Source of the DNA: an uncultured delta proteobacterium
Lineage (GTDB): Bacteria > Desulfobacterota > Binatia > Binatales > Binataceae
Direction: 5' to 3'
Assembly: GCA_963765675.1 (NCBI GenBank)
Contig: CAVXXK010000005.1
Span: forward strand, 27,170-91,169
DNA length: 64,000 bases
The notes beneath the pieces are model-generated. The model had not been told where the DNA came from. It ran no database searches and saw only the letters and a list, made by a program, of their open reading frames with translations. Positions 1 to 64,000 of this stretch are shown here, in pieces. The number at the start of each line of letters is the position of its first letter. Position 1 is the stretch's first letter. Both the position numbers and the translations under genes were made by a program.

Positions 1-8
1 GAGGTCGC

Positions 9-177
9 TCAGGCGCGAATCTTCTCGATCCAGGCGGCGAACCGTCGATCCGATCTCGACGATTTCGAGCCCGAGCTCCGCGGGCGCAAGCGCCGCGAGA
101 GTCTTCGCAACCAGACGATTATACGAACCCTTGCGAAGACTCCCGACCAGCACTGCTACTTCCCGTCTGGCGCTCAT
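9..177 (-). pseudogene. NAD(P)H-dependent FMN reductase (ChrR/YieF-like), internally deleted remnant
   Basis: ATG at 177 gives MSARREVAVLVGSLRKGSYNRLVAKTLAALAPAELGLEIVEIG (GSLR FMN-binding loop). It runs straight into an out-of-frame C-terminal-like FAAWIEKIRA* (TGA at 9-11). Confidence 0.6.
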
Positions 178-189
178 CGATCTCACCAG

Positions 190-1155
190 CTAGAACGAAA
201 AGCGTTCGCCGACCATTTCTTCGCTCTTGCGCCATAGATCGTTCGCATGCGCGAGGTTGAGCGCATACGAGCGCACCCCGACGCGCGAGGTCGCGTCGTC
301 ATTCACCTCGCACACGTGGCAATCTTCGGCGTAGCGCCCGCCGACCGCGTCGGCAGGCGCGACGAAGCCGCTCCATACGGACGTAGCCGAGCCCTGAGGC
401 ACCGTCTTGAAACGAAATGTTGGCGTTCCGCCACTCGCACCCTGGTTTATTCTGGCCGTCAGTTGCTGGATAAGCTCCGGCGTGAGATGCCGCCCGAGCT
501 CGGTCTGGATTCCGCCCGGATGCAATGCGGTCGCGCGCACGCCGCGTCCTTTGAGCCTGCTGTCGAGAGCCACTGCGTACAGGATATTGGCGGTCTTCGA
601 GCGGCCGTACGCGGTAAACGGCTGATACTCAGTCCGCTCAAAATTTGGATCGTCGATATTGACGTCGCTCTGTTGATGACCCGCCGAGGAGAGCAGCACG
701 ATTCGCGCGCCCGGTTTCAGCAACGGCACCAGCCGGTTGACGAATACGAAATGCCCCAGATGATTGGTTCCGAATTGCGTTTCGAAACCGTCGTGAGTCT
801 TGCCCTTGGGGCACGCCATCACGCCGGCGTTTGCGATGATCACGTCGAAGGGTTTGTTGCGCGCCAACAATTCGCTCGCCGCCTTGCGCACGCTCGGGAG
901 TGACGCGAGATCCATTTCGACCAGCTCGATCGGTTGATTCTCCGGCTTTTGCTTGAATGCTTCCGCGAGCGCGCGGCGCGCCTTGTTCAGATCGCGCGCC
1001 GTGCCCACCACCGTCGCGCCGTGCGCGACCAGCGAGCGCGCGGTTTCCACGCCCAAGCCAGCCGACACGCCGGTCACGAGCACGCGCTTGCCAGAAAGAT
1101 TGACGCCCTCGAGGACTTCATCCGCAGTTGATTCCGCTCCAAAGGTTTTTGCCAT
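190..1155 (-). CDS. SDR family oxidoreductase (retinol dehydrogenase/WWOX-like)
   Basis: TGVSAGLG Rossmann motif, ANAGVM, QFGTNHLGHF, catalytic YGRSK. Confidence 0.92.
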   Translation of the reverse strand: MAKTFGAESTADEVLEGVNLSGKRVLVTGVSAGLGVETARSLVAHGATVVGTARDLNKARRALAEAFKQKPENQPIELVEMDLASLPSVRKAASELLARNKPFDVIIANAGVMACPKGKTHDGFETQFGTNHLGHFVFVNRLVPLLKPGARIVLLSSAGHQQSDVNIDDPNFERTEYQPFTAYGRSKTANILYAVALDSRLKGRGVRATALHPGGIQTELGRHLTPELIQQLTARINQGASGGTPTFRFKTVPQGSATSVWSGFVAPADAVGGRYAEDCHVCEVNDDATSRVGVRSYALNLAHANDLWRKSEEMVGERFSF

Positions 1156-1380
1156 TCTGATTCTCCCAATTTCGAAATTCGTTGGATGAAAGTGAACGCC
1201 GCCTCGTGACGCTCAAGCGATTCGCAGCAAGCCGCGAGGGGTTTCAATTCGCGGTTCCGTTTCGTGCGCCCAAGTTACAATACATGGCGCGATGCCTTAA
1301 GGGAGACAAGCCTGCGCGGCGCCCCCACCGCTGCGTCCGCGGTTTCTGATTATGCCGACATAAGTGGTAAGAAAACATTT

Positions 1381-2358
1381 ATGGAAAAGCGCAAACTTGG
1401 AACGCAGGGATTGGTCGTGTCGGCGATCGGGCTGGGATGCATGGGGATGTCACAGAGCTATGGAACGCCTGACGAGAATGAATCGATCGCGACGCTGAAT
1501 CGCGCAATCGAGCTCGGGATCGATTTCTTCGACACCGCCGACGTGTACGGGAACCATCACAACGAAGAACTGGTCGGCAAAACGCTCAAGCCCTTTCGCA
1601 GCAAGATCCAGATCGCGACCAAGTTCGGCAACGTCTTCGCCGACGGTAAGCGCAGTGTCAACGGACGCCCGGAATACGTGCGCTCAGCTTGCGACGGATC
1701 GCTTTCGCGCCTCGGCGTGGACCATATCGATCTTTATTATCAGCATCGCGTGGACCGCAACGTACCGATCGAAGAGACCGTAGGTGCGATGGCGGAGCTC
1801 GTGCGCGCGGGCAAGGTGCGGTACCTGGGACTCTCGGAGGCGTCGGCCGCAACTATCCGCCGCGCGCAGAAGGTCCATCCGATCACCGCGGTGCAATCGG
1901 AATATTCGCTATGGACGCGCGACTACGAGGACGACGTGATCCCCACCCTGCGCGAGCTCGGAATTGGGTTCGTTCCGTTCAGTCCGCTGGGGCGCGGGAT
2001 GCTGAGCGCCACGATCCGCTCGATTGACGAGTTCGGCACCGGCGACATGCGCGCGCGGATCTCGCCGCGGTTCGAGCGCGAGAATTTCGAGCGCAATCTC
2101 GGTGTCGTAGATCGGCTGAAACAGATCGCTGACGAAAAAAGAATCACGCCGAGCCAGCTCGCGCTCGCATGGGTGCTCGCGCAGGGCGACGACATGGTGC
2201 CGATTCCGGGGACCAAGCGCCGCAAGTATCTGGAGGAAAATGCCGCGGCGGCGAGCGTGAAACTCTCGAAGAGCGATCTGGCGCGAATCCAGGAAGTCGC
2301 GCCCAAAGGATTCGCCGCCGGCGACCGCTACTACGACATGCGCCCGGTTAATGTTTAG
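1381..2358 (+). CDS. aldo/keto reductase
   Basis: [34 protein letters not shown]. Start moved to ATG 1381. Confidence 0.93.
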
Positions 2359-2377
2359 TGGTTGAGGAGGTCTGTTT

Positions 2378-2760
2378 TCTGATCCCTCGCCCTGAAGAAA
2401 CTGTCGATAAATGCCGAATTCTTGTCCGTCATCCTGAACGAAGGCTGCCCCTTTCGGCGTTGCTCAGGGCAGGCTCTGTGAAGGATCTCCGCGAAGCGAT
2501 TAGTGCGAAGCCGTCGCGTTGGTTGCACTAATCGCTTCGCGGAGATCGTTCGCCTACGGCTCAGGATCACAACGGCGGCGGGTTTGCGAGAAAATCGACA
2601 TCCTCCTGAAAGGGAGAGGTAAGGTGAGGGACCTTTTCCAGCGCGGCGCGAGCGCCGCGCGATCAAAAGATCAGAGCAGCACCCTCACCCACGCGTCACG
2701 ATGCTTGCGAAGAAAGCGCAAGCATCGCGCCGCGTCGCCCTCTCCCGGAGGGGAGAGGGT
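2378..2760 (+). repeat. palindromic intergenic repeat (CCCTCGCCC..GGGAGAGG..GGTGAGGG..CCCTCACCC..CCCTCTCCC family), interrupted copy
   Basis: Closely matches the copies at 17435-17619 and 17666-17856 and lies between convergent genes. Confidence 0.8.
2397..2605. mobile_element. MITE-like insertion nested in the palindromic repeat
   Basis: CTGAA is duplicated at 2392-2396 and 2606-2610. Imperfect terminal inverted repeats GAAACTGTCGAT / ATCGACATCCTC. Perfect 23-bp internal stem at 2484-2506/2525-2547. Confidence 0.55.
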
Positions 2761-2923
2761 ATCGAGCGAAACGGGTGCGATTTATTTTTCCGCGGATGCG
2801 AATGACGCTTCGCGTCGCCGACGGGCCGTCGGCATCCACTGGCAGACATAAGATGAGAGAGCCATCAGGACCGGCGTCGCGCCGGTCTCTCCTGAGCGTC
2901 GAGCGACATAGAATCCGCAATAG

Positions 2924-4670
2924 CTACTTCTTCGTGAAGGCGAAGTGTTCGTCCATCCGGACCTGCACCTCGGTCAGATGGTTGCAATACTGGAAGAAGC
3001 CGCCGTTGTAGTTGCCATCCTGACGGCGCTGGAACTCGCCCTCGAAGTTGTAGTAGCCGGGAGTGCATTCCTGGTTGCGATTGGTCTTGCCGCGATGCTC
3101 GATCACTTCGCCGACCCACCATTCCTCGGCCTGCGGAGTCGCATCGAGCGACTGGTAGCCGTGGCGGCGCGCGTAGTCGATGCACGCGGCGATATGATCG
3201 CCCTGCGCCTGCAGCATGTCGGTCAGGTTGAATTGGAATGAAGCCTGGTAGCCGCCCATGATGAAAAGATTCGGATAGCCCTGCGAATGAATTCCCAAGA
3301 GCGTGCGGATACCCTCGCGATACTTGTCGTTCAGCTCGAGGCCGTTCTCGCCCCTGATCTGATTGTAGATGCCGGTCTTCTGCACCTCGAAGCCGGTCGC
3401 GTAGATCAGGACGTCGAGCTCGTACTGCTTGCCCTCGAACACCGGACCCTTTTCGGTGATCTCGGTGATCCCCTTGCCGTTCGTGTCCACCAGATGAACG
3501 TTGGGCCGGTTGAAGGTCGGCAGGTAGTCGTTATGAAAGCACGGCCGCTTGCACATCAGCATGTACCACGGCTTGAGCGCCTCGGCGGTGGCTTTGTTTT
3601 TCACAATCGAATCGATGCGCTGATGGATTTTCATCATCGCTTCGATATTCGCGTTCTCCTGGCGGCGAATCTTTTCCTCGGGCGACATCGCGGCCTGCTT
3701 GGCGCGCTGCTCTTCGCTTAGCTGCGGCGCCATCCGGGCGCGTTCGCGCCGTCTCGTCTGCCATCCGGGAGGAAGCCTCCGCGCCCAGTTGGGATCGGTC
3801 GGCCAATCGTCGCGAACGTCGATCGATGACGGCGTCCGCTGGAACACGTACAGCTCCTTGGCCGCCGCGCCGAGGCCGGGAATCGCCTGGACCGCCGTCG
3901 CTCCGGTGCCGATGATGCCGACGACTTTGTCTTCCAGTCCCGAGAGATCAGGCTTGGTGTAGGCGTAGTCCCATCGCGAAGTGTGAAAGGAATGGCCCTT
4001 GAACGTTTCCAGGCCTTTGATCTTCGCGAGCTTCGGCTTCGAGAGAGTGCCGTTGGCGCAGATGACGAACCGCGCTTTCATCCGATCGCCACGGTCGGTC
4101 GTGAGGTTCCACATCTGCTCGGTGGGATCCCACACGGTCGAGGTCACGGTAGTCTGAAAAGTCGCCAACTCGTAGAGATTGTATTTTCGGGCGATCGCCT
4201 GGCAGTGCGCGAAGATCTCCGGGACCCTTGGCGTAGTGGTCCTTCGGCACGTAGTCGAGCTCGTCGAGCAGCGGCAGGTAGTCATACGCGACCACGTCGC
4301 ACGCCACGCCGGGGTAGCGATTCCAATACCAGGTGCCGCCGACGTCAGCGCCGCGCTCGACAATCCTGATGCTCTCGACGCCACGCTCACGCAGCCGCGC
4401 GGAGGTCAGCAGCGCCGAGAATCCGCCGCCGATAAACAGGACCTCGACGGTATCGTTGATCGGCTCACGCGGCTTGATCTCGCCTGCGTATGGATCGACT
4501 TCGTACTTGGACAACGCACCGCTGAAGTCCGACGTGTACTGCGCGGTGCCGTCGGGACGATAGTTCAACCTGAGGTCGCGTTCCTCGGCGAACTTCCGCT
4601 TGATCTCGTCGTAGAATTCCTGCGGCCGCGTGGGTCTGGCCGCGAGCCCGATAGGCTTTTCCTGCGCCAT
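2924..4670 (-). CDS. Baeyer-Villiger monooxygenase (cyclohexanone monooxygenase family), +1 frameshift near 4221-4223
   Basis: [29 protein letters not shown] fingerprint, GTGATA, ATGF. The two ORFs join as HYAKGP-EIFAHC if one C is removed. Confidence 0.88.
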
Positions 4671-4785
4671 GTATCTACTCTCCGTGCGTGGTGGTCATTG
4701 CGATGCTTTCAGCAGTGGTCAATGCCAACGAACCCCTTCCGATCGCAGCTTGCCACGAGATCGGGGCGATTTTCCAGCGCGCCCT

Positions 4786-6336
4786 TTAGTGCGCAACCGG
4801 GCCGGGCGAGGCGCGGACAGCGCGCTGGAAGGCCCATTGCCGGATGTGATTGATCTGCTCCTTCATCGAGCGCGAGAGCGGCACTCCCCCGACCGCCGCG
4901 TTGACCAGATCGTCCTCGGTCAGGTCGCGCTCGGCCAGGCGCGCTTTGGTCAGCGCTGAGATCACGCACTGCTCGATCTCGGCGCCGGTCCATCCGCGGG
5001 TGAACTCGATGATCTGTTGCAGGTTGAACTGCGCGGGATCGACGTTGCGGCGGCTCAGATGAACTTTGAAAATCGAGATCCGCTCGTCGTCGTGCGGCAG
5101 GTCAACGAAGAAGACTTCGTCGAAGCGCCCCTTGCGGATCATCTCGGCGGGGAGCAGATCGATTCGGTTCGCGGTCGCGGCGACAAACAAGGCCCGGAAG
5201 CCTTTATCCTGCATCCACGTCAGAAAGAATGCGAAAATACGGCCCTGCTGGCTGCCGGTCTCCGAGGCGGTGATGCCCATCTCGATCTCGTCGAACCACA
5301 CGATCGCGGGCGCCATGCTCTCGAGCGTGCGGCACGCCTCTACGAACGCCGCTTCGGGATTACCATGCCTGCCGGAGAAAATTTCGATCATGTCGATCCG
5401 GTAGAGCGGGAGCTCGAAGCACGACGCGATCGCCCTGACCGACAGGCTTTTGCCGCATCCGGGGATTCCCATCACCAGGACGCCTTTGGGCACGATATCG
5501 GCGCTCAACTTGTCGCGCTGCTGAAATAATCGGCGGCGCTCGAGCAGCCACTTCTTGAGGTTCTCGAGACCGCCGATTTCTCCGATATCGGTGCTCTCCG
5601 CGACGTAGTCGATAACGCCGCTGCGCTTGATCAGGACGCCTTTTTCCTCGAGCAGCGCCGGCATCGATTCGAGTCCCAGCCCGTGCCCGGCCGAGAGAGC
5701 GCGGCGAACGGCGTGGCGCGCGTCGTCGAGCGTCAGTCCCTGCAAAGCTCGCGCGAGCTGGTACAGAATTTCTTCGCTGGTGTCTGCTTTCTTTCCGTTC
5801 GGCGAGTTCTGCGCGGTCTCGGATCTGAGGAATTCCATCAGCTCGGTCAGGTCAGGCGGCAGAAGGTCGATAACGGCGAAGATCCGCTCGACTTCTTCCG
5901 GGATTGCGCGCACCGCCGAGGTGATCACGATGAACTTCTGCCGGTCCAGGCAGATCTGGTAGAGGTCGCGGATACGGCGGCGGACTTCCGCGGAGCTTCG
6001 CAGCGGTTCGTGAAAATCCTTCAGGTGAAAGATCGCAGGTTCGTTGTGCGACGCGATAAAGTCCAGCGCCTCGCGCGGATCAGAGGTGCCGGCTTCCGCC
6101 GCGTTGCGCAGCGCGTGGTCGCCAGCCTGTGCTTCAGCCGCGTCACTGCACAGCCCCTCGGTCAGGCTCCACGTCCAGACCGGAATTGGCTTCGATCCGC
6201 CCATCTGCCGCCCGACGTAGCGCAGCAGATCGCCCACTCGATCCTCTTCCGCGGAGCGCACATAGACCAGCGGCCGTCCGGACGTAAAGATTTCCAAAAA
6301 CGATGCGGCCGCGCGGCTATTAGCGGGATTTTCCAT
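4786..6336 (-). CDS. AAA+ ATPase (Ycf46-like)
   Basis: IGGLENLKKWL, Walker A GIPGCGKS, Walker B WFDEIE, ATAN, RKGRFDE. Confidence 0.88.
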   Translation of the reverse strand: MENPANSRAAASFLEIFTSGRPLVYVRSAEEDRVGDLLRYVGRQMGGSKPIPVWTWSLTEGLCSDAAEAQAGDHALRNAAEAGTSDPREALDFIASHNEPAIFHLKDFHEPLRSSAEVRRRIRDLYQICLDRQKFIVITSAVRAIPEEVERIFAVIDLLPPDLTELMEFLRSETAQNSPNGKKADTSEEILYQLARALQGLTLDDARHAVRRALSAGHGLGLESMPALLEEKGVLIKRSGVIDYVAESTDIGEIGGLENLKKWLLERRRLFQQRDKLSADIVPKGVLVMGIPGCGKSLSVRAIASCFELPLYRIDMIEIFSGRHGNPEAAFVEACRTLESMAPAIVWFDEIEMGITASETGSQQGRIFAFFLTWMQDKGFRALFVAATANRIDLLPAEMIRKGRFDEVFFVDLPHDDERISIFKVHLSRRNVDPAQFNLQQIIEFTRGWTGAEIEQCVISALTKARLAERDLTEDDLVNAAVGGVPLSRSMKEQINHIRQWAFQRAVRASPGPVAH

Positions 6337-6614
6337 TTTAAGTCCTGAACCCAATCGCAATAATCAAATCTAACCCTCCGACCGAGCCTGTTCCACTCGA
6401 CCAGACGCCTCGGCCGGGCTTTGGTTGCTACTATCTTACCTCATTCCGAGATGGCGCCTGTCACGGTCGTGGCGTAGACTGCGGCCCAGATTAAGCCGAG
6501 GCAATCCTCTCTTCGAATTTCCGCCCGTACATAAGCACTTCTCCTTGATGGAATGCGAAACGATGGCTCATGATGCTATCTTCCCGTTAGGCGCACACGG
6601 CGGAGGGATCGTTG

Positions 6615-7392
6615 ATGGCGGAATACGTCGACATAGAAAAGGCGAGAAGCCTGCCCGGACTGCGAGTAGTCCTGCCGCCGGGAATCCCGGGACCCTGGGG
6701 CGAGGCGATCAAGGGCGTCCTGCACGTCAAGAAGATTCCCTTCATCAAGGTCCGCCACGATCGAGTTGACTACTCTCCGCTCATCCGATGGACCGCACAG
6801 GCGAGCACGCCTGTCCTGGTTTACAACGACGAACGCCCGCGCAGCGTGTGGAACGATCAGATTAACTTTCGCCGAGCGATTGCAGCCCAACCCGCCGCTG
6901 GTTCCAGCGGCTCTCGACGATCGCGTGCTGATGTTCGGCCTGTGCAATCTGCTTGCTGGCGAGAACGGCTTCGGATGGACGCGGCGGCTGATCATTGTTC
7001 AGGGGATGCTGAAAGAATCGGGCGCCGACGAAGCCGCGCGCAATGCATCGCTCGCGTTCGGAGCCAAGTACGGCTACTCGCCGGAGGCGGCTTTAGCGGC
7101 GCCCGCAAAATGCGCGGACATGATCGCGGTCTTTGCGCGCCGCCTCGAGCGTCAGCAGGCGCTCGGCAGCCGCTTCTTTATCGGCGACCGGATCTCCGCG
7201 CTGGATATCTATTGGGCCGCGTTCGCCGCAGTGATCAAACCGCTCCCCCACGAGCTGTGCCCGATGCGGCAGGGAATGCGAAAGGCTTACGACTGCGCCG
7301 ATCCTCTGATTCTCGGCGCGATGACGCCGCAGCTCATGGCGCATCGCGACTTTATCTACCGCGAGTACCTCGAGCTGCCGGTCGATCTGTAG
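6615..7392 (+). CDS. glutathione S-transferase-like protein, +1 frameshift near 6867-6869
   Basis: N-terminal PGPWGEAIKG...TPVLVYND joins FAERLQP...FFIGDRISALDIYWA (GST C-terminal motif) if one T is removed. Confidence 0.75.
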
Positions 7393-7489
7393 CTCGCGCA
7401 AGCTCCGCCGCTTTGATCGTTCCCCCTGTAGAGTCGCGGCTGCTTTTCGGTAACATCGATGGATTCAGATGGAGCCCGCGACTGCCACC

Positions 7490-8212
7490 ATGCGATTCAT
7501 GCCGATAATTCTCGCGTCGGTGACGTTGGTCTCGACCGGGCTCGGCGGGATGGCGGCGGTCAGGTTTCGTGATCGGCTGCATTTCCTGCTCGGATTCTCC
7601 TCCGGTGCCGTAATTGCGGTGGCGTTGTTCGACATCCTGCCGGAAGTCTTCGCGATTCACGGCGGGGCCTCGTACATGCCCTTGGCGGCGGTCGGCTTTC
7701 TCGCCTTTTTCGGGCTCGAACGGTACACCGCGATGCATCGGGCGCGCGAACATGTTCATCGGGCCAAAGCGCATGAGCAGGAGCTTGGCGCAATGTCGGC
7801 GGCGGGGCTGGTCTTCCACAGCTTCCTCGACGGCGTCGCGATTGGAGTTGGATTTCAAACCAGCGCGCAAATCGGACTTCTGATCGCGCTCGGAATTATC
7901 ACCCACGACTTGAGTGACGGCCTCAACACGGTGACCGTGGTGCTGGCGCATGAAAATCCGCTGAGGCGCGCGATCTTCTGGCTCGCGCTCGACATGCTTG
8001 CGCCGGTGTTCGGCGCCACCGCGACGCTGCTACTTAATCTGCACGGAGTGCTGCCCTGGCTGCTGGCCTTTTTCGCCGGCTCGTTCTTGTATATCGGAGC
8101 GTCCGACCTCCTGCCGGAAGCCAAGGAGCACGATTCGCCATTGGTTGGCGTAGCAACCGCGGCGGGGATGCTCGCGATCCTGCTCGCGACGCGAGCGCTG
8201 CACGCCCTTTGA
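7490..8212 (+). CDS. ZIP family metal transporter
   Basis: Multiple TM helices, His-rich loop, HSFLDG and HDLSDG motifs, GSFLYIGASDLLPE. Confidence 0.9.
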   Translation: MRFMPIILASVTLVSTGLGGMAAVRFRDRLHFLLGFSSGAVIAVALFDILPEVFAIHGGASYMPLAAVGFLAFFGLERYTAMHRAREHVHRAKAHEQELGAMSAAGLVFHSFLDGVAIGVGFQTSAQIGLLIALGIITHDLSDGLNTVTVVLAHENPLRRAIFWLALDMLAPVFGATATLLLNLHGVLPWLLAFFAGSFLYIGASDLLPEAKEHDSPLVGVATAAGMLAILLATRALHAL

Positions 8213-8313
8213 AGCGGACAGCATCTGCCTTGACCGGCAGGGAACGGTATGGGACTAAGGTCGGGTTTTAGGCGCACGCGTATTCGAATCTGTCTTCCCC
8301 GGAGGATCGATAA

Positions 8314-9231
8314 ATGGCCGCTAAAATGGGTGTCCTGCCACGGATGTCGAATCCCAAGACGGTAACGTATAGCGACGGTCATCCACTCGACGAGGTTCAC
8401 TATCTCGAATGCAAGCTGATCCTGAAGCCCGATCGCTTCATCGCCCCGCCGAGCTTTCACGACTACTCCAAGATCGTGCGGCGTGCGGCCGAAGAGACCG
8501 GCGTGGATTTTTCAACCTCGGGCTTCAAGAATCTCAAACCGAAGATCAGGGAAGTGGTCTTCCTGGATACCAGGGATTTCGCGCTCTACAACCACGCGTT
8601 CATCCTGCGCCGGCGTATCACGTATGAAGACGGCTTTCCGATTGGCGAGCCGGAAGTGGTCTTCAAGTTTCGCCATCCGGATTTCGACACCGCGGCGGAA
8701 CTCGATGTACGCCCGAATATCCGCGGCGAATATCGAATCAAGTTCAAGGCCGAGGCGTTGCCGCTCAAGAACAAGCTTGGCGGCCAGCGAATGCTGTTCT
8801 CTCACAACGTGGAATTCGGCCTGAACCAGGCGCGCGGAGTCGATTCGGCATCGTTGGCGACGCTGGTGAATCTGTTCCCGCTATTGGCGACGCTGAGGAA
8901 ATCCGGAGCGCAAAAGATCGAGCTCGTGAACCACGAGATCGTCGAGGAAGTGCTGCAGGACCTGGGCGAGCTCGATTTCGGCAAAGGCGTCACCGCAAAG
9001 TGCAACGCCGCATTGTGGCGGCAACGAGGCGATCACAAGCTGCTGGTCGGCGAGTTCTCCTACGAGTGCAAGTTCAAGCGCGAAAACGAGCTTCACGAAA
9101 AGGCGATGGAACGATGCAAGCGATTTTTCGTCGCGCTGCAGCAAATCGGCCGCGAATGGGTCTCGTTAGGCACGACCAAGACCGGCATCGTCTATCGACT
9201 GAAAGGCAACCCTCCGCAAGCGCACGAGTAA
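8314..9231 (+). CDS. conserved hypothetical protein, CYTH/triphosphate tunnel-like
   Basis: YLECKLIL (ExK), FLDT..F.L....ILRRR, FKFR, GEFSYE and a C-terminal TKT pattern, all typical of the CYTH-like fold. Confidence 0.55.
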   Translation: MAAKMGVLPRMSNPKTVTYSDGHPLDEVHYLECKLILKPDRFIAPPSFHDYSKIVRRAAEETGVDFSTSGFKNLKPKIREVVFLDTRDFALYNHAFILRRRITYEDGFPIGEPEVVFKFRHPDFDTAAELDVRPNIRGEYRIKFKAEALPLKNKLGGQRMLFSHNVEFGLNQARGVDSASLATLVNLFPLLATLRKSGAQKIELVNHEIVEEVLQDLGELDFGKGVTAKCNAALWRQRGDHKLLVGEFSYECKFKRENELHEKAMERCKRFFVALQQIGREWVSLGTTKTGIVYRLKGNPPQAHE

Positions 9232-9247
9232 CGGCGCTCGCGAATGC

Positions 9248-10870
9248 CTAGTAGGCGGTGTAGGGACCGTTGCCGAGCGGCGAGGACGTGCCCGCCATGC
9301 CGATATACACCGAGCGTCCGAAGAAAAACGGCAGGCCCCAATCAAAGCCGTCGTAGCTGCTGCCGCCGTCGTAGGTTCCGCCAAGGTCGTCGAACGCGGC
9401 GTCGTCCGTGTCGAACAGCGTGTTGGCGTCGGCGACGTTGAAATCGACCACGCCCGTCACCGACGAACCGACGCTCTGGTTGGTCGCGCTCTCAGAGAGC
9501 GTCGAGGAGGGGCAGTAAAATCCCGAGCCGTCTGAGCATTCTTTGATTGAGTTGTCATTGAAGAAGTATCCATTCGAGCCGGTATCGAAGAAGCCGCCCG
9601 CCGTGCTGCCGCTAAAGACTGTGTTGATATCGAGGAAGTTCTCGCTCTCGGTGTCGGAATTTGCCTGGAAAGTCTTTACCGAACCCGGCTGGTTGTCACT
9701 TTCGGTCCCGATACCAAAGTAGAGCGTGCCGCTGGCCGTCGCTTCGCCGCCGGCGGAAATCGACGGCAGGCTCACCATCACGCCGTTGTTATCAACCGGG
9801 AATGCCGCGATCGGGTTTGGAACGATGTCGCCGTTGGGCGCGCTGTCGAGAAGCGAGCAATCGCCACCCGAGCAATCGAAGTACTCAGTGAAAATGGCGT
9901 CGTTGGAGTACGGGCCGATACCAAAAATGCCGTTGAAGCCAGCGTCTTCCGGCGCCGCGATCAACTCCGTTCCCTCTGTGCAGTCGCGCGGCGCCGACGC
10001 GAACGCGTCGTTATCGTCCATCACCTGGATCGGAATCGTAATCTTGGGTTCACCCGCGACGGTTACATCGACGGTCGAGACCGCACCCCAGGTCGATCCA
10101 GAGCCGAAGAACGCGCATTCGCCGACCTCTTCACCCTTGTTGCTGTTCGGAACAATACCCAGACCGCTGATTTGCGATCCGTAAATACGCAATCCGAACG
10201 ATCCGGTATCGACCAGTACGTTGTTGACCGTCGTACAATTGCTGCTTCCCGTCGCACAGATTGTCAGCGACACGAATGGCATATCGACCGTGCCGTAAGG
10301 TCCCGGGTTCACCGACATCGGGAGTGCGTTAGACGTCATTGGCGAAGGCGTTGCGGTCGGCGTCGGCGTCGGACCGCCCGGAGTCGGAGTAGGACCCGAC
10401 GGGGTCGGCGTCGGACCGACGAAAGTTGGTGTCGCGACCGGTCCCTTCGCGTTGCCGTGCAGATGAACTATCTCGAATTCGTTTGCGGGTTTGCATCCGC
10501 TGCAATCGACCTCGAGCTCAGCTTCCACCGGGCCCTTGGCGGTCGGAGCGAACTCGATCGAGATAGCCTCCTCGGCGCCCGGTGCCAGCGAATACGATCC
10601 TCCACCCGCGACTAAGCTGAACGGAGCAGGCGGCTCGCTCACTGTGACGTTCGCGTCGATATCGCCGGTGTTCCTGATCGTCAGCGATTTGATCGTCGCG
10701 ACTTTGACGATTCCGAATCCGATCGATTTCCGCGAAAACGCCAGATGCGCATTGGAGGTCTGCGCGGCTGCCGTATCGGCTCCGGACACGTGCTGCGCGA
10801 GCGCGGCAGTCGCGATCATCGCGGAGCAGGTAACTAACACGAACGCTGCCCGGGCAATCGATCTCTTCAT
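9248..10870 (-). CDS. secreted DUF3443 protein (pepsin-like aspartic protease fold) with N-terminal ASH/Ig-like domain and PT linker
   Basis: Signal peptide, SLAPG..F.PT Ig module, (PTPT)n linker, two DTGS motifs, FDWGLPFFFGRSVY. Confidence 0.8.
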   Translation of the reverse strand: MKRSIARAAFVLVTCSAMIATAALAQHVSGADTAAAQTSNAHLAFSRKSIGFGIVKVATIKSLTIRNTGDIDANVTVSEPPAPFSLVAGGGSYSLAPGAEEAISIEFAPTAKGPVEAELEVDCSGCKPANEFEIVHLHGNAKGPVATPTFVGPTPTPSGPTPTPGGPTPTPTATPSPMTSNALPMSVNPGPYGTVDMPFVSLTICATGSSNCTTVNNVLVDTGSFGLRIYGSQISGLGIVPNSNKGEEVGECAFFGSGSTWGAVSTVDVTVAGEPKITIPIQVMDDNDAFASAPRDCTEGTELIAAPEDAGFNGIFGIGPYSNDAIFTEYFDCSGGDCSLLDSAPNGDIVPNPIAAFPVDNNGVMVSLPSISAGGEATASGTLYFGIGTESDNQPGSVKTFQANSDTESENFLDINTVFSGSTAGGFFDTGSNGYFFNDNSIKECSDGSGFYCPSSTLSESATNQSVGSSVTGVVDFNVADANTLFDTDDAAFDDLGGTYDGGSSYDGFDWGLPFFFGRSVYIGMAGTSSPLGNGPYTAY

Positions 10871-11385
10871 TTCACTACCGCTTCGGGATCGACGCCCGAC
10901 GGAACCAGGCTCGGCGCGTAGGCGCGGCCGGTCAGGTTGCCCATATGGCCGGTTAGATAAACGACGGAATTAGGACCCGCGATCACAGCGTGATGCAGCC
11001 CGATCGGACCCTTATGTGCCCGCGCCGCCGCTTGATATTCCGGATAATACGAGCCCAGCAGCACGCTCAGATCGGGCGGCCGGTGCCCTTGCCATGCGAC
11101 GCCGAATACCGGACCGGAGCGAGCGGAATATTCGCGCACCGTGACTCCGTTGCCGGTGACAAATGATTGAGTGGAGAACTTCGCGGGCTGTGCCGACTGA
11201 GTTGTAGCGGCCGATTGCGAAACCGCCGGCGACATTTTACCCGCCATCGCGGAGGCGTCGGCCGTGACCGATGCGGCATCGCCGCCTAGTCCGGCACGCG
11301 CGGGAATCGATCCGATGATTAGAACGCTCCCAGCCAGAAGCGCTGCGACAGCAAGTTTTCCGCCCCGTACACCGACCGTCTTCAT
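10867..11385 (-). CDS. DUF2844 secreted protein
   Basis: Signal peptide ..ARAGLGG, GVTVREY, VFGVAWQG..PDL..LLGSY, GHMG...GRAY.P. Its stop overlaps the DUF3443 start (ATGA). Confidence 0.8.
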   Translation of the reverse strand: MKTVGVRGGKLAVAALLAGSVLIIGSIPARAGLGGDAASVTADASAMAGKMSPAVSQSAATTQSAQPAKFSTQSFVTGNGVTVREYSARSGPVFGVAWQGHRPPDLSVLLGSYYPEYQAAARAHKGPIGLHHAVIAGPNSVVYLTGHMGNLTGRAYAPSLVPSGVDPEAVVK

Positions 11386-11580
11386 TTTCAAACCTGCAAC
11401 GCCGAGCTGTCGGCGTGGTAGCACATGGTCTCTAGAGAAGACGTTCGGGATTGAGCTTTCGTTGCACCTCGCCGGAGAAAAAAACTACCTTCCGTTTTTT
11501 ATGAATGAAATTTAAGTTACTGAGTATTTTTTTCTTTCGCGGATAATCTTATGTATTCTGCGGCTCAAATTTCGTCATAG

Positions 11581-12390
11581 TCAGCGCAGATCGGCAGGGG
11601 TTTGTCCCTCGACGACGCGCTTGGCGATTTTCACGACTACCGAGCGCGGCGCCAGGCGCACGAAATTTGCGCGCACCCAGTTGAACCATCCCGAGATTAC
11701 CGACGGATGCTTTCCCAGCGCGTCGAAGGTCACCCGCACGACGTTCTCCGGCGGCTCGCCGTGGTTGGGACCGACGCTCTCTCCCGCGACCTGCTGAAAC
11801 TCGGTCGCGGTCGATCCCGGCTCGAGAACGATCGCGTCGACGCCGGTCCCGCGCAGCTCGCCCCATAGACCCTCGCCGAACAGCAGATCGAATCCCTTGG
11901 TCGCGCTGTACACCGCATGCAGCGGGAGCGGTTGGCGTCCCGCGACCGAGCCTACGACAATCACCGCGCCGCGCCCGCGCTTCAGCATCCCGGGCAGAAT
12001 CCTGCTGGTCAGGACGACCGGAACCTCGCAGTTGACGCGGACCATCATCCGAAGGCGCTCGGTGTCGAGCTTGTCGAAACGGCCCGCGTAGCCGAAGCCC
12101 GCGTTGTTAACGAGGATCGCGATCGGCAAATCCGCGACCGCACTCGCGAGCCGGTCGGCGCCATCGACGGCGGCAAGATCGGCGGCGACGACGCGAGTCT
12201 CGATTTTGTATCGATCGCGCAGCTCGGCCGCGAGCGCGTTCAGCCGATCCTCGCGGCGCGCGGTCAGCACCACGGACAGGTTCTCGCGCGCGAGCGCGCG
12301 GGCGAATTCGAGCCCGATTCCGGCAGACGCGCCCGTGACCAGAGCCCAGTCGCCATAGCGCTGCCGCAGGTTCCATCGTGATTCAGCCAT
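11581..12390 (-). CDS. SDR family oxidoreductase
   Basis: TGASAGIG, NNAG, YSATK. Confidence 0.92.
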   Translation of the reverse strand: MAESRWNLRQRYGDWALVTGASAGIGLEFARALARENLSVVLTARREDRLNALAAELRDRYKIETRVVAADLAAVDGADRLASAVADLPIAILVNNAGFGYAGRFDKLDTERLRMMVRVNCEVPVVLTSRILPGMLKRGRGAVIVVGSVAGRQPLPLHAVYSATKGFDLLFGEGLWGELRGTGVDAIVLEPGSTATEFQQVAGESVGPNHGEPPENVVRVTFDALGKHPSVISGWFNWVRANFVRLAPRSVVVKIAKRVVEGQTPADLR

Positions 12391-12646
12391 TCGCGATGCC
12401 TCCGATTTCCCGTCTCAGATTTCTCCCCCATTGTCTGACATGGGCAAGGATTAAAGGAGGGGGTGCAGCAACAAATTTAGCTAGATGCAAACTCGACAGA
12501 AACTGTGAATCTCTGCTTTACCAGCCACTGACTATCTGAAGCTTCAGCTCCGCCTCGATTGGATATACGTGCAGCTCCAGGAGGTTCGACAGCGCCGGTG
12601 GCGTTCGGGTAAGAGTAGCTGAGCGATACATCGGAGGCTCATCCAT

Positions 12647-14236
12647 ATGGCATCGGCTACTCTGCGCGAGGCGCAACCGGTCGTCGAAACGACCTGCGGC
12701 AAAGTTCGCGGAAAAATCGCCGGGGATGTCAGCGTCTTCAGAGGAGTTCCGTACGGCGCTTCGACCGCGGGCAAGAATCGCTTCATGCCGCCGGTCGCGG
12801 CGCCCGCGTGGACAGGTGTGCGCGACGCGTTCGAGTACGGACCGAGCGCGCCACAGAATCCCTCCTCGATGCGCGGCAAGGTCGATCCGCGTAGCGGGTT
12901 CGCCGCGTATGGCGATGCTGACGGCATCGCGGAAAGCGAAGACTGCCTTGTTCTCAATGTATGGACGCCCTCACCGGGCGACGGCGGCAAGCGGCCCGTG
13001 ATGTTCTGGTGCCACGGCGGCGGTTTCGCGGCGAGCTCGGGTTCGCCCCTGATGTACGCCGGGGAGAGGCTGGCCAGTCGAGGCGACGTGGTGGTGGTGA
13101 CCGTCAACCATCGCCTCGGCTCACTTGGATATAGCTATATCGCGGGAGTTGGTGGCGAGCGGTTTGCCTCGTCGGTCAACGTCGGGATGCTCGATCTGGT
13201 CGCGGCGCTTAAGTGGGTCCGCGACAATATCGCGCGGTTCGGCGGCGACCCGGGTTGCGTCACGATCTTCGGCGAATCGGGAGGAGGCGCGAAGGTCTCG
13301 ACTCTGCTCGCGATGCCGTCGGCCAAAGGACTCTTTCATCGCGCGGTGATCCAGAGCGGTCCCGGCTTTCGGATGCTCGAGACCAATAGTGCGATCGAGA
13401 CCGCCGACATGCTGCTCGGCGAGTTGGGACTCGACCGCGCCCGCGTCGGCGAAATCCAGAACCTCTCGGTGCATCGGATTCTCGCGGCCGAGGCCGCGGT
13501 CGAGCGCAAGCTCGGCCGGCGCGTCGTCGGATTCCGGCAAGGCTTCGCACCGGTGGTCGACAGACAGACGCTCGAACAGCATCCGTTCGATCCGAAAGCG
13601 CCGGCGATATCCGCCGGCGTGCCGGTGATGATCGGATACAACCGCACCGAAACGACGCTGTTCCTGGCCGGCGACCGCGAAGCGTTCTCCCTCGACGAGG
13701 CGGGGCTTCAGCGCCGCGTCAAGTTTTTGCTGCGCGACAATTCCGAACGCGTCATAGAGGAGTTCCGCGCCGCAAATCCGGGCGCGACCGCGTCGGAACT
13801 TTTCTTCCTGATCGGCACCGAATTTCCGACCGGCGCGTTCTCGCGCAAAATCGCGCAGCGCAAGAGTGAGCAAGGTGCTGCTCCGGCTTATCTCTACCGC
13901 TTCGACTGGGAGACGCCGATCGCGGGCGGCAGAATGAAATCGCCGCACGCGCTCGAAATCACTTTCGTGTTCGATCACGCGGGCGAGCCGCTCGCGCCAC
14001 GGCTTGCGCCCGACAGTCCCGAGGTTCACGCCCTCGCGGCCGAGATGAGCAGCCGCTGGATCGCGTTTGCGCGCAGCGGCAATCCGAACACCGGAAATGC
14101 GCCGCGCTGGCCCGAGTATTCCGCCGACGGACGCGCGACGATGATCTTCAATAGCAAGAGCAGGGTCGAGAACGATCCTGCGCGCCAGGAGCGGCTCGCG
14201 ATCGATCGCGTCCTGTTCCCGTCGGAAACCGCGTGA
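12647..14236 (+). CDS. carboxylesterase type B
   Basis: SEDCLVLNVW, HGGG oxyanion hole, FGESGG nucleophile, HALE. Confidence 0.93.
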   Translation: MASATLREAQPVVETTCGKVRGKIAGDVSVFRGVPYGASTAGKNRFMPPVAAPAWTGVRDAFEYGPSAPQNPSSMRGKVDPRSGFAAYGDADGIAESEDCLVLNVWTPSPGDGGKRPVMFWCHGGGFAASSGSPLMYAGERLASRGDVVVVTVNHRLGSLGYSYIAGVGGERFASSVNVGMLDLVAALKWVRDNIARFGGDPGCVTIFGESGGGAKVSTLLAMPSAKGLFHRAVIQSGPGFRMLETNSAIETADMLLGELGLDRARVGEIQNLSVHRILAAEAAVERKLGRRVVGFRQGFAPVVDRQTLEQHPFDPKAPAISAGVPVMIGYNRTETTLFLAGDREAFSLDEAGLQRRVKFLLRDNSERVIEEFRAANPGATASELFFLIGTEFPTGAFSRKIAQRKSEQGAAPAYLYRFDWETPIAGGRMKSPHALEITFVFDHAGEPLAPRLAPDSPEVHALAAEMSSRWIAFARSGNPNTGNAPRWPEYSADGRATMIFNSKSRVENDPARQERLAIDRVLFPSETA

Positions 14237-14283
14237 GGGGCTGAGTATCTAGTACTGAGACGCGTCGCAATCTGAGAATCCGC

Positions 14284-16047
14284 TCAGCGCAGGAGCGACG
14301 AGTTATCGCGATGCTCGAGGATTGCGATCGTTTGCCGATAGCCTTCGTCGATCGCGCGCCGGTACCCCTTCCAGTCGAGCATCCCCATCGGCTCGATCCG
14401 CGGCTCGATCAGCAGATCGACCTGCGGGCGCAGATGACGCACCTGCGCTTCGCTGCCCACCGTTCCGGCGCGCATCAGCAATGCGACGATATTAGGCGAA
14501 CCGCGACGCGCGGGCCGCAGCATGTTGAAAAGGCTCAATTCCTCGAGCGCCTGGGCGGCGGCGGCCAGCGCGTGGTCGCGCATCACGTCGACGGCGACGA
14601 CCGGCCCGCGGCGCATCGCCAGCATCAGGTCGATTGGCATGTTGTTGAGCACCCCACCGTCGACCAGGATATGGCCGTTTTCGATCACCGGCGTGAGCAC
14701 GCCTGGAATTGCAACACTGGCGCGCAGCGCCTTCCAGATCGGACCGCTGCGAAAAATCCGCACCTGCCCGGTGGTCAAATCCGAGGCGGTGCAAACCAGA
14801 GTGCGCCAGCATTCCTCGAGATTTACGTCGCCGAAATGCTCGCGCAGCCGCCGCGACACTTTGCGTCCGCGAGCGAGCGCGATGATTGGAATCGTATAGT
14901 CGCTGAGCGGGTTGCTTTCGACGAAGGCGGGCACCAAGTGCTTCAGCGTCTGCTCGCGATCCCATTCGAGCGCCGCGGTGGCGGCGATGATCGCGCCCAT
15001 GCTCGCGCCGGCGTAGAGATCGATCTCGATTCCCGCTTCGTTCAGCGCCGCGATCACACCCAAATGTGCGAAGCCGCGCGCTCCTCCGCCCGACAGCACG
15101 ATTCCGACCGCGTGCCCCGCGATTAGCCGCGCCATCCGCGCGAGGTCCGACGCGTTGCCCTCGCGCACGTGCGAATGATCGGCCTCGGGGAAGCGCTGCA
15201 CGATCGCGGCGGTATGCGCGGCGCGAGGTGAGTCGCGCGGATGCAGGATCACCAGCTCGACGCCGGCGTGCCGGCGCGCTTTGATCATTGTCTCAATCGG
15301 AGTGCTGTCGCGCGCGGCGGCAGACTCCGGCGCGGCGCGAACGATCGCGAGCACGCGATCGGCCTGCCGCAGGCATTGCCCGGTCCATGCGGTAGGCTCA
15401 CTCTCGCCGACGTAGAGGACCAGATCGTGCGCCTCTTCCAGTTGCGCAAACCATTCGGTTCCGCGGCCGGCGTCGGCCGCTCCCGTGATGGCCGCCTTAC
15501 CCCCGCGAGCCTCAATCGCGCGGGCCAGATCGCGGGCGAATGCAGCAGCGTCGACGTCGGGGCCTAGCGGCTGGATCGCAAGCGCGCGCGGCGCGTCGGC
15601 GCTCGCCGGCCGGCGCGAGGTGTTGCGCAAGCGGCTAACCAAAAGGCCGTTCATGAAGCGCATCGCCGCGGGGCTCGAATCGATCAACTGGTCGAACGCA
15701 CCCTTCGGCATCCGCAATAGTTCCGTATCGCGCAGCGCCTCGACCCGCGCCGAGCGCACCTCGCCCGAGAGCATCGCCATCTCGCCAACCGTCTCGCCGG
15801 CGCCGATCTGCGCGATAACATGCTGGCCATTTTCGGCCGTGTTTGCGATCACGACCAGCCGCCCGGAGAGCACGATAAACATCGCGTCGCCAGGCTCCCC
15901 CGCGTCGAACAAGGTCCATCCTCCCGGCAGGCTTATCCATTCGAGCTGCTCGCAAATCGAGTCGCGGACCGCGGGCTCAAGGTCTTTGAAAATCGCAAGC
16001 GGAGCGATCTTCTCGGCGACAATCCGAACCAGGCCGGGATCATTCAT
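14284..16047 (-). CDS. cNMP-binding patatin-like phospholipase (NTE family)
   Basis: cNMP domain (GEMA..RSA), GGGARG, GASMG, DGG. Confidence 0.92.
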   Translation of the reverse strand: MNDPGLVRIVAEKIAPLAIFKDLEPAVRDSICEQLEWISLPGGWTLFDAGEPGDAMFIVLSGRLVVIANTAENGQHVIAQIGAGETVGEMAMLSGEVRSARVEALRDTELLRMPKGAFDQLIDSSPAAMRFMNGLLVSRLRNTSRRPASADAPRALAIQPLGPDVDAAAFARDLARAIEARGGKAAITGAADAGRGTEWFAQLEEAHDLVLYVGESEPTAWTGQCLRQADRVLAIVRAAPESAAARDSTPIETMIKARRHAGVELVILHPRDSPRAAHTAAIVQRFPEADHSHVREGNASDLARMARLIAGHAVGIVLSGGGARGFAHLGVIAALNEAGIEIDLYAGASMGAIIAATAALEWDREQTLKHLVPAFVESNPLSDYTIPIIALARGRKVSRRLREHFGDVNLEECWRTLVCTASDLTTGQVRIFRSGPIWKALRASVAIPGVLTPVIENGHILVDGGVLNNMPIDLMLAMRRGPVVAVDVMRDHALAAAAQALEELSLFNMLRPARRGSPNIVALLMRAGTVGSEAQVRHLRPQVDLLIEPRIEPMGMLDWKGYRRAIDEGYRQTIAILEHRDNSSLLR

Positions 16048-16153
16048 CACGCGCGATTGTACAATAGATAGTGCGCTTCATACATTGCGAAACGTGATTG
16101 CCCCAGGCGGCACACGCAGTTACGATCAAGCATCACGCGCCGGAGGTGTCTCG

Positions 16154-17401
16154 ATGAAGACCGAGCGGCCCGACAATAGATTCGATCGGCGTGAGTTCTT
16201 CAAACGCGGAGCGGTCGCGGGAATCGGTATCGCGCTCGCCCCTTTCGCTGCGGCGGCGGCGGAAGCCAGCACTCCACCACCTGGTCCTCCGGAAGTCCGG
16301 CGCTACGTGACGCTCGGAAACACCGGCATGAAAGTCTCCGACATCTCGTTCGGTTCGAGCCGGCTTCGCGCGGGCGAGGAAGCTATCGTCCTTCACGCTT
16401 TCGACGCCGGGATTAACTATTTCGATTCCGCCAATGAATACGGCGGTGGCGAATCGGAGACTACCATCGGAAACGCACTCAAGGGCAAGCGCGACAAAGT
16501 ATATTTGACCTCGAAAGTGATTACCGCGCCAGATACTCCGCGCGGCGAAATGATGAGCGCGCTCGAAGCGAGCCTTAAGCGCCTGCAAACTGACTATGTG
16601 GATGTTTACTTCAATCACGCGGTGAACAATGTCGAGCGGCTCAAGAACCCCGAATGGCACGCATTCGTTGCCGACGCGCGCAAGCAGGGAAAGATTCGCC
16701 ACGTCGGGATGTCGGGGCACGCGGGGCATCTGATCGAATGCCTTGATTACGCAATCGACAACAACCAGGTTGACGTGATTCTGGCGGCCTATAATTTCGG
16801 GCAGGACCCGCGCTTCTACCAACACTTCCTGGGCGGATTTGATTTCGTCGCACGCCAGCCCGATCTGCCGCGCGTGCTGGAGAAGGCGCATAGCAAGGGC
16901 GTCGGCGTGGTAGTGATGAAAACCCTGATGGGCGCGCGGCTGAACGACATGCGGCCCTACGAGAAAGACGGCGCGTCATTCGCTCCCGCGGCCTTCCGAT
17001 GGGTGCTCTCGAATCCCAACGTGAACGCGCTGATCGTGTCGATGACCAGCAATGAGATCATCGACGAATATCTGGGCGCCTCCGGATGGCGCGCCACCGC
17101 GGCGGCCGACTTGCCGCTGCTCCGGCGCTACGCGCGGATGAATGGAACCTCGTATTGCCGCCACGCGTGCGACGCATGCGAGAGCTCGTGCCCCAACGGC
17201 GTTCCGATCGCCGACGTGATGCGTACGCGAATGTATGCGAATGACTATGGCGACGTGCGCTTCGCGCGCGCCGAATATGCGATGCTCGCGAGCAACGCCG
17301 CCGCGTGTCTGTCGTGCACGGCAAAACCCTGCGCAAGCGCCTGCCCCCACGGCGTGCCGGTAGCCCAGCTCACGGCGCCAACGCATCAGATGCTCGCGTA
17401 G
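16154..17401 (+). CDS. Tat-exported aldo/keto reductase with C-terminal Fe-S dicluster
   Basis: DRREFFK Tat motif, YFDSANEYG, Cys clusters CRHACDACESSCP and CLSC...CASACP. Confidence 0.85.
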   Translation: MKTERPDNRFDRREFFKRGAVAGIGIALAPFAAAAAEASTPPPGPPEVRRYVTLGNTGMKVSDISFGSSRLRAGEEAIVLHAFDAGINYFDSANEYGGGESETTIGNALKGKRDKVYLTSKVITAPDTPRGEMMSALEASLKRLQTDYVDVYFNHAVNNVERLKNPEWHAFVADARKQGKIRHVGMSGHAGHLIECLDYAIDNNQVDVILAAYNFGQDPRFYQHFLGGFDFVARQPDLPRVLEKAHSKGVGVVVMKTLMGARLNDMRPYEKDGASFAPAAFRWVLSNPNVNALIVSMTSNEIIDEYLGASGWRATAAADLPLLRRYARMNGTSYCRHACDACESSCPNGVPIADVMRTRMYANDYGDVRFARAEYAMLASNAAACLSCTAKPCASACPHGVPVAQLTAPTHQMLA

Positions 17402-17434
17402 CTATTGCGCATCAGCGCAGTCTCTCGCCCCCTG

Positions 17435-17619
17435 TCTGATCCCTCGCCCAGTATGGGAGAGGTAAGGTGAGGGACCTTATTCAGCGCGGCGCAAAGCGCC
17501 GCGCGATTAGAGAAAGGAACCTACGCATCCAGCACGATCCACGATCGAGCAAGGCCGCCCTCACCCGCGCGAGGCTTCGCAACGCGAAGCCTCACGCGGC
17601 CTCTCCCGGGGGGAGAGGC
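17435..17619 (+). repeat. palindromic intergenic repeat, copy A
   Basis: TCTGATCCCTCGCCC..GGGAGAGGTAAGGTGAGGGACCTT is shared with the 2378-2760 copy. Confidence 0.8.
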
Positions 17620-17665
17620 GCAATCATTGTCTGTACTCTCCGGGCGGTGGGAGAGGCTATTCTGC

Positions 17666-17856
17666 CCCTCGCCCTCCGGGAGAGGGCAAGCGGCGCGATG
17701 CTTGCGCTTCTTTCGCAAGCATCGTGACGCGCGGGTGAGGGCGGCCTTGCTCGATCGCGGAGGCGGCTGAATACCCCGTTTCTTTCTTTAATCGCGCGGC
17801 GCTGCGCGCCGCGCTGAATAAGGTCCCTCACCTGGCCTCTCCCTTTCAGGGCGAGG
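17666..17856 (-). repeat. palindromic intergenic repeat, copy B (inverted relative to A)
   Basis: Reverse complement CCTCGCCCTGAAAGGGAGAGG...CGATGCTTGCGAAAGAAGCGCAAGCATCG. It supplies the stop codon of the carotenoid oxygenase. Confidence 0.8.
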
Positions 17857-19312
17857 AATTTAATAGTTGATCGCCGGGGATCCAGATTGTGTGGAAGCCT
17901 ACCGGGACGCGTTGCGGAATCTTCACGCGGGCTAACGGACCCTTCGCGATGTCCTTTGCGTCGAGGATTACTACTTCGCCGGAGTCTTTCGCATTTACGT
18001 CGGAGACGAAGGCTACTACGTAACCGTCGTCTTCGTCGCGCGCGCCTACGCGCGGCGCGAATGGACATTCGTTGGCGGTGCGGCCCGCGCCGAATAGATA
18101 CTTCTCGGTCGAGTTGCGCTCGAGGTCGTACTTAACAATTCCCTCAAAGTGCGGGACCAGCGAATTGTATGCGTAGCGCGAGCGCCTGCCCATCCGGCCG
18201 CGATTGATCGTCGGCCATTCGGTGCGGGTGTCGTCGAGCTGCTCTTCCTTTACCTCACCCGTCCCGAGATTAAAGCGCCATCTGCATACCTGCGCTTCGA
18301 GCCGCAGGAACGCGCGCATCCGCGCCAACTCGCCCTCACCGCGCTTCGCGCCCGGCTCGGGCTGGATGACGCGGCACGCGTCCATCACGATCACGTCGTT
18401 GCCGGCCGTGTCCTTTTCTTCCCACGAATTGATCACGTGATAGATGTAGCACGGCGACGCTTCGAACCATCGCACGTCGCGATTGGTTCCGAATCGCGGC
18501 AGGATACCGAAGCGGCTCGGCATCTCCGGATAGTAAGTTACTTTATGCACTCCGCGCTGAAGCAGTTCCGGATCCCAGAACAGCGGCAAATCCATCAGGA
18601 CTGAGTATTTTTCGGTAAATGCCATATCGTGCGGCAACCGCGGGCCGGGAATCTCGATCGGCGCATGATGCGTCAATTCTCCCGCCGCCGAAACGACGTT
18701 GTAGGTCATGAATGGAGCGGCGGTCGAATAGTCAAAGAACAATAGCTCGTTGGTTACCGGATCAACCTTCGCATGCGCGGAGACCGTACGCTTTAGGCCG
18801 CCGCGAAAAGTCTCGACGCCCAGAGTCTCGAGCGTGCGCGCATCGACCTTGTAGGGCAATCCGCACTGGTACCAGAGCGCGAGCGCGTAGCCGTTATGAA
18901 ATACCACGTCGGTATTCGCGGTATCTTTGAGCCATCCGTCGGAACCCGCGCCTTTTGGCGCGCTCGGGTCGGGACGGTCCATCAGTCCGGGCCAGATAGC
19001 GTGCCCGGCCTCGCGCTCAGTGCGAAAACCGTCAGTGCGAATCCATCGGTTGCGATACGAGGCTTTGCCGCCTTCAAAATGAATCGCGTGGATCATCCCG
19101 TCGCCGTCAAACCAATGGTAGCGGCCGCGCGGCTGAAAAATCGGATTAGGTCCGTTGCGCAAATAGACGCCGGACAAGTCGTCGGGAATCTCGCCGACGA
19201 CCTCAAGTGCGTCAGCAGTTATTTCGCGTCCGATCGGTCCGAAGACTCCGCGCAGAAACGGATTCTCGCCCGGCTCGATATTGATCGGAATTTCGTTTTC
19301 GATTTTCAGCAT
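17846..19312 (-). CDS. carotenoid oxygenase / lignostilbene dioxygenase family
   Basis: LRNGPNP, HWFDGDGM, and four iron-ligand His (SAHAK, PHDM, YHVIN, GFHT). Confidence 0.92.
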   Translation of the reverse strand: MLKIENEIPINIEPGENPFLRGVFGPIGREITADALEVVGEIPDDLSGVYLRNGPNPIFQPRGRYHWFDGDGMIHAIHFEGGKASYRNRWIRTDGFRTEREAGHAIWPGLMDRPDPSAPKGAGSDGWLKDTANTDVVFHNGYALALWYQCGLPYKVDARTLETLGVETFRGGLKRTVSAHAKVDPVTNELLFFDYSTAAPFMTYNVVSAAGELTHHAPIEIPGPRLPHDMAFTEKYSVLMDLPLFWDPELLQRGVHKVTYYPEMPSRFGILPRFGTNRDVRWFEASPCYIYHVINSWEEKDTAGNDVIVMDACRVIQPEPGAKRGEGELARMRAFLRLEAQVCRWRFNLGTGEVKEEQLDDTRTEWPTINRGRMGRRSRYAYNSLVPHFEGIVKYDLERNSTEKYLFGAGRTANECPFAPRVGARDEDDGYVVAFVSDVNAKDSGEVVILDAKDIAKGPLARVKIPQRVPVGFHTIWIPGDQLLNSSP

Positions 19313-19479
19313 CGCTCGTCGCCCTCGATTACAATCCGACTGCGCCGTCGATGCTAGCATAAGCGAGTATTTGCCAGTAGGACCGGCGCGCGCAGGTCTT
19401 TACCCCGAGGCGTCAGTGGAACTAGGATCGGGCACAGAGTGATCACAGACGCGATCGACACGCGAGGGAGACAGCCCCG

Positions 19480-20703
19480 ATGAGCGAGCATCTTACCGAA
19501 ATCGATCAACCGAACCGCTGGCGGCTCGAAACCCCTGGGCATCAGGGATGGAAGCGCACCGCGCGGCCAGACGATCCCAACAAGTACTTCATGGTCTCGG
19601 CCGATTGCCACGCCAACGAGCCCGGCGGCTTGTGGCATCAGCGGCTCGAAAAAGAATACGCAAAGCGCCTGCCGCGAATCGAGGTCGATGAGAACGGCGT
19701 CAAGTGGCAGGTCTCCGAAGGATGGGCGCGCTCGCGGCTGCTCGACAACCGCCTCGAAGGCGAGGATCACGTCCGCTCGAAGGCGGGCGCCGATCCGGCC
19801 GAGCGGCTCATCGATCTGGATCACGACGGCGTCGATGTCGAAGTCATTTTTCCGAACAAGGGACTGATGATGTGGGCGACGTCCGACGTGAAGTTCGCGG
19901 CGGCGCAGTGCCGCGTCTGGAATGATTGGGCCGCGGAGACCTACGGGCCGTATCGGGACCGGATGGTGCCGATGGCCTCGATCGCGACCGGCGACCTGGA
20001 AGGATGCGTCGGCGAGGTCGAGCGCGTGGCCAAGCTGGGCTTTCGCGGCGTCACCCTGCCGTGCAAGCCGATCTTCGGAGCGCACGACGCGCGCCATCCT
20101 AACTACAATCTGCCGATCTTCGATCCGCTGTGGGCGGCGCTGCAGGACCTGAACCTGTGCGTGACCTTCCACGTCTCGACCGGACGCGATCCGCGCGCGG
20201 CGCGCAAAGACGGCGGCGCGGTAATCAACTACGTATCGCATTCGCTCGCGCCGACGATCGAGCCGATCGCGAATCTGTGCGCGTCGGGCGTGATCGAGAA
20301 ATATCCGAAGCTGCGCTTCGCCTCGATCGAGGCGGGCATCGGATGGGTTCCGTGGGCGCTGCAGGCGATGGACGAGGCGTACAAGAAGCATCACATGTGG
20401 GTGTTCCCAAAGCTGAAGCATCTGCCGAGTGAGTATTTCCGCAGCAACGGTTTCGCGTCGTTCCAGGAAGACGCTCCCGGGCTCGACCTCGCGCCGAAGT
20501 ACGACCTGTGCGGCAACTTCATGTGGGCCAACGACTATCCGCATCATGAAGGATCGTGGCCGCATTCGGCCGAGGCGATCGAACGCCAGATGGCGCATCT
20601 GAGCGACGAGCAGCGCGCGCAGATCCTCGGGCTCAACGCGGCGCGGATGTTCAACCTCGAGGTGCGCCGCCGCGTGCCGATGCCGGCCGCGCGCGCGAAC
20701 TGA
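19480..20703 (+). CDS. amidohydrolase family 2 protein
   Basis: SADCH, FH, EAGIGWVP, MWANDYPH. Confidence 0.9.
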   Translation: MSEHLTEIDQPNRWRLETPGHQGWKRTARPDDPNKYFMVSADCHANEPGGLWHQRLEKEYAKRLPRIEVDENGVKWQVSEGWARSRLLDNRLEGEDHVRSKAGADPAERLIDLDHDGVDVEVIFPNKGLMMWATSDVKFAAAQCRVWNDWAAETYGPYRDRMVPMASIATGDLEGCVGEVERVAKLGFRGVTLPCKPIFGAHDARHPNYNLPIFDPLWAALQDLNLCVTFHVSTGRDPRAARKDGGAVINYVSHSLAPTIEPIANLCASGVIEKYPKLRFASIEAGIGWVPWALQAMDEAYKKHHMWVFPKLKHLPSEYFRSNGFASFQEDAPGLDLAPKYDLCGNFMWANDYPHHEGSWPHSAEAIERQMAHLSDEQRAQILGLNAARMFNLEVRRRVPMPAARAN

Positions 20704-20720
20704 GCGGGAGCCACGCGCCG

Positions 20721-21416
20721 TCAGAACAGTCGCTGGCCGAAGAAGAAGGCGTTGATGTCGCGTTTGCTGCCCTGTACTGCCGCGACCGGCTTCTTCGCAA
20801 GACGCCCGGCGAGCGCGCGAGCCTCGGATATCAGCTCTTCGCGCTTGACGATGCGGTTGATAAGGCCCATCGCGAGCAACTCTTCAGCACGGTAGTGGCG
20901 GCATTCGAGGATCGCCTCGCGCGCGCGCCACGGTCCCATCCGCGCCGCCATCAGTTGCGCGGGAGCGCCGCGATAAGGCACGCCCATGTCGACCTCGGGC
21001 ACCCAGAACTCCGCGCCCTCGGCCACCAGGCAGAAGTCGAACGCGAGCGCGAGCGACCATCCCCCGCCGACCGCGTAGCCGTTGATCGCGCCGATCGTCA
21101 GCGCGTCGAGATGAGTAATCGCTTCGAACGCGCGCCCAATCAGCCGCGGAAAGCGCCCCGCGGTCTCGCCCGTGATTCGCGCGCGCTCGCGCGGTTCGGT
21201 CACGCCGCGGGTCGCGGAGAGATCGGCACCGGCGGAAAATGCCGCGCCGGTGCCGGTCACGATCAGCACGCGGACCTCGCGGTCGTCGCGCACCTTATGG
21301 ATGAGGCTCTCGAGCTCGAGGATGACCTCGTCGTTCAGAGGGTTGCGCTTCTCGGGCCGGTTGAAAGTGATCGTGACGATCGCGGCGTCTTTTTCAAAAG
21401 TGAAATGTGTCGGCAT
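20721..21416 (-). CDS. enoyl-CoA hydratase/isomerase
   Basis: NRPEKRN, FSAGADL, GYAVGGG, PEV. Confidence 0.9.
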   Translation of the reverse strand: MPTHFTFEKDAAIVTITFNRPEKRNPLNDEVILELESLIHKVRDDREVRVLIVTGTGAAFSAGADLSATRGVTEPRERARITGETAGRFPRLIGRAFEAITHLDALTIGAINGYAVGGGWSLALAFDFCLVAEGAEFWVPEVDMGVPYRGAPAQLMAARMGPWRAREAILECRHYRAEELLAMGLINRIVKREELISEARALAGRLAKKPVAAVQGSKRDINAFFFGQRLF

Positions 21417-21536
21417 CTCGGTTCCTTGCGCGGATGGCGCGGCGTCGATGCTAGCGCCGCGCGCGATTTCCCGCGATAGCCCGGGCGCGAGCCGCGTGCT
21501 CTACTTGATCGCGGTAACCTCAAGGAGCGCAGCGCG

Positions 21537-22067
21537 ATGGACGTCAGCAAGATCACGCCGGGGCGGAACCCGCCCGACGAAATTCACGTGGTGGTCGAGA
21601 TTCCGCAGGGCGGAGTGCCGATCAAGTACGAGCTCGACAAGGTTTCGGGCGCGCTGTTCGTCAACCGCTTTCTGCACACCTCGATGTACTATCCGGCCAA
21701 CTACGGCTTTATTCCGAACACCCTCTCCGAGGACGGCGACCCCGCGGACGCGATGGTGCTCTCGCAGGTTCCGGTGGCTCCAGGAGCGGTCATCCGATGC
21801 CGTCCGGTTGGCGCACTGCTGATGGAAGACGAAAACGGCGTGGACGAGAAAATCCTCGCGGTGCCGGTCGATGAACTCAATCCATACTTCGACGGAATCA
21901 ACGAACTGGCGGATATGCCGCCGATCGTGCGCGACCAGATCGATCACTTTTTCCGCCATTACAAAGATCTGGAAAAAGGCAAATGGGTAAAGGTCAATGG
22001 ATGGGTCGATCGCGCCGCCGCGCGCGAGCTGATCAATCAGGCGATCGCGCGCTATCCAAAGAAGTAA
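21537..22067 (+). CDS. ppa: inorganic pyrophosphatase (family I)
   Basis: KYELDK, YPANYG, DGDPAD, DEK, FFRHYKDLE. Confidence 0.96.
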   Translation: MDVSKITPGRNPPDEIHVVVEIPQGGVPIKYELDKVSGALFVNRFLHTSMYYPANYGFIPNTLSEDGDPADAMVLSQVPVAPGAVIRCRPVGALLMEDENGVDEKILAVPVDELNPYFDGINELADMPPIVRDQIDHFFRHYKDLEKGKWVKVNGWVDRAAARELINQAIARYPKK

Positions 22068-22104
22068 CGGTGCGCCCCGCCCCGCTCGCCGCGCAATATC
22101 CACG

Positions 22105-23004
22105 ATGCCGGAATTGCCTGACATTACCGTGTACGTCGAAGCGCTTCGGGAGCGAATCTGTGCCCACACACTGAGCCGCGCATCCGTCAGATCTCCATTT
22201 TTGTTGCGTTCGGCCGAGCCTCCGCTTAGCGCCGCGTACGGCAAGACAGTCCGCGAAGTCAGACGGCTCGGCAAGCGAATCGCGATCGGACTCGACGACG
22301 GTCTATGGCTCGTGTTGCATCTCATGATCGCGGGGCGGCTTCATTGGGACACAGCCGCGCCCAAAGCAAAGGGCCGGAATATCCTCGCGGCGTTTGAGTT
22401 CGACAACGGATGGCTCTGGCTCACGGAAGCAGGCACGCAGCATCGCGCCTCGCTGCACTTGATCGCCGGGGAAGCCGCGCTCGCCGCGCTTAGTGCGGGC
22501 GGACTCGAGCCGCTCGCGGCCAGCCTGGACGAATTCGCCGCCGCGCTGCGCTCGGAAAACCACACGCTCAAGCGCTCGCTTACCGACCCGCACATCTTGA
22601 GCGGAATCGGCAACGCGTATTCCGACGAGATACTCCATCGCGCGCAACTCTCGCCGATCGCGATGACGCAGAAGCTCGGCGAGGCGGAGATCGCAAGGCT
22701 GTACGACGCCACGCGCGTGACACTGGTCGAATGGACCGATCGCCTGCGCGCGGAATCCGCCGGCGCATTCCCCGAAAAGGTTACGGCCTTTCGCCCCGAG
22801 ATGGCGGTGCACGGCCGCTACGGTTTGCCGTGTCCGCGATGCGGCGCCAAGGTTCAGCGCATCCGCCACGCGAACAACGAGACCAACTATTGCGCCCGAT
22901 GCCAGACCGGAGGCCGCTTGCTCGCAGACCGCGCGCTCTCGCGCCTCCTGCATGAGGACTGGCCGCGCACTCTCGACGAGATGGAAGCGCGCAAGCGTCG
23001 ATGA
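22105..23004 (+). CDS. Fpg/Nei family DNA glycosylase
   Basis: N-terminal PELPD, HLMIAG, H2TH GIGNAYSDE, zinc finger CPRC..CARC. Confidence 0.9.
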   Translation: MPELPDITVYVEALRERICAHTLSRASVRSPFLLRSAEPPLSAAYGKTVREVRRLGKRIAIGLDDGLWLVLHLMIAGRLHWDTAAPKAKGRNILAAFEFDNGWLWLTEAGTQHRASLHLIAGEAALAALSAGGLEPLAASLDEFAAALRSENHTLKRSLTDPHILSGIGNAYSDEILHRAQLSPIAMTQKLGEAEIARLYDATRVTLVEWTDRLRAESAGAFPEKVTAFRPEMAVHGRYGLPCPRCGAKVQRIRHANNETNYCARCQTGGRLLADRALSRLLHEDWPRTLDEMEARKRR

Positions 23005-23400
23005 ACCTAGAGTAGTCAGTCCGTCCTGAGTAATGATCGAATGCCAGTTCGCGGACTGTCAGAGCCGCCGCACTGACGACAAGCTAGTATCCACGCAGGA
23101 TCCGGGTCTGCTGATAAAGCTCAATTCGGTGGGTTCGTTTGGTATCTTTTGGGGTCGCCATCAAGACCCCGAAAGCAGTTTTTGCCTTGAAATCATTGGC
23201 TTTTCATTTCGCCGTTGGCTTCGTTTGGTCGACATTTTGGATAGTTAATATTTCCTTTCGCCGCTCGATCGCTTTACGCAATACCTACTCAATTCGTTCG
23301 CCATTCATCTCGCCCTCGCACCGCATTACTCAGTATACACGTTTAGTGCCAAATAGCAAGATTGATCTCATCCAGGATGAATCAAACATCGACTCGTTGT

Positions 23401-23438
23401 GATAGTCCCTCTCCCCGAAGATTGGGGGAGGGACTATC
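23401..23438 (-). terminator. hairpin downstream of the GST gene
   Basis: GATAGTCCCTCTCCC-loop-GGGGGAGGGACTATC inverted repeat. Confidence 0.5.
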
Positions 23439-23478
23439 CAACGCGCGCCAGTGCGAGGACGAAGCGGCGATCGACGGC

Positions 23479-24105
23479 TCAATTGCCCAGGTTGTACGCG
23501 CCGCCGCGTTCCAGCGCTTTCTTGTAGGCGGGGCGTTCGTGCAGGCGCTTGATCCATGCGTCGAGGTTTGGGTACGCAGCGCGCACTCCAAATGCACCTG
23601 CTACCTCGGCGACAAAACTCATCTGGATGTCCGCGCCGGTCAGGCTATCTCCAACCAGAAATTGGCGGCCGGCGAGCGACTTCTCGATGTACCCGAGATG
23701 ATTCGCGATCTCGCTGTCGATCCGCGGGCGCAGCGCGGCGCCGGACTCTCCCAGACGCGCGACGTAGAGATTTAGCATCAGCGGCAGCATCGCGGAGCCT
23801 TCCGAGTAGTGCAGCCATTGCTGGTACTCGTCGTAGGCGGGAGTGTTGGCGGGGGGCTGCAGGCGGCCGCCCCCATGATGGCGCAAAATATAATCGACGA
23901 TCGCGCCCGATTCGATAATCGTGCGTCCATCCTCGGTGATAACGGGAGATTTGCCAAGCGGATGAATCTCCTTCAAGGCCGGAGGCGCAAGGCGAGTCTG
24001 CGCGTCGCGTTCATACTTCTTGATCTGGTAGGCGAGTCCAAGTTCCTCGAGCAACCACAAAATCCGCTGCGACCGAGAGTCGTTAAGATGATGGACAGTA
24101 ATCAC
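23479..24105 (-). CDS. glutathione S-transferase
   Basis: SRSQRILWLLEEL, HPLGKSP, ESGAI, GDSLTGADI. Confidence 0.93.
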   Translation of the reverse strand: MITVHHLNDSRSQRILWLLEELGLAYQIKKYERDAQTRLAPPALKEIHPLGKSPVITEDGRTIIESGAIVDYILRHHGGGRLQPPANTPAYDEYQQWLHYSEGSAMLPLMLNLYVARLGESGAALRPRIDSEIANHLGYIEKSLAGRQFLVGDSLTGADIQMSFVAEVAGAFGVRAAYPNLDAWIKRLHERPAYKKALERGGAYNLGN

Positions 24106-24673
24106 GAAATTTTCTCCCTCAGCATAATCTGGCGTTAACAGATTCCTCTACGATCGCAGCCATAGCAACAAAGCCCCCCGGAATCTCGCGCTCAAGGCGT
24201 GGGCACCGGCCGGGTATCCAGGTTGGACGAGACACGCCGGTTGAGGATCGTTCGGGCTCGAACCGGCGATCGAATACTGCCCGTATTCTCGATTTCGGCA
24301 GAACCAGGTCTGCGCCTCCACAAAGACACGACCGCGGTCAGCACGGCGAGGAGGCCCACTGAAACCAAGAGAGGATTCGAGTGCAGCGCTCCAGTGCCGC
24401 CGGTTGTTCCTCGCTAACTATGCGAAACTATTGACTTTATTTCCAAATTTATGCATAAAATGTGTAAATGTGTGTCTAGAATTTGAAAAGCGGTTCTATG
24501 GCACTAAGAACGGATTAAACTATGATTTTGAGTGTCAAGTCCACGCCGAACATCGCATTTGCATATCGTCTGACCCGATGCGAATCTGATCGGCATTCAA
24601 ATTGGAAATTCCGATCTGGTTAGTGCTGGTTTACCCGGGGAAGAAGAAAGTGGGCAGGTACGGAGAAAAATCA

Positions 24674-26459
24674 ATGACCTCGGCCATTGCGCCCCCCACC
24701 ATGGTTCCCACGCCTTCGAATCGCAAGGCAGAGCGGGCTTATAGGATAGCGGGCGGGTACCCGATTCTCGTAGGCGCTCTGCTCCTATTACTCTCCGGAT
24801 TTGGCAGCAGCGCGTGTGCGCAAACCGTGGCGGTTATCAACTGGACGAATGCTCACCAGATTATCGACGGCTTTGGAGGAGCTGATACATTGGTCGGCCC
24901 GTTCACGCCGGCGCAGCAAGCCTTCTTTTTTGGGACAGGGGCAGGGCAGCTTGGACTGTCTTTACTGAGAACCCAAGTTCCCAACAATGGCGACGTTTCC
25001 GGAAATTGTTCGACGGTCAACGCAGGATGCGCCGGTCCGTACGTTAGTGATATGAAGGCGGTCATTGCGAACGGAGGAAGAGTCTATTCGTCTCCCTGGA
25101 CACCGCCCGCAATCTACAAAACAAACGGGCTCGCGACCTGTACCGGCGGTGGCGGCAATGGCGCTTTGGTAACTGACGACTATGCTGCGTATGCGACCTG
25201 GCTGGCTAATTATGTCCAGAGCTTAAAAACCGAAGACAACATTACTCTCTACGCGATATCCATCCAGAATGAGCCGAATATATGCACTAACTACGATAGC
25301 TGTTACTGGACCGCGTCCGATATCGATACTTTCGTAGCGATCAATCTGGGTTCCACGTTTGCGTCGGCTGGGTTATCCACGCTGATTTTCGCGCCGGAGG
25401 GCAGCGGCTACAACGAGACGAGTTTTTTGAGTAGTACCTGTGCTGGCGATTCGTCCTGTACTCAGTACGTCGCCGGCATCAATTGGCATGACTATGATGC
25501 CAATCTTAGCGGAACAAATACAATTGCCGCGGATCCCTACCCTTCCTACTGGCCTTCGGGCAAGAAATATTGGGAAACAGAAGCCTCTTGTTATACTGGA
25601 GGTGGACCGAGCTTCTGCCAAGCCGGGGTCCACAATGACATGGCAGATGCGCTCAATTGGGCGGCGGTGGTTGACCAGCGGATGGCCGTCGACGATGCGA
25701 ATGCATGGCTTTATTGGTGGCTGATCAACATCGGCAGCGACGATGACGAAGGTTTAGTGACCAAAGACGGCAGCATTGCAAAGCGTGCCTACATGATGGG
25801 GCAGTACAGCAAATTTGTGCGGCCCGGATATTACCGTATAGATGCGACGCATCTTCCAGAACCTCAGGTCAGCGTCTCGGCGTACCAGAACACTGCCACT
25901 AGCACCCTGGCCATCATTGCGACCAACTACAGCGGTTCTGAAGTATCTCAGAAATTCACCATCACCAACGCTCCGGCATTTTCGAGCCTGACTCCGTGGA
26001 TTACTTCCGCGAGTTTGAGTCTCGCCGAACAAGCTAGCGTACCGGTATCATCCAATTCGTTTACCTATACATTGCCTGCTGACAGCATTACGACGTTTTC
26101 CACGATCGCACCCGACGACTACTGTCGATGCCAAGCTCGAGATTTCGCCCAAGGTCTTGAAATTCGGCAAATCGGTCAAGGTCAATTCGGTCAGCAAGCC
26201 GAAGAAGGTGACGATCAAGAACGCGAGCTCGAGGAAATCCGCGATTACCGTATCCATCTCCGGTGAGACCTCGGTCGCGCCATTTGCGGTCGCCAATCAA
26301 TGCATTACGTCATTGGCGCCGGGACAGAGCTGTAAAGTTCTGGTGACCTTCAGTCCTACGAATACCGCGGCACAGAGCGGGGAGTTGATCATCAATGACG
26401 ACGAGCAGGGAGCGCCACAGCAGATCCCGCTGTCCGGTACCGGCAAGGCACCGAAATAA
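24674..26459 (+). CDS. secreted GH30 glycoside hydrolase (xylanase-like) with C-terminal ASH/Ig domain, +1 frameshift near 26111-26113
   Basis: IDGFGG, SPWTPP, IQNEP acid/base, WETE nucleophile, SKFVRPG. Removing one C fuses it to ORF 26157-26459 (SLAPGQSC.V.V.FSPT). Confidence 0.85.
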
Positions 26460-26490
26460 CGGATGTCGCGAAAATGTGAGGCGTGAATCT

Positions 26491-27348
26491 CTAGCCGAGC
26501 TTCATCGCCTCAAAACCTCCGATCATGTCCAGTATCTCGGTAGTGACGGCCTCCTGACGCATCCGGTTCATGGTGCGACTAAGTTCCGTCGCTTTGTTGG
26601 AGATATTTTCGTGCGCCGCCTCCATTGTGCGGAATCGTGCGGCGTTCTCGCTTGCGAATGATTCCATCGCGGCTGACTCGAGGATTGCGAACATGTATTC
26701 CTCCGCCAGCTCGTCGAGGAGCCGGCGCGGCTTCATGTTCACGATAGGAGGCAGCCCGTTTTGATTTTTTTCGACGGATGGCGTTTCTAACGGCAGAAGT
26801 TTCAATCTGACAAGCTCGGCGTGCTGACCAGCTGCTTCGCGAGTGAAGATCGCTTCGACGCTCGTAAGCGTTCCAGCGATGAACATCCGGTATAGCTCGG
26901 CCGCCACCCGGCGGGCCGTCGCGGTGACGCCCCCGCTATAAGTGGCCATAGGAAGTATCAGCGCGGGTACGAGTCCGCACTCGGAGGCACGCTGCGCTCC
27001 GCGGGTCCCGACGAAGATCAACCGGAGATTCGGCTCGGTCCGGGACGCGTTTATGGCGGCACGGATGACGGACTCGTTGAAGGCGCCGCAAAATCCATGC
27101 TCCGAGCAGAAAACGACGAGGCCGGGCTTCAGCACACTGCTGATGACCGAGGCAACATCTTTGTCTGGGACCAAAATCGCTGCCTCGCCAACTGCACTGC
27201 GGATTATGATGGAGTAATCGCGAATCGCATCGAGCGAGCGCTGGCTCTGCTGCATCTGCACCGCGGCCATCGCACGGAGTGCCGCGACTATCTCAAGCAA
27301 CTCCTTGAGCGAGGCGATTTGCGTGGCGATGTCCTGTGCTCGTGCCAT
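26491..27348 (-). CDS. atpG: N-ATPase gamma subunit
   Basis: SEHGFCGAFN, SENAARFRTM, RQEAVTTEI. Confidence 0.93.
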   Translation of the reverse strand: MARAQDIATQIASLKELLEIVAALRAMAAVQMQQSQRSLDAIRDYSIIIRSAVGEAAILVPDKDVASVISSVLKPGLVVFCSEHGFCGAFNESVIRAAINASRTEPNLRLIFVGTRGAQRASECGLVPALILPMATYSGGVTATARRVAAELYRMFIAGTLTSVEAIFTREAAGQHAELVRLKLLPLETPSVEKNQNGLPPIVNMKPRRLLDELAEEYMFAILESAAMESFASENAARFRTMEAAHENISNKATELSRTMNRMRQEAVTTEILDMIGGFEAMKLG

Positions 27349-27355
27349 CGTAGTG

Positions 27356-28915
27356 TCATTTTGTGGGAGCCTGCGTGATAGCGGAGCCGCCCAGATGCGC
27401 GATCAATTCCGCCATCAGACATCGCAGAGCCACATGTGTATCGTCGTCGAGTTCACCGGTCGATTTAATCCGTTCAATCAGCGCAGCATTTGTTTCGCCA
27501 AGCTTTTGCGCAAGCGAGTTGCGGAGTTCGGTCACCTTATTCAAGGGCAACGGATCGAGCATCGCCTCGTTGAGGGCCAGAAGCAGCGCAACTTGATGAG
27601 GCATCGCCAACCCCGAGAATTGCGGCTGTGTCAGGACGGCGCGGATCCGGCGGCCGTGTTCAATGATGCGGCGCGTACGCTCGTCAACCATACCGCCGAA
27701 GCGCGTGAAAATCTCCAGTTCGAGAAACTGCGTATACTCAAGGCGCAGGTTCTCCGCCAGCTTGCGCAAGGCCGGGGCCTGGGTTTTGCCGCCCACGCGC
27801 GACACGCTTTTTCCGACATTGATGGCAGGCTTCTGGCCCTCCTGAAAAAGCCGGGGCTCGAGAACGATCTGCCCGTCGGTAATCGAAATCAGATTGGTCG
27901 GAATGTACGCCGAGATGTTGCCCTCTTCGATCGCGGCAATCGGGAGCGCCGTGAGCGAACCGCCACCGCGCTCGTGGCTCAACTTCGCCGCGCGTTCGAG
28001 CAGGCGGGAATGGATATAGAAGATGTCTCCCGGGTAAGCTTCCCGTCCGGGCGGATTCCGTAACAGCAGCGAGAGCTGCCGATAAATGACGGCGTGGCTG
28101 GTGAGATCGTCGATAACGAGCAGCGCATCGCCGCCGCGTTCGCTGAAATACTCCGCCATCGTGCAGGCAGCATACGGCGCGAGCCATTGCAGCCCCGGAG
28201 GATCATCCGATGCGGCGATCACGAAGATGCATCGCTCAGGCGCACCGTAACCTTTGACCGCTTCGATTACCTGAGTGACGGAAGAGATCTTCTGCCCGAC
28301 CGCGCAGTATACGCATATAACGCCCGAGTCGCGCTGATTGACGATCGTATCGAGGGCGATCGCGGTCTTGCCGGTCTCGCGGTCGCCGATGATCAGCTCG
28401 CGCTGGCCCCGTCCAAGCGCGAGCATGGAATCGATCACCACCAGCCCGGTCTGGAGCGCCTGGCTCACGAGGTCGCGCTCGATGATGCCCGGGGCGGCCC
28501 TTTCGACCGGTTCGAAATTTTTGAGCTTTAGTTCCGCGCCGCCGTCAAGCGGAATACCGAGTGGATTAACCACGCGCCCCAGCAGCATCTCTCCAACCGG
28601 CACTCTGGCGACCGCTCGAGTTCCGCGAACGCGATTGCCCGCCGCGATTCCTTCCGCCGGGCCGAGCATGGCACAACCGATTAGATCGCGATCCAGCGCG
28701 AGCGCCATCCCCGTTACAGGTTGGCCGCCGTCTTTTCGTTCGAACAGCAGCAACTCATTGAGTCGCGTCGTTGGCAGGCCGGATACCGTCGCAACCTCGT
28801 CGCCGATGCTCTCGACGCACCCGAGCAGATCGACCGTTGGCGCGGGAATGAGATTCTCAACGCGCCGCGCGGCTTCATCCAACCGTTGCCTCACATTCTC
28901 AGACAGCGTGCTCAT
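27356..28915 (-). CDS. atpA: N-ATPase alpha subunit
   Basis: GRGQRELIIGDRETGKT, PPGREAYPGD, SVSRVGG. Confidence 0.96.
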   Translation of the reverse strand: MSTLSENVRQRLDEAARRVENLIPAPTVDLLGCVESIGDEVATVSGLPTTRLNELLLFERKDGGQPVTGMALALDRDLIGCAMLGPAEGIAAGNRVRGTRAVARVPVGEMLLGRVVNPLGIPLDGGAELKLKNFEPVERAAPGIIERDLVSQALQTGLVVIDSMLALGRGQRELIIGDRETGKTAIALDTIVNQRDSGVICVYCAVGQKISSVTQVIEAVKGYGAPERCIFVIAASDDPPGLQWLAPYAACTMAEYFSERGGDALLVIDDLTSHAVIYRQLSLLLRNPPGREAYPGDIFYIHSRLLERAAKLSHERGGGSLTALPIAAIEEGNISAYIPTNLISITDGQIVLEPRLFQEGQKPAINVGKSVSRVGGKTQAPALRKLAENLRLEYTQFLELEIFTRFGGMVDERTRRIIEHGRRIRAVLTQPQFSGLAMPHQVALLLALNEAMLDPLPLNKVTELRNSLAQKLGETNAALIERIKSTGELDDDTHVALRCLMAELIAHLGGSAITQAPTK

Positions 28916-29654
28916 TACGAATCAATTCCCGTTGCGCGTCGGCTAAAGCGTCGCGCCAACTGAAATGCAGAACCGCATGAGGAAACTTCAGCTCCGCGCC
29001 GGCAATCAGATCCTTGTCAGTGGCAAACGTGATTTGCGAATGCCCGAGTCGTTCACTCAGTGCCGCGCGCCATTTGGACTCACCCGCTGGGCTCAGCGGA
29101 TATGCGGTCGTCACGATCAGTTGCGCGCCGTCGCGTCCGAACTCGCTGGCAAACGCTGCGCGGTCAGCCGCCGCCAGATGGTCCAGATGATCAAGCACGC
29201 GTTCCAGGAATAGTTCGTCGAGACCCGGCGCAAAGAACTGCTGCAAGAGTCGTTGCGCGAGTCCGACGGCAATTTGTATCGAGCGTTCGAACAGTTCACG
29301 CGACGCGGTGTCCCGTTCTTCCTCCACCCGCTTGGAGGCGGCAGCTTTCAGCTTCTCGATGTCGGTGCGCGCCGCTTCGATCAAATTCGCACGTTCGGCG
29401 GCAAGCTGAGTACGTGCTTGATCGATAATGGCTTGCCGTTCGGACGCGATTTGAGCCTGGCGCGACTCGAAATCCTTACGCGCCGCTTCGGCGCTTTGGC
29501 GAGCGGTTTCCGCCTCGGACTGAACCCGAGCGATTTCCGTTTTGCGCTCGGCAACGATCGCGCCCACCGGCTTGAATAGGAAGCGCTTGAGCAGCCAGAC
29601 CAGGACGAGAAAGTTAATCGCCTGCAGCGCAAATGTTGTCCAACTGAAAGACAT
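28899..29654 (-). CDS. atpF: N-ATPase b subunit (long, with delta-like C-terminal domain)
   Basis: WTTFALQAINFLVLVWLL TM helix, coiled coil, DLIAGAEL. Confidence 0.92.
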   Translation of the reverse strand: MSFSWTTFALQAINFLVLVWLLKRFLFKPVGAIVAERKTEIARVQSEAETARQSAEAARKDFESRQAQIASERQAIIDQARTQLAAERANLIEAARTDIEKLKAAASKRVEEERDTASRELFERSIQIAVGLAQRLLQQFFAPGLDELFLERVLDHLDHLAAADRAAFASEFGRDGAQLIVTTAYPLSPAGESKWRAALSERLGHSQITFATDKDLIAGAELKFPHAVLHFSWRDALADAQRELIRNEHAV

Positions 29655-29899
29655 CAGCGGACGGCGAAAGGATTGGCGAACAGCAGCAGCAATGCCACGA
29701 CCAGGCAGTAAATGGCCATCGTCTCGATCATGGCCAGGCCTACGAAGAGCGTGCGCGACAACGCACCCGCCGATTCCGGCTGCCGTGCGATACCCTCCAT
29801 CGCCGCCGCAATCGCGCGCCCTTCGGCGAGGGCCGGACTGATCGAGCCGACCGCGACAGCCACCACGGCGCCAATTATGCTGATCACCTGCACGGTCAT
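29654..29899 (-). CDS. atpE: N-ATPase c subunit
   Basis: PALAEG, ARQP loop, MIETMAIY. Confidence 0.95.
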
Positions 29900-29915
29900 A
29901 ACTGATCCTCCATTA

Positions 29916-30584
29916 CTACTTCTCGATTGAACCGACTGCGCCACCGATATAGACCGCCGCCAGCACCGTGAATATGTAGGCCTGCACGAGGCCAACCAGG
30001 ATTTCGAACGCCATGAACGGAATTGGCACCAGCAATCCAGCCAGCGCCACTACTATCGCGATGACGAGTTCGTCACTCATGATATTGCCGAACAGCCTCA
30101 TCATCAGCGAGAACGAACGGGTGAATTCCGAGAGTATGTTGAGTGGCAGCAACAGCGGATTGGGCTTCAGATAGCCCTTGAGATAACCTCCGAGCCCATT
30201 CTGCTTCACGCCGAAAACATGCACGGAGAAAAAGACGATTACGGCCAATGCCGCCGGGGTTTCGATCACAGCGGTAGGTGCGCGAACTCCGGGCAGGACG
30301 CCCGAGAGATTAGCTACGACAAGAAACACGAATAGCGAGCCGAGCAGCGGCACAAACGGCGCTGGGTCGCGATTGACTATTCCTCGAACCTGCTCCTCGA
30401 TGGCGCCCACGAGCGTCTCAATCATCGCCTGCACGCTATTGGGTACCGCGCTCAATCGGCGCGTCGCGAGACGGCACGCGATAGCCAATACCGCTATCAG
30501 CACCCAGGTCGTGACGACAGGACCCGTAATCGGAACCGGGCCGATGCGAAACACGACCATCGCTTCGAGGGGAGAACCGATCAC
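29916..30584 (-). CDS. atpB: N-ATPase a subunit
   Basis: [22 protein letters not shown]. Confidence 0.95.
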
Positions 30585-30865
30585 GACACCCCCTCTAACA
30601 CCGCAGTTTTCGTAATGATGGCGAAAATCCTCACCAACTGAAATCCGGCCAAGGCTGAAAACAATGGCGCGGCGCCTAATTCGGCAAATCCAAGGAAAAC
30701 TACTGCGATGACGACGAATCGCGTCAGGTGAATGAACGACGCAAGCCGGGTTGCGGCGTTCCTGCTATAGAGGCGAACGTTCCATTCGAGCGCGCCGAAG
30801 AATGCCGCCCCGAATGCCGCTCCCAGGATGAGACAACCCAATAGTTTCAGATCAAGGATATTCAC
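30581..30865 (-). CDS. atpR: N-ATPase AtpR membrane subunit
   Basis: Small hydrophobic ORF (FFGALEWNVR..R...GF..R) at the atpR position. GTG start overlaps the atpQ stop. Confidence 0.8.
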   Translation of the reverse strand: MNILDLKLLGCLILGAAFGAAFFGALEWNVRLYSRNAATRLASFIHLTRFVVIAVVFLGFAELGAAPLFSALAGFQLVRIFAIITKTAVLEGVS

Positions 30866-31170
30866 GCGTCCGCCTGCATCCTTTTCCAGACCATGTAAAA
30901 GCCCACCGCCGCACCGAGGAAGACAAGAGTTGCGCTCCAGAAAACTCCGGAGTGAAAGGTCCGGTCCAGCCATCGGCCAATGAAAGCGCCCAGTAACGTT
31001 GGACCAACTATGGTCCATCCGAACCTACCCATCATCCCGAGGGCACGTCCGAGCGGCAGTTCGCCGGTTCGTTTCCAGTATTCGTGTCTGGCACTGATTT
31101 GATCGACAACGTTCACCAGCTTGCGTTCCTCCGGGTCGGAAGGTCCGCCACTTTTGCCATCCGGCGTCAC
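30862..31170 (-). CDS. atpQ: N-ATPase AtpQ (AtpZ/AtpI family)
   Basis: GWTIVGPTLLGAFIGRWLD. Confidence 0.88.
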   Translation of the reverse strand: MTPDGKSGGPSDPEERKLVNVVDQISARHEYWKRTGELPLGRALGMMGRFGWTIVGPTLLGAFIGRWLDRTFHSGVFWSATLVFLGAAVGFYMVWKRMQADA

Positions 31171-31595
31171 GGTTTGCGCACCAGCGGATCCCGTCGCTGC
31201 TCGCCGGGACGCAGATAGCGATAAAGCTTCTGAATCGCGGCGCGCTGCAGGCCCAAAGCTCCGAACCGCGCGGCCTGTTCCGTTTCCGCGTTTTTCTTCA
31301 TGTGCGCTAGAACGACCTCGCGAAGATCTTTGAGGTTCTCGCCGAGAACGGCCTCGCGCGTCGCAACCTCCACGGAATTGCCGTTACGCGCACGAAAAAC
31401 GCCGCCACGAACCGCTGCCCAACGTTCCAGGCCGGTCGCGTCACGCCAGGTCAGCACGCTGATCGCGAGTGCGGTCAGGAAATCCGCGTGTTCCTGCTGT
31501 ATCCCGAACGCTCCGGTCGAATCCTCGGCGCGCACGTAGCTGACATTGTCAGCGTCCACTACGATCGCGGTGGGTGTGGTGATGACTAGTTTCAT
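31167..31595 (-). CDS. atpC: N-ATPase epsilon subunit
   Basis: MKLVITTP, RAEDSTGAFGI...HADFLTAL, VRGG. Confidence 0.9.
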   Translation of the reverse strand: MKLVITTPTAIVVDADNVSYVRAEDSTGAFGIQQEHADFLTALAISVLTWRDATGLERWAAVRGGVFRARNGNSVEVATREAVLGENLKDLREVVLAHMKKNAETEQAARFGALGLQRAAIQKLYRYLRPGEQRRDPLVRKP

Positions 31596-31605
31596 CGGGA
31601 CTTTT

Positions 31606-35546
<3,941 letters not shown>

Positions 35547-35660
35547 GAATTTTTTCGCTTCGTCACGTTCGCGAATTGAGAAGAAAGAACGCAAGTATCA
35601 TCAGTCTCCACGATCGATATTCAAAACCATGAATTGAATACATTTTGATATTCCTGGCCA

Positions 35661-35675
35661 GCAATCCGTATGCCG
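35661..35675 (-). promoter_or_regulatory. sigma54 -24/-12 promoter for the glgP-atp operon
   Basis: CGGCATACGGATTGC (GG-N10-GC). Confidence 0.65.
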
Positions 35676-35761
35676 CCATCCTTGCAACGATTTGCATATC
35701 GCATAGCCCGATTTCTCACCATCACGCGCCGGTCAAGATAAATCGGCGCTCTTGCCGAGAA

Positions 35762-35809
35762 TGTATCCGAACGCGCCATAACGCGGATTGACTGATTCCA
35801 ATCGAGACG
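35762..35809. promoter_or_regulatory. tandem putative activator (UAS) sites
   Basis: TGTATCCGAACGCGCCA (35762) and TGATTCCAATCGAGACG (35793), between two divergent sigma54 promoters. Confidence 0.5.
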
Positions 35810-35861
35810 CTTGGATCGGCGGTAGTCCGGGAATCTAAGCATCCGGGGATCAGGACTGGCG

Positions 35862-35876
35862 TGGCAACCTAATTGC
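35862..35876 (+). promoter_or_regulatory. sigma54 promoter for cytochrome c
   Basis: TGGCAACCTAATTGC. Confidence 0.65.
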
Positions 35877-35967
35877 TCGTTGTTGAAACGATTTACGATG
35901 ATTCGAATCGCAGGACTCAATCGCCGGGAGAACCAAGGCATGACGAAGCAGAATTTCAACTCGCCTG

Positions 35968-36405
35968 GTGCGCGGTCGCGACTTGGTAGCCGCGATCCGC
36001 ATATGCGCGCCTGGCGCTATCGGCATAGCTGCGATGCTCACATTGGCGACCGGTACGGTGAGCGCCACTGAGCCTCCCGGGAAAGCCGATTATCAGCGTT
36101 ACTGTGCCGATTGCCACGGCCAAGACGCGAAAGGAAATGGACAGCTCAAGACAATGGTTCCGATGACGCCGCCGCCGAGCGACCTGACCTTGCTCGCGAG
36201 CGAGCACGGCGGAAAGTTTCCATTCGATGAAGTGGTAAATGCGATCGATGGGCGAAAGGCGATTCCTTCACACGCACGTATCCAGATGCCTTTCTGGGGC
36301 GTAACCCTTCAAAAACCCGGCGAGGAATTCACACCTCCGAGCGATGCCGAAGTAAAACGCAGGATCGATGCGATGGCAACATACATAGAAAGCCTCCAAC
36401 GATGA
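35968..36405 (+). CDS. monoheme cytochrome c
   Basis: Signal peptide, CADCH, distal Met in QMPFWG. Confidence 0.88.
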   Translation: MRGRDLVAAIRICAPGAIGIAAMLTLATGTVSATEPPGKADYQRYCADCHGQDAKGNGQLKTMVPMTPPPSDLTLLASEHGGKFPFDEVVNAIDGRKAIPSHARIQMPFWGVTLQKPGEEFTPPSDAEVKRRIDAMATYIESLQR

Positions 36406-36493
36406 GTATTGCGTCGCGAAGGCGGCAAGATTGGCATCCGTCAAGTTTCCGGGGCTTTTTCTTTGCAATAGTTCATCGAGTGCCAGACTTCCT

Positions 36494-36973
36494 TTATTTC
36501 GCAGCCGTAGATCGCGCGCCGATTCGACCTCGAGACACCGCCAAAAAAACCTCGGCGACCTGATCGCGTAGCTGCCAATTAACTCCGCCACGAAGCGGCC
36601 GTCCCGCCTCATACGCCAGATCGTCCAGCGAGAGGACTCCAACGAGTTTGCCGTCCGGCCCAATCACCGGCAGGCGGCGAACATGCTTCTGGCCCATCAG
36701 CCGCATCGCGTAGTCGAGTTCATCGCTGACCTGGCAGCAAACAACTTCGCGAGCCATCGCGGCTTCGACCGTGATTGCGTGTATGGGCTTGCCTTGAGTG
36801 TAGGCGGCCATGCAGATGTCTCGATCGGTTAAGAATCCGATAGGTTTGGAATGCGGATCCACCACCGGAACCGCGCCACAAACATTCTCCCACATAAGTT
36901 GAGCTGCTTTGTTAAGTGAGTCTTGGGGGCTACAGGCTTTCACCGCGCGATTCATCATTTGTTCAACTTTCAT
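36494..36973 (-). CDS. CBS domain protein
   Basis: Tandem CBS (GAVPVV..TDRDI; VRRLPV..GVLSLDD). GGAGG RBS before ATG 36973. Confidence 0.9.
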   Translation of the reverse strand: MKVEQMMNRAVKACSPQDSLNKAAQLMWENVCGAVPVVDPHSKPIGFLTDRDICMAAYTQGKPIHAITVEAAMAREVVCCQVSDELDYAMRLMGQKHVRRLPVIGPDGKLVGVLSLDDLAYEAGRPLRGGVNWQLRDQVAEVFLAVSRGRIGARSTAAK

Positions 36974-37038
36974 TGTGTCCTCCGCACGCAAATCCTGCTC
37001 CGATATCTCGAACGAGGATCGATCTCGCAGATCGATCT

Positions 37039-38655
37039 TCATGCGTACGACTGAAACAGGCCGCGAAGCGAGCCTTCGATCCGTTCCAAGGCCGGTTCAA
37101 TATCTTCGCTGGTGTCGACTTCCAAATGACGACCGGCTCGCACCTCGGTTATCGGTTCGAAATCTGCGCGTTGATTCAAATATATTTCCGCAGTCGCATC
37201 CGAAACCTCACTATCCTTGGTTGCACGCTCGCGCAACCGCCTCAACACTTCGCGCTCAGGCGTTTGGCATTCTACAAACAGGACCGGTTTTCCGGCCTGT
37301 GCGCCGACGCCCAGGGCGTCGCGCCGGTCCTCCGGTCTTTTGAACGTCGCATCGATGATGACCCCGCAACCATCGCATAGGTAATCGCGCGCTTCTGTCA
37401 GCAGAGAGTCATAGGTCAGCCGGTCGAAACTTGGAGAATAGATCCCGGCGCCGTAAGCAGCCCTGGCGCGAGCGGTTTCAGACAAGCCCGCAAGTCGCTT
37501 GCGGATACGATCGGAGCTGAGAATAGTGAACCCGGTGCGGTAGCTGAGTCTTCGGCTGATCGTCGATTTGCCGGTGCCGGCAAGCCCGCAAACGATCACG
37601 AGCGCCGGCCTGCCGCGCAATGCGTAACGAAACGCCAGGGAGAAATTGGCACGCGCGCGCTCGCGCGCCTGCTCGCGCTCCGACGGCGGCACTTCATCCT
37701 CAAGACTTTTGATGCTCTCCACTTTACCGCGAACGCAGGCGCGGTAGCATTTGTAAAACGTGGTCAAGGTTGCGAGCGTCTCATCCCCGGATTCTTTTGC
37801 GTAGGTATCGATCAATTCATCGGCCAAATGCGGAGCGCCCAGCGCGTCGAGGTCCATCGCCAAAAATGCGATGTCCGAAGCGACGTCGCCGTAACGCAGG
37901 CGTTCGCTGAATTCGACGCAATCGAAGATCTGAATTCCATTGCTCATGCAGACGTGTTCGCATCTGAGGTCTCCATGCCCCTCTCGCACACGTCCCGCGC
38001 GGACTCGATCGTTCAGCAATGCCCAGTGCGCTCCGATGAAGCCTTTCAGATAATCTTCGATTGCGGAGAACTGCGGCCTGGTAACTGTGTAACCCGCAAA
38101 GCGCTCGCTCTCATCGAGGTTGCCGAGTACTGAGCGCCAAACTGACGTTGCAGACCCATAACGCAAGCCGCCGGCGGTAGAAGCCTCGCGATGAAAGGCG
38201 GCCAGGGTTTTCGCAAGAGCCTCGATCATCGCGGCGTTCGCTTCTCCGGAACGTAGCAACCGGTCAAGCATTCGGCTGTCCGGAAGCCGCCGCATCTTGA
38301 CCGCATACTCGTGTGCCTGAGGATTGAAGTCGCGACTCTCCGCGCCCAGAACAAAGCGCTCGCCTTCGCGGAGGATTGGCAGAACGCCGAGATAGACTTC
38401 GCGCGCAAGACGCCGATTCAGGCGTACCTCTTCGCGACAGAGCGCATAGCGAGTAGCGAGAGTGGAACAGTCGGCAAAATCAAACCGAACCGGCTTCTTG
38501 ATCTTGTAGACGTACTCATCCGCGAGGAACACACAAGACATATGAGTTTGCCTGAATTCGACCCGTGAAGGGTGATCCGGATAAAATTCCGGCCTCATCA
38601 TCGCGTCCACGAGGCGCGCAGTGGGCGCCCTTGCGCTGGCTCCTCCGTCAGGCAT
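37039..38655 (-). CDS. aminoglycoside-phosphotransferase-like kinase fused to P-loop AAA_33 (Rv2004c-like)
   Basis: THMS.VFL, YKIKKPV, HGDLR, FDCVEF, Walker A GLAGTGKS, DATF. Confidence 0.88.
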   Translation of the reverse strand: MPDGGASARAPTARLVDAMMRPEFYPDHPSRVEFRQTHMSCVFLADEYVYKIKKPVRFDFADCSTLATRYALCREEVRLNRRLAREVYLGVLPILREGERFVLGAESRDFNPQAHEYAVKMRRLPDSRMLDRLLRSGEANAAMIEALAKTLAAFHREASTAGGLRYGSATSVWRSVLGNLDESERFAGYTVTRPQFSAIEDYLKGFIGAHWALLNDRVRAGRVREGHGDLRCEHVCMSNGIQIFDCVEFSERLRYGDVASDIAFLAMDLDALGAPHLADELIDTYAKESGDETLATLTTFYKCYRACVRGKVESIKSLEDEVPPSEREQARERARANFSLAFRYALRGRPALVIVCGLAGTGKSTISRRLSYRTGFTILSSDRIRKRLAGLSETARARAAYGAGIYSPSFDRLTYDSLLTEARDYLCDGCGVIIDATFKRPEDRRDALGVGAQAGKPVLFVECQTPEREVLRRLRERATKDSEVSDATAEIYLNQRADFEPITEVRAGRHLEVDTSEDIEPALERIEGSLRGLFQSYA

Positions 38656-38666
38656 CGCCAACCCTC

Positions 38667-39473
38667 TCAATCCTCTTCCAGGAACGCTCTGAGGATGTCG
38701 CTGGCAGTGATCATCCCGACTAATTGACCGTCTTCCAGCACGGGCAAGCCATCGACTTTCCTTTCGGATAGAATTCGCGCGGCGTCATGGACCGGCGTCG
38801 TCGGCGACACCGTCACCGGATCTTCACCCATCGCTACCCGAACTTCGGTATGCTCCAGACTGGATGAGTATTTGTACAGGTCGTGATAACTGACAAGGCC
38901 GGCTAGACGCCCCTTTTCGATCACCGGCGCGCAGCGAAAATTGCCCTCTTGCATGCGTGCTTGAACGGTTGAGAGTTTCTCGTCCGGAGTAGTCGTCACA
39001 GGGTTAGAACTCATCCATCTGGCGACAAGATGTTTGTCCGCTTCGCCGCGGCGAACGCAGAGCACGGGGCATGGCGCCGCGCGAAGAACCATTTCCGCCA
39101 CGCTGCCGAGCATGACGCGAGAAAATCCCCGCCGCCCATGCGTCGCCATTACGATCAGGTCGGCCGCGCTCCGCTTGGCAATCCTGAGGATTCCGCCAGC
39201 AGGATCGCCCATGTAAGTCAGTTGCTCGGACTTAATACCCGGAAGTCGCTGGGTCGCAATTTCGCGCAGTTTCTCCCGCGCCGCTTCCTCCTGTCCCTGG
39301 TAGATGTCGACATAGACAGGCATACCGGTCGGTGGAATTACCATTGGCACGACGTGCAGCAACAGGATTGTGCCGTCATTTTGGTGAGCGATCCGTGTTG
39401 CCACATCTAAGGCCGCCAGAGAGCTGTCGTCGAAATCGACCGGGCTCAGGATTCTCCTGAATGGAAAGGGCAT
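38667..39473 (-). CDS. universal stress protein-CBS fusion
   Basis: ILSPVDF, MATHGRRG..LGSVAE followed by a CBS pair. Confidence 0.9.
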   Translation of the reverse strand: MPFPFRRILSPVDFDDSSLAALDVATRIAHQNDGTILLLHVVPMVIPPTGMPVYVDIYQGQEEAAREKLREIATQRLPGIKSEQLTYMGDPAGGILRIAKRSAADLIVMATHGRRGFSRVMLGSVAEMVLRAAPCPVLCVRRGEADKHLVARWMSSNPVTTTPDEKLSTVQARMQEGNFRCAPVIEKGRLAGLVSYHDLYKYSSSLEHTEVRVAMGEDPVTVSPTTPVHDAARILSERKVDGLPVLEDGQLVGMITASDILRAFLEED

Positions 39474-39514
39474 TGAAACGCCTCCGTTTCTGAAACAACT
39501 CGCAATACTCTATA

Positions 39515-39529
39515 GCCAGCGTCGTGCCA
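39515..39529 (-). promoter_or_regulatory. sigma54 promoter for the USP-CBS/kinase/CBS operon
   Basis: TGGCACGACGCTGGC. Confidence 0.6.
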
Positions 39530-39575
39530 GCCGATCTCAGGCAGGGTCTCGGACAACTCCCGGCGCGACGATTCG

Positions 39576-39627
39576 GGTGCCCTTTGGATGCACGCGATGC
39601 TTTTTCAGAGTGTATCGAACGGAGCCA
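39576..39627. promoter_or_regulatory. tandem putative UAS sites
   Basis: TGCATCCAAAGGGCACC (reverse complement of 39576-39592) and TGTATCGAACGGAGCCA (39611-39627). Confidence 0.5.
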
Positions 39628-39643
39628 ATCTTCAGTTTGCCTT

Positions 39644-39658
39644 TGGCAAGCGATTTGC
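39644..39658 (+). promoter_or_regulatory. sigma54 promoter for the CBS gene
   Basis: TGGCAAGCGATTTGC. Confidence 0.65.
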
Positions 39659-39687
39659 GACGATTTTGAAGCAACGAGGAGGACTCA

Positions 39688-40080
39688 ATGGACATTACCC
39701 ACTGGATGACTTGCAACCCTGTTTGCGTAACGTCTCACGACACGCTGGCCAAGGCCAAGTCGCTGATGGATGCTGGACACTTCCGGCGGCTTCCAGTTAT
39801 GGATCGCGGAAAGCTCGAAGCAATTATCACCGAGCGCGACATTCGCCAGCATCTGGGCCACCTCGACTCGACCAAAGTGAGTGCGGCGATGACGCCGAAT
39901 CCGATCACGATCACTTCACGCATCACGGCGGAAGATGCGACCCGCTTGATGCTCCAGCATAAAATCGGCGGACTACCAGTCATCGAGAACGGCAAACTCG
40001 TCGGGATCGTAAGCACCAGCGATCTGCTAAGAGCACTTCTGGATGTGCTGCAGGCGGCCCAACATATAATGGACGCTTGA
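39688..40080 (+). CDS. CBS domain protein
   Basis: FRRLPV..ITERDI; KIGGLPV..GIVSTSD. GAGGAGG RBS. Confidence 0.92.
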   Translation: MDITHWMTCNPVCVTSHDTLAKAKSLMDAGHFRRLPVMDRGKLEAIITERDIRQHLGHLDSTKVSAAMTPNPITITSRITAEDATRLMLQHKIGGLPVIENGKLVGIVSTSDLLRALLDVLQAAQHIMDA

Positions 40081-40193
40081 GGCCGCTACATCGTATCCTC
40101 GCCCAAATAGGGATTTCCGCCAAATGCCGCCATTTTGGTGATTTCTATCTCGATCAAGCCGCGCTTACATGACGCTTCATATTCAGAAACCGA

Positions 40194-40781
40194 TCAAGCG
40201 ATCTCGTCACGGGCCGAGTTATCCTGCCTGACCGTGAGCACCGGGCACGCGGCTTCCCTGATCACCCGCTCTGCGACACTGCCCAGGAAAAGGCGCGGAA
40301 CCCCGCGGCGTCCATGCGTGCCTATCACGATCAGATCTGCCTTCAATCCTGACTGAACCGCGTTCACTCTTTCGGCAACATCACCCGTCGTGACGAACAG
40401 GTCATATCGAATATCGTGAAGCTGCCGGTCGGCGATTTCCTTAATCCTCCGTTTGGCCGAATGTTCTTCCGTATCCCAATCAGGAACGGATATGCCCGCG
40501 GTGGAACATGTATGAAGGAGATAAAGTTCTGCGGCGTTTTGAGACGCCAACCGGCCCGCCATGCCGAGCGCCTTCAGCGAGTTCTCGTCAAAATCAATCG
40601 GGCACAGAATTCGATGAAAGAGTTTCAACGGCTCCCCCTGTTGACGATCTGTCGCCGCTCGCTTCTCTGCGCGACCGCGTAGCTGCGTTAGCAGCTTCTC
40701 GTCTCTCTGTGCGGCCCACTGACGCTCACGCGCCTGCTCCGCCTGCCGAAGTTTCTCCCCGTACCGATCCTTTTCGTCCAT
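40194..40781 (-). CDS. universal stress protein with N-terminal IF1-like charged helix
   Basis: USP core ILCPIDF...GTHGRRG..LGSVAE, preceded by a ~50-aa charged helical extension. Confidence 0.88.
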   Translation of the reverse strand: MDEKDRYGEKLRQAEQARERQWAAQRDEKLLTQLRGRAEKRAATDRQQGEPLKLFHRILCPIDFDENSLKALGMAGRLASQNAAELYLLHTCSTAGISVPDWDTEEHSAKRRIKEIADRQLHDIRYDLFVTTGDVAERVNAVQSGLKADLIVIGTHGRRGVPRLFLGSVAERVIREAACPVLTVRQDNSARDEIA

Positions 40782-40846
40782 GGATGTTGTACCTCTAGCG
40801 CTATGGCCAACTGGTCACGCAGACTCGCCTCCGGTTCGTGATCTCG

Positions 40847-40861
40847 GCAATCATTGTGCCA
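40847..40861 (-). promoter_or_regulatory. sigma54 promoter for the IF1-like USP
   Basis: TGGCACAATGATTGC, near consensus. Putative UAS TGGTTCCTAAAGCACCA at 40949-40965. Confidence 0.7.
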
Positions 40862-41059
40862 TTACCATTTCCTTAGTGTGTGGGCGGGCGGGGAGAACTG
40901 ATGCTCCGTGATTATGACGCTTAAATGCACAGCCCTCCTGACACAGGTTGGTTCCTAAAGCACCATCGATCCTGCGCCGCGGCGAGCGATCTGCAATAGC
41001 CCCAAGGGAACTGATGCTGGCAGAATTCTTGCGATGACGGTCTCTCAGTTCAGCGACAC

Positions 41060-41250
41060 CGGCTCTCAACAACAGGGCGCCCTGAACTTACGCTGATTCT
41101 TCGATGACCAGATCCTCGGCTATGCTGATTTGTCCTGGGCTCTGGCAGATACGCGAATGGGCTCCGCACGCGCCGTCGGCGTCCACCACTATATTTCTAA
41201 ACCGATCGACGCGGGGCGCTTCTCGCAAGTAGTCTCCTTTCTCGAGCTCC
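41060..41250 (+). pseudogene. degraded response-regulator receiver remnant
   Basis: Frame-broken ..LIL/DDQ.. and ARAVGVHHYISKPIDAGRFSQVVSFL resemble AILDDQ..ARTNGAQYYVCKPLSPERFGQVLESFL of 42508-43440. Boundaries approximate. Confidence 0.5.
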
Positions 41251-41306
41251 GGACACCGGCCATCATTGCGATTCGGCGCTCGACTCATCCGAGGAGTACT
41301 GCACCC

Positions 41307-42356
41307 ATGAAAGCGTTCGTCATGAAAAGCTTAAACCGGGTTGGATTCATCGATAAACCCGTCGCCAAACCGGGCATCCGCGACGCGATTATCAAAACGA
41401 CCAAGGCGCTGATATGCACATCCGACTCACACACTGTGCGCGGAGCGATCGGTCCAAGGGAAAACCTGACCCTCGGGCACGAAGCGGTCGGCGTAGTCCA
41501 TGAAATCGGATCTGAAGTCCGGCTGTTCAAGCCGGGAGACCGTGTGGTCGTGGGAGCCATCACGCCCGATTGGAGTGATATGGCTTCCCAGGCGGGCCAT
41601 TCCTCACAATCCGGAGGACCGTTGGGAGGCTGGAAATTCGCCAACGGTAAAGACGGGGTATTCGCCGAATACTTTCATGTTAACGACGCTGACGCCAACA
41701 TGGCTCGCATCCCCGACAGCGTCACCGATGAATGCGCGGTGTACTGTTGTGACATGATGTCAACCGGATTCATGGCCGCGGAAAACGCTGACATCCCGAT
41801 CGGCGGCACCGTAGCGGTTTTCGCTCTCGGACCTGTCGGGCTCATGGCAGTTGCGGGTGCGAGCCTGCGTGGCGCCGGGATGATCATCGGCGTCGATGCC
41901 ATTCCCGCACGGCAGAAATTGGCGCGTCATTATGGAGCGGATTTGATCATCGACCACGCGAGCGAAGACGTGGCCGGGCAAATCAGGGAGCTGACCGGCG
42001 GTGCGGGCGTCGACTCCGCGATTGAGGCTCTGGGCGCTGGCGAGGCTTTTCAAAACGCGGTCAGCGTCACCAAGCCCGGCGGCACAGTCTCGAATGTCGG
42101 CTATCACGGAGAAGGCGAATTCGTTTCTATCCCGCGAATCGACTGGGGAGTCGGCATGGCCGAAAAGACTATTCGTTCCGGTCTCTGTCCCGGCGGCAGA
42201 TTGCGGATGGAACGCCTGCTGAGAATCCTTCAAGCGGGACACGTCGATCCCACAAGAATGACCACCCATACCTTCCATTTCGACGAGCTCGACAAGGCCT
42301 TTGAGGTCATGGACAAAAAGCTCGACGGCGTCATCAAACCGCTCATCGTGTTTTAG
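41307..42356 (+). CDS. Zn-dependent alcohol dehydrogenase (NADP-type secondary ADH-like)
   Basis: ICTSDSH, GHEAVG, DMMSTG, GPVGL, LCPGGRLRME. Confidence 0.92.
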   Translation: MKAFVMKSLNRVGFIDKPVAKPGIRDAIIKTTKALICTSDSHTVRGAIGPRENLTLGHEAVGVVHEIGSEVRLFKPGDRVVVGAITPDWSDMASQAGHSSQSGGPLGGWKFANGKDGVFAEYFHVNDADANMARIPDSVTDECAVYCCDMMSTGFMAAENADIPIGGTVAVFALGPVGLMAVAGASLRGAGMIIGVDAIPARQKLARHYGADLIIDHASEDVAGQIRELTGGAGVDSAIEALGAGEAFQNAVSVTKPGGTVSNVGYHGEGEFVSIPRIDWGVGMAEKTIRSGLCPGGRLRMERLLRILQAGHVDPTRMTTHTFHFDELDKAFEVMDKKLDGVIKPLIVF

Positions 42357-42507
42357 CCCGCAGCGGCCAAAACCGGACACTAAATACTCAAAGAGCTGCT
42401 GCATGCGCGTCGCCGAAGACGTGGGCTTCGACTCGATGCCTGCGTCAGCAGGCATCGGGCGCGCGTGGCGACCTTCTGGTTCGCAATCGCGGCGTCGCGG
42501 TTTAACT

Positions 42508-43440
42508 TCAATGTTCGACTGCGAAGAGTGCCTTCTGAATCGAAGGAAAGAGCCGACGCTCTTCGTCATCGATTGCGTCGTCCAGGGTGACCGCGAGTCC
42601 TCTCAACGCCAGTCCGGTCTCGCGCGCCTGTGCATCGGTGAGACGATCCGCGCCGGCGTTAGCCATCGCGCCGACAAGCTTTCGCAGGCGGCCGTGATAT
42701 GCGCGGATCTTGCGGGCAGCCGCCGGTGCGAAGCCGCGTTGCCGTTCAAGCCACGGCAGTAAGTCGCGCTCTTCTGCGTCGAGGTGATGAGACAGGATTG
42801 GCTCGATAACCGCCCAGACCTGAGCAGCATCAAGCCTGAGTGGGGACGATTCCGGATTGCGCTCCAGACGCAATCCGGCGAGCGCCGCATCGAGCAGCCG
42901 AGAACGCAGTTGCGAATCTTCGCGATTGAGTTCCCCCGAGAGAGTACGTATTCCCGCGTCGATGCGGGCTGGAGTGTCGGCGCGCGGCCGTTGCGCGGTC
43001 TTCATGGATTTTGCCTCCGTTGAATGCATAAATCGCCCGTCGCCTTGCAGCGTATAAAGGAATGATTCAAGCACCTGCCCAAATCGTTCAGGCGATAATG
43101 GCTTGCAAACGTAGTACTGGGCGCCGTTCGTGCGCGCCCGTTTCTCGTTGCCGTCGGATTGATTGCCGGCGACATAGAGCAACGAGACGCCTGAAAAGAG
43201 TTTGCGAAATTGTTCGAGCAATCGCCCACGATCGCTTTCGTCAACTTCCTGATCGTCGAGTATAGCGAGACGTACGTTGGGCTGTGCGAACACCTCGCGA
43301 GTCATGAATCCGCCCGCTCCACGTTGAACCAGCTTCCAGGGGGGATTGACTACCCGACGGACGAGGTCCGCCAACGCCTCGTCATCGGACAGAAGCAGCA
43401 AACTTGGCGCAAGACGCAAATCCTTCAAATCCTTGTTCAC
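42508..43440 (-). CDS. receiver domain fused to a degenerate hemerythrin/HHE domain
   Basis: REC: LLSDD, AILDD, KP. C-terminal: HHLDAEE..LLP, YH, DDEERRLFP. Confidence 0.7.
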   Translation of the reverse strand: MNKDLKDLRLAPSLLLLSDDEALADLVRRVVNPPWKLVQRGAGGFMTREVFAQPNVRLAILDDQEVDESDRGRLLEQFRKLFSGVSLLYVAGNQSDGNEKRARTNGAQYYVCKPLSPERFGQVLESFLYTLQGDGRFMHSTEAKSMKTAQRPRADTPARIDAGIRTLSGELNREDSQLRSRLLDAALAGLRLERNPESSPLRLDAAQVWAVIEPILSHHLDAEERDLLPWLERQRGFAPAAARKIRAYHGRLRKLVGAMANAGADRLTDAQARETGLALRGLAVTLDDAIDDEERRLFPSIQKALFAVEH

Positions 43441-43463
43441 CTTCGATCAACCGGTTTAAAACC

Positions 43464-43524
43464 GCGTGGCATATGCCAGGAATCGTGATACCGTCAAGTG
43501 CTAGTAGGAGCAGCAAATGTGCCA
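43464..43524 (-). promoter_or_regulatory. two candidate sigma54 promoters for REC-hemerythrin
   Basis: TGGCACATTTGCTGC (43510-43524) and TGGCATATGCCACGC (43464-43478). UAS-like TGTATCCGATAGAGACA at 43572-43588 (reverse complement). Confidence 0.55.
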
Positions 43525-43570
43525 AAGCTGCGCGCCGCTTTAGTCAGCAAAAGGACTCAGTTTCCAATAG

Positions 43571-45100
43571 ATGTCTCTATCGGATACACCGGGAAAGGGC
43601 GAACCCAAAAGGAAATTGGCCGGCGAGGGTGGTCCGCGCCACTACCACCTACTGTGGGACGAAGAGCTTGAGGCGCTGAAGCCTGTCCTCAGTTCAGTGC
43701 TCGAACACCTCGGCGAAGTCGTCGAGCATTGGTATCAGCTCTACGCTCTTCACTTCGGGGACACGCGAAGCCTGTCAGAGCCGGAATTTCGCGACCTGTT
43801 CTTCAACGCGCTGTCGCGAAACACCAAGGATCTGCTCGAAGGAGACATGGATCGCTACGCGATCAATACGATCCGGACCGGCGAACTGTTGTGCGAGCGC
43901 AACGTGCCGTTTGCAGAAATTGTCGCGTCTCTGCATCTCTACGAGGAAAGTGCTTACACCGCCTTTCCCAAGGATCCGCCACCGCCTCTGGAGATCTACA
44001 CGACCTTCGACAAGCTGAGCCATGTGCGCATGATTCTGCTGGCGGATGCGTACTTTCGCTCCGCGTCAGCTACTGCGGGCGCGCGCATACAAGCGCTCGA
44101 ACGGCAAGCAACTCTGGTGGCGCGCGAGAAGCGCAGTATCTTTCACGGCCTGGTTGGCTCCAGCGCAGCGATGCGTCGTCTCTACGATCGAATCGACGCG
44201 GCGGCAGGAACTCGCGGCACTATCTTGATCGTCGGCGAAAGCGGGACCGGTAAGGAATTGGTCGCGCGCGCGATCCACGAATGTGGCGCAGATTCCAGCG
44301 CCCCGTTCGTCGCGCTCAATTGCGCCGCGATTCCGAAGGACCTGATCGAGAGCGAGCTCTTTGGATACAGAAAGGGCGCTTTCAGCGGAGCGAACGCCGA
44401 TTACCTGGGCCTGTTTCGTGCGGCCGAAGGCGGCACGCTGTTTCTCGACGAAGTTACCGAGATGGCGCCCCAAACGCAGAGCAAGTTGTTGCGCGCGGTG
44501 CAGGAACGGAGCGTCCGACCGGTCGGCTCGACCAGGGAGACGCCGGTAAATGCACGCCTGATTGCCTCGACGAACCGCGATCCGGAAGAAGCTGTCCGAT
44601 CCGGCAACCTTCGTCAGGATCTCTATTATCGGCTACAGGCTGGCGTCCTGAACGTTTCGCCTCTGCGGGAGCGCTCGGATGATATCCCACTTCTGGTCGA
44701 GCACTTTATAGAGTACTTCAACGAAAAGCTCCAGCCTCGAATTCCGGTCAGAGGGATCGAGGAAGACGCGATCGCGGCGCTTATGAAGTACTCATGGCCC
44801 GGTAACGTCCGAGAATTATCCAATGCGATCGAGGGTGCGTTCACCTTCGGCCGTTCACCAATGATTCGGCTGCAGGACCTTCCGGTTGGCATCGCCGGGA
44901 GTCGGGTTGGGGAGCCTTTCTGTCAGTCGGAAGGACCGCGGCCGCAACCAGAATCGCCAATTGGCACCTTCGCCGAGGCCGAACGGGAGATTATCGCGCG
45001 GGCACTCAAGAGTACCAATGGCAACAAGGTTCAGGCTGCGGCTCTGCTACGGATCTCGCGTAAGAAGCTTTACGCGAAGATCGAAAAGTACGGTCTGTAG
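43571..45100 (+). CDS. sigma54-dependent activator (bEBP) with globin-like N-terminal sensor and Fis HTH
   Basis: GESGTGKE, ESELFGY.KGAFSGA, LFLDE, WPGNVREL, C-terminal HTH. The N-terminus is helical and protoglobin/RsbR-like. Alternative start TTG ~43616. Confidence 0.92.
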   Translation: MSLSDTPGKGEPKRKLAGEGGPRHYHLLWDEELEALKPVLSSVLEHLGEVVEHWYQLYALHFGDTRSLSEPEFRDLFFNALSRNTKDLLEGDMDRYAINTIRTGELLCERNVPFAEIVASLHLYEESAYTAFPKDPPPPLEIYTTFDKLSHVRMILLADAYFRSASATAGARIQALERQATLVAREKRSIFHGLVGSSAAMRRLYDRIDAAAGTRGTILIVGESGTGKELVARAIHECGADSSAPFVALNCAAIPKDLIESELFGYRKGAFSGANADYLGLFRAAEGGTLFLDEVTEMAPQTQSKLLRAVQERSVRPVGSTRETPVNARLIASTNRDPEEAVRSGNLRQDLYYRLQAGVLNVSPLRERSDDIPLLVEHFIEYFNEKLQPRIPVRGIEEDAIAALMKYSWPGNVRELSNAIEGAFTFGRSPMIRLQDLPVGIAGSRVGEPFCQSEGPRPQPESPIGTFAEAEREIIARALKSTNGNKVQAAALLRISRKKLYAKIEKYGL

Positions 45101-45120
45101 AACTCCTGATCCGTAAACGC

Positions 45121-45137
45121 ACGGCGATCATCGCCGT
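45121..45137. terminator. short palindrome between convergent genes
   Basis: ACGGCGAT-C-ATCGCCGT. Confidence 0.35.
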
Positions 45138-46667
45138 CTATCGAGACGAGCTTCCGATTGGGTCTGAAGTTCCTACAGGCGTATTCCACCATCCGCCTCC
45201 CAACGCTACGAACAGCGCCGCGGTATCCTGAAATCGTTGACCCGCCGCCTGGATATATCCAAGGTTCGCCTGCTGGTATTGAAAGTCAGCGATCAAGACT
45301 TGCAGGTAGTTGACAGTGCCTGCTTCATAGTTTGCCTGTATCAGGTGCAACGCTTCTGTCGCTGCGTTGAGTGCCAACGACTGTGCCTTGAGCGCCTCCG
45401 CGTCATGCTGCAAGGCGTCCAGAGCGTCCGCGACCTGGGCAAGGGCCGCTAGAACGATCTGTCGGTAGTTTGCCAACGCCTGTTGGTAAGCATCGATTGC
45501 GGCCTTTCGTTGGTACCAGAGGGTCGGTCCCTGGATCAGCGGGGTAGCCAGGGTGGCTCCCATGGTCCAAAAAGCAGCGCTACCCGCAAACAGGGTGGAA
45601 AGCGTGGTGCTGTTCAACCCGTAGTTGGCGGTCAGATTGAAGTTTGGGAACATATTAGCGGTGGCCACGCCGATCTGAGCGCTAGCGCTATGTAGCTGGG
45701 CCTCCGCCACCAGGATATCAGGACGTTGACGCACCAACTCGGACGGCAGGCTGACAGGCAGGTCGCCAGGGAGCTTGAGGTCGGCAAGCGTGACTCGTGG
45801 CGGCGCCCAATCTGCAGGTGCCCGGCCCGCCAACGTAGCGAGCAAGTGCCTGGTGTGTGCCAATTGCTGGAGAAGAGGCGGCAGCGTAGCCTCAGTTGTA
45901 GCCAGTTGAGTCTGGATGCTGAGTAAGTTCGCATATGGAACGACGCCCGCCTCCGCTTGTGCGGTGGTAACTCGGGTCTGCTCATCAAGAAATCCAATGA
46001 TCCGTTGCGTCGCTTCGATCTCGGCGCTGTACGCGGCTTCCGCGATCAGAGCGTTGACAATGTTTCCCGACAACGTGAGATAGGTTCCCTGGGTGTTATA
46101 GTATTGAACTTCTACTTGTGCGCCGAGGCTCTCGACGGTTCGTCGTTCACCGCCGAATACGTCGAGTACATAGGTGACAGTCGTCGAGAAGGTGTAAAGG
46201 TTGAAGGTGCTAGATCCTGTGTTCTCGCCAAAACGGGAAGGAGAAAACTGTTGGCGTGTCGGCTCAAAGCTGGCGCCTAGCTGAGGATAGAAGATCCCGT
46301 AGCCGGCTTGCAGGTTGTCCTGGCTCTGGCGCAAGGCGGCTTGGGCGGCTTGCAGCGTAGGATTGTTAGCGGCGGCCTGCATGACTACCGCGTCGAGCTT
46401 GGGACAATCAAATAAGCGCCACCAATCTGCAGCAATCTTCGCCCCAGGCTCGAAACGCTGCGCTCTATCCTCCGCGGCAATCGTTTCGCTGGGCTCTTCC
46501 TCGTACGTATAGCGCTGAGTTGTCGGCCCATTGGGCCGAACAAAATCCGGTCCCACTGCACAAGCCCCTATACTGCACGAAAGCAAGATCGCGCCGAGCC
46601 ATTTCAACCGGGCGGTATGCGTGCCGGTCCTGGTCCGCGGCCAGCTATTTTTCAGCAACGTAAACAT
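45138..46667 (-). CDS. NodT/TolC-family outer membrane efflux lipoprotein
   Basis: Lipobox IGAC-AVGPDF, WWRLF, PSELVRQRPDI..AE, ALGGGWW. Confidence 0.92.
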   Translation of the reverse strand: MFTLLKNSWPRTRTGTHTARLKWLGAILLSCSIGACAVGPDFVRPNGPTTQRYTYEEEPSETIAAEDRAQRFEPGAKIAADWWRLFDCPKLDAVVMQAAANNPTLQAAQAALRQSQDNLQAGYGIFYPQLGASFEPTRQQFSPSRFGENTGSSTFNLYTFSTTVTYVLDVFGGERRTVESLGAQVEVQYYNTQGTYLTLSGNIVNALIAEAAYSAEIEATQRIIGFLDEQTRVTTAQAEAGVVPYANLLSIQTQLATTEATLPPLLQQLAHTRHLLATLAGRAPADWAPPRVTLADLKLPGDLPVSLPSELVRQRPDILVAEAQLHSASAQIGVATANMFPNFNLTANYGLNSTTLSTLFAGSAAFWTMGATLATPLIQGPTLWYQRKAAIDAYQQALANYRQIVLAALAQVADALDALQHDAEALKAQSLALNAATEALHLIQANYEAGTVNYLQVLIADFQYQQANLGYIQAAGQRFQDTAALFVALGGGWWNTPVGTSDPIGSSSR

Positions 46668-47577
46668 CGACGAGCAGACCCGGATAGACCGGGAGATCCT
46701 TTGACCTTTTGAAGCGGAATATGACCGGTAAGACCCGAACATCGACTCGTTCGAGCCTCTCGTCCGACAGCTCAATCTTGGGCGAGACGTAAGGCTGCAC
46801 TCTCACGTATTCGAGCGGGATGCTGATGTTGGTTCCGCGAATGAACATCCGGGCTTGCATCTCAGGTCCCAACTTGAGCCTGTGGATTAGTATCTCGTCG
46901 ATATAACAGCGCACACTGACGTATTCTTCCGACGGCCCTATCACGATGACGGGATCGAAACCCTGGGTATATGTATCGTAGGTGCCCTGGTTGGCCGTTA
47001 CGTAGCTGCCAACCGCCGCCTGAATCGCCAGAACCCTGCCGTCGGTCGGCGCCGTGAGCGTATACCAGGCAAGCAGGGACTTGTCTAACATATAGTTCCT
47101 CACATTGACTTCCTGGTTGCGCGCCGCCACCTTGACCGCGTTGATCGCATCGTCGAGGGTGTACTTGCTTATCGACTTAGGATCGAAGCGATACGAGGCT
47201 TCGTCCTTCGCGAGTTCGTCGCGCACATTCTTGAGTTGAGCATGCGCGTACGCAACCTGGGCCTTCGCGGCTTCCGTCGTCGCATTTTGGACTGAGTCGT
47301 CAAAGCGCATCAGAACTGTTCCCTTACGGACCCATTGACCCTCGTGGACGGGAATGTCGACGATGGTGCCGGATATGTTCGGAAATATATTTATGTTCTC
47401 GCCGTTGTTCTGATAGCTCTCGACCACGCCCTCGGCATACACTCCCTTGGCGTAGGGGTTTGCCGCCGGACTGAATGCCGGACCAAGCGGTGCGCCATGC
47501 AGCCCGTAGAGGTAAGCGCCAATCAAGCCGGCTGCGAATCCGAGAGAGGCCAGTAGTAGCTCGATTCTGGGCCTCAT
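46645..47577 (-). CDS. HlyD/membrane fusion protein
   Basis: N-terminal anchor, lipoyl halves (VHEGQWVRKG; APTDG), ERVDVRVLPV. Confidence 0.9.
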   Translation of the reverse strand: MRPRIELLLASLGFAAGLIGAYLYGLHGAPLGPAFSPAANPYAKGVYAEGVVESYQNNGENINIFPNISGTIVDIPVHEGQWVRKGTVLMRFDDSVQNATTEAAKAQVAYAHAQLKNVRDELAKDEASYRFDPKSISKYTLDDAINAVKVAARNQEVNVRNYMLDKSLLAWYTLTAPTDGRVLAIQAAVGSYVTANQGTYDTYTQGFDPVIVIGPSEEYVSVRCYIDEILIHRLKLGPEMQARMFIRGTNISIPLEYVRVQPYVSPKIELSDERLERVDVRVLPVIFRFKRSKDLPVYPGLLVDVYVAEK

Positions 47578-48272
47578 ACCGCCTGCCCTTGCTGGAAGCC
47601 GGTTATCCGTCCGTCCTCCATTTCCATAATTCGGCTGCTGTACTCAAAGATTCTGCTGTCATGCGTGACGATGAGAATGCAGCGCTTTGCAGTCAGAATT
47701 TCAGTCTTGACGAAGGACACTATCTTGCGGCCGGTCTCGCCATCGAGCGAGGCGGTGGGTTCGTCAAAGACGAGGATCTCCGGCTGATGGACAATCGCGC
47801 GCGCGATTGCGACACGCTGCTGTTCGCCGCCGCTGAGCTTGGTCGGCGGAAGTTGTGCTTTGTCGGCCAACCCCACGATGTCGAGATACCTGGCCGACTC
47901 TCGCAGCGCCTCGCTCCAGCTTCGCTTCTGCAGAATCAGCGGGATCGCCACATTTTCCGCGGTGCTGAGACGCGGAAAGAGGTGATAGTCCTGAAAAACG
48001 AAGCCGATTGTATTCAACCGAAAATTGGCAAGTTCGTCGTCCGAGAGGCGCCATAGATCGCGGCTGTCGATATTCACCGAACCGGAGCTCGGTCGAAGAA
48101 TTCCGGAAATCATGCTCAACAGAGTTGTCTTTCCGCTTCCCGAGGGTCCCACTATGTAGAGCATCTCGCCCCAATTAGCCTCGAAGCTCACTTCTGTTAC
48201 CGCGTAGGTTCTCGCTTCCTCGTGTCCGAACCATTTCGAGAGCTTGTCAGCAACGATTGCCGCCCCGGGCAT
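47574..48272 (-). CDS. ABC exporter ATP-binding protein (DevA/LolD-like)
   Basis: GPSGSGKT, LSGGEQQR, DEPT, VTHD. Confidence 0.95.
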   Translation of the reverse strand: MPGAAIVADKLSKWFGHEEARTYAVTEVSFEANWGEMLYIVGPSGSGKTTLLSMISGILRPSSGSVNIDSRDLWRLSDDELANFRLNTIGFVFQDYHLFPRLSTAENVAIPLILQKRSWSEALRESARYLDIVGLADKAQLPPTKLSGGEQQRVAIARAIVHQPEILVFDEPTASLDGETGRKIVSFVKTEILTAKRCILIVTHDSRIFEYSSRIMEMEDGRITGFQQGQAV

Positions 48273-48273
48273 A

Positions 48274-49413
48274 TCAGCCTCGAAAGATCTCGAACGGTTC
48301 GATTTTCAGTACCCGGCGCACGCCTGCGTAACCGGAGACGCCTGCGATTATCAGGACCATCAGTAGAGCCAGCCCAAGGTTGTAGTAGGTTACACGGGAC
48401 GCATATTCCGGAAGCCTGAGTTGTGCGCCAGCTATGACGAGTGTCGACAGGCCAATTCCGAGACCGTAACCCACGAGCGCGGTAAAACCCGCCTGAAAGA
48501 TAATCACGTAGACCAACTCGCGCCCTTTAGCGCCCATGGCCTTGAGGGCACCGAAGTGTTCGAGGTTTTCAATAATGAACGTGTAAAAGGTCTGACCGGA
48601 GATGGAGAGGCCTACGATGAAAGCGATCACCGTCATCAGCAAAGTATTCGTGCCGATGCCGGTCTTATATTTCAGGTAACTCGAAATCGCATTCTGATAT
48701 TCGGGGTTTGTCAGCGCGAGGTAGCCGAGTTGCGCAACCTGTTGTTTGATGTGCGCGACATCGGATGCGGACTTTGGTTCGACCAGAATGTATGAGATGG
48801 TAAAACGCATCGACGGAATGTAATGAATCGCTCTGTAGTAAGTAGTGTAAAGCGTCGGGGTACCAAATAAGGCTCCAGTCGGGACCGTGGCGATTCCGAC
48901 GATGACGCCACGATAGTCATTCAACTCGAATTCTGTTCCGATCTGTGGGCTTTCAAGCTTGGCATACTCTTCATCCTTGACCACGACGAAGCCATTTTCC
49001 GCAAAGATGTCATCGATGTTTCCCTTCAACAGTTTTGGCCGGCCAACTAGACTGCTGTCGTCAAGCCCGATCACGGTGACTGGCTGGTAAGTCCCGTCGT
49101 GCAGCCTCACCAGCGCCGCGCCGGAATAAAGCGGCACCGCGTATTTGACACCGGTGATACTGCGCACCGCATCCAAAACATAATCCGGCATCGGAACGTT
49201 GCTGAGAATGCCATTCGGGGCCGCTGGATCCATGACCCAGACGCTGGCACCAATGTTAATGACCGTAGCGGACGCCTTGGTCAGGATTCCCGCGAAGGAC
49301 GAGGTCATCTGCACTATGAGGAACACCGAAAATGTGGTCCCCACCAGCAGCGCAGTGTATTTGCCTTTGTCTGCGACCAAGAGCTTGTAGGCGAGGATCA
49401 CGATTCCCTTCAT
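48274..49413 (-). CDS. ABC exporter permease (DevC/MacB-FtsX-like)
   Basis: One N-terminal TM, large periplasmic domain, GALKAMGA, three C-terminal TMs. Confidence 0.9.
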   Translation of the reverse strand: MKGIVILAYKLLVADKGKYTALLVGTTFSVFLIVQMTSSFAGILTKASATVINIGASVWVMDPAAPNGILSNVPMPDYVLDAVRSITGVKYAVPLYSGAALVRLHDGTYQPVTVIGLDDSSLVGRPKLLKGNIDDIFAENGFVVVKDEEYAKLESPQIGTEFELNDYRGVIVGIATVPTGALFGTPTLYTTYYRAIHYIPSMRFTISYILVEPKSASDVAHIKQQVAQLGYLALTNPEYQNAISSYLKYKTGIGTNTLLMTVIAFIVGLSISGQTFYTFIIENLEHFGALKAMGAKGRELVYVIIFQAGFTALVGYGLGIGLSTLVIAGAQLRLPEYASRVTYYNLGLALLMVLIIAGVSGYAGVRRVLKIEPFEIFRG

Positions 49414-49618
49414 GATTTAAGACGAGGGGAGCAAAAAGCGTGCGAGTCATCGCCGTTCGTCACTGCTCACGAGGCTTGTGAAGACATCGGACGCGTGAGT
49501 CCGAAAGCAGCAATGCTGAGATAATCGCAGTGTAGCGAAAGGAAGCAGTGCGCGACTGACGTTTCAATAGAATTTCGAAACGGCTTACCTCGGCCGTTAG
49601 GCTCTGGGGGTCGAGCGA

Positions 49619-50179
49619 CTATTTCCTGCGTTTCTTTCGCTGTGGTCGGCGTTCTTCGCTGCGGTCCGTGGTCGTTTCCTGAGGACGAATGGTCAACTGT
49701 TCTTCGGAATTGGTGCTTCGATAATCGCGGTCAACCGGCTCTTCCATCTCTTCGGGCACGGTCCACAGGTGATCGTACGGGGCAATCGTCGTGCCGTTTC
49801 CCCATCCGCCTCTGGCGCGATGGAGCTTTTCCTGGCAATCGATGCAGTACGACGCGAAGGGAATCGCTATCAGTCGCTGGACCGGAATGGCGCCGCCGCA
49901 CTTGAGGCACCGGCCGTACTTGCCCGCTTCGAGTCGCGTCATCGCTTCGTCGAGGTACCTGAGTTTTTCTTCGGCGCGCGCGATGAGCCCCGCGTGAGTT
50001 TCGATCTCTTCAGTCGTACTTGCCGAATCCATCTGGTCGGCGGGCCCTGAGTCGGATTCCTGCTCCTGATCCCGTCGGAGGCCTGTTATCCTCCGACGGG
50101 TTTCTTCCTGCAGCCGGGAGAGCATTTCTCGAAGCGTGTCGCGGCCTTCCACCTGGTGGGTCTTTAGTTCTCGCATCAT
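49619..50179 (-). CDS. DksA/TraR C4 zinc-finger protein
   Basis: DQMDSA coiled-coil tip, YGRCLKCG..I...RL.AIP....CIDCQ. Confidence 0.9.
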   Translation of the reverse strand: MMRELKTHQVEGRDTLREMLSRLQEETRRRITGLRRDQEQESDSGPADQMDSASTTEEIETHAGLIARAEEKLRYLDEAMTRLEAGKYGRCLKCGGAIPVQRLIAIPFASYCIDCQEKLHRARGGWGNGTTIAPYDHLWTVPEEMEEPVDRDYRSTNSEEQLTIRPQETTTDRSEERRPQRKKRRK

Positions 50180-50217
50180 CTTTACTCTCCCATCCAGGGT
50201 GTGCGGGCTCGCGGTTG

Positions 50218-50688
50218 TTAACGCTTCGAGATATCGACCTTCTTTTCGCTTGCACTCTCGATCTGCACCTTTTTGGCCGTGGCTTCCTTCGCCATCGGGA
50301 CGGTGATCTCGAGGACGCCGTTCTTGAAGTTGGCCTTGACCTGATCAGCGGCCGCTCCGTCGGGCAGGCTCATGCGACGCTCGAAAGAGCCGTATGAGAC
50401 CTCGCGGCGCAGGTAGTCTTCCTTCTTGACCTCCTTCTCGCACTTGCGTTCGCCCTTGATGGTAAGGACGTTGCGCAGAACGGAGACGTCGAGGTCTTTG
50501 AGCTCGAGTCCCGGCACGTCCGCGCGCACGACGAGGTTGCCGTCCTTCACGTAGCTCTCGACCGCCGGCATGAATGCCTCGTTGTAGTTATCCTCGATGT
50601 CCTCAAAGGCACGCGGGAAAGGCGATTCCCATCGTCGCGCGATCCTTTCGAGCTCCCGAAACGGACTCCATGTGGTAAGTGCTCCCAT
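50218..50688 (-). CDS. Hsp20/alpha-crystallin
   Basis: WSPFREL, ADVPG, YGSFER, ANFKNGVLEI. Confidence 0.95.
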   Translation of the reverse strand: MGALTTWSPFRELERIARRWESPFPRAFEDIEDNYNEAFMPAVESYVKDGNLVVRADVPGLELKDLDVSVLRNVLTIKGERKCEKEVKKEDYLRREVSYGSFERRMSLPDGAAADQVKANFKNGVLEITVPMAKEATAKKVQIESASEKKVDISKR

Positions 50689-50738
50689 TTTCCTGTTCTC
50701 CATTTGGTAGACGAGAATTTCGTCACTATTTTGCTTGA

Positions 50739-50753
50739 GCAAGCAACGCGCCA
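50739..50753 (-). promoter_or_regulatory. sigma54 promoter for hsp20-dksA
   Basis: TGGCGCGTTGCTTGC. UAS-like TGCATCGATAGGCGTCA at 50826-50842 (reverse complement). Confidence 0.7.
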
Positions 50754-50951
50754 CCGAAATTCAGGCGACGAAAACTCAAACTCCACCCAGCCATGTGGCC
50801 GATCGCGTCACGGTTTTGTGACCGCTGACGCCTATCGATGCAATGAACGTCCGAAGGGGCACTCGTGCAATAGGTTGGTCAAGCTGGCCGCTTGAATTTG
50901 AAGCCCCTGTGGCAGAGCGCGTTTCCATCTTCTGAGAATGTCAGCGTGGCT

Positions 50952-50966
50952 TGGCATGGCAGTAGC
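50952..50966 (+). promoter_or_regulatory. candidate sigma54 promoter for the small ORF-BCAM0308 unit
   Basis: TGGCATGGCAGTAGC. Confidence 0.5.
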
Positions 50967-50988
50967 TAAGAAGCTGAGAATTCGGAAG

Positions 50989-51174
50989 ATGCCGGTAAAT
51001 GTAGTCAGAACGCCCGACGAGGAGATCGCGTGGGAGCGTGCGAAAGCTCGCGCTCGTGAAGAGTATCCCGACGCGACCGGCGAGCGCTTTTATCGGATCG
51101 TCATGGCTATCTACAAGAAGATGGTTCACTACGAGCCGCGTTCGCGCCCGGCGAACTCGAGGAGATTTCGATGA
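50989..51174 (+). CDS. small hypothetical protein (61 aa, possibly ChaB-like)
   Basis: MPVNVVRTPDEEIAWERAK...VMAIYKKM. ATGA overlap with the next gene. Confidence 0.6.
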   Translation: MPVNVVRTPDEEIAWERAKARAREEYPDATGERFYRIVMAIYKKMVHYEPRSRPANSRRFR

Positions 51175-51698
51175 ACAAGGGAATTGTACGGAGCATGGAT
51201 CGGCGTGGGTCGCGGTCGGACAAGAGCCCGCCAGTCGCGCAAAAAAAGAAGTTCAGCGATCCGTCGATATGCGATCGATGCGGCGCTGTGTACTCCGGCA
51301 AAAGCTGGCGGCGTGGCCCGCGGCTGGCGCGCGAGGTGATAGACAAGGCGTCGTGGGTGACGTGCCCGGGATGTGCTCAGGCGGCGGCCGGCGAGTATCA
51401 CGGCCAAGTGCTGATCACGATCGGCGATAGCTCGCGTCTCGAGGCGGTTTCAGCGCGAATAGCCAACGTCGAGCGTCGCGCGCAATTCACGCAGCCCGAG
51501 CGCCGGGTCGTCTCCACCAACTGGAACGGCAAGACGCTCGAAGTCCTGACGACGTCGCAGAAGCTCGCGCATCGGATCGCGTGCGAAGTCGAGAAGGCGT
51601 TTGGTGGACGCGCGCATTTTTCGTGGTCCGATGAAGATGGCAGCCTGCTGGCCGTCGTCGAGATCGGACGACCGCACGCGAAGGCGAGAGCGAAGTGA
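51171..51698 (+). CDS. BCAM0308-family (NMD3-like Zn-ribbon) protein
   Basis: CDRCGAVY..KSW, CPGC, TTSQKLAHRI, F.WS. Confidence 0.8.
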   Translation: MNKGIVRSMDRRGSRSDKSPPVAQKKKFSDPSICDRCGAVYSGKSWRRGPRLAREVIDKASWVTCPGCAQAAAGEYHGQVLITIGDSSRLEAVSARIANVERRAQFTQPERRVVSTNWNGKTLEVLTTSQKLAHRIACEVEKAFGGRAHFSWSDEDGSLLAVVEIGRPHAKARAK

Positions 51699-51833
51699 TT
51701 GCGTCGGCAGAGCGGCGGCTCGCTTGGAGGTTGGTGGCGATGAGCGGCGACGCGGCGGGAGAGATGGAATCTGGGAAACAATCGTTTGGTGTCGCCGCCG
51801 TAAGCATGTCAAATTGGGTAGTCGGGTGAATCG

Positions 51834-52259
51834 ATGAAATTGAAACTGCTGGGATCAGTGCTTGCACTGGCTGGCGTGATGGCCGTTTCACAGGTTGCCC
51901 TGTCGGCGGAAAGTGACGTCAGCGCCGGGCAGCACTATTTCATTCGCTACTGCGCGTCCTGCCATGGCGCAGACGGTATGGGAGACGGTCCAGTAGCGAA
52001 GAGCCTGAACACGCCTCCGGCAAATTTACGCATGCTCGGCGACAAGTATGGCATGCCGCTGCCCGCGCACCGTTTAGCCAAATTGATTGATGGGCGAAAT
52101 ACCATCAGAGCGCATGGGACGCGTGACATGCCGGTATGGGGAGAACGGCTCTACGAACTTGGTCAAGGAGAAAAGGGCGATACCGGAATCGGCGAAGTGA
52201 TCGCTAAAATTATTGCATACCTCAATACGATTCAGGACCGCAGAACTACGATGCGATAA
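51834..52259 (+). CDS. monoheme cytochrome c (paralog of 35968)
   Basis: Signal peptide, CASCHG, HGTRDMPVWG. Confidence 0.9.
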   Translation: MKLKLLGSVLALAGVMAVSQVALSAESDVSAGQHYFIRYCASCHGADGMGDGPVAKSLNTPPANLRMLGDKYGMPLPAHRLAKLIDGRNTIRAHGTRDMPVWGERLYELGQGEKGDTGIGEVIAKIIAYLNTIQDRRTTMR

Positions 52260-52338
52260 AGCTGGATCAGGCGATATCTTCAAGCGCTCTTCGATTCCTG
52301 TTGCATCTTTACCGCGTGCTTTCACCGTTTCGCCCGGT

Positions 52339-53172
52339 TCAGGCATCGCTGTCGACCGACTTGTCATGCTCAGCGCGCGTCAACGCCTCAAGCACATCGT
52401 AGGTGGTAATCACTCCCGCGAGGTTGCCATCTTCCAGAACTGGCAACGCTCCAATCTTCCGCTCGCGTAGCAAACGCGCGGCCTCCCGAATATCGGTGGA
52501 CGGCGTTACAGTTACCAACGGCTCGCTCATCGCCTTGAACGCGTCGGTTTGATCAAGGTAACCGGTATGCTGGCGGATATCACGGTCAGTAACGATTCCG
52601 ACCGGGGCACCGTCACTGACGATCAGCACACTTCGAAAACTCCCCGCGTGCATCTTTGCGGCGATCGAGGCGAGCTTCTCGTGGGGAGTCGCCGTGATCG
52701 GATTCTTCGTCATCCAGGTGCCCACCAAGTCGTTTTGAGTCGGAGTGCAGCGCACGGTCAGGACCGGGCATGTCGATTCGCGCAGAACAAGTTCGGCGAT
52801 ACTGCCGATGAAAAAGCGCTTGAACCCGCGCCGCCCGTGCGTAGCCATGACAACCATGTCGGCTTTCATTTTCTTTTCTGCGTTCAAAATGGTGCCTGCT
52901 GGCTCGCCAGTACTGATCAAAAGTTCGTACTTGAGCCCGGCGAGCCGCTTGTGCGCGATCTCGCGCAGCTTGGTCTTTGCGGTCTCTTCCTGATCTTTGT
53001 AGAGGTCCACGTACACTGGCATTCCGGTCGGCGCGATGATCAACGGAACCACATGCAAAACAAAGACAGTACCGTTGTTCTGGCGGGCTAAATCCGCCGC
53101 GGTATCGAGAGCCCGCATCGAGTTGTCATCGAAATCCACCGGACAAAGAATCCTGGTAAATTGCCGAGCCAT
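52339..53172 (-). CDS. universal stress protein-CBS fusion (paralog of 38667)
   Basis: ILCPVDFDD, LHVVP..PTGMPVYVD, ATHGRRG, CBS pair. Confidence 0.92.
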   Translation of the reverse strand: MARQFTRILCPVDFDDNSMRALDTAADLARQNNGTVFVLHVVPLIIAPTGMPVYVDLYKDQEETAKTKLREIAHKRLAGLKYELLISTGEPAGTILNAEKKMKADMVVMATHGRRGFKRFFIGSIAELVLRESTCPVLTVRCTPTQNDLVGTWMTKNPITATPHEKLASIAAKMHAGSFRSVLIVSDGAPVGIVTDRDIRQHTGYLDQTDAFKAMSEPLVTVTPSTDIREAARLLRERKIGALPVLEDGNLAGVITTYDVLEALTRAEHDKSVDSDA

Positions 53173-53215
53173 AAGAGACTTCCTCCTTCGGGCCTGCCTT
53201 CATCGATGATCGACA

Positions 53216-53230
53216 GCCAATACCGTGCCA
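53216..53230 (-). promoter_or_regulatory. sigma54 promoter for USP-CBS
   Basis: TGGCACGGTATTGGC. UAS-like TGTATCCGATCGCACCA at 53272-53288. Confidence 0.6.
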
Positions 53231-53305
53231 CCACTCGCGTCAGAGTTTTCACGCACTGGCGCCAAGATTTTTGTATCCGATCGCACCACTGTTCGTTTTG
53301 CGGGT

Positions 53306-53734
53306 TCAGTTGAAATTGCGATTTTTCGCGATCAATGCGACGAAGTCACCCTCGGTCAAGATCCCGACCAGGCGGCCATTTTCGACAACCGGAAGGCAGC
53401 CGATCTTCCGCTCGGTCAAGAGCCGTGCGGCCTCGATCAGAGAGATGTCGGGGCTGGTAGTGACTACCTCGGTGGCCATCACATCTTTGACCGACAGAGT
53501 GTCCAGAATTTTCCGCTGCGCGTGCTTGCCATAACCAAGCGCCTGGGCAAGCGCGTCGCGGAAGAGGTCGCGCTGGCTCACGATTCCGACGAGCATTTCA
53601 CCGTCGTCATCGACAACCGGAAGATGGCGAACGCGCCCCAAGCGCATGATATCTTCCGCCAGCGTAAGCTTGTCGTTGCGTTTAAGAGTGGTGGGATCCG
53701 CTGTCATCACATCGCGGACCTTCAGCTCGTTCAT
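53306..53734 (-). CDS. CBS domain protein
   Basis: VRHLPVV..GIVSQRD; KIGCLPVV..GILTEGD. Confidence 0.92.
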   Translation of the reverse strand: MNELKVRDVMTADPTTLKRNDKLTLAEDIMRLGRVRHLPVVDDDGEMLVGIVSQRDLFRDALAQALGYGKHAQRKILDTLSVKDVMATEVVTTSPDISLIEAARLLTERKIGCLPVVENGRLVGILTEGDFVALIAKNRNFN

Positions 53735-53756
53735 ACCGATTCCTCCGGGAAGCACT

Positions 53757-55068
53757 TCACAGGTAGCCCAATTGCCGCGCGCCGACACGAAGTCCTTCGC
53801 GAAATTCCGGATGAGCAATCGCAATCAACGCCTCGGCGCGCTGCGCCGTCGATTTGCCGGTAAGGCAGGCCACTCCGTATTCGGTTACGACGTACTGAGT
53901 ATCGGTTCTTGGATCGGTGGTCGGTCCTTCAATCTTGGGAACGATGCGGGAGATAGCGCCTTTGTTCGCGGTCGAGTACGCGGCGAGAATCGATTTTCCG
54001 CCTCTCGATCGCTGTGCTCCGCGCACGAAATCCAACTGGCCTCCGGGCGCGCTGTATTGCTTGCCATTAATCGCTTCAGAATTGACCTCGCCGTCAAGGC
54101 CCACCTCAAGGAAACGCGTTGATCGAGATTGCGCGATCGTTCTGTCCGATGACGCTCGGATCATTCACATAGTCAACCGGGCGGGCCTCCATGCTCGAGT
54201 TGTCGTTGAGAAATTCGTAGAAAGGCTCGTCGCCAGCCGCCAGGGTGTATACGTTCTTGTACCGATTCAGATTTTTGTACTTGTTGGTCACGGCACCGGA
54301 CTGAATCAGCGCCGCCAACGATGGCATCATGAGTTCTGTGTGGATGCCCAAGTCCTTGTGCCCGTACAGAGCCGCGCATACCGCATTAGGAACGCCCCCG
54401 ATTCCCACTTGCAGCGTAGCCCGGTCGGGCACCATCTCGACGATGTACTTGCTGATCCGCTCGTCCAGTGGCGTCAGCGGCCTGTCGGGCACTGAAAACA
54501 GCGGGCTTTCATTTTCGACTATGGCTGCGATTTCCGATATGTGCACCGACGAATCGCCGAACGCCCGTGGCATCTGTGGATTCACTTCGACGATCAGTTT
54601 CTTTGCCGTTCGTGCGGTGGGGATCGTATAGTCGGAGTTGGTGCCGCAACTGAAAAATCCGCCCTTGTCCATCGGCGCGACCATCACTATGAATGTGTCG
54701 ATTCCGATTTCTTGCAGCGTTCGCGGCATCGCGCTGAAATTACCCGGCATATAAAACACAACGCGCCGATTGTCCTGTTGGCCCCGCTCGACGAGCAGGC
54801 GTTCGACGATAGTCGGAAAAAACGGATGCGGTTTGATGACGTCCATGTATTCGTACTTGAGAATCGTAAAGGCGGCAGCGGTGATCGAGTGCGAATAGTA
54901 GACGCGAAGCTCGTCGATCCTGCCGGCCTTCACTCGATCCTCGAGCGCCGCCAACAAGGCCGGCGGCTCACTGATTGCCATGCCCATCGAGAGCGTGCCG
55001 CGCGACGGGACTAACTCCACCGCCGCCGCCGGCGACATTACTTTGGATTTATATTCGGTCTCGTACAT
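53757..55068 (-). CDS. acetyl-CoA hydrolase/4-hydroxybutyrate CoA-transferase family, +1 frameshift near 54112-54114
   Basis: EVNPQMP, LQVGIGGVP, DLGIHTE. ISINAF/LEVGLDGEVN...GGQLDF..VTEYG join if one T is removed. Confidence 0.9.
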
Positions 55069-55106
55069 CGCGGGTCCCGTTGTCCGCCTGGCTGCCAGGC
55101 AATTCC

Positions 55107-55553
55107 TTATTCGGCGGCTTTCGGATGGATTGTCATGACCGGCGTCGGCGATTCGCGGACAACTCGCTCCGCGACGCTGCCTAGCAGCAGGTGCTTGACA
55201 CCACTGCGGCCGTGCGTGCCCATTACGATCAAGTCGATGCTTCGCTCCGCGGCGAGGTTGAGAATCTCCGCTGCCGGATGTCCGCTCACAACGAAAACCT
55301 CATAGGAAACTCCGGCCAGTTTATTGTGCGCAAGTGTTTCCAATCGGCGGCGAGTTTCTGCTTCATATTCAGGATCGGGGAACATAGGGACGGGCGGCAG
55401 CGCTGTGGCGGCGATGGCTGGTATGCCGATTACGGTCAGAAGGCAGACCGTCGCGGAATTCTGCTTCGCCAGCGCGCAAGCGAGTTCAAGCGCGTCCATC
55501 GAGTCTCGCCCGAAGTCGATTGGACACAGTATTTTCGAGAATATGTTTGCCAT
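55107..55553 (-). CDS. universal stress protein
   Basis: ILCPIDF, MGTHGRSG..LLGSVAERV. Confidence 0.92.
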   Translation of the reverse strand: MANIFSKILCPIDFGRDSMDALELACALAKQNSATVCLLTVIGIPAIAATALPPVPMFPDPEYEAETRRRLETLAHNKLAGVSYEVFVVSGHPAAEILNLAAERSIDLIVMGTHGRSGVKHLLLGSVAERVVRESPTPVMTIHPKAAE

Positions 55554-55582
55554 CTTTCTTGGTTTGGCCTCATCGTGAAGCA

Positions 55583-55597
55583 GCATCGGTCGTGCCA
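55583..55597 (-). promoter_or_regulatory. sigma54 promoter for the USP-CoA transferase-CBS operon
   Basis: TGGCACGACCGATGC. UAS-like TGTGTCTTTCAGAGTCA at 55682-55698 (reverse complement). Confidence 0.65.
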
Positions 55598-55723
55598 AAC
55601 AGCCAGCGGGGGTGATTGATTGTGAAATCAACTGGCCGGATGGCGACCTTGTGAGGAAAGGCGCCAGCGACCTCCAGCGTTTGACTCTGAAAGACACACG
55701 CATCGAGCGCCGGACCATGTAGA

Positions 55724-56731
55724 ATGCGTGCCGAGACCGTCAGGATGTCCCCAACTCGAAGATTCGCGCTCGCGGTGTCCGGAGTTGCGCTGATGACTGT
55801 GATCGGCGCAGTCGGCTACATGCTGATCGAGCACTGGTCGGTGCTCGACGCCTTCTACATGTCGGTCATCACCATCTCGACCGTCGGTTACGGCGAGGTT
55901 AAGCCTTTGAGTCCTGCTGGTCGTCTTTTCACCATCGGATTGATAGTCACAGGCGTCGGCAGCGCGATCTATCTGTTTACGGTGATCGGGGAACTTGTCA
56001 TCGAAGGGAGTCTTAAAGAGTTTCTCGGGAAGAGCGCGATGAATCGAAAAATTCACAATCTCCAGGGACACGTTATCGTCTGTGGCTTCGGTCGTTTCGG
56101 GCGCGCTGTCGTAGAAGAACTGATTCGCGACACCGTGCCGATGGCAGTGATCGAGACAAACCCAGCGAGGCAGACCGACCTGGACACTGCCGGCGTGCTG
56201 CACGTGATCGGATCGGCGCTAGAGGACTCGGTGCTCGAAAACGCAGGCATCAGTTCGGCCCGCGCCATAGTCGTCGCGACCGGATCGGACGCGGACAACG
56301 TGTACATCACGCTGTCAGCACGCGAAAAGAACCCGCGGATTCTGATTTACGCGCGCGGCGATTCTGATGCCGGGTTGCGTCGGCTCAAGCTGGCCGGGGC
56401 GGACCAGGTGGTTGCGGCCTATCAATGGGCCGGGCTGAGAATCGCGGCCAGCATCCTGCGACCGTCGGTCGTGGATTTTCTGCAACTGTCGATGCCCGGC
56501 CGCGAGTCCGAAGTCGATTTGGAAGAGATAAAGATCTCTCGCGAAAGCCCGGCGGCAGGAAAGACCATCTCCGCAGTGGAACGAGAGAATCCGCGCGTCC
56601 GGATCGTAGCATTGAAACGCGATGATAAGCAGCTCGAGATGATTCCTGCTCCGGAAACGCCGATCAAACCGGATGACCTGCTGGTCGTGATCGGAGAATC
56701 AGACAGCCTGAAACGCCTCAGATCCGACTAA
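55724..56731 (+). CDS. potassium channel with RCK (TrkA-N/C) domains
   Basis: TISTVGYG selectivity filter, CGFGRFG, TrkA-C domain. Confidence 0.93.
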   Translation: MRAETVRMSPTRRFALAVSGVALMTVIGAVGYMLIEHWSVLDAFYMSVITISTVGYGEVKPLSPAGRLFTIGLIVTGVGSAIYLFTVIGELVIEGSLKEFLGKSAMNRKIHNLQGHVIVCGFGRFGRAVVEELIRDTVPMAVIETNPARQTDLDTAGVLHVIGSALEDSVLENAGISSARAIVVATGSDADNVYITLSAREKNPRILIYARGDSDAGLRRLKLAGADQVVAAYQWAGLRIAASILRPSVVDFLQLSMPGRESEVDLEEIKISRESPAAGKTISAVERENPRVRIVALKRDDKQLEMIPAPETPIKPDDLLVVIGESDSLKRLRSD

Positions 56732-56747
56732 TATCTGGGGCGTCGCC

Positions 56748-58334
56748 TCAGGAAAAGGCATCGATGGCGCCGCGATGCTTGACCGCAACGCCGTACTTGT
56801 GGGCGCGCCTCAGCAATATCGATGACGCGCGCTCGGCGAGCGCCGCGATCGTGAGCGACGGGTTCACGCAGAGCGAGGTCGGTACGCTTGACGCGTCGGT
56901 GACGAAGATGCCGGGATGGCCGCGCAGCTCGTGGCGATCGTCGAGCGCCGACGTCTCGGGATCGTCGCCGATTCGGCACGACGCCAGCGGGTGCGCACAC
57001 TGGATCTTCGTCGTCGACGCCACCAGATGAAGCGTGGCGAGGCCGTCGAGCGTCATGATTGACCGGCTCGCCGCGTCGGACAGGTCGAAGCCGTGCGTGG
57101 TCTCCGGCGCGATGTCGTACTGTAGCTGGCCGACCGCTGCCGGCCCGACACGCTTGAAGTTGCCAGTCGGGGGCGGCGGGCCGAAGACGCCTTCGTTGGC
57201 GTCCTCGGTCATCGCGAGGACCGTCATCCACGAGCGCCAGCGCAACAGGAGGTCACGCTTGTCGACGCCGAACCAGCGCGGTGGGTCGTCCACGCCAGGG
57301 AGGTGGTTCACTATCGGCGGAAAGTAGATCTGCTGCAAGCCGAAGCGCGAGAACTCGGGCGCGCTCGGGTCGAGGTAGTCGAAGGTCATGGCGCTGATCG
57401 GCTTGCCGATCGGGAAGGCGTCGTAGGCGACACCGGGCGCGCGTTCAAGCCCGAGCAGATCGTGGACCTTATCCTCGTCCAGGGCCGCCACGGTGACCCG
57501 ATCGCCGTTGGCCGAGAAGTAGCGTCCGACCGCCGGCGGCATGCCGCACAGAGACAGTGCCGAGCGCTGCAGAATCACCGGCGTTCCCATCGCGCCTGCG
57601 GCGACGATGACTATCTTCGCCTCGATGAGGCCGCTACCGACCGACTTGGTGTAGTCGTTCGGGTCGAGCTGCAGATACGATACCGCGTAGCGATAACCGG
57701 CGGTCTGGGCCGGTTGGATGAATTGCACCTCGTGCAGTGGGCGGATCTCGGCGCCCGACGCCTCCGCGGCCGGGATGTAGTTGAGCAGCATCGAGCGCTT
57801 CGCGTCGAAGATGCAGCCGGTATGCATCCAGTCGCAGTTGGTGCAACGCGTGAGGTCGACGGCGACCGGCACCGGCTGGCAGGTGTGTCCCGCGCGCGTG
57901 CACGCCGCCGCGAAGACGCCGCCGGCATATGGCACGTCGTTCCAGCTCAGCCGGCTCACCGGCAACGCGTCCTCGACGCGGCGATACCACTTATCGAGCT
58001 TGTGGCGGGTGATCGACTTCGGCCAGATACGACGGCCCAGCGTGCCGCGACGCTCGAAGACGAAGCTCGGCGCCCGCAGCGACGCTGCGTAGTAGACGAC
58101 GCTCGAGCCGCCGACGCAGTTGCCCGCGGTGACGTCGATGCCGTTGCCCGCGATGCTGTCAATGATGCGGGTGTAGCCGCCCACCTGCAGGCTTTGTGTG
58201 AAATCTTCGGTCGAGAACCTCGGCCCGCGCTCGAGCATGATCACGCTCGCGCCGCCGGCGGCGAGATAGTAACCGGGGATCGAGCCGCCGAAGCCCGTCC
58301 CGATAATCAGGACGTCCGTAGTCTCATTCGCCAT
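56748..58334 (-). CDS. GMC-type FAD oxidoreductase, enediyne E9-like
   Basis: IGTGFGG, GNCVGGSS, CTNCDW...GC, HPLASCRIG, VNPSLTIAALAE. Confidence 0.85.
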   Translation of the reverse strand: MANETTDVLIIGTGFGGSIPGYYLAAGGASVIMLERGPRFSTEDFTQSLQVGGYTRIIDSIAGNGIDVTAGNCVGGSSVVYYAASLRAPSFVFERRGTLGRRIWPKSITRHKLDKWYRRVEDALPVSRLSWNDVPYAGGVFAAACTRAGHTCQPVPVAVDLTRCTNCDWMHTGCIFDAKRSMLLNYIPAAEASGAEIRPLHEVQFIQPAQTAGYRYAVSYLQLDPNDYTKSVGSGLIEAKIVIVAAGAMGTPVILQRSALSLCGMPPAVGRYFSANGDRVTVAALDEDKVHDLLGLERAPGVAYDAFPIGKPISAMTFDYLDPSAPEFSRFGLQQIYFPPIVNHLPGVDDPPRWFGVDKRDLLLRWRSWMTVLAMTEDANEGVFGPPPPTGNFKRVGPAAVGQLQYDIAPETTHGFDLSDAASRSIMTLDGLATLHLVASTTKIQCAHPLASCRIGDDPETSALDDRHELRGHPGIFVTDASSVPTSLCVNPSLTIAALAERASSILLRRAHKYGVAVKHRGAIDAFS

Positions 58335-58349
58335 CGCGTCACTCCAGAT

Positions 58350-59123
58350 TTATGCCGGGTTGCCGCGCTTTGAGCGCGGATGCGCCCGCGCGAGGACGCG
58401 CTGGTACGAGAACTCGGGGAAGCGCCACAAGCCGTCGGGATTGGGGGGCGGAAAGCCGATCGCCGCCAAACCGGGATGCCCCTCGCTGATTGCGACCGCC
58501 GTCGGGAGGTAACCCGCGGTGTTGTACGCGATGAAACAAACGGCCGCGAGCCCGTAGAACACGCGCTGATCGTCCCCGTTCCCGGCGAGAATCGCGACCA
58601 GGAGCGCGGTCCGCGACGCGAAGTCGAGCGAGACGAAAGGTGGTACCGTCGGATCGAGTGTGATCCCGTTGAGCAGTGCATATAGGAATGCGTACACATT
58701 GATGCCCAGGGCAACGAAAGGCAGTACCGGCTGGAAGCCGACCGGAGGGAAGTTCATCATCTCGATCGCGCCCCCCTGCACCGCGCCCGCGCCTGTGACT
58801 ACGCCGGCGATCGCTCGGTCCCCAGGGAAGCGTTTTTCGCCCGGGATCAACGTATCGGCGTAAGCTTCGAGCGTCTGCGTCATCGCCGGGGTATCGTCGT
58901 AGGCTTCAAGGGTCTGCGTTGTCGCCAATTGGTCAATCCCTTGGCCGAACGCGGACGGCACGCCGATTCGCCATGGATGGATCGTCCACGCCGCCGCGAG
59001 CAACGCGACATGTTTCAGCAAGGCGCGGCGGGTGAGACGGAGCGAGATCCCGGCGGATCCTGCGAGGCGCTCGTCCTCATGCTCGATAATTCGATCTGTC
59101 TCGCTCTTGCTCTTCACTGGCAT
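58350..59123 (-). CDS. Tat-exported DUF5987 / enediyne E8-like protein
   Basis: TRRALLK Tat motif, TLEAYADTLIPGEKRFPGDRA, GHPGL..GF..P..DGLWRFPEFSY. Confidence 0.7.
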   Translation of the reverse strand: MPVKSKSETDRIIEHEDERLAGSAGISLRLTRRALLKHVALLAAAWTIHPWRIGVPSAFGQGIDQLATTQTLEAYDDTPAMTQTLEAYADTLIPGEKRFPGDRAIAGVVTGAGAVQGGAIEMMNFPPVGFQPVLPFVALGINVYAFLYALLNGITLDPTVPPFVSLDFASRTALLVAILAGNGDDQRVFYGLAAVCFIAYNTAGYLPTAVAISEGHPGLAAIGFPPPNPDGLWRFPEFSYQRVLARAHPRSKRGNPA

Positions 59124-59366
59124 TCCGGCGGCTCTAAAGAAGAAAGCTCAAATCCGCTGTAAGCGAGAATTTCATGTTGCAAATCCCGATTCAGACTCGC
59201 ATAGATGTCCAAACGTTTGCAAACGCAAGTCTGAGCTCGTTTTTGAATGCAGAGACTTGTTGCGCAAGCGTTCTTTGAACAGTTCTGCACCGTCTTGCAC
59301 CGAAACAGAAAAGCTCAGGGTTTTCCAGCGGAATTCTCACCTCTCAGTCTTGCGGGTCCCGCCACC

Positions 59367-59712
59367 CTATTGTCCAATATCGCCGTCTTTTACCTTGCGC
59401 ATTTTTTCTACGGCTGCCTTGGCGGTTTTTTCATCGAGAACGCCGGGAGAAAGCTTGGCGGTCGCGACGCACCGACGCAACTCGTCTCGGGGGGCGTTCG
59501 GCTTGGCCAGGAACGAGGCGATCACTCTCCGCGCGCATTCAGACACGGAGGTTGTGAAATGTCCGACGCCCGGGATGACCACGTCGGTGGAGTCGGGAAG
59601 CGTTCGGGCCGCGATTTTCCCCCAACTCGGCGGTGTGACGGCGTCGAAGCCGTCCGACAGGATCAGGGTTGGAATGGTACTGCGCGTAGCGGCGCGTTGC
59701 GCCGGGGGTCCC
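59367..59712 (-). pseudogene. 5'-truncated alpha/beta hydrolase (TAP-like C-terminal domain)
   Basis: IPTLILSDGFDAVTPPSWG..AARTLP...PGVGH....CARRVIASFL. There is an in-frame TAA just upstream and no N-terminal part. Confidence 0.6.
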
Positions 59713-59749
59713 GTTTATTTTCGGCGGGGCAGGCCAGGCAGATGGCGGA

Positions 59750-60118
59750 TCAGCTTTGCGGACACTGATATGCGCGGCCGGTGCCGGCGTAGCCGCTGGA
59801 AGAAGATCCACCACCCATCATGAGGCCATTGGATCCGACCATGGGCGGAGTGGAACTGGATACGCTTTTGATCTCATCGATGACTAAAAAATTGCCGCCC
59901 ATCGCAGAGGTCTTGTTTCTCATCTCGTTCTTTACAGACTCCATGGTCACATGCGGCAAGAATGAACCGACAGAGACCTCGCCAATTTCCTTGCAATCTT
60001 TTGGAGCCTCACTTTTGGTCGAGTATTTGACGTTCTGAGCCGACTCATTCAACCCAGAGCACGAAGCTAGAAGTAGTACACAGGTAGCCATCAACACATA
60101 GAATCCAGTTTTTTTCAT
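59750..60118 (-). CDS. lipoprotein, DUF4156-like
   Basis: MKK..LLLASC lipobox, CKEIGEV, MRNK...MGGN, GRAYQC. Confidence 0.7.
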   Translation of the reverse strand: MKKTGFYVLMATCVLLLASCSGLNESAQNVKYSTKSEAPKDCKEIGEVSVGSFLPHVTMESVKNEMRNKTSAMGGNFLVIDEIKSVSSSTPPMVGSNGLMMGGGSSSSGYAGTGRAYQCPQS

Positions 60119-60795
60119 CAATCCGCAATTTCCTTTTTGACTTTGCAAACAGCCGATTCGTTGCGCCTCCTAAAAACCTCAGCCGTGCAAATTCATTAGT
60201 GATTTCGAAGATTTGGCGATAGCCTGCCTGCAGGACGATGCCGACCAGGAGAGCGGTTCCAGTCGCGCGTGGTGAGCCTAGCCCCCACGAAACTGGTCCT
60301 GGAAACGATCGCGCTGCGTGGCCTCTCAAAACTCAATCCGCGTGGATTCGTCCAGAATTTCCTTTAGGACTTTTGCTTCAGGACACCCAATAGCGTGATC
60401 TGACCTTTGACGGCAAGGCTCTGAGTGTTTTGCCTCGGTGCCGGCCACCATCAGCAGGCTGGGCGTATAAGGTTTCCCGTAACGGTCTGAGAGACTGCAT
60501 GGGAGCAACTGTTCGCCGAGGTTTTCGCCGATCCGCAAGTCCGGCTTCCGCGAAGGCATCGGCGCGCCTGTCAATAAACCAGGACCAGCGCCACCCCTCC
60601 TCGACGTTTGACTGATCATGCTCCACTCCTCGTCCAGCCGACGCGCCACGCAATCGGACGCGAGGAGATCGAAACGCACCATTATTCAATTGTTTAATTG
60701 CTCGGCTTACATACGCGAGCGGATCGTCAGAGAACGAGAAACGGCTAATCGTGGCGGGTCGGCAAAGCGGGAAAGTGCGTCAAAGATCGGCCTAA

Positions 60796-61758
60796 CTACG
60801 CATGAGACGCTTGGCCCCTCGGTGAAGAGGCCTTCATCTTTCGCGTGCCTGAGCGAGGTTTGTCGGATTCGTTGCGGGCGTCTTCGCGTAAAATTTCCGC
60901 CAGACGTTTAACGCCGGGGCCTGCGTCCTCAGGGTCGGCAAGCACGAGGTAAATTTCAACATACATGTCGCCGCCTCCTTGTAGCGGCAACACCTTCAAC
61001 TCGCCGGCGGCAACCTCCTCGCGGATCTTCTCTTCTGGATACCGGGCGAAACCGAAGCCCATTCGCGCCGCCTGGAGCGAGGTCGCCATGTGCCCGACAG
61101 TCCAGCGTTGCTCGGCCTCGATAAAGGCGCCCCGTTTGTCGCGCTTGATGCTGGTATCGCGCACTACGAGTTGGCGATGCTTGCGGAGATCGTTCATCGT
61201 GGCGCGCCGTCCGAGTTTGAACAGCGGATGGTTCGGACTCGCGACCGGGACAAAGGCGAGCCGCATCAGGGACTCTCCCGTGAATCCCGGCGGCACGCGC
61301 GGCGTGAGCGCAAGGTCCGCCCTGTGCTCCAGCAACGCCTCAGGCGCTCCGCCGATCATGGTCTCGATAACCTCGATACGAGTATGCGGAGATTCGCTTC
61401 CGAAGCGGTCGAGACATTTGAGCAATAGCCATGTCGGGAAAACGATCTCGACGGCGATGGTGATCTCCGCCTCCCATCCAGCGGAATTACGATGCGCGGC
61501 TCCTTCCAGGCTCGCGGCCTCATCGAGCAGAACCCGCGCGCGCAAGTAGAGCATCTGGCCCGCGGGCGTGAGCATCGCCTTGCGCCCCTTGAGTTGAAAC
61601 ACCTTCACGCCCAGCAACTTCTCGATCTGCTGCACCGCGTACGTCACCGACGATTGGCTCTTATGTATCGACTCGGCTGCGGAGGCATAGCCGCCTTCGT
61701 CGACGACAGCCACGAGTGCGCGCCATTGTTCAAGAGAGATCGAAGGGTTCGGCGTCAT
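60796..61758 (-). CDS. LysR family transcriptional regulator
   Basis: VVDEGGYASAAESIHKSQSSVTYAVQQIE HTH plus substrate-binding domain. Confidence 0.95.
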   Translation of the reverse strand: MTPNPSISLEQWRALVAVVDEGGYASAAESIHKSQSSVTYAVQQIEKLLGVKVFQLKGRKAMLTPAGQMLYLRARVLLDEAASLEGAAHRNSAGWEAEITIAVEIVFPTWLLLKCLDRFGSESPHTRIEVIETMIGGAPEALLEHRADLALTPRVPPGFTGESLMRLAFVPVASPNHPLFKLGRRATMNDLRKHRQLVVRDTSIKRDKRGAFIEAEQRWTVGHMATSLQAARMGFGFARYPEEKIREEVAAGELKVLPLQGGGDMYVEIYLVLADPEDAGPGVKRLAEILREDARNESDKPRSGTRKMKASSPRGQASHA

Positions 61759-61926
61759 TATCGGATGCCTCGATGGATATGGGCTTATTTTTGAACTTTT
61801 CTATCCACTGAATGAATATTACATTTTGGTTGATGGAAACACTACTAAAGATCAACGCCTGCATTTTCGGCGAAAACGGCTCCGCGGACGCTGATTTCAT
61901 CAACCAATTGTTAGGAGATCTCTCAC

Positions 61927-62661
61927 ATGGAAAAACTGAAGAATAAGGTCGCTGTGATTACCGGCGCGACTTCCGGCATGGCACTCGCCACGGCCAAGCT
62001 TTTCGTCGAAGAAGGGGCCTACGTCTTTATCACAGGCCGGAGGCAGGAGGCGCTCGGAGAGGCCGTCAAGCTGATTGGCCGGAACGTGACCGGCGTGCGC
62101 GGCGACGCGGCCAATCTCGACGACCTCGACCGCCTGTTCGATACAGTTAAGCGGGAAAAGGGCAAGATCGACGTCCTGTTCGCGAGCGCTGGCACGGGCG
62201 AAACCGCCAAACTGGGCGAGATTACCGAGCAGCACTTCGATGCGGCCTTCGGCCTGAATGCGCGCGGAACGCTGTTTACGGTCCAGAAGGCGTTGCCGCT
62301 GTTCAACGATGGCGGATCGATCATCATGACCGGGTCAGTTGCTTCGGTGAAAGGTTTTCCTGGTTTCGGCGTGTATGCGGCGAGCAAGGCGGCATTGCGC
62401 TCATTCGCACGCACGTGGCTAAACGAACTGAAGGGCAGGAATATCCGGGTGAACGTGCTGGGTCCGGGGCCGATCGCCACACCGATGCAGGAAGAAGTTC
62501 TCACCAAGGAGGCGAAGGAGATGTTCGAGTCCCTGATCCCGCGGGGAAAGATGGGTCAACCTGAGGAAATCGCGACGGTCGCGCTGTTTCTTGCTTCAGA
62601 CGATTCGAGCTTCGTGAACGGGGTGGAGTTGTCAGTCGACGGCGGCTTGTCGGCCATCTGA
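61927..62661 (+). CDS. SDR family oxidoreductase
   Basis: TGATSGMA, YAASK, VDGG. Confidence 0.93.
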   Translation: MEKLKNKVAVITGATSGMALATAKLFVEEGAYVFITGRRQEALGEAVKLIGRNVTGVRGDAANLDDLDRLFDTVKREKGKIDVLFASAGTGETAKLGEITEQHFDAAFGLNARGTLFTVQKALPLFNDGGSIIMTGSVASVKGFPGFGVYAASKAALRSFARTWLNELKGRNIRVNVLGPGPIATPMQEEVLTKEAKEMFESLIPRGKMGQPEEIATVALFLASDDSSFVNGVELSVDGGLSAI

Positions 62662-62702
62662 AAGGTGGAGGAATCAATATCAACACGGATCGGAGAAACA
62701 TT

Positions 62703-63303
62703 ATGAGCTACGCAATTGTAGGATTCGGAAAGATAGGTCAGGCCCTCGCCCACGCCTTCGCCCGTAAAAACATCGACGTGACCGTTGCGAGTCGCCGGCC
62801 GCCCGAGGCGTTGGCGCCGCAGGCTCGGGCGATTGGACCCACGGTCGTCGCCAAGTCGCTGCGGGATGCACTCGAGGCCGACACAATCATCTTGGCGGTC
62901 CCGTTCGGAGAACATCGCGAGGTTGCGAAGGCCCTGCCGAGCTGGAAAGGCAAGACGGTCATCGACGCGATGAACGCGTTAGTTCCACCTGAGGAGCTGG
63001 ACGGTCTCCCGTCCTCCGCCTTCGTTGCGAAGTCGTTCACCGGCGCTAAGTTCGTGAAAGGTTTTAATCACCTGCCTGCGGCCACTCTGGCTGCCGATCC
63101 GATCGTCGAGGGCGGTCACCGGGTCGTCTTTCTGTCGAGCGACGATGAGAACGCGATCGGTCCCGTGGCGGCCTTGGCCAAACAACTCGGGTTCGCACCC
63201 GTCAAGCTGGGAAAGCTCAACGAGGGTGGCTGCGCTGGTGCACGCACGCGGCCGCACTTGGGGCCAACTGATCTTCCAGGACATGTTCAAGAAAGAACAG
63301 TGA
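62703..63303 (+). CDS. F420-dependent NADP oxidoreductase family, +1 frameshift at ~63231
   Basis: GFGKIG, ILAVP, IDAMN, VKGFNH. Removing T63231 restores GGALVHARGRTWGQLIFQDMFKKEQ*. Confidence 0.85.
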
Positions 63304-63377
63304 TAGGCCAGGCCTGACCAGCAGAGTATCCGATTAGATCGGACACGATCCGATGTAAGGGAAATGGAGAGATTTCG

Positions 63378-63794
63378 ATGAGCATAGAAGAAGAGAATGT
63401 CCAGATTGTGAAAGATTTTTTTGCAGCAATCGGCCGCGGCGATAAGCAAGGTCTGCTAGCGCTGTCTGCCGAAGATATTGAGTGGATCATTCCGGGCGAG
63501 GATTGGCCGCTGGCCGGCACGCACCGCGGGCACGCGGGATTGGCGGATTTGCTTCAGAAGGCTTCCGAAATGGTGGAAACTTCAACCGAGCCCCGCGAAT
63601 TCGTAGCGCAGGGAGACCGGGTTCTGGTCGTCGGCTTCGCGACGGGGAGAATCAAAGCCACGAATAGGACGTTCGAGGACCATTGGGTCTTCGCCATTAC
63701 CGTTCGAAATGGCAAACTGACGAACATCCGGGAGTATATCGACACGCAAGCACTGGCGCGGGCCTCCGAGACTGCCGCGAGCCCCAGGCTCTAA
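63378..63794 (+). CDS. NTF2/SnoaL-like protein
   Basis: NVQIVKDFFAA, EDIEW, AQGDRVLV, IREYIDT. Confidence 0.9.
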   Translation: MSIEEENVQIVKDFFAAIGRGDKQGLLALSAEDIEWIIPGEDWPLAGTHRGHAGLADLLQKASEMVETSTEPREFVAQGDRVLVVGFATGRIKATNRTFEDHWVFAITVRNGKLTNIREYIDTQALARASETAASPRL

Positions 63795-63842
63795 CACAAG
63801 GACACCGACACCGCACGGTACGATTCGTAAGGTCAGCGAATA

Positions 63843-63895
63843 CGTTGAACAGCGGCAACGCCTTCTGAACCGTAAACAACGTGCCGCGCGCGTTC
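63843..63895 (-). pseudogene. 53-bp remnant of a paralogous SDR gene
   Basis: Inverted copy of 62256-62308 (NARGTLFTVQKALPLFN) with 4 synonymous differences. Confidence 0.65.
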
Positions 63896-63946
63896 CGGCA
63901 TCGGAAGTGGAGCATCGAGCAGGGTCCGCTTCACCGAAGTGTTGAG

Positions 63947-64000
63947 TGCCGGGGGCGGGGATCGAACCCGCATGGAGGTTCCCCTCCAGAGGATTTTAAG
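63947..64000 (-). tRNA. tRNA-Leu(TAA), 3' part (5' end lies beyond the window)
   Basis: Reverse complement CTTAAAA anticodon loop, long variable arm GGAGG-GGAA-CCTCC, T-arm GCGGGTTCGATCCCCGC, acceptor CCCCGGCA. Confidence 0.9.

Follow-up and report, generated by a model that had tools for sequence, protein, structure and literature searches.

A widespread bacterial N-terminal helix module, carried by a USP near an N-ATPase operon, as a candidate counterpart of the inhibitory helix of mitochondrial IF1

IF1 is regarded as having arisen in eukaryotes, and yet the nearest match among solved proteins of the bacterial module described here is the IF1 inhibitory helix. In bovine IF1, the contact residues are F22, A28, E30, Y33, F34, Q41, L42, and L45, residues 22–24 being F22, G23, and K24; the Y33W replacement results in a higher affinity, and F34 is one of the positions at which mutation weakens the protein strongly (PMC3041923). 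On the ATPase side, IF1 contacts involve 17 beta, 2 alpha, and 3 gamma residues (PMC10949317). A 2022 review knows the IF1 gene in no bacterium and treats zeta, which it reports as restricted to alphaproteobacteria, as a convergent analogue (PMC9317440). The N-terminal helix of zeta from the F1Fo enzyme of Paracoccus denitrificans is reported to mimic IF1 and to block hydrolysis in a one-way manner (PMC10469736, PMC5795051, PMC9317440). The same review, where it turns to the bacterial brakes on wasteful ATP hydrolysis, includes the C-terminal domain of epsilon and the cyanobacterial AtpTheta (PMC9317440). These two are unrelated to the module in sequence and fold, and epsilon is a core subunit; the N-ATPase encoded in the analysed window has its own epsilon (31167-31718). 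Zeta is a four-helix bundle that possesses neither a USP domain nor a zinc ribbon. Among the USPs, TeaD, which belongs to the TeaABC TRAP transporter of Halomonas elongata, is an ATP-binding protein encoded together with the transporter that it down-regulates, which would set a precedent for the control of an adjacent membrane machine by a USP gene.

The gene which we concentrated on occupies positions 40194-40781 on the minus strand of the window (the whole 64-kb stretch of DNA that was analysed). The ORF list and the translation give an ATG start and a USP of 195 aa, designated P0001. Pfam Usp (PF00582) spans aa 55-185 (40227..40619; E 5.3e-30, 105.3 bits, the cut-off being 24), so that aa 1-54 represent an N-terminal extension. 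The window contains four USP domains, the others being located at 38667-39473, 52339-53172, and 55107-55718, and the extension is confined to P0001, as a preliminary description of this DNA had stated; the string quoted there, EKLRQAEQARERQWAAQRDEKLLTQLR, corresponds to aa 9-35 of the translation. The conserved core of the extension, aa 3-35 (EKDRYGEKLRQAEQARERQWAAQRDEKLLTQLR; 40677..40775, minus strand), was delimited by conservation, by family profile searches, and by its register with IF1, in which it falls on residues 14-46. AlphaFold2, supplied with an alignment of 43 full-length orthologues (A1), predicts a single long helix at aa 3-47 (40641..40781 for aa 1-47), with block-of-10 mean pLDDT values from 62 to 88 across aa 1-50. 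A linker that is poorly conserved in A1 follows at aa 48-54 (40620..40640), and the model is non-helical at 48-56.

The top Foldseek matches of the USP domain are TeaD (3hgm, E 6.9e-11) and MJ0577 (1mjh, E 1.9e-10), with a probability of 1.00 for both; since the aligned lengths span the USP domain only, both proteins seem to have no counterpart of the N-terminal helix. The domain carries the string G154-TH-G157-RRGVPRLFL-G167-S168 (40278..40322), which fits the nucleotide-binding pattern G-x2-G-x9-G-(S/T) of ATP-binding USPs. A1 shows no variation at G167 and S168 and almost none at G157. Judged by this putative motif and by the fold match, the USP domain of P0001 is probably of the ATP-binding type.

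One can suggest that the extension is not translated at all, the true start lying further downstream, at about aa 55, with the frame before it open by chance. Nothing specific speaks for this suggestion, although long open frames are common in this G+C-rich DNA, and we regard it as very improbable. The orthologues, which share 40-91% identity with P0001 over the full length, conserve the extension at the protein level down to 40% identity: D5, R6, G8, E19, W22, A23, A24, D27, L30, and R35 are kept in the 43 sequences, D5 and R6 being invariant. An AGAGG sequence precedes the ATG by about 10 nt. Moreover, a profile made from the USP-type extensions only (A2) and applied to the whole genome detected a single further copy at E ≤ 0.001, an independent paralogue on a different contig matched at E 2.7e-16. 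This second copy is a PF13453 zinc-ribbon protein (L082:1363-1623) encoded upstream of nuoA.

The extension of P0001 is one copy of an undescribed, widespread bacterial N-terminal module. A profile search at E ≤ 0.001 detected the module in 208 representative protein clusters, with the consensus EKDR(F/L/Y)G(D/E)KLRxxExARE(D/N)x(Y/W/F)(F/A)AxRDxELLxKLR, and a profile built from 30 motif-only members (A3) matches the P0001 gene at E 9.2e-20. The commonest carriers are small proteins with the PF13453 zinc ribbon, which Pfam recognises in 35 of 70 diverse members, and some carriers have almost nothing C-terminal of the helix. The module starts at residue 5 or earlier in 127 of 149 representatives, mostly at residue 2-5, a placement which is expected if the helix must insert N-terminus first. 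Within the taxonomic family to which this genome belongs, the module occurs in 158 of 165 genomes and in all 96 of the 96 good-quality ones, and AtpR is present in 60 of the 165; the module is specific neither to USPs nor to the N-ATPase. NCBIfam has no model for the helix, and the Pfam PF13453 model includes the zinc ribbon and excludes the helix. Chain A of 8yoz, a solved PF13453 (Zn_ribbon_TFIIB) protein, lacks the helix, since its alignment, which begins at its residue 5, takes in nothing but the zinc ribbon. Our literature search revealed nothing bearing on the module under USP plus N-ATPase, bacterial IF1, or the PDB entries 7DTL and 8YOZ, and no printed function for the small PF13453 proteins.

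The resemblance of this module to IF1 was assessed with A3 and with a second profile, A5, which comprises 28 zinc-ribbon members and has no sequences in common with A3. Against 177,635 distinct PDB sequences, A3 gave 22 matches at E ≤ 10, and 14 of these are IF1 chains, including all of the top five: bovine 2v7q_J (E 0.0026), 9pew_J (0.0042), 4tt3_H (0.0054), 9w2r_J (0.01), and yeast 3zia_J (0.014). The stretch of IF1 aligned is residues 25-57. For A5, among the matches listed, 13 of the 15 that fall wholly within the helix part are IF1 or plant P2, with E-values of 0.0046 for 6x89_P2, 0.021 for 9pew_J, 0.035 for 2v7q_J, and 0.045 for 3zia_J. The Pfam family of IF1, IATP (PF04568), matches 33 of the 70 diverse members at E ≤ 1, being the second most frequent family after the zinc ribbon only. 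Of 10 short members, 8 have it as their highest-ranking Pfam family, and the register is constant there, protein residues of about 10-44 lying on profile positions 49-82.

These data are to be read together with the limits of the searches. The gathering cut-off of IATP (25 bits) is reached by no member, the best being 22.7 bits (E 1.4e-4). The P0001 extension alone gave neither a Pfam match nor a PDB sequence match at E ≤ 10, the ESM Atlas returned no usable match to aa 1-50, and the USP-subtype profile A2 found three PDB matches at E ≤ 10, with IF1 among none of them. Because neither its own extension nor A2 finds IF1, the link of P0001 to IF1 would run indirectly, via the wider family. We conclude that the resemblance to IF1 appears to go beyond chance for the module family, and not for the P0001 sequence alone. 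The match represents some 30 residues of charged amphipathic helix at E-values from 1e-3 to 1e-1, which convergence fits as well as homology. The preliminary description, which had proposed an IF1-like or zeta-like helix and had pointed to the IATP profile, is thus upheld in part: the family profiles have IF1 as their best match in the very register that it used, and a good share of the members show sub-threshold IATP similarity, but the cut-off is missed and the extension on its own is silent. The zeta-like version was rejected, since there was no profile match in any scan: zeta (DUF1476) is absent from all Pfam scans of P0001 and its relatives, and no Pfam family except Usp is found in P0001 at E ≤ 1.

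At the level of residues, the ungapped register gives seven identities between IF1 and P0001 (E26=E15, Q27=Q16, A28=A17, E30=E19, R37=R26, L42=L31, and L45=L34), that is, 7 of 22 positions over IF1 25-46. All of these had been named previously, as had the Trp (W22) in place of Y33 and the loss of F34 and Q41, which are A23 and L30 in P0001. L11 in place of F22 holds in the ungapped register only and lies beyond the HMM alignment. In the family as a whole, Glu at the positions of IF1 E26 and E30 is invariant or nearly so, and A28, L42, L45, and an aromatic residue at Y33 are mostly kept. Among 150 representatives, the pair corresponding to Y33/F34 reads YF in 70, WA in 47, and FF in 14; F34 is thus kept in both the YF and the FF subtypes, FF being the pair of yeast IF1. 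The most invariant part of the module, KDRxG (aa 4-8), has no known counterpart among the key residues of IF1.

It may be supposed that the extension lacks a target and is a coiled-coil or spacer helix whose only part is to shape a USP dimer or tetramer, its likeness to IF1 being compositional. The conserved stripe L11, E15, E19, W22, R26, L30, and L34 would also suit a coiled-coil interface, and such a role agrees with the lack of significant similarity of the P0001 extension to anything and of A2 to IF1. However, the same invariant positions are preserved in hundreds of USP-less proteins, some of which are nearly helix only, and the extreme N-terminal placement of the module speaks against a spacer as well. 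Besides, HMMER scores are corrected for composition, and in the A3 search IF1 nevertheless outranks all other charged helices of the PDB. We consider this explanation improbable.

Our best reading, held tentatively and at somewhat less than even odds, is that the module may act as an IF1-like plug on the head of an F-type ATPase. The two have in common an N-terminal amphipathic helix of similar length, a constant register of the best match, and a C-terminal part that could dimerise or regulate. The module differs in that it is bacterial, has no presequence, gives scores which are all below the Pfam cut-off, and starts with the invariant KDRxG that IF1 lacks; its helix is followed by a USP domain or a zinc ribbon, whereas the C-terminal part of IF1 is a His-rich coiled coil. 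P0001 in particular comes from a bacterial genome and ends in a USP domain, and so departs from IF1 as a eukaryotic mitochondrial protein dimerising through a C-terminal coiled coil. With zeta it shares a bacterial origin, and zeta is encoded outside the atp operons.

In the plug mechanism which we propose, the free N-terminal helix would enter a catalytic alpha/beta interface, as IF1 does at alphaDP/betaDP, and block rotation in the direction of ATP hydrolysis. The invariant E19 (IF1 E30) would pair with R454 of beta (bovine R408), and W22, L31, and L34 would rest against the beta C-terminal domain. In this scheme, the USP domain may stand in for the dimerising and regulatory C-terminal part of IF1 and make inhibition depend on the cell's adenine-nucleotide state. 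For the USP-fused form, the likely target would be the neighbouring N-ATPase, or else the housekeeping F1Fo. Bovine beta V404 and R408 correspond to V450 and R454 in the N-ATPase beta, both invariant in 34 beta sequences of this class, which would permit binding; the pocket residue S405 is replaced by Glu, and the specificity residues D471 and L473 by Ala and Ser. A complex prediction for the extension with beta 131-524 and alpha 96-519 of the N-ATPase (alignments of 34 and 33 rows) returned a score of 0.00 and a mark of 0.32, read as ‘no answer’, which counts neither for nor against binding.

We also considered that the Ala in place of F34 might make up for the Glu found at beta S405. This idea was dropped, the WA pair being found also in zinc-ribbon forms from genomes that lack the N-ATPase; a second objection is that the consensus of the beta alignment, made mostly of housekeeping copies, has Ala at that position.

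The N-ATPase that the preliminary description had placed in the same locus is a real operon supported by Pfam at 26491..33180 on the minus strand. It comprises beta (atpD, 31606-33180), epsilon (atpC), AtpR (30581-31018), a (29916-30584), c (29654-29995), b/delta (28899-29654), alpha (27356-28915), and gamma (26491-27348), and starts 7 kb from the USP gene on the same strand. The genome also has a separate housekeeping alpha/gamma/beta set, which is located on contig C1. In the interval that separates the USP from the N-ATPase (36494..40080), Pfam reveals genes that co-travel with the USP elsewhere: a CBS pair (36494-37042, minus), an APH+AAA_33 kinase-like protein (37039-38670, minus), a USP-CBS protein (38667-39473, minus), and another CBS pair (39688-40080, plus). 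Since this neighbourhood represents a stress island with other USPs, CBS proteins, Hsp20, and more, the proximity of the USP to the N-ATPase may reflect shared regulation only.

USP-fused genes were collected from at least 13 genomes among the matches listed (12 verified by sequence and one candidate, G178). AtpR is present in 10 of these 13 genomes against 50 of the 152 others (Fisher p 0.0024, for related genomes and among the matches listed), and absent from G117, G123, and G178. The suggested co-occurrence with the N-ATPase is supported for the USP-fused copies, which are enriched in AtpR genomes; the module itself is far more frequent than AtpR. In five genomes, AtpR is on a different contig from the fusion; in five others, belonging to two genera, the fusion lies no more than 21 kb from AtpR. 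In G053 it immediately precedes atpD on the same strand, and in G073 it is 1.1 kb from gamma; in G000, G003, and G009 the distances to AtpR are 10, 12, and 21 kb (7-21 kb from the N-ATPase operon). The steadiest neighbours of the USP-fused gene are USP-CBS, the APH+AAA_33 kinase-like gene, Hsp20, a sigma-54 activator, and hemerythrin: in 11 USP-fused loci from other genomes, USP-CBS flanks the gene in nine, and the APH+AAA_33 gene is present in five.

The zinc-ribbon forms have different surroundings. They are encoded upstream of nuoA on the same strand, directly 5' of nuoA-nuoB, in 16 of 20 loci of the family and in this genome as well. In another lineage, where ORFs of metagenome loci were called with a GC3 filter and Pfam, a large divergent gene adjoins the zinc-ribbon form in 8 of 8 long loci, and the four tested are clpB. 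The 80 metagenome loci (371 kb) contain neither ATP synthase nor nuo genes, and in the loci examined zinc-ribbon forms stand beside nuoA or clpB and never beside atp genes.

These contexts, together with the prevailing neighbours of the USP fusions, speak for another explanation, which we also treat as a serious, though less than even, possibility: the helix may be a partner-binding or oligomerising module of the stress response directed to a non-ATPase target (ClpB, complex I, RNA polymerase, or the ribosome), to which the USP recruits nucleotide sensing, the likeness to IF1 being convergent. The weaker PDB matches, which include two subunits of complex I, NDUFA13 and plant P2, are consistent with this, as is the invariant KDRxG. 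On the other hand, the helix matches of both A3 and A5 are led by IF1 and not by partners of chaperones, of the complex I core, or of RNA polymerase; the next helix-type Pfam family after IATP, DUF6243, matches only 7 of the 70 members. The constant register and the conserved positions, which coincide with contact residues of IF1, point in the same direction, and in G053 an N-ATPase operon begins with the fusion gene.

If the plug reading is correct and the module inhibits, it would represent a new class of bacterial ATP-synthase regulator, provide a rationale for N-ATPase switching, and make the USP domain a sensor for a defined effector helix, thereby touching on the long-standing question of USP function. 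A broader proposal, which we rate as less likely than not, is that this is the first prokaryotic counterpart of IF1, homologous or convergent: a widespread plug-helix family repeatedly wired to sensor domains, in which the zinc ribbon would serve the housekeeping enzyme and the ATP-binding USP would turn off N-ATPase hydrolysis according to the adenylate or stress state. If true, it would reopen the origin of mitochondrial IF1. If there is no inhibition, what remains is a widespread and so far undescribed N-terminal element of small proteins linked to stress, encoded beside nuoA, clpB, and USP islands.

A contig profile scan with the full-length alignment revealed mainly ordinary USPs, the module being present in 1 of 80 loci (L001). 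Comparison of the helices indicates that they were joined to USPs at least twice. The USP-fused helices of P0219 and P0247 share 72-79% identity with zinc-ribbon forms of the matching type, whereas the Binataceae-type USP helices come nearest to the WA-type zinc-ribbon forms.

The open reading frame at 40194-40781 on the minus strand starts with ATG and encodes 195 residues, with a Usp domain at residues 55-185 (Pfam, E 5.3e-30). Since the domain begins only at residue 55, 54 N-terminal residues remain as an extension, including the string (residues 9-35) that the preliminary description compared with the inhibitory helix of mitochondrial IF1; as stated there, this extension is confined to one of the four USP domains in the window. 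The USP domain is of the ATP-binding structural type, the nearest structures being TeaD and MJ0577 and the G-x2-G-x9-G-S string being present. Homologues in a collection of 5.8 billion proteins, two of them named Candidatus Binataceae, have 184-222 residues and cover 94-100% of the query. In 43 aligned USP-type orthologues D5 and R6 are invariant, G8, R18, E19, W22, A23, A24, D27, L30 and R35 are kept in at least 90%, and residues 40-54 are variable. AlphaFold2, supplied with this 43-sequence alignment, predicted a single helix at residues 3-47 that passes through a short linker into the USP fold (mean pLDDT 80.4). It is very improbable, beside such homologues, that the start codon has been wrongly placed and the extension is an artefact. 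In the closest orthologue, L124:13416-14090 (minus strand, genome G003), the helix is cut off from the USP domain by an in-frame TAG; gene decay to a pseudogene, a sequencing error or a true pair of genes could each explain this split copy.

Profile searches show the extension to be one copy of a widespread, hitherto undescribed bacterial module. A profile of 16 USP-type extensions, built from the extension part only (A2), found a second copy in the source genome: an 86-residue protein (L082:1363-1623, minus strand; G000 contig C4:254711-254833, minus strand) in which the helix is followed by a PF13453 zinc ribbon. By the same profile, 37 of 41 related class genomes carry the module, as do 158 of 165 family genomes, including 96/96 of good quality; these class and family counts include seven genomes flagged as unpublished (G010, G057, G058, G134, G178, G179 and G180). 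Among 1.84 billion representative proteins, 208 clusters match A2 at E <= 0.001, and the module begins within residues 1-5 in 127 of 149 representatives. Most carriers are small proteins, some scarcely longer than the helix itself. PF13453 was matched by 35 of 70 diverse members and Usp by 12 (Pfam), and a model of the helix is absent from Pfam and NCBIfam. In P0219 and P0247, which are USP fusions outside the Binataceae type, the helix is 72-79% identical to the zinc-ribbon forms of its own subtype, so the helix has joined a USP domain at least twice. DUF6243 (PF19756), which gave sub-threshold matches to 8/16 USP-type extensions and to 7/70 family members, may be another lineage of the module helix.

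The proposed kinship with IF1 was not borne out by the extension of this gene as a query: its 54 residues matched nothing in Pfam at E <= 10, hence not the IF1 family model IATP (PF04568), and nothing among PDB sequences at the same threshold. In such searches the likeness of this single sequence to IF1, taken alone, is not significant. The USP-subtype profile A2 gave three PDB matches at E <= 10, IF1 not among them. A different picture was obtained with the wider family. With profile A3, made from 30 motif-only members, a search of the 177,635 distinct sequences in the PDB returned 22 matches at E <= 10, of which 14 are IF1 chains (cow, other mammals, yeast, Euglena and Neurospora), including the best five (E 0.0026, 0.0042, 0.0054, 0.01 and 0.014). 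The other eight are PSK (7dtl), a terminase small subunit, plant P2/At2g27730, two NDUFA13 chains, eIF2B alpha, Nup120 and a GST-PAK1 fusion. Profile A5, made from 28 zinc-ribbon members and sharing no sequence with A3, gave 97 matches at E <= 10, its ribbon part matching 8yoz_A at 7.8e-9. Among the 60 of the 97 that were listed, and leaving out a few weak matches spanning helix and ribbon, the helix-only matches (query 9-45) are led by plant P2 (0.0046 and 0.01), which we take to be a member of the IF1 family, and include eleven IF1/ATPase inhibitor chains (0.021 to 0.66); apart from these, only PSK and eIF2B alpha appear. The helix part of A3 and that of A5 match the 91-residue PSK (7dtl chain A) at E 0.024 and 0.049.

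In the reverse direction the IATP model, built from eukaryotic IF1s, matched 33 of the 70 diverse members at E <= 1, the next helix-type family, DUF6243, matching 7; it also matched 4/16 USP-type extensions and the zinc-ribbon paralogue of the source genome (E 0.014). IATP is the top family for 8/10 short members, and protein residues about 10-44 always fall on profile positions 49-82. The best score is 22.7 bits against a cut-off of 25, so that no module member would be placed in the IATP family by the Pfam rule. The module family therefore resembles IF1 through weak yet reciprocal and reproducible profile matches; IF1 is its nearest solved relative, and the likeness of this gene to IF1 comes only through its clear membership of the module family. 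Literature searches, to which subscription journals were largely closed, returned nothing on a bacterial IF1-like helix module with a USP domain or a zinc ribbon, nor anything on the module through USP with N-ATPase, PF04568, PF13453, 7DTL or 8YOZ. What is probably new is that bacteria carry an IF1-type helix, attached to a USP domain or a zinc ribbon and scoring below the IATP cut-off.

The A3 alignment covers IF1 residues 25-57 in the ungapped register already proposed (E15=E26, E19=E30 and W22=Y33). In that register 7 of the 22 IF1 positions 25-46 are identical, namely E26, Q27, A28, E30, R37, L42 and L45, and the extension indeed has W at Y33, A at F34 and L at Q41. In the portions of Bason et al. 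(PMC3041923) on the final complex, the binding residues of IF1 are F22, A28, E30, Y33, F34, Q41, L42 and L45; E30 forms a salt bridge to R408 of beta-DP, F34 occupies a pocket of beta V404, S405 and R408, and Y33W raises affinity. Across the bacterial family, the Glu at the E30 position and the one at E26 vary hardly or not at all. The Y33-F34 pair is YF in 70, WA in 47 and FF in 14 of 150 representatives, yeast IF1 having FF. Our extension is of the WA subtype and keeps the equivalents of A28, E30, L42 and L45, and F34 and Q41 are without equivalents; the most invariant stretch of the module, K-D-R-x-G at residues 4-8, has no known counterpart in IF1. That the helix is purely a structural coiled coil is unlikely: with its invariant positions unchanged, it also heads many proteins without a USP domain.

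On the enzyme side, V450 and R454 of the N-ATPase beta subunit correspond to bovine V404 and R408 and do not vary among 34 beta sequences from the class; Glu stands at bovine S405, Ala at D471 and Ser at L473. These last three are among five beta residues named in section 2.3 of PMC10949317 as deciding whether bacterial F1 accepts bovine IF1. With beta R454 and the helix Glu both conserved, an E30-type salt bridge would be possible in a pocket that differs. The reading that we tentatively prefer is that the helix of the USP fusion would enter the alpha/beta interface of an F-type head as a plug and that the USP domain would gate this plug helix. The known brakes on ATP hydrolysis named in the review PMC9317440 are epsilon, zeta, IF1, the chloroplast gamma disulfide and AtpTheta; according to this review, bacteria are not known to have an IF1 gene.

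As the preliminary description stated, an N-ATPase is present in the locus (beta, epsilon, AtpR, a, c, b/delta, alpha and gamma at 26491-33180, on the strand of the USP gene); a housekeeping alpha/gamma/beta set lies on a separate contig. The longest atpD frame, 31606-33180 (minus strand), overlaps the end of the upstream phosphorylase-like gene (33027-35594, minus strand) by about 150 nt; beta homologues align only from residue about 55-60, so the true start is probably further downstream. USP-fused genes were confirmed by sequence in 12 genomes (G000, which is the source genome, G003, G009, G022, G053, G064, G073, G091, G117, G121, G123 and G130), and a thirteenth candidate comes from G178, flagged as unpublished. 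Among the matches listed, AtpR, which marks the N-ATPase, is found in 10/13 USP-fusion genomes vs 50/152 others (Fisher p 0.0024; unpublished-flagged genomes included), an enrichment that is indicative only, because the genomes are related and 61 weaker matches are unlisted. Three fusion genomes show no AtpR and in five it is on a different contig. The USP gene lies 10, 12 and 21 kb from AtpR in G000, G003 and G009. In G053 atpD, starting at 810 or about 876, comes next after the USP gene (277-834) on the same strand, and the USP gene looks like the first gene of the N-ATPase operon; in G073 the USP gene and the operon converge, 1.1 kb and a single ordinary USP separating it from gamma. The genomic tie of the fusion to the N-ATPase is loose, yet repeated. 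A gene for the helix with a double zinc ribbon lies 300 bp past N-ATPase gamma in G064, a single case among many such genes.

More constant companions of the USP fusion are genes for USP-CBS, an APH+AAA_33 kinase-like protein, Hsp20, a sigma-54 activator, a hemerythrin and DksA. The locus is thus a stress island that often, but not always, includes the N-ATPase. The main rival to the plug reading is that the helix has a different, stress-related binding partner and is only convergent with IF1; we regard this as almost as likely as the plug, and well ahead of a structural coiled coil or a misplaced start codon. The kinase-like gene (37039-38670, minus strand) encodes 543 residues with APH-like and AAA_33/zeta-toxin-like P-loop kinase domains (Pfam); the gene runs over the USP-CBS stop, and 5/11 USP-fused loci from other genomes carry it as well. 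The rest of the island (41130-50754) holds a Zn-dependent dehydrogenase, a hemerythrin-domain protein, a sigma-54 activator, a MacB-type ABC efflux set with an outer-membrane factor, a DksA/TraR zinc-finger protein and Hsp20; much of this content recurs beside the USP fusion in other genomes.

The zinc-ribbon carriers have other surroundings. In the source genome and in 16/20 family loci the gene is flanked, all on one strand, by an FmdB-type zinc-ribbon gene on one side and nuoA-nuoB on the other; 0/6 loci from the other families in this class show the arrangement, and these counts, too, include unpublished-flagged genomes. In another high-GC lineage a divergent gene of about 880-970 residues adjoins the zinc-ribbon form in 8/8 long metagenome loci (L129, L141, L167, L171, L175, L185, L191 and L199) and proved to be ClpB in 4/4 tested, which suggests heat-shock co-regulation. 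ATP synthase and nuo genes are absent from the 80 metagenome loci (371 kb; 22 loci of at least 5 kb). A variant of about 180-200 residues with two zinc ribbons (L096:1763-2329 and L122:10382-10984, both on the minus strand, and P0154) often stands in tandem with a single-ribbon gene, upstream of nuoA.
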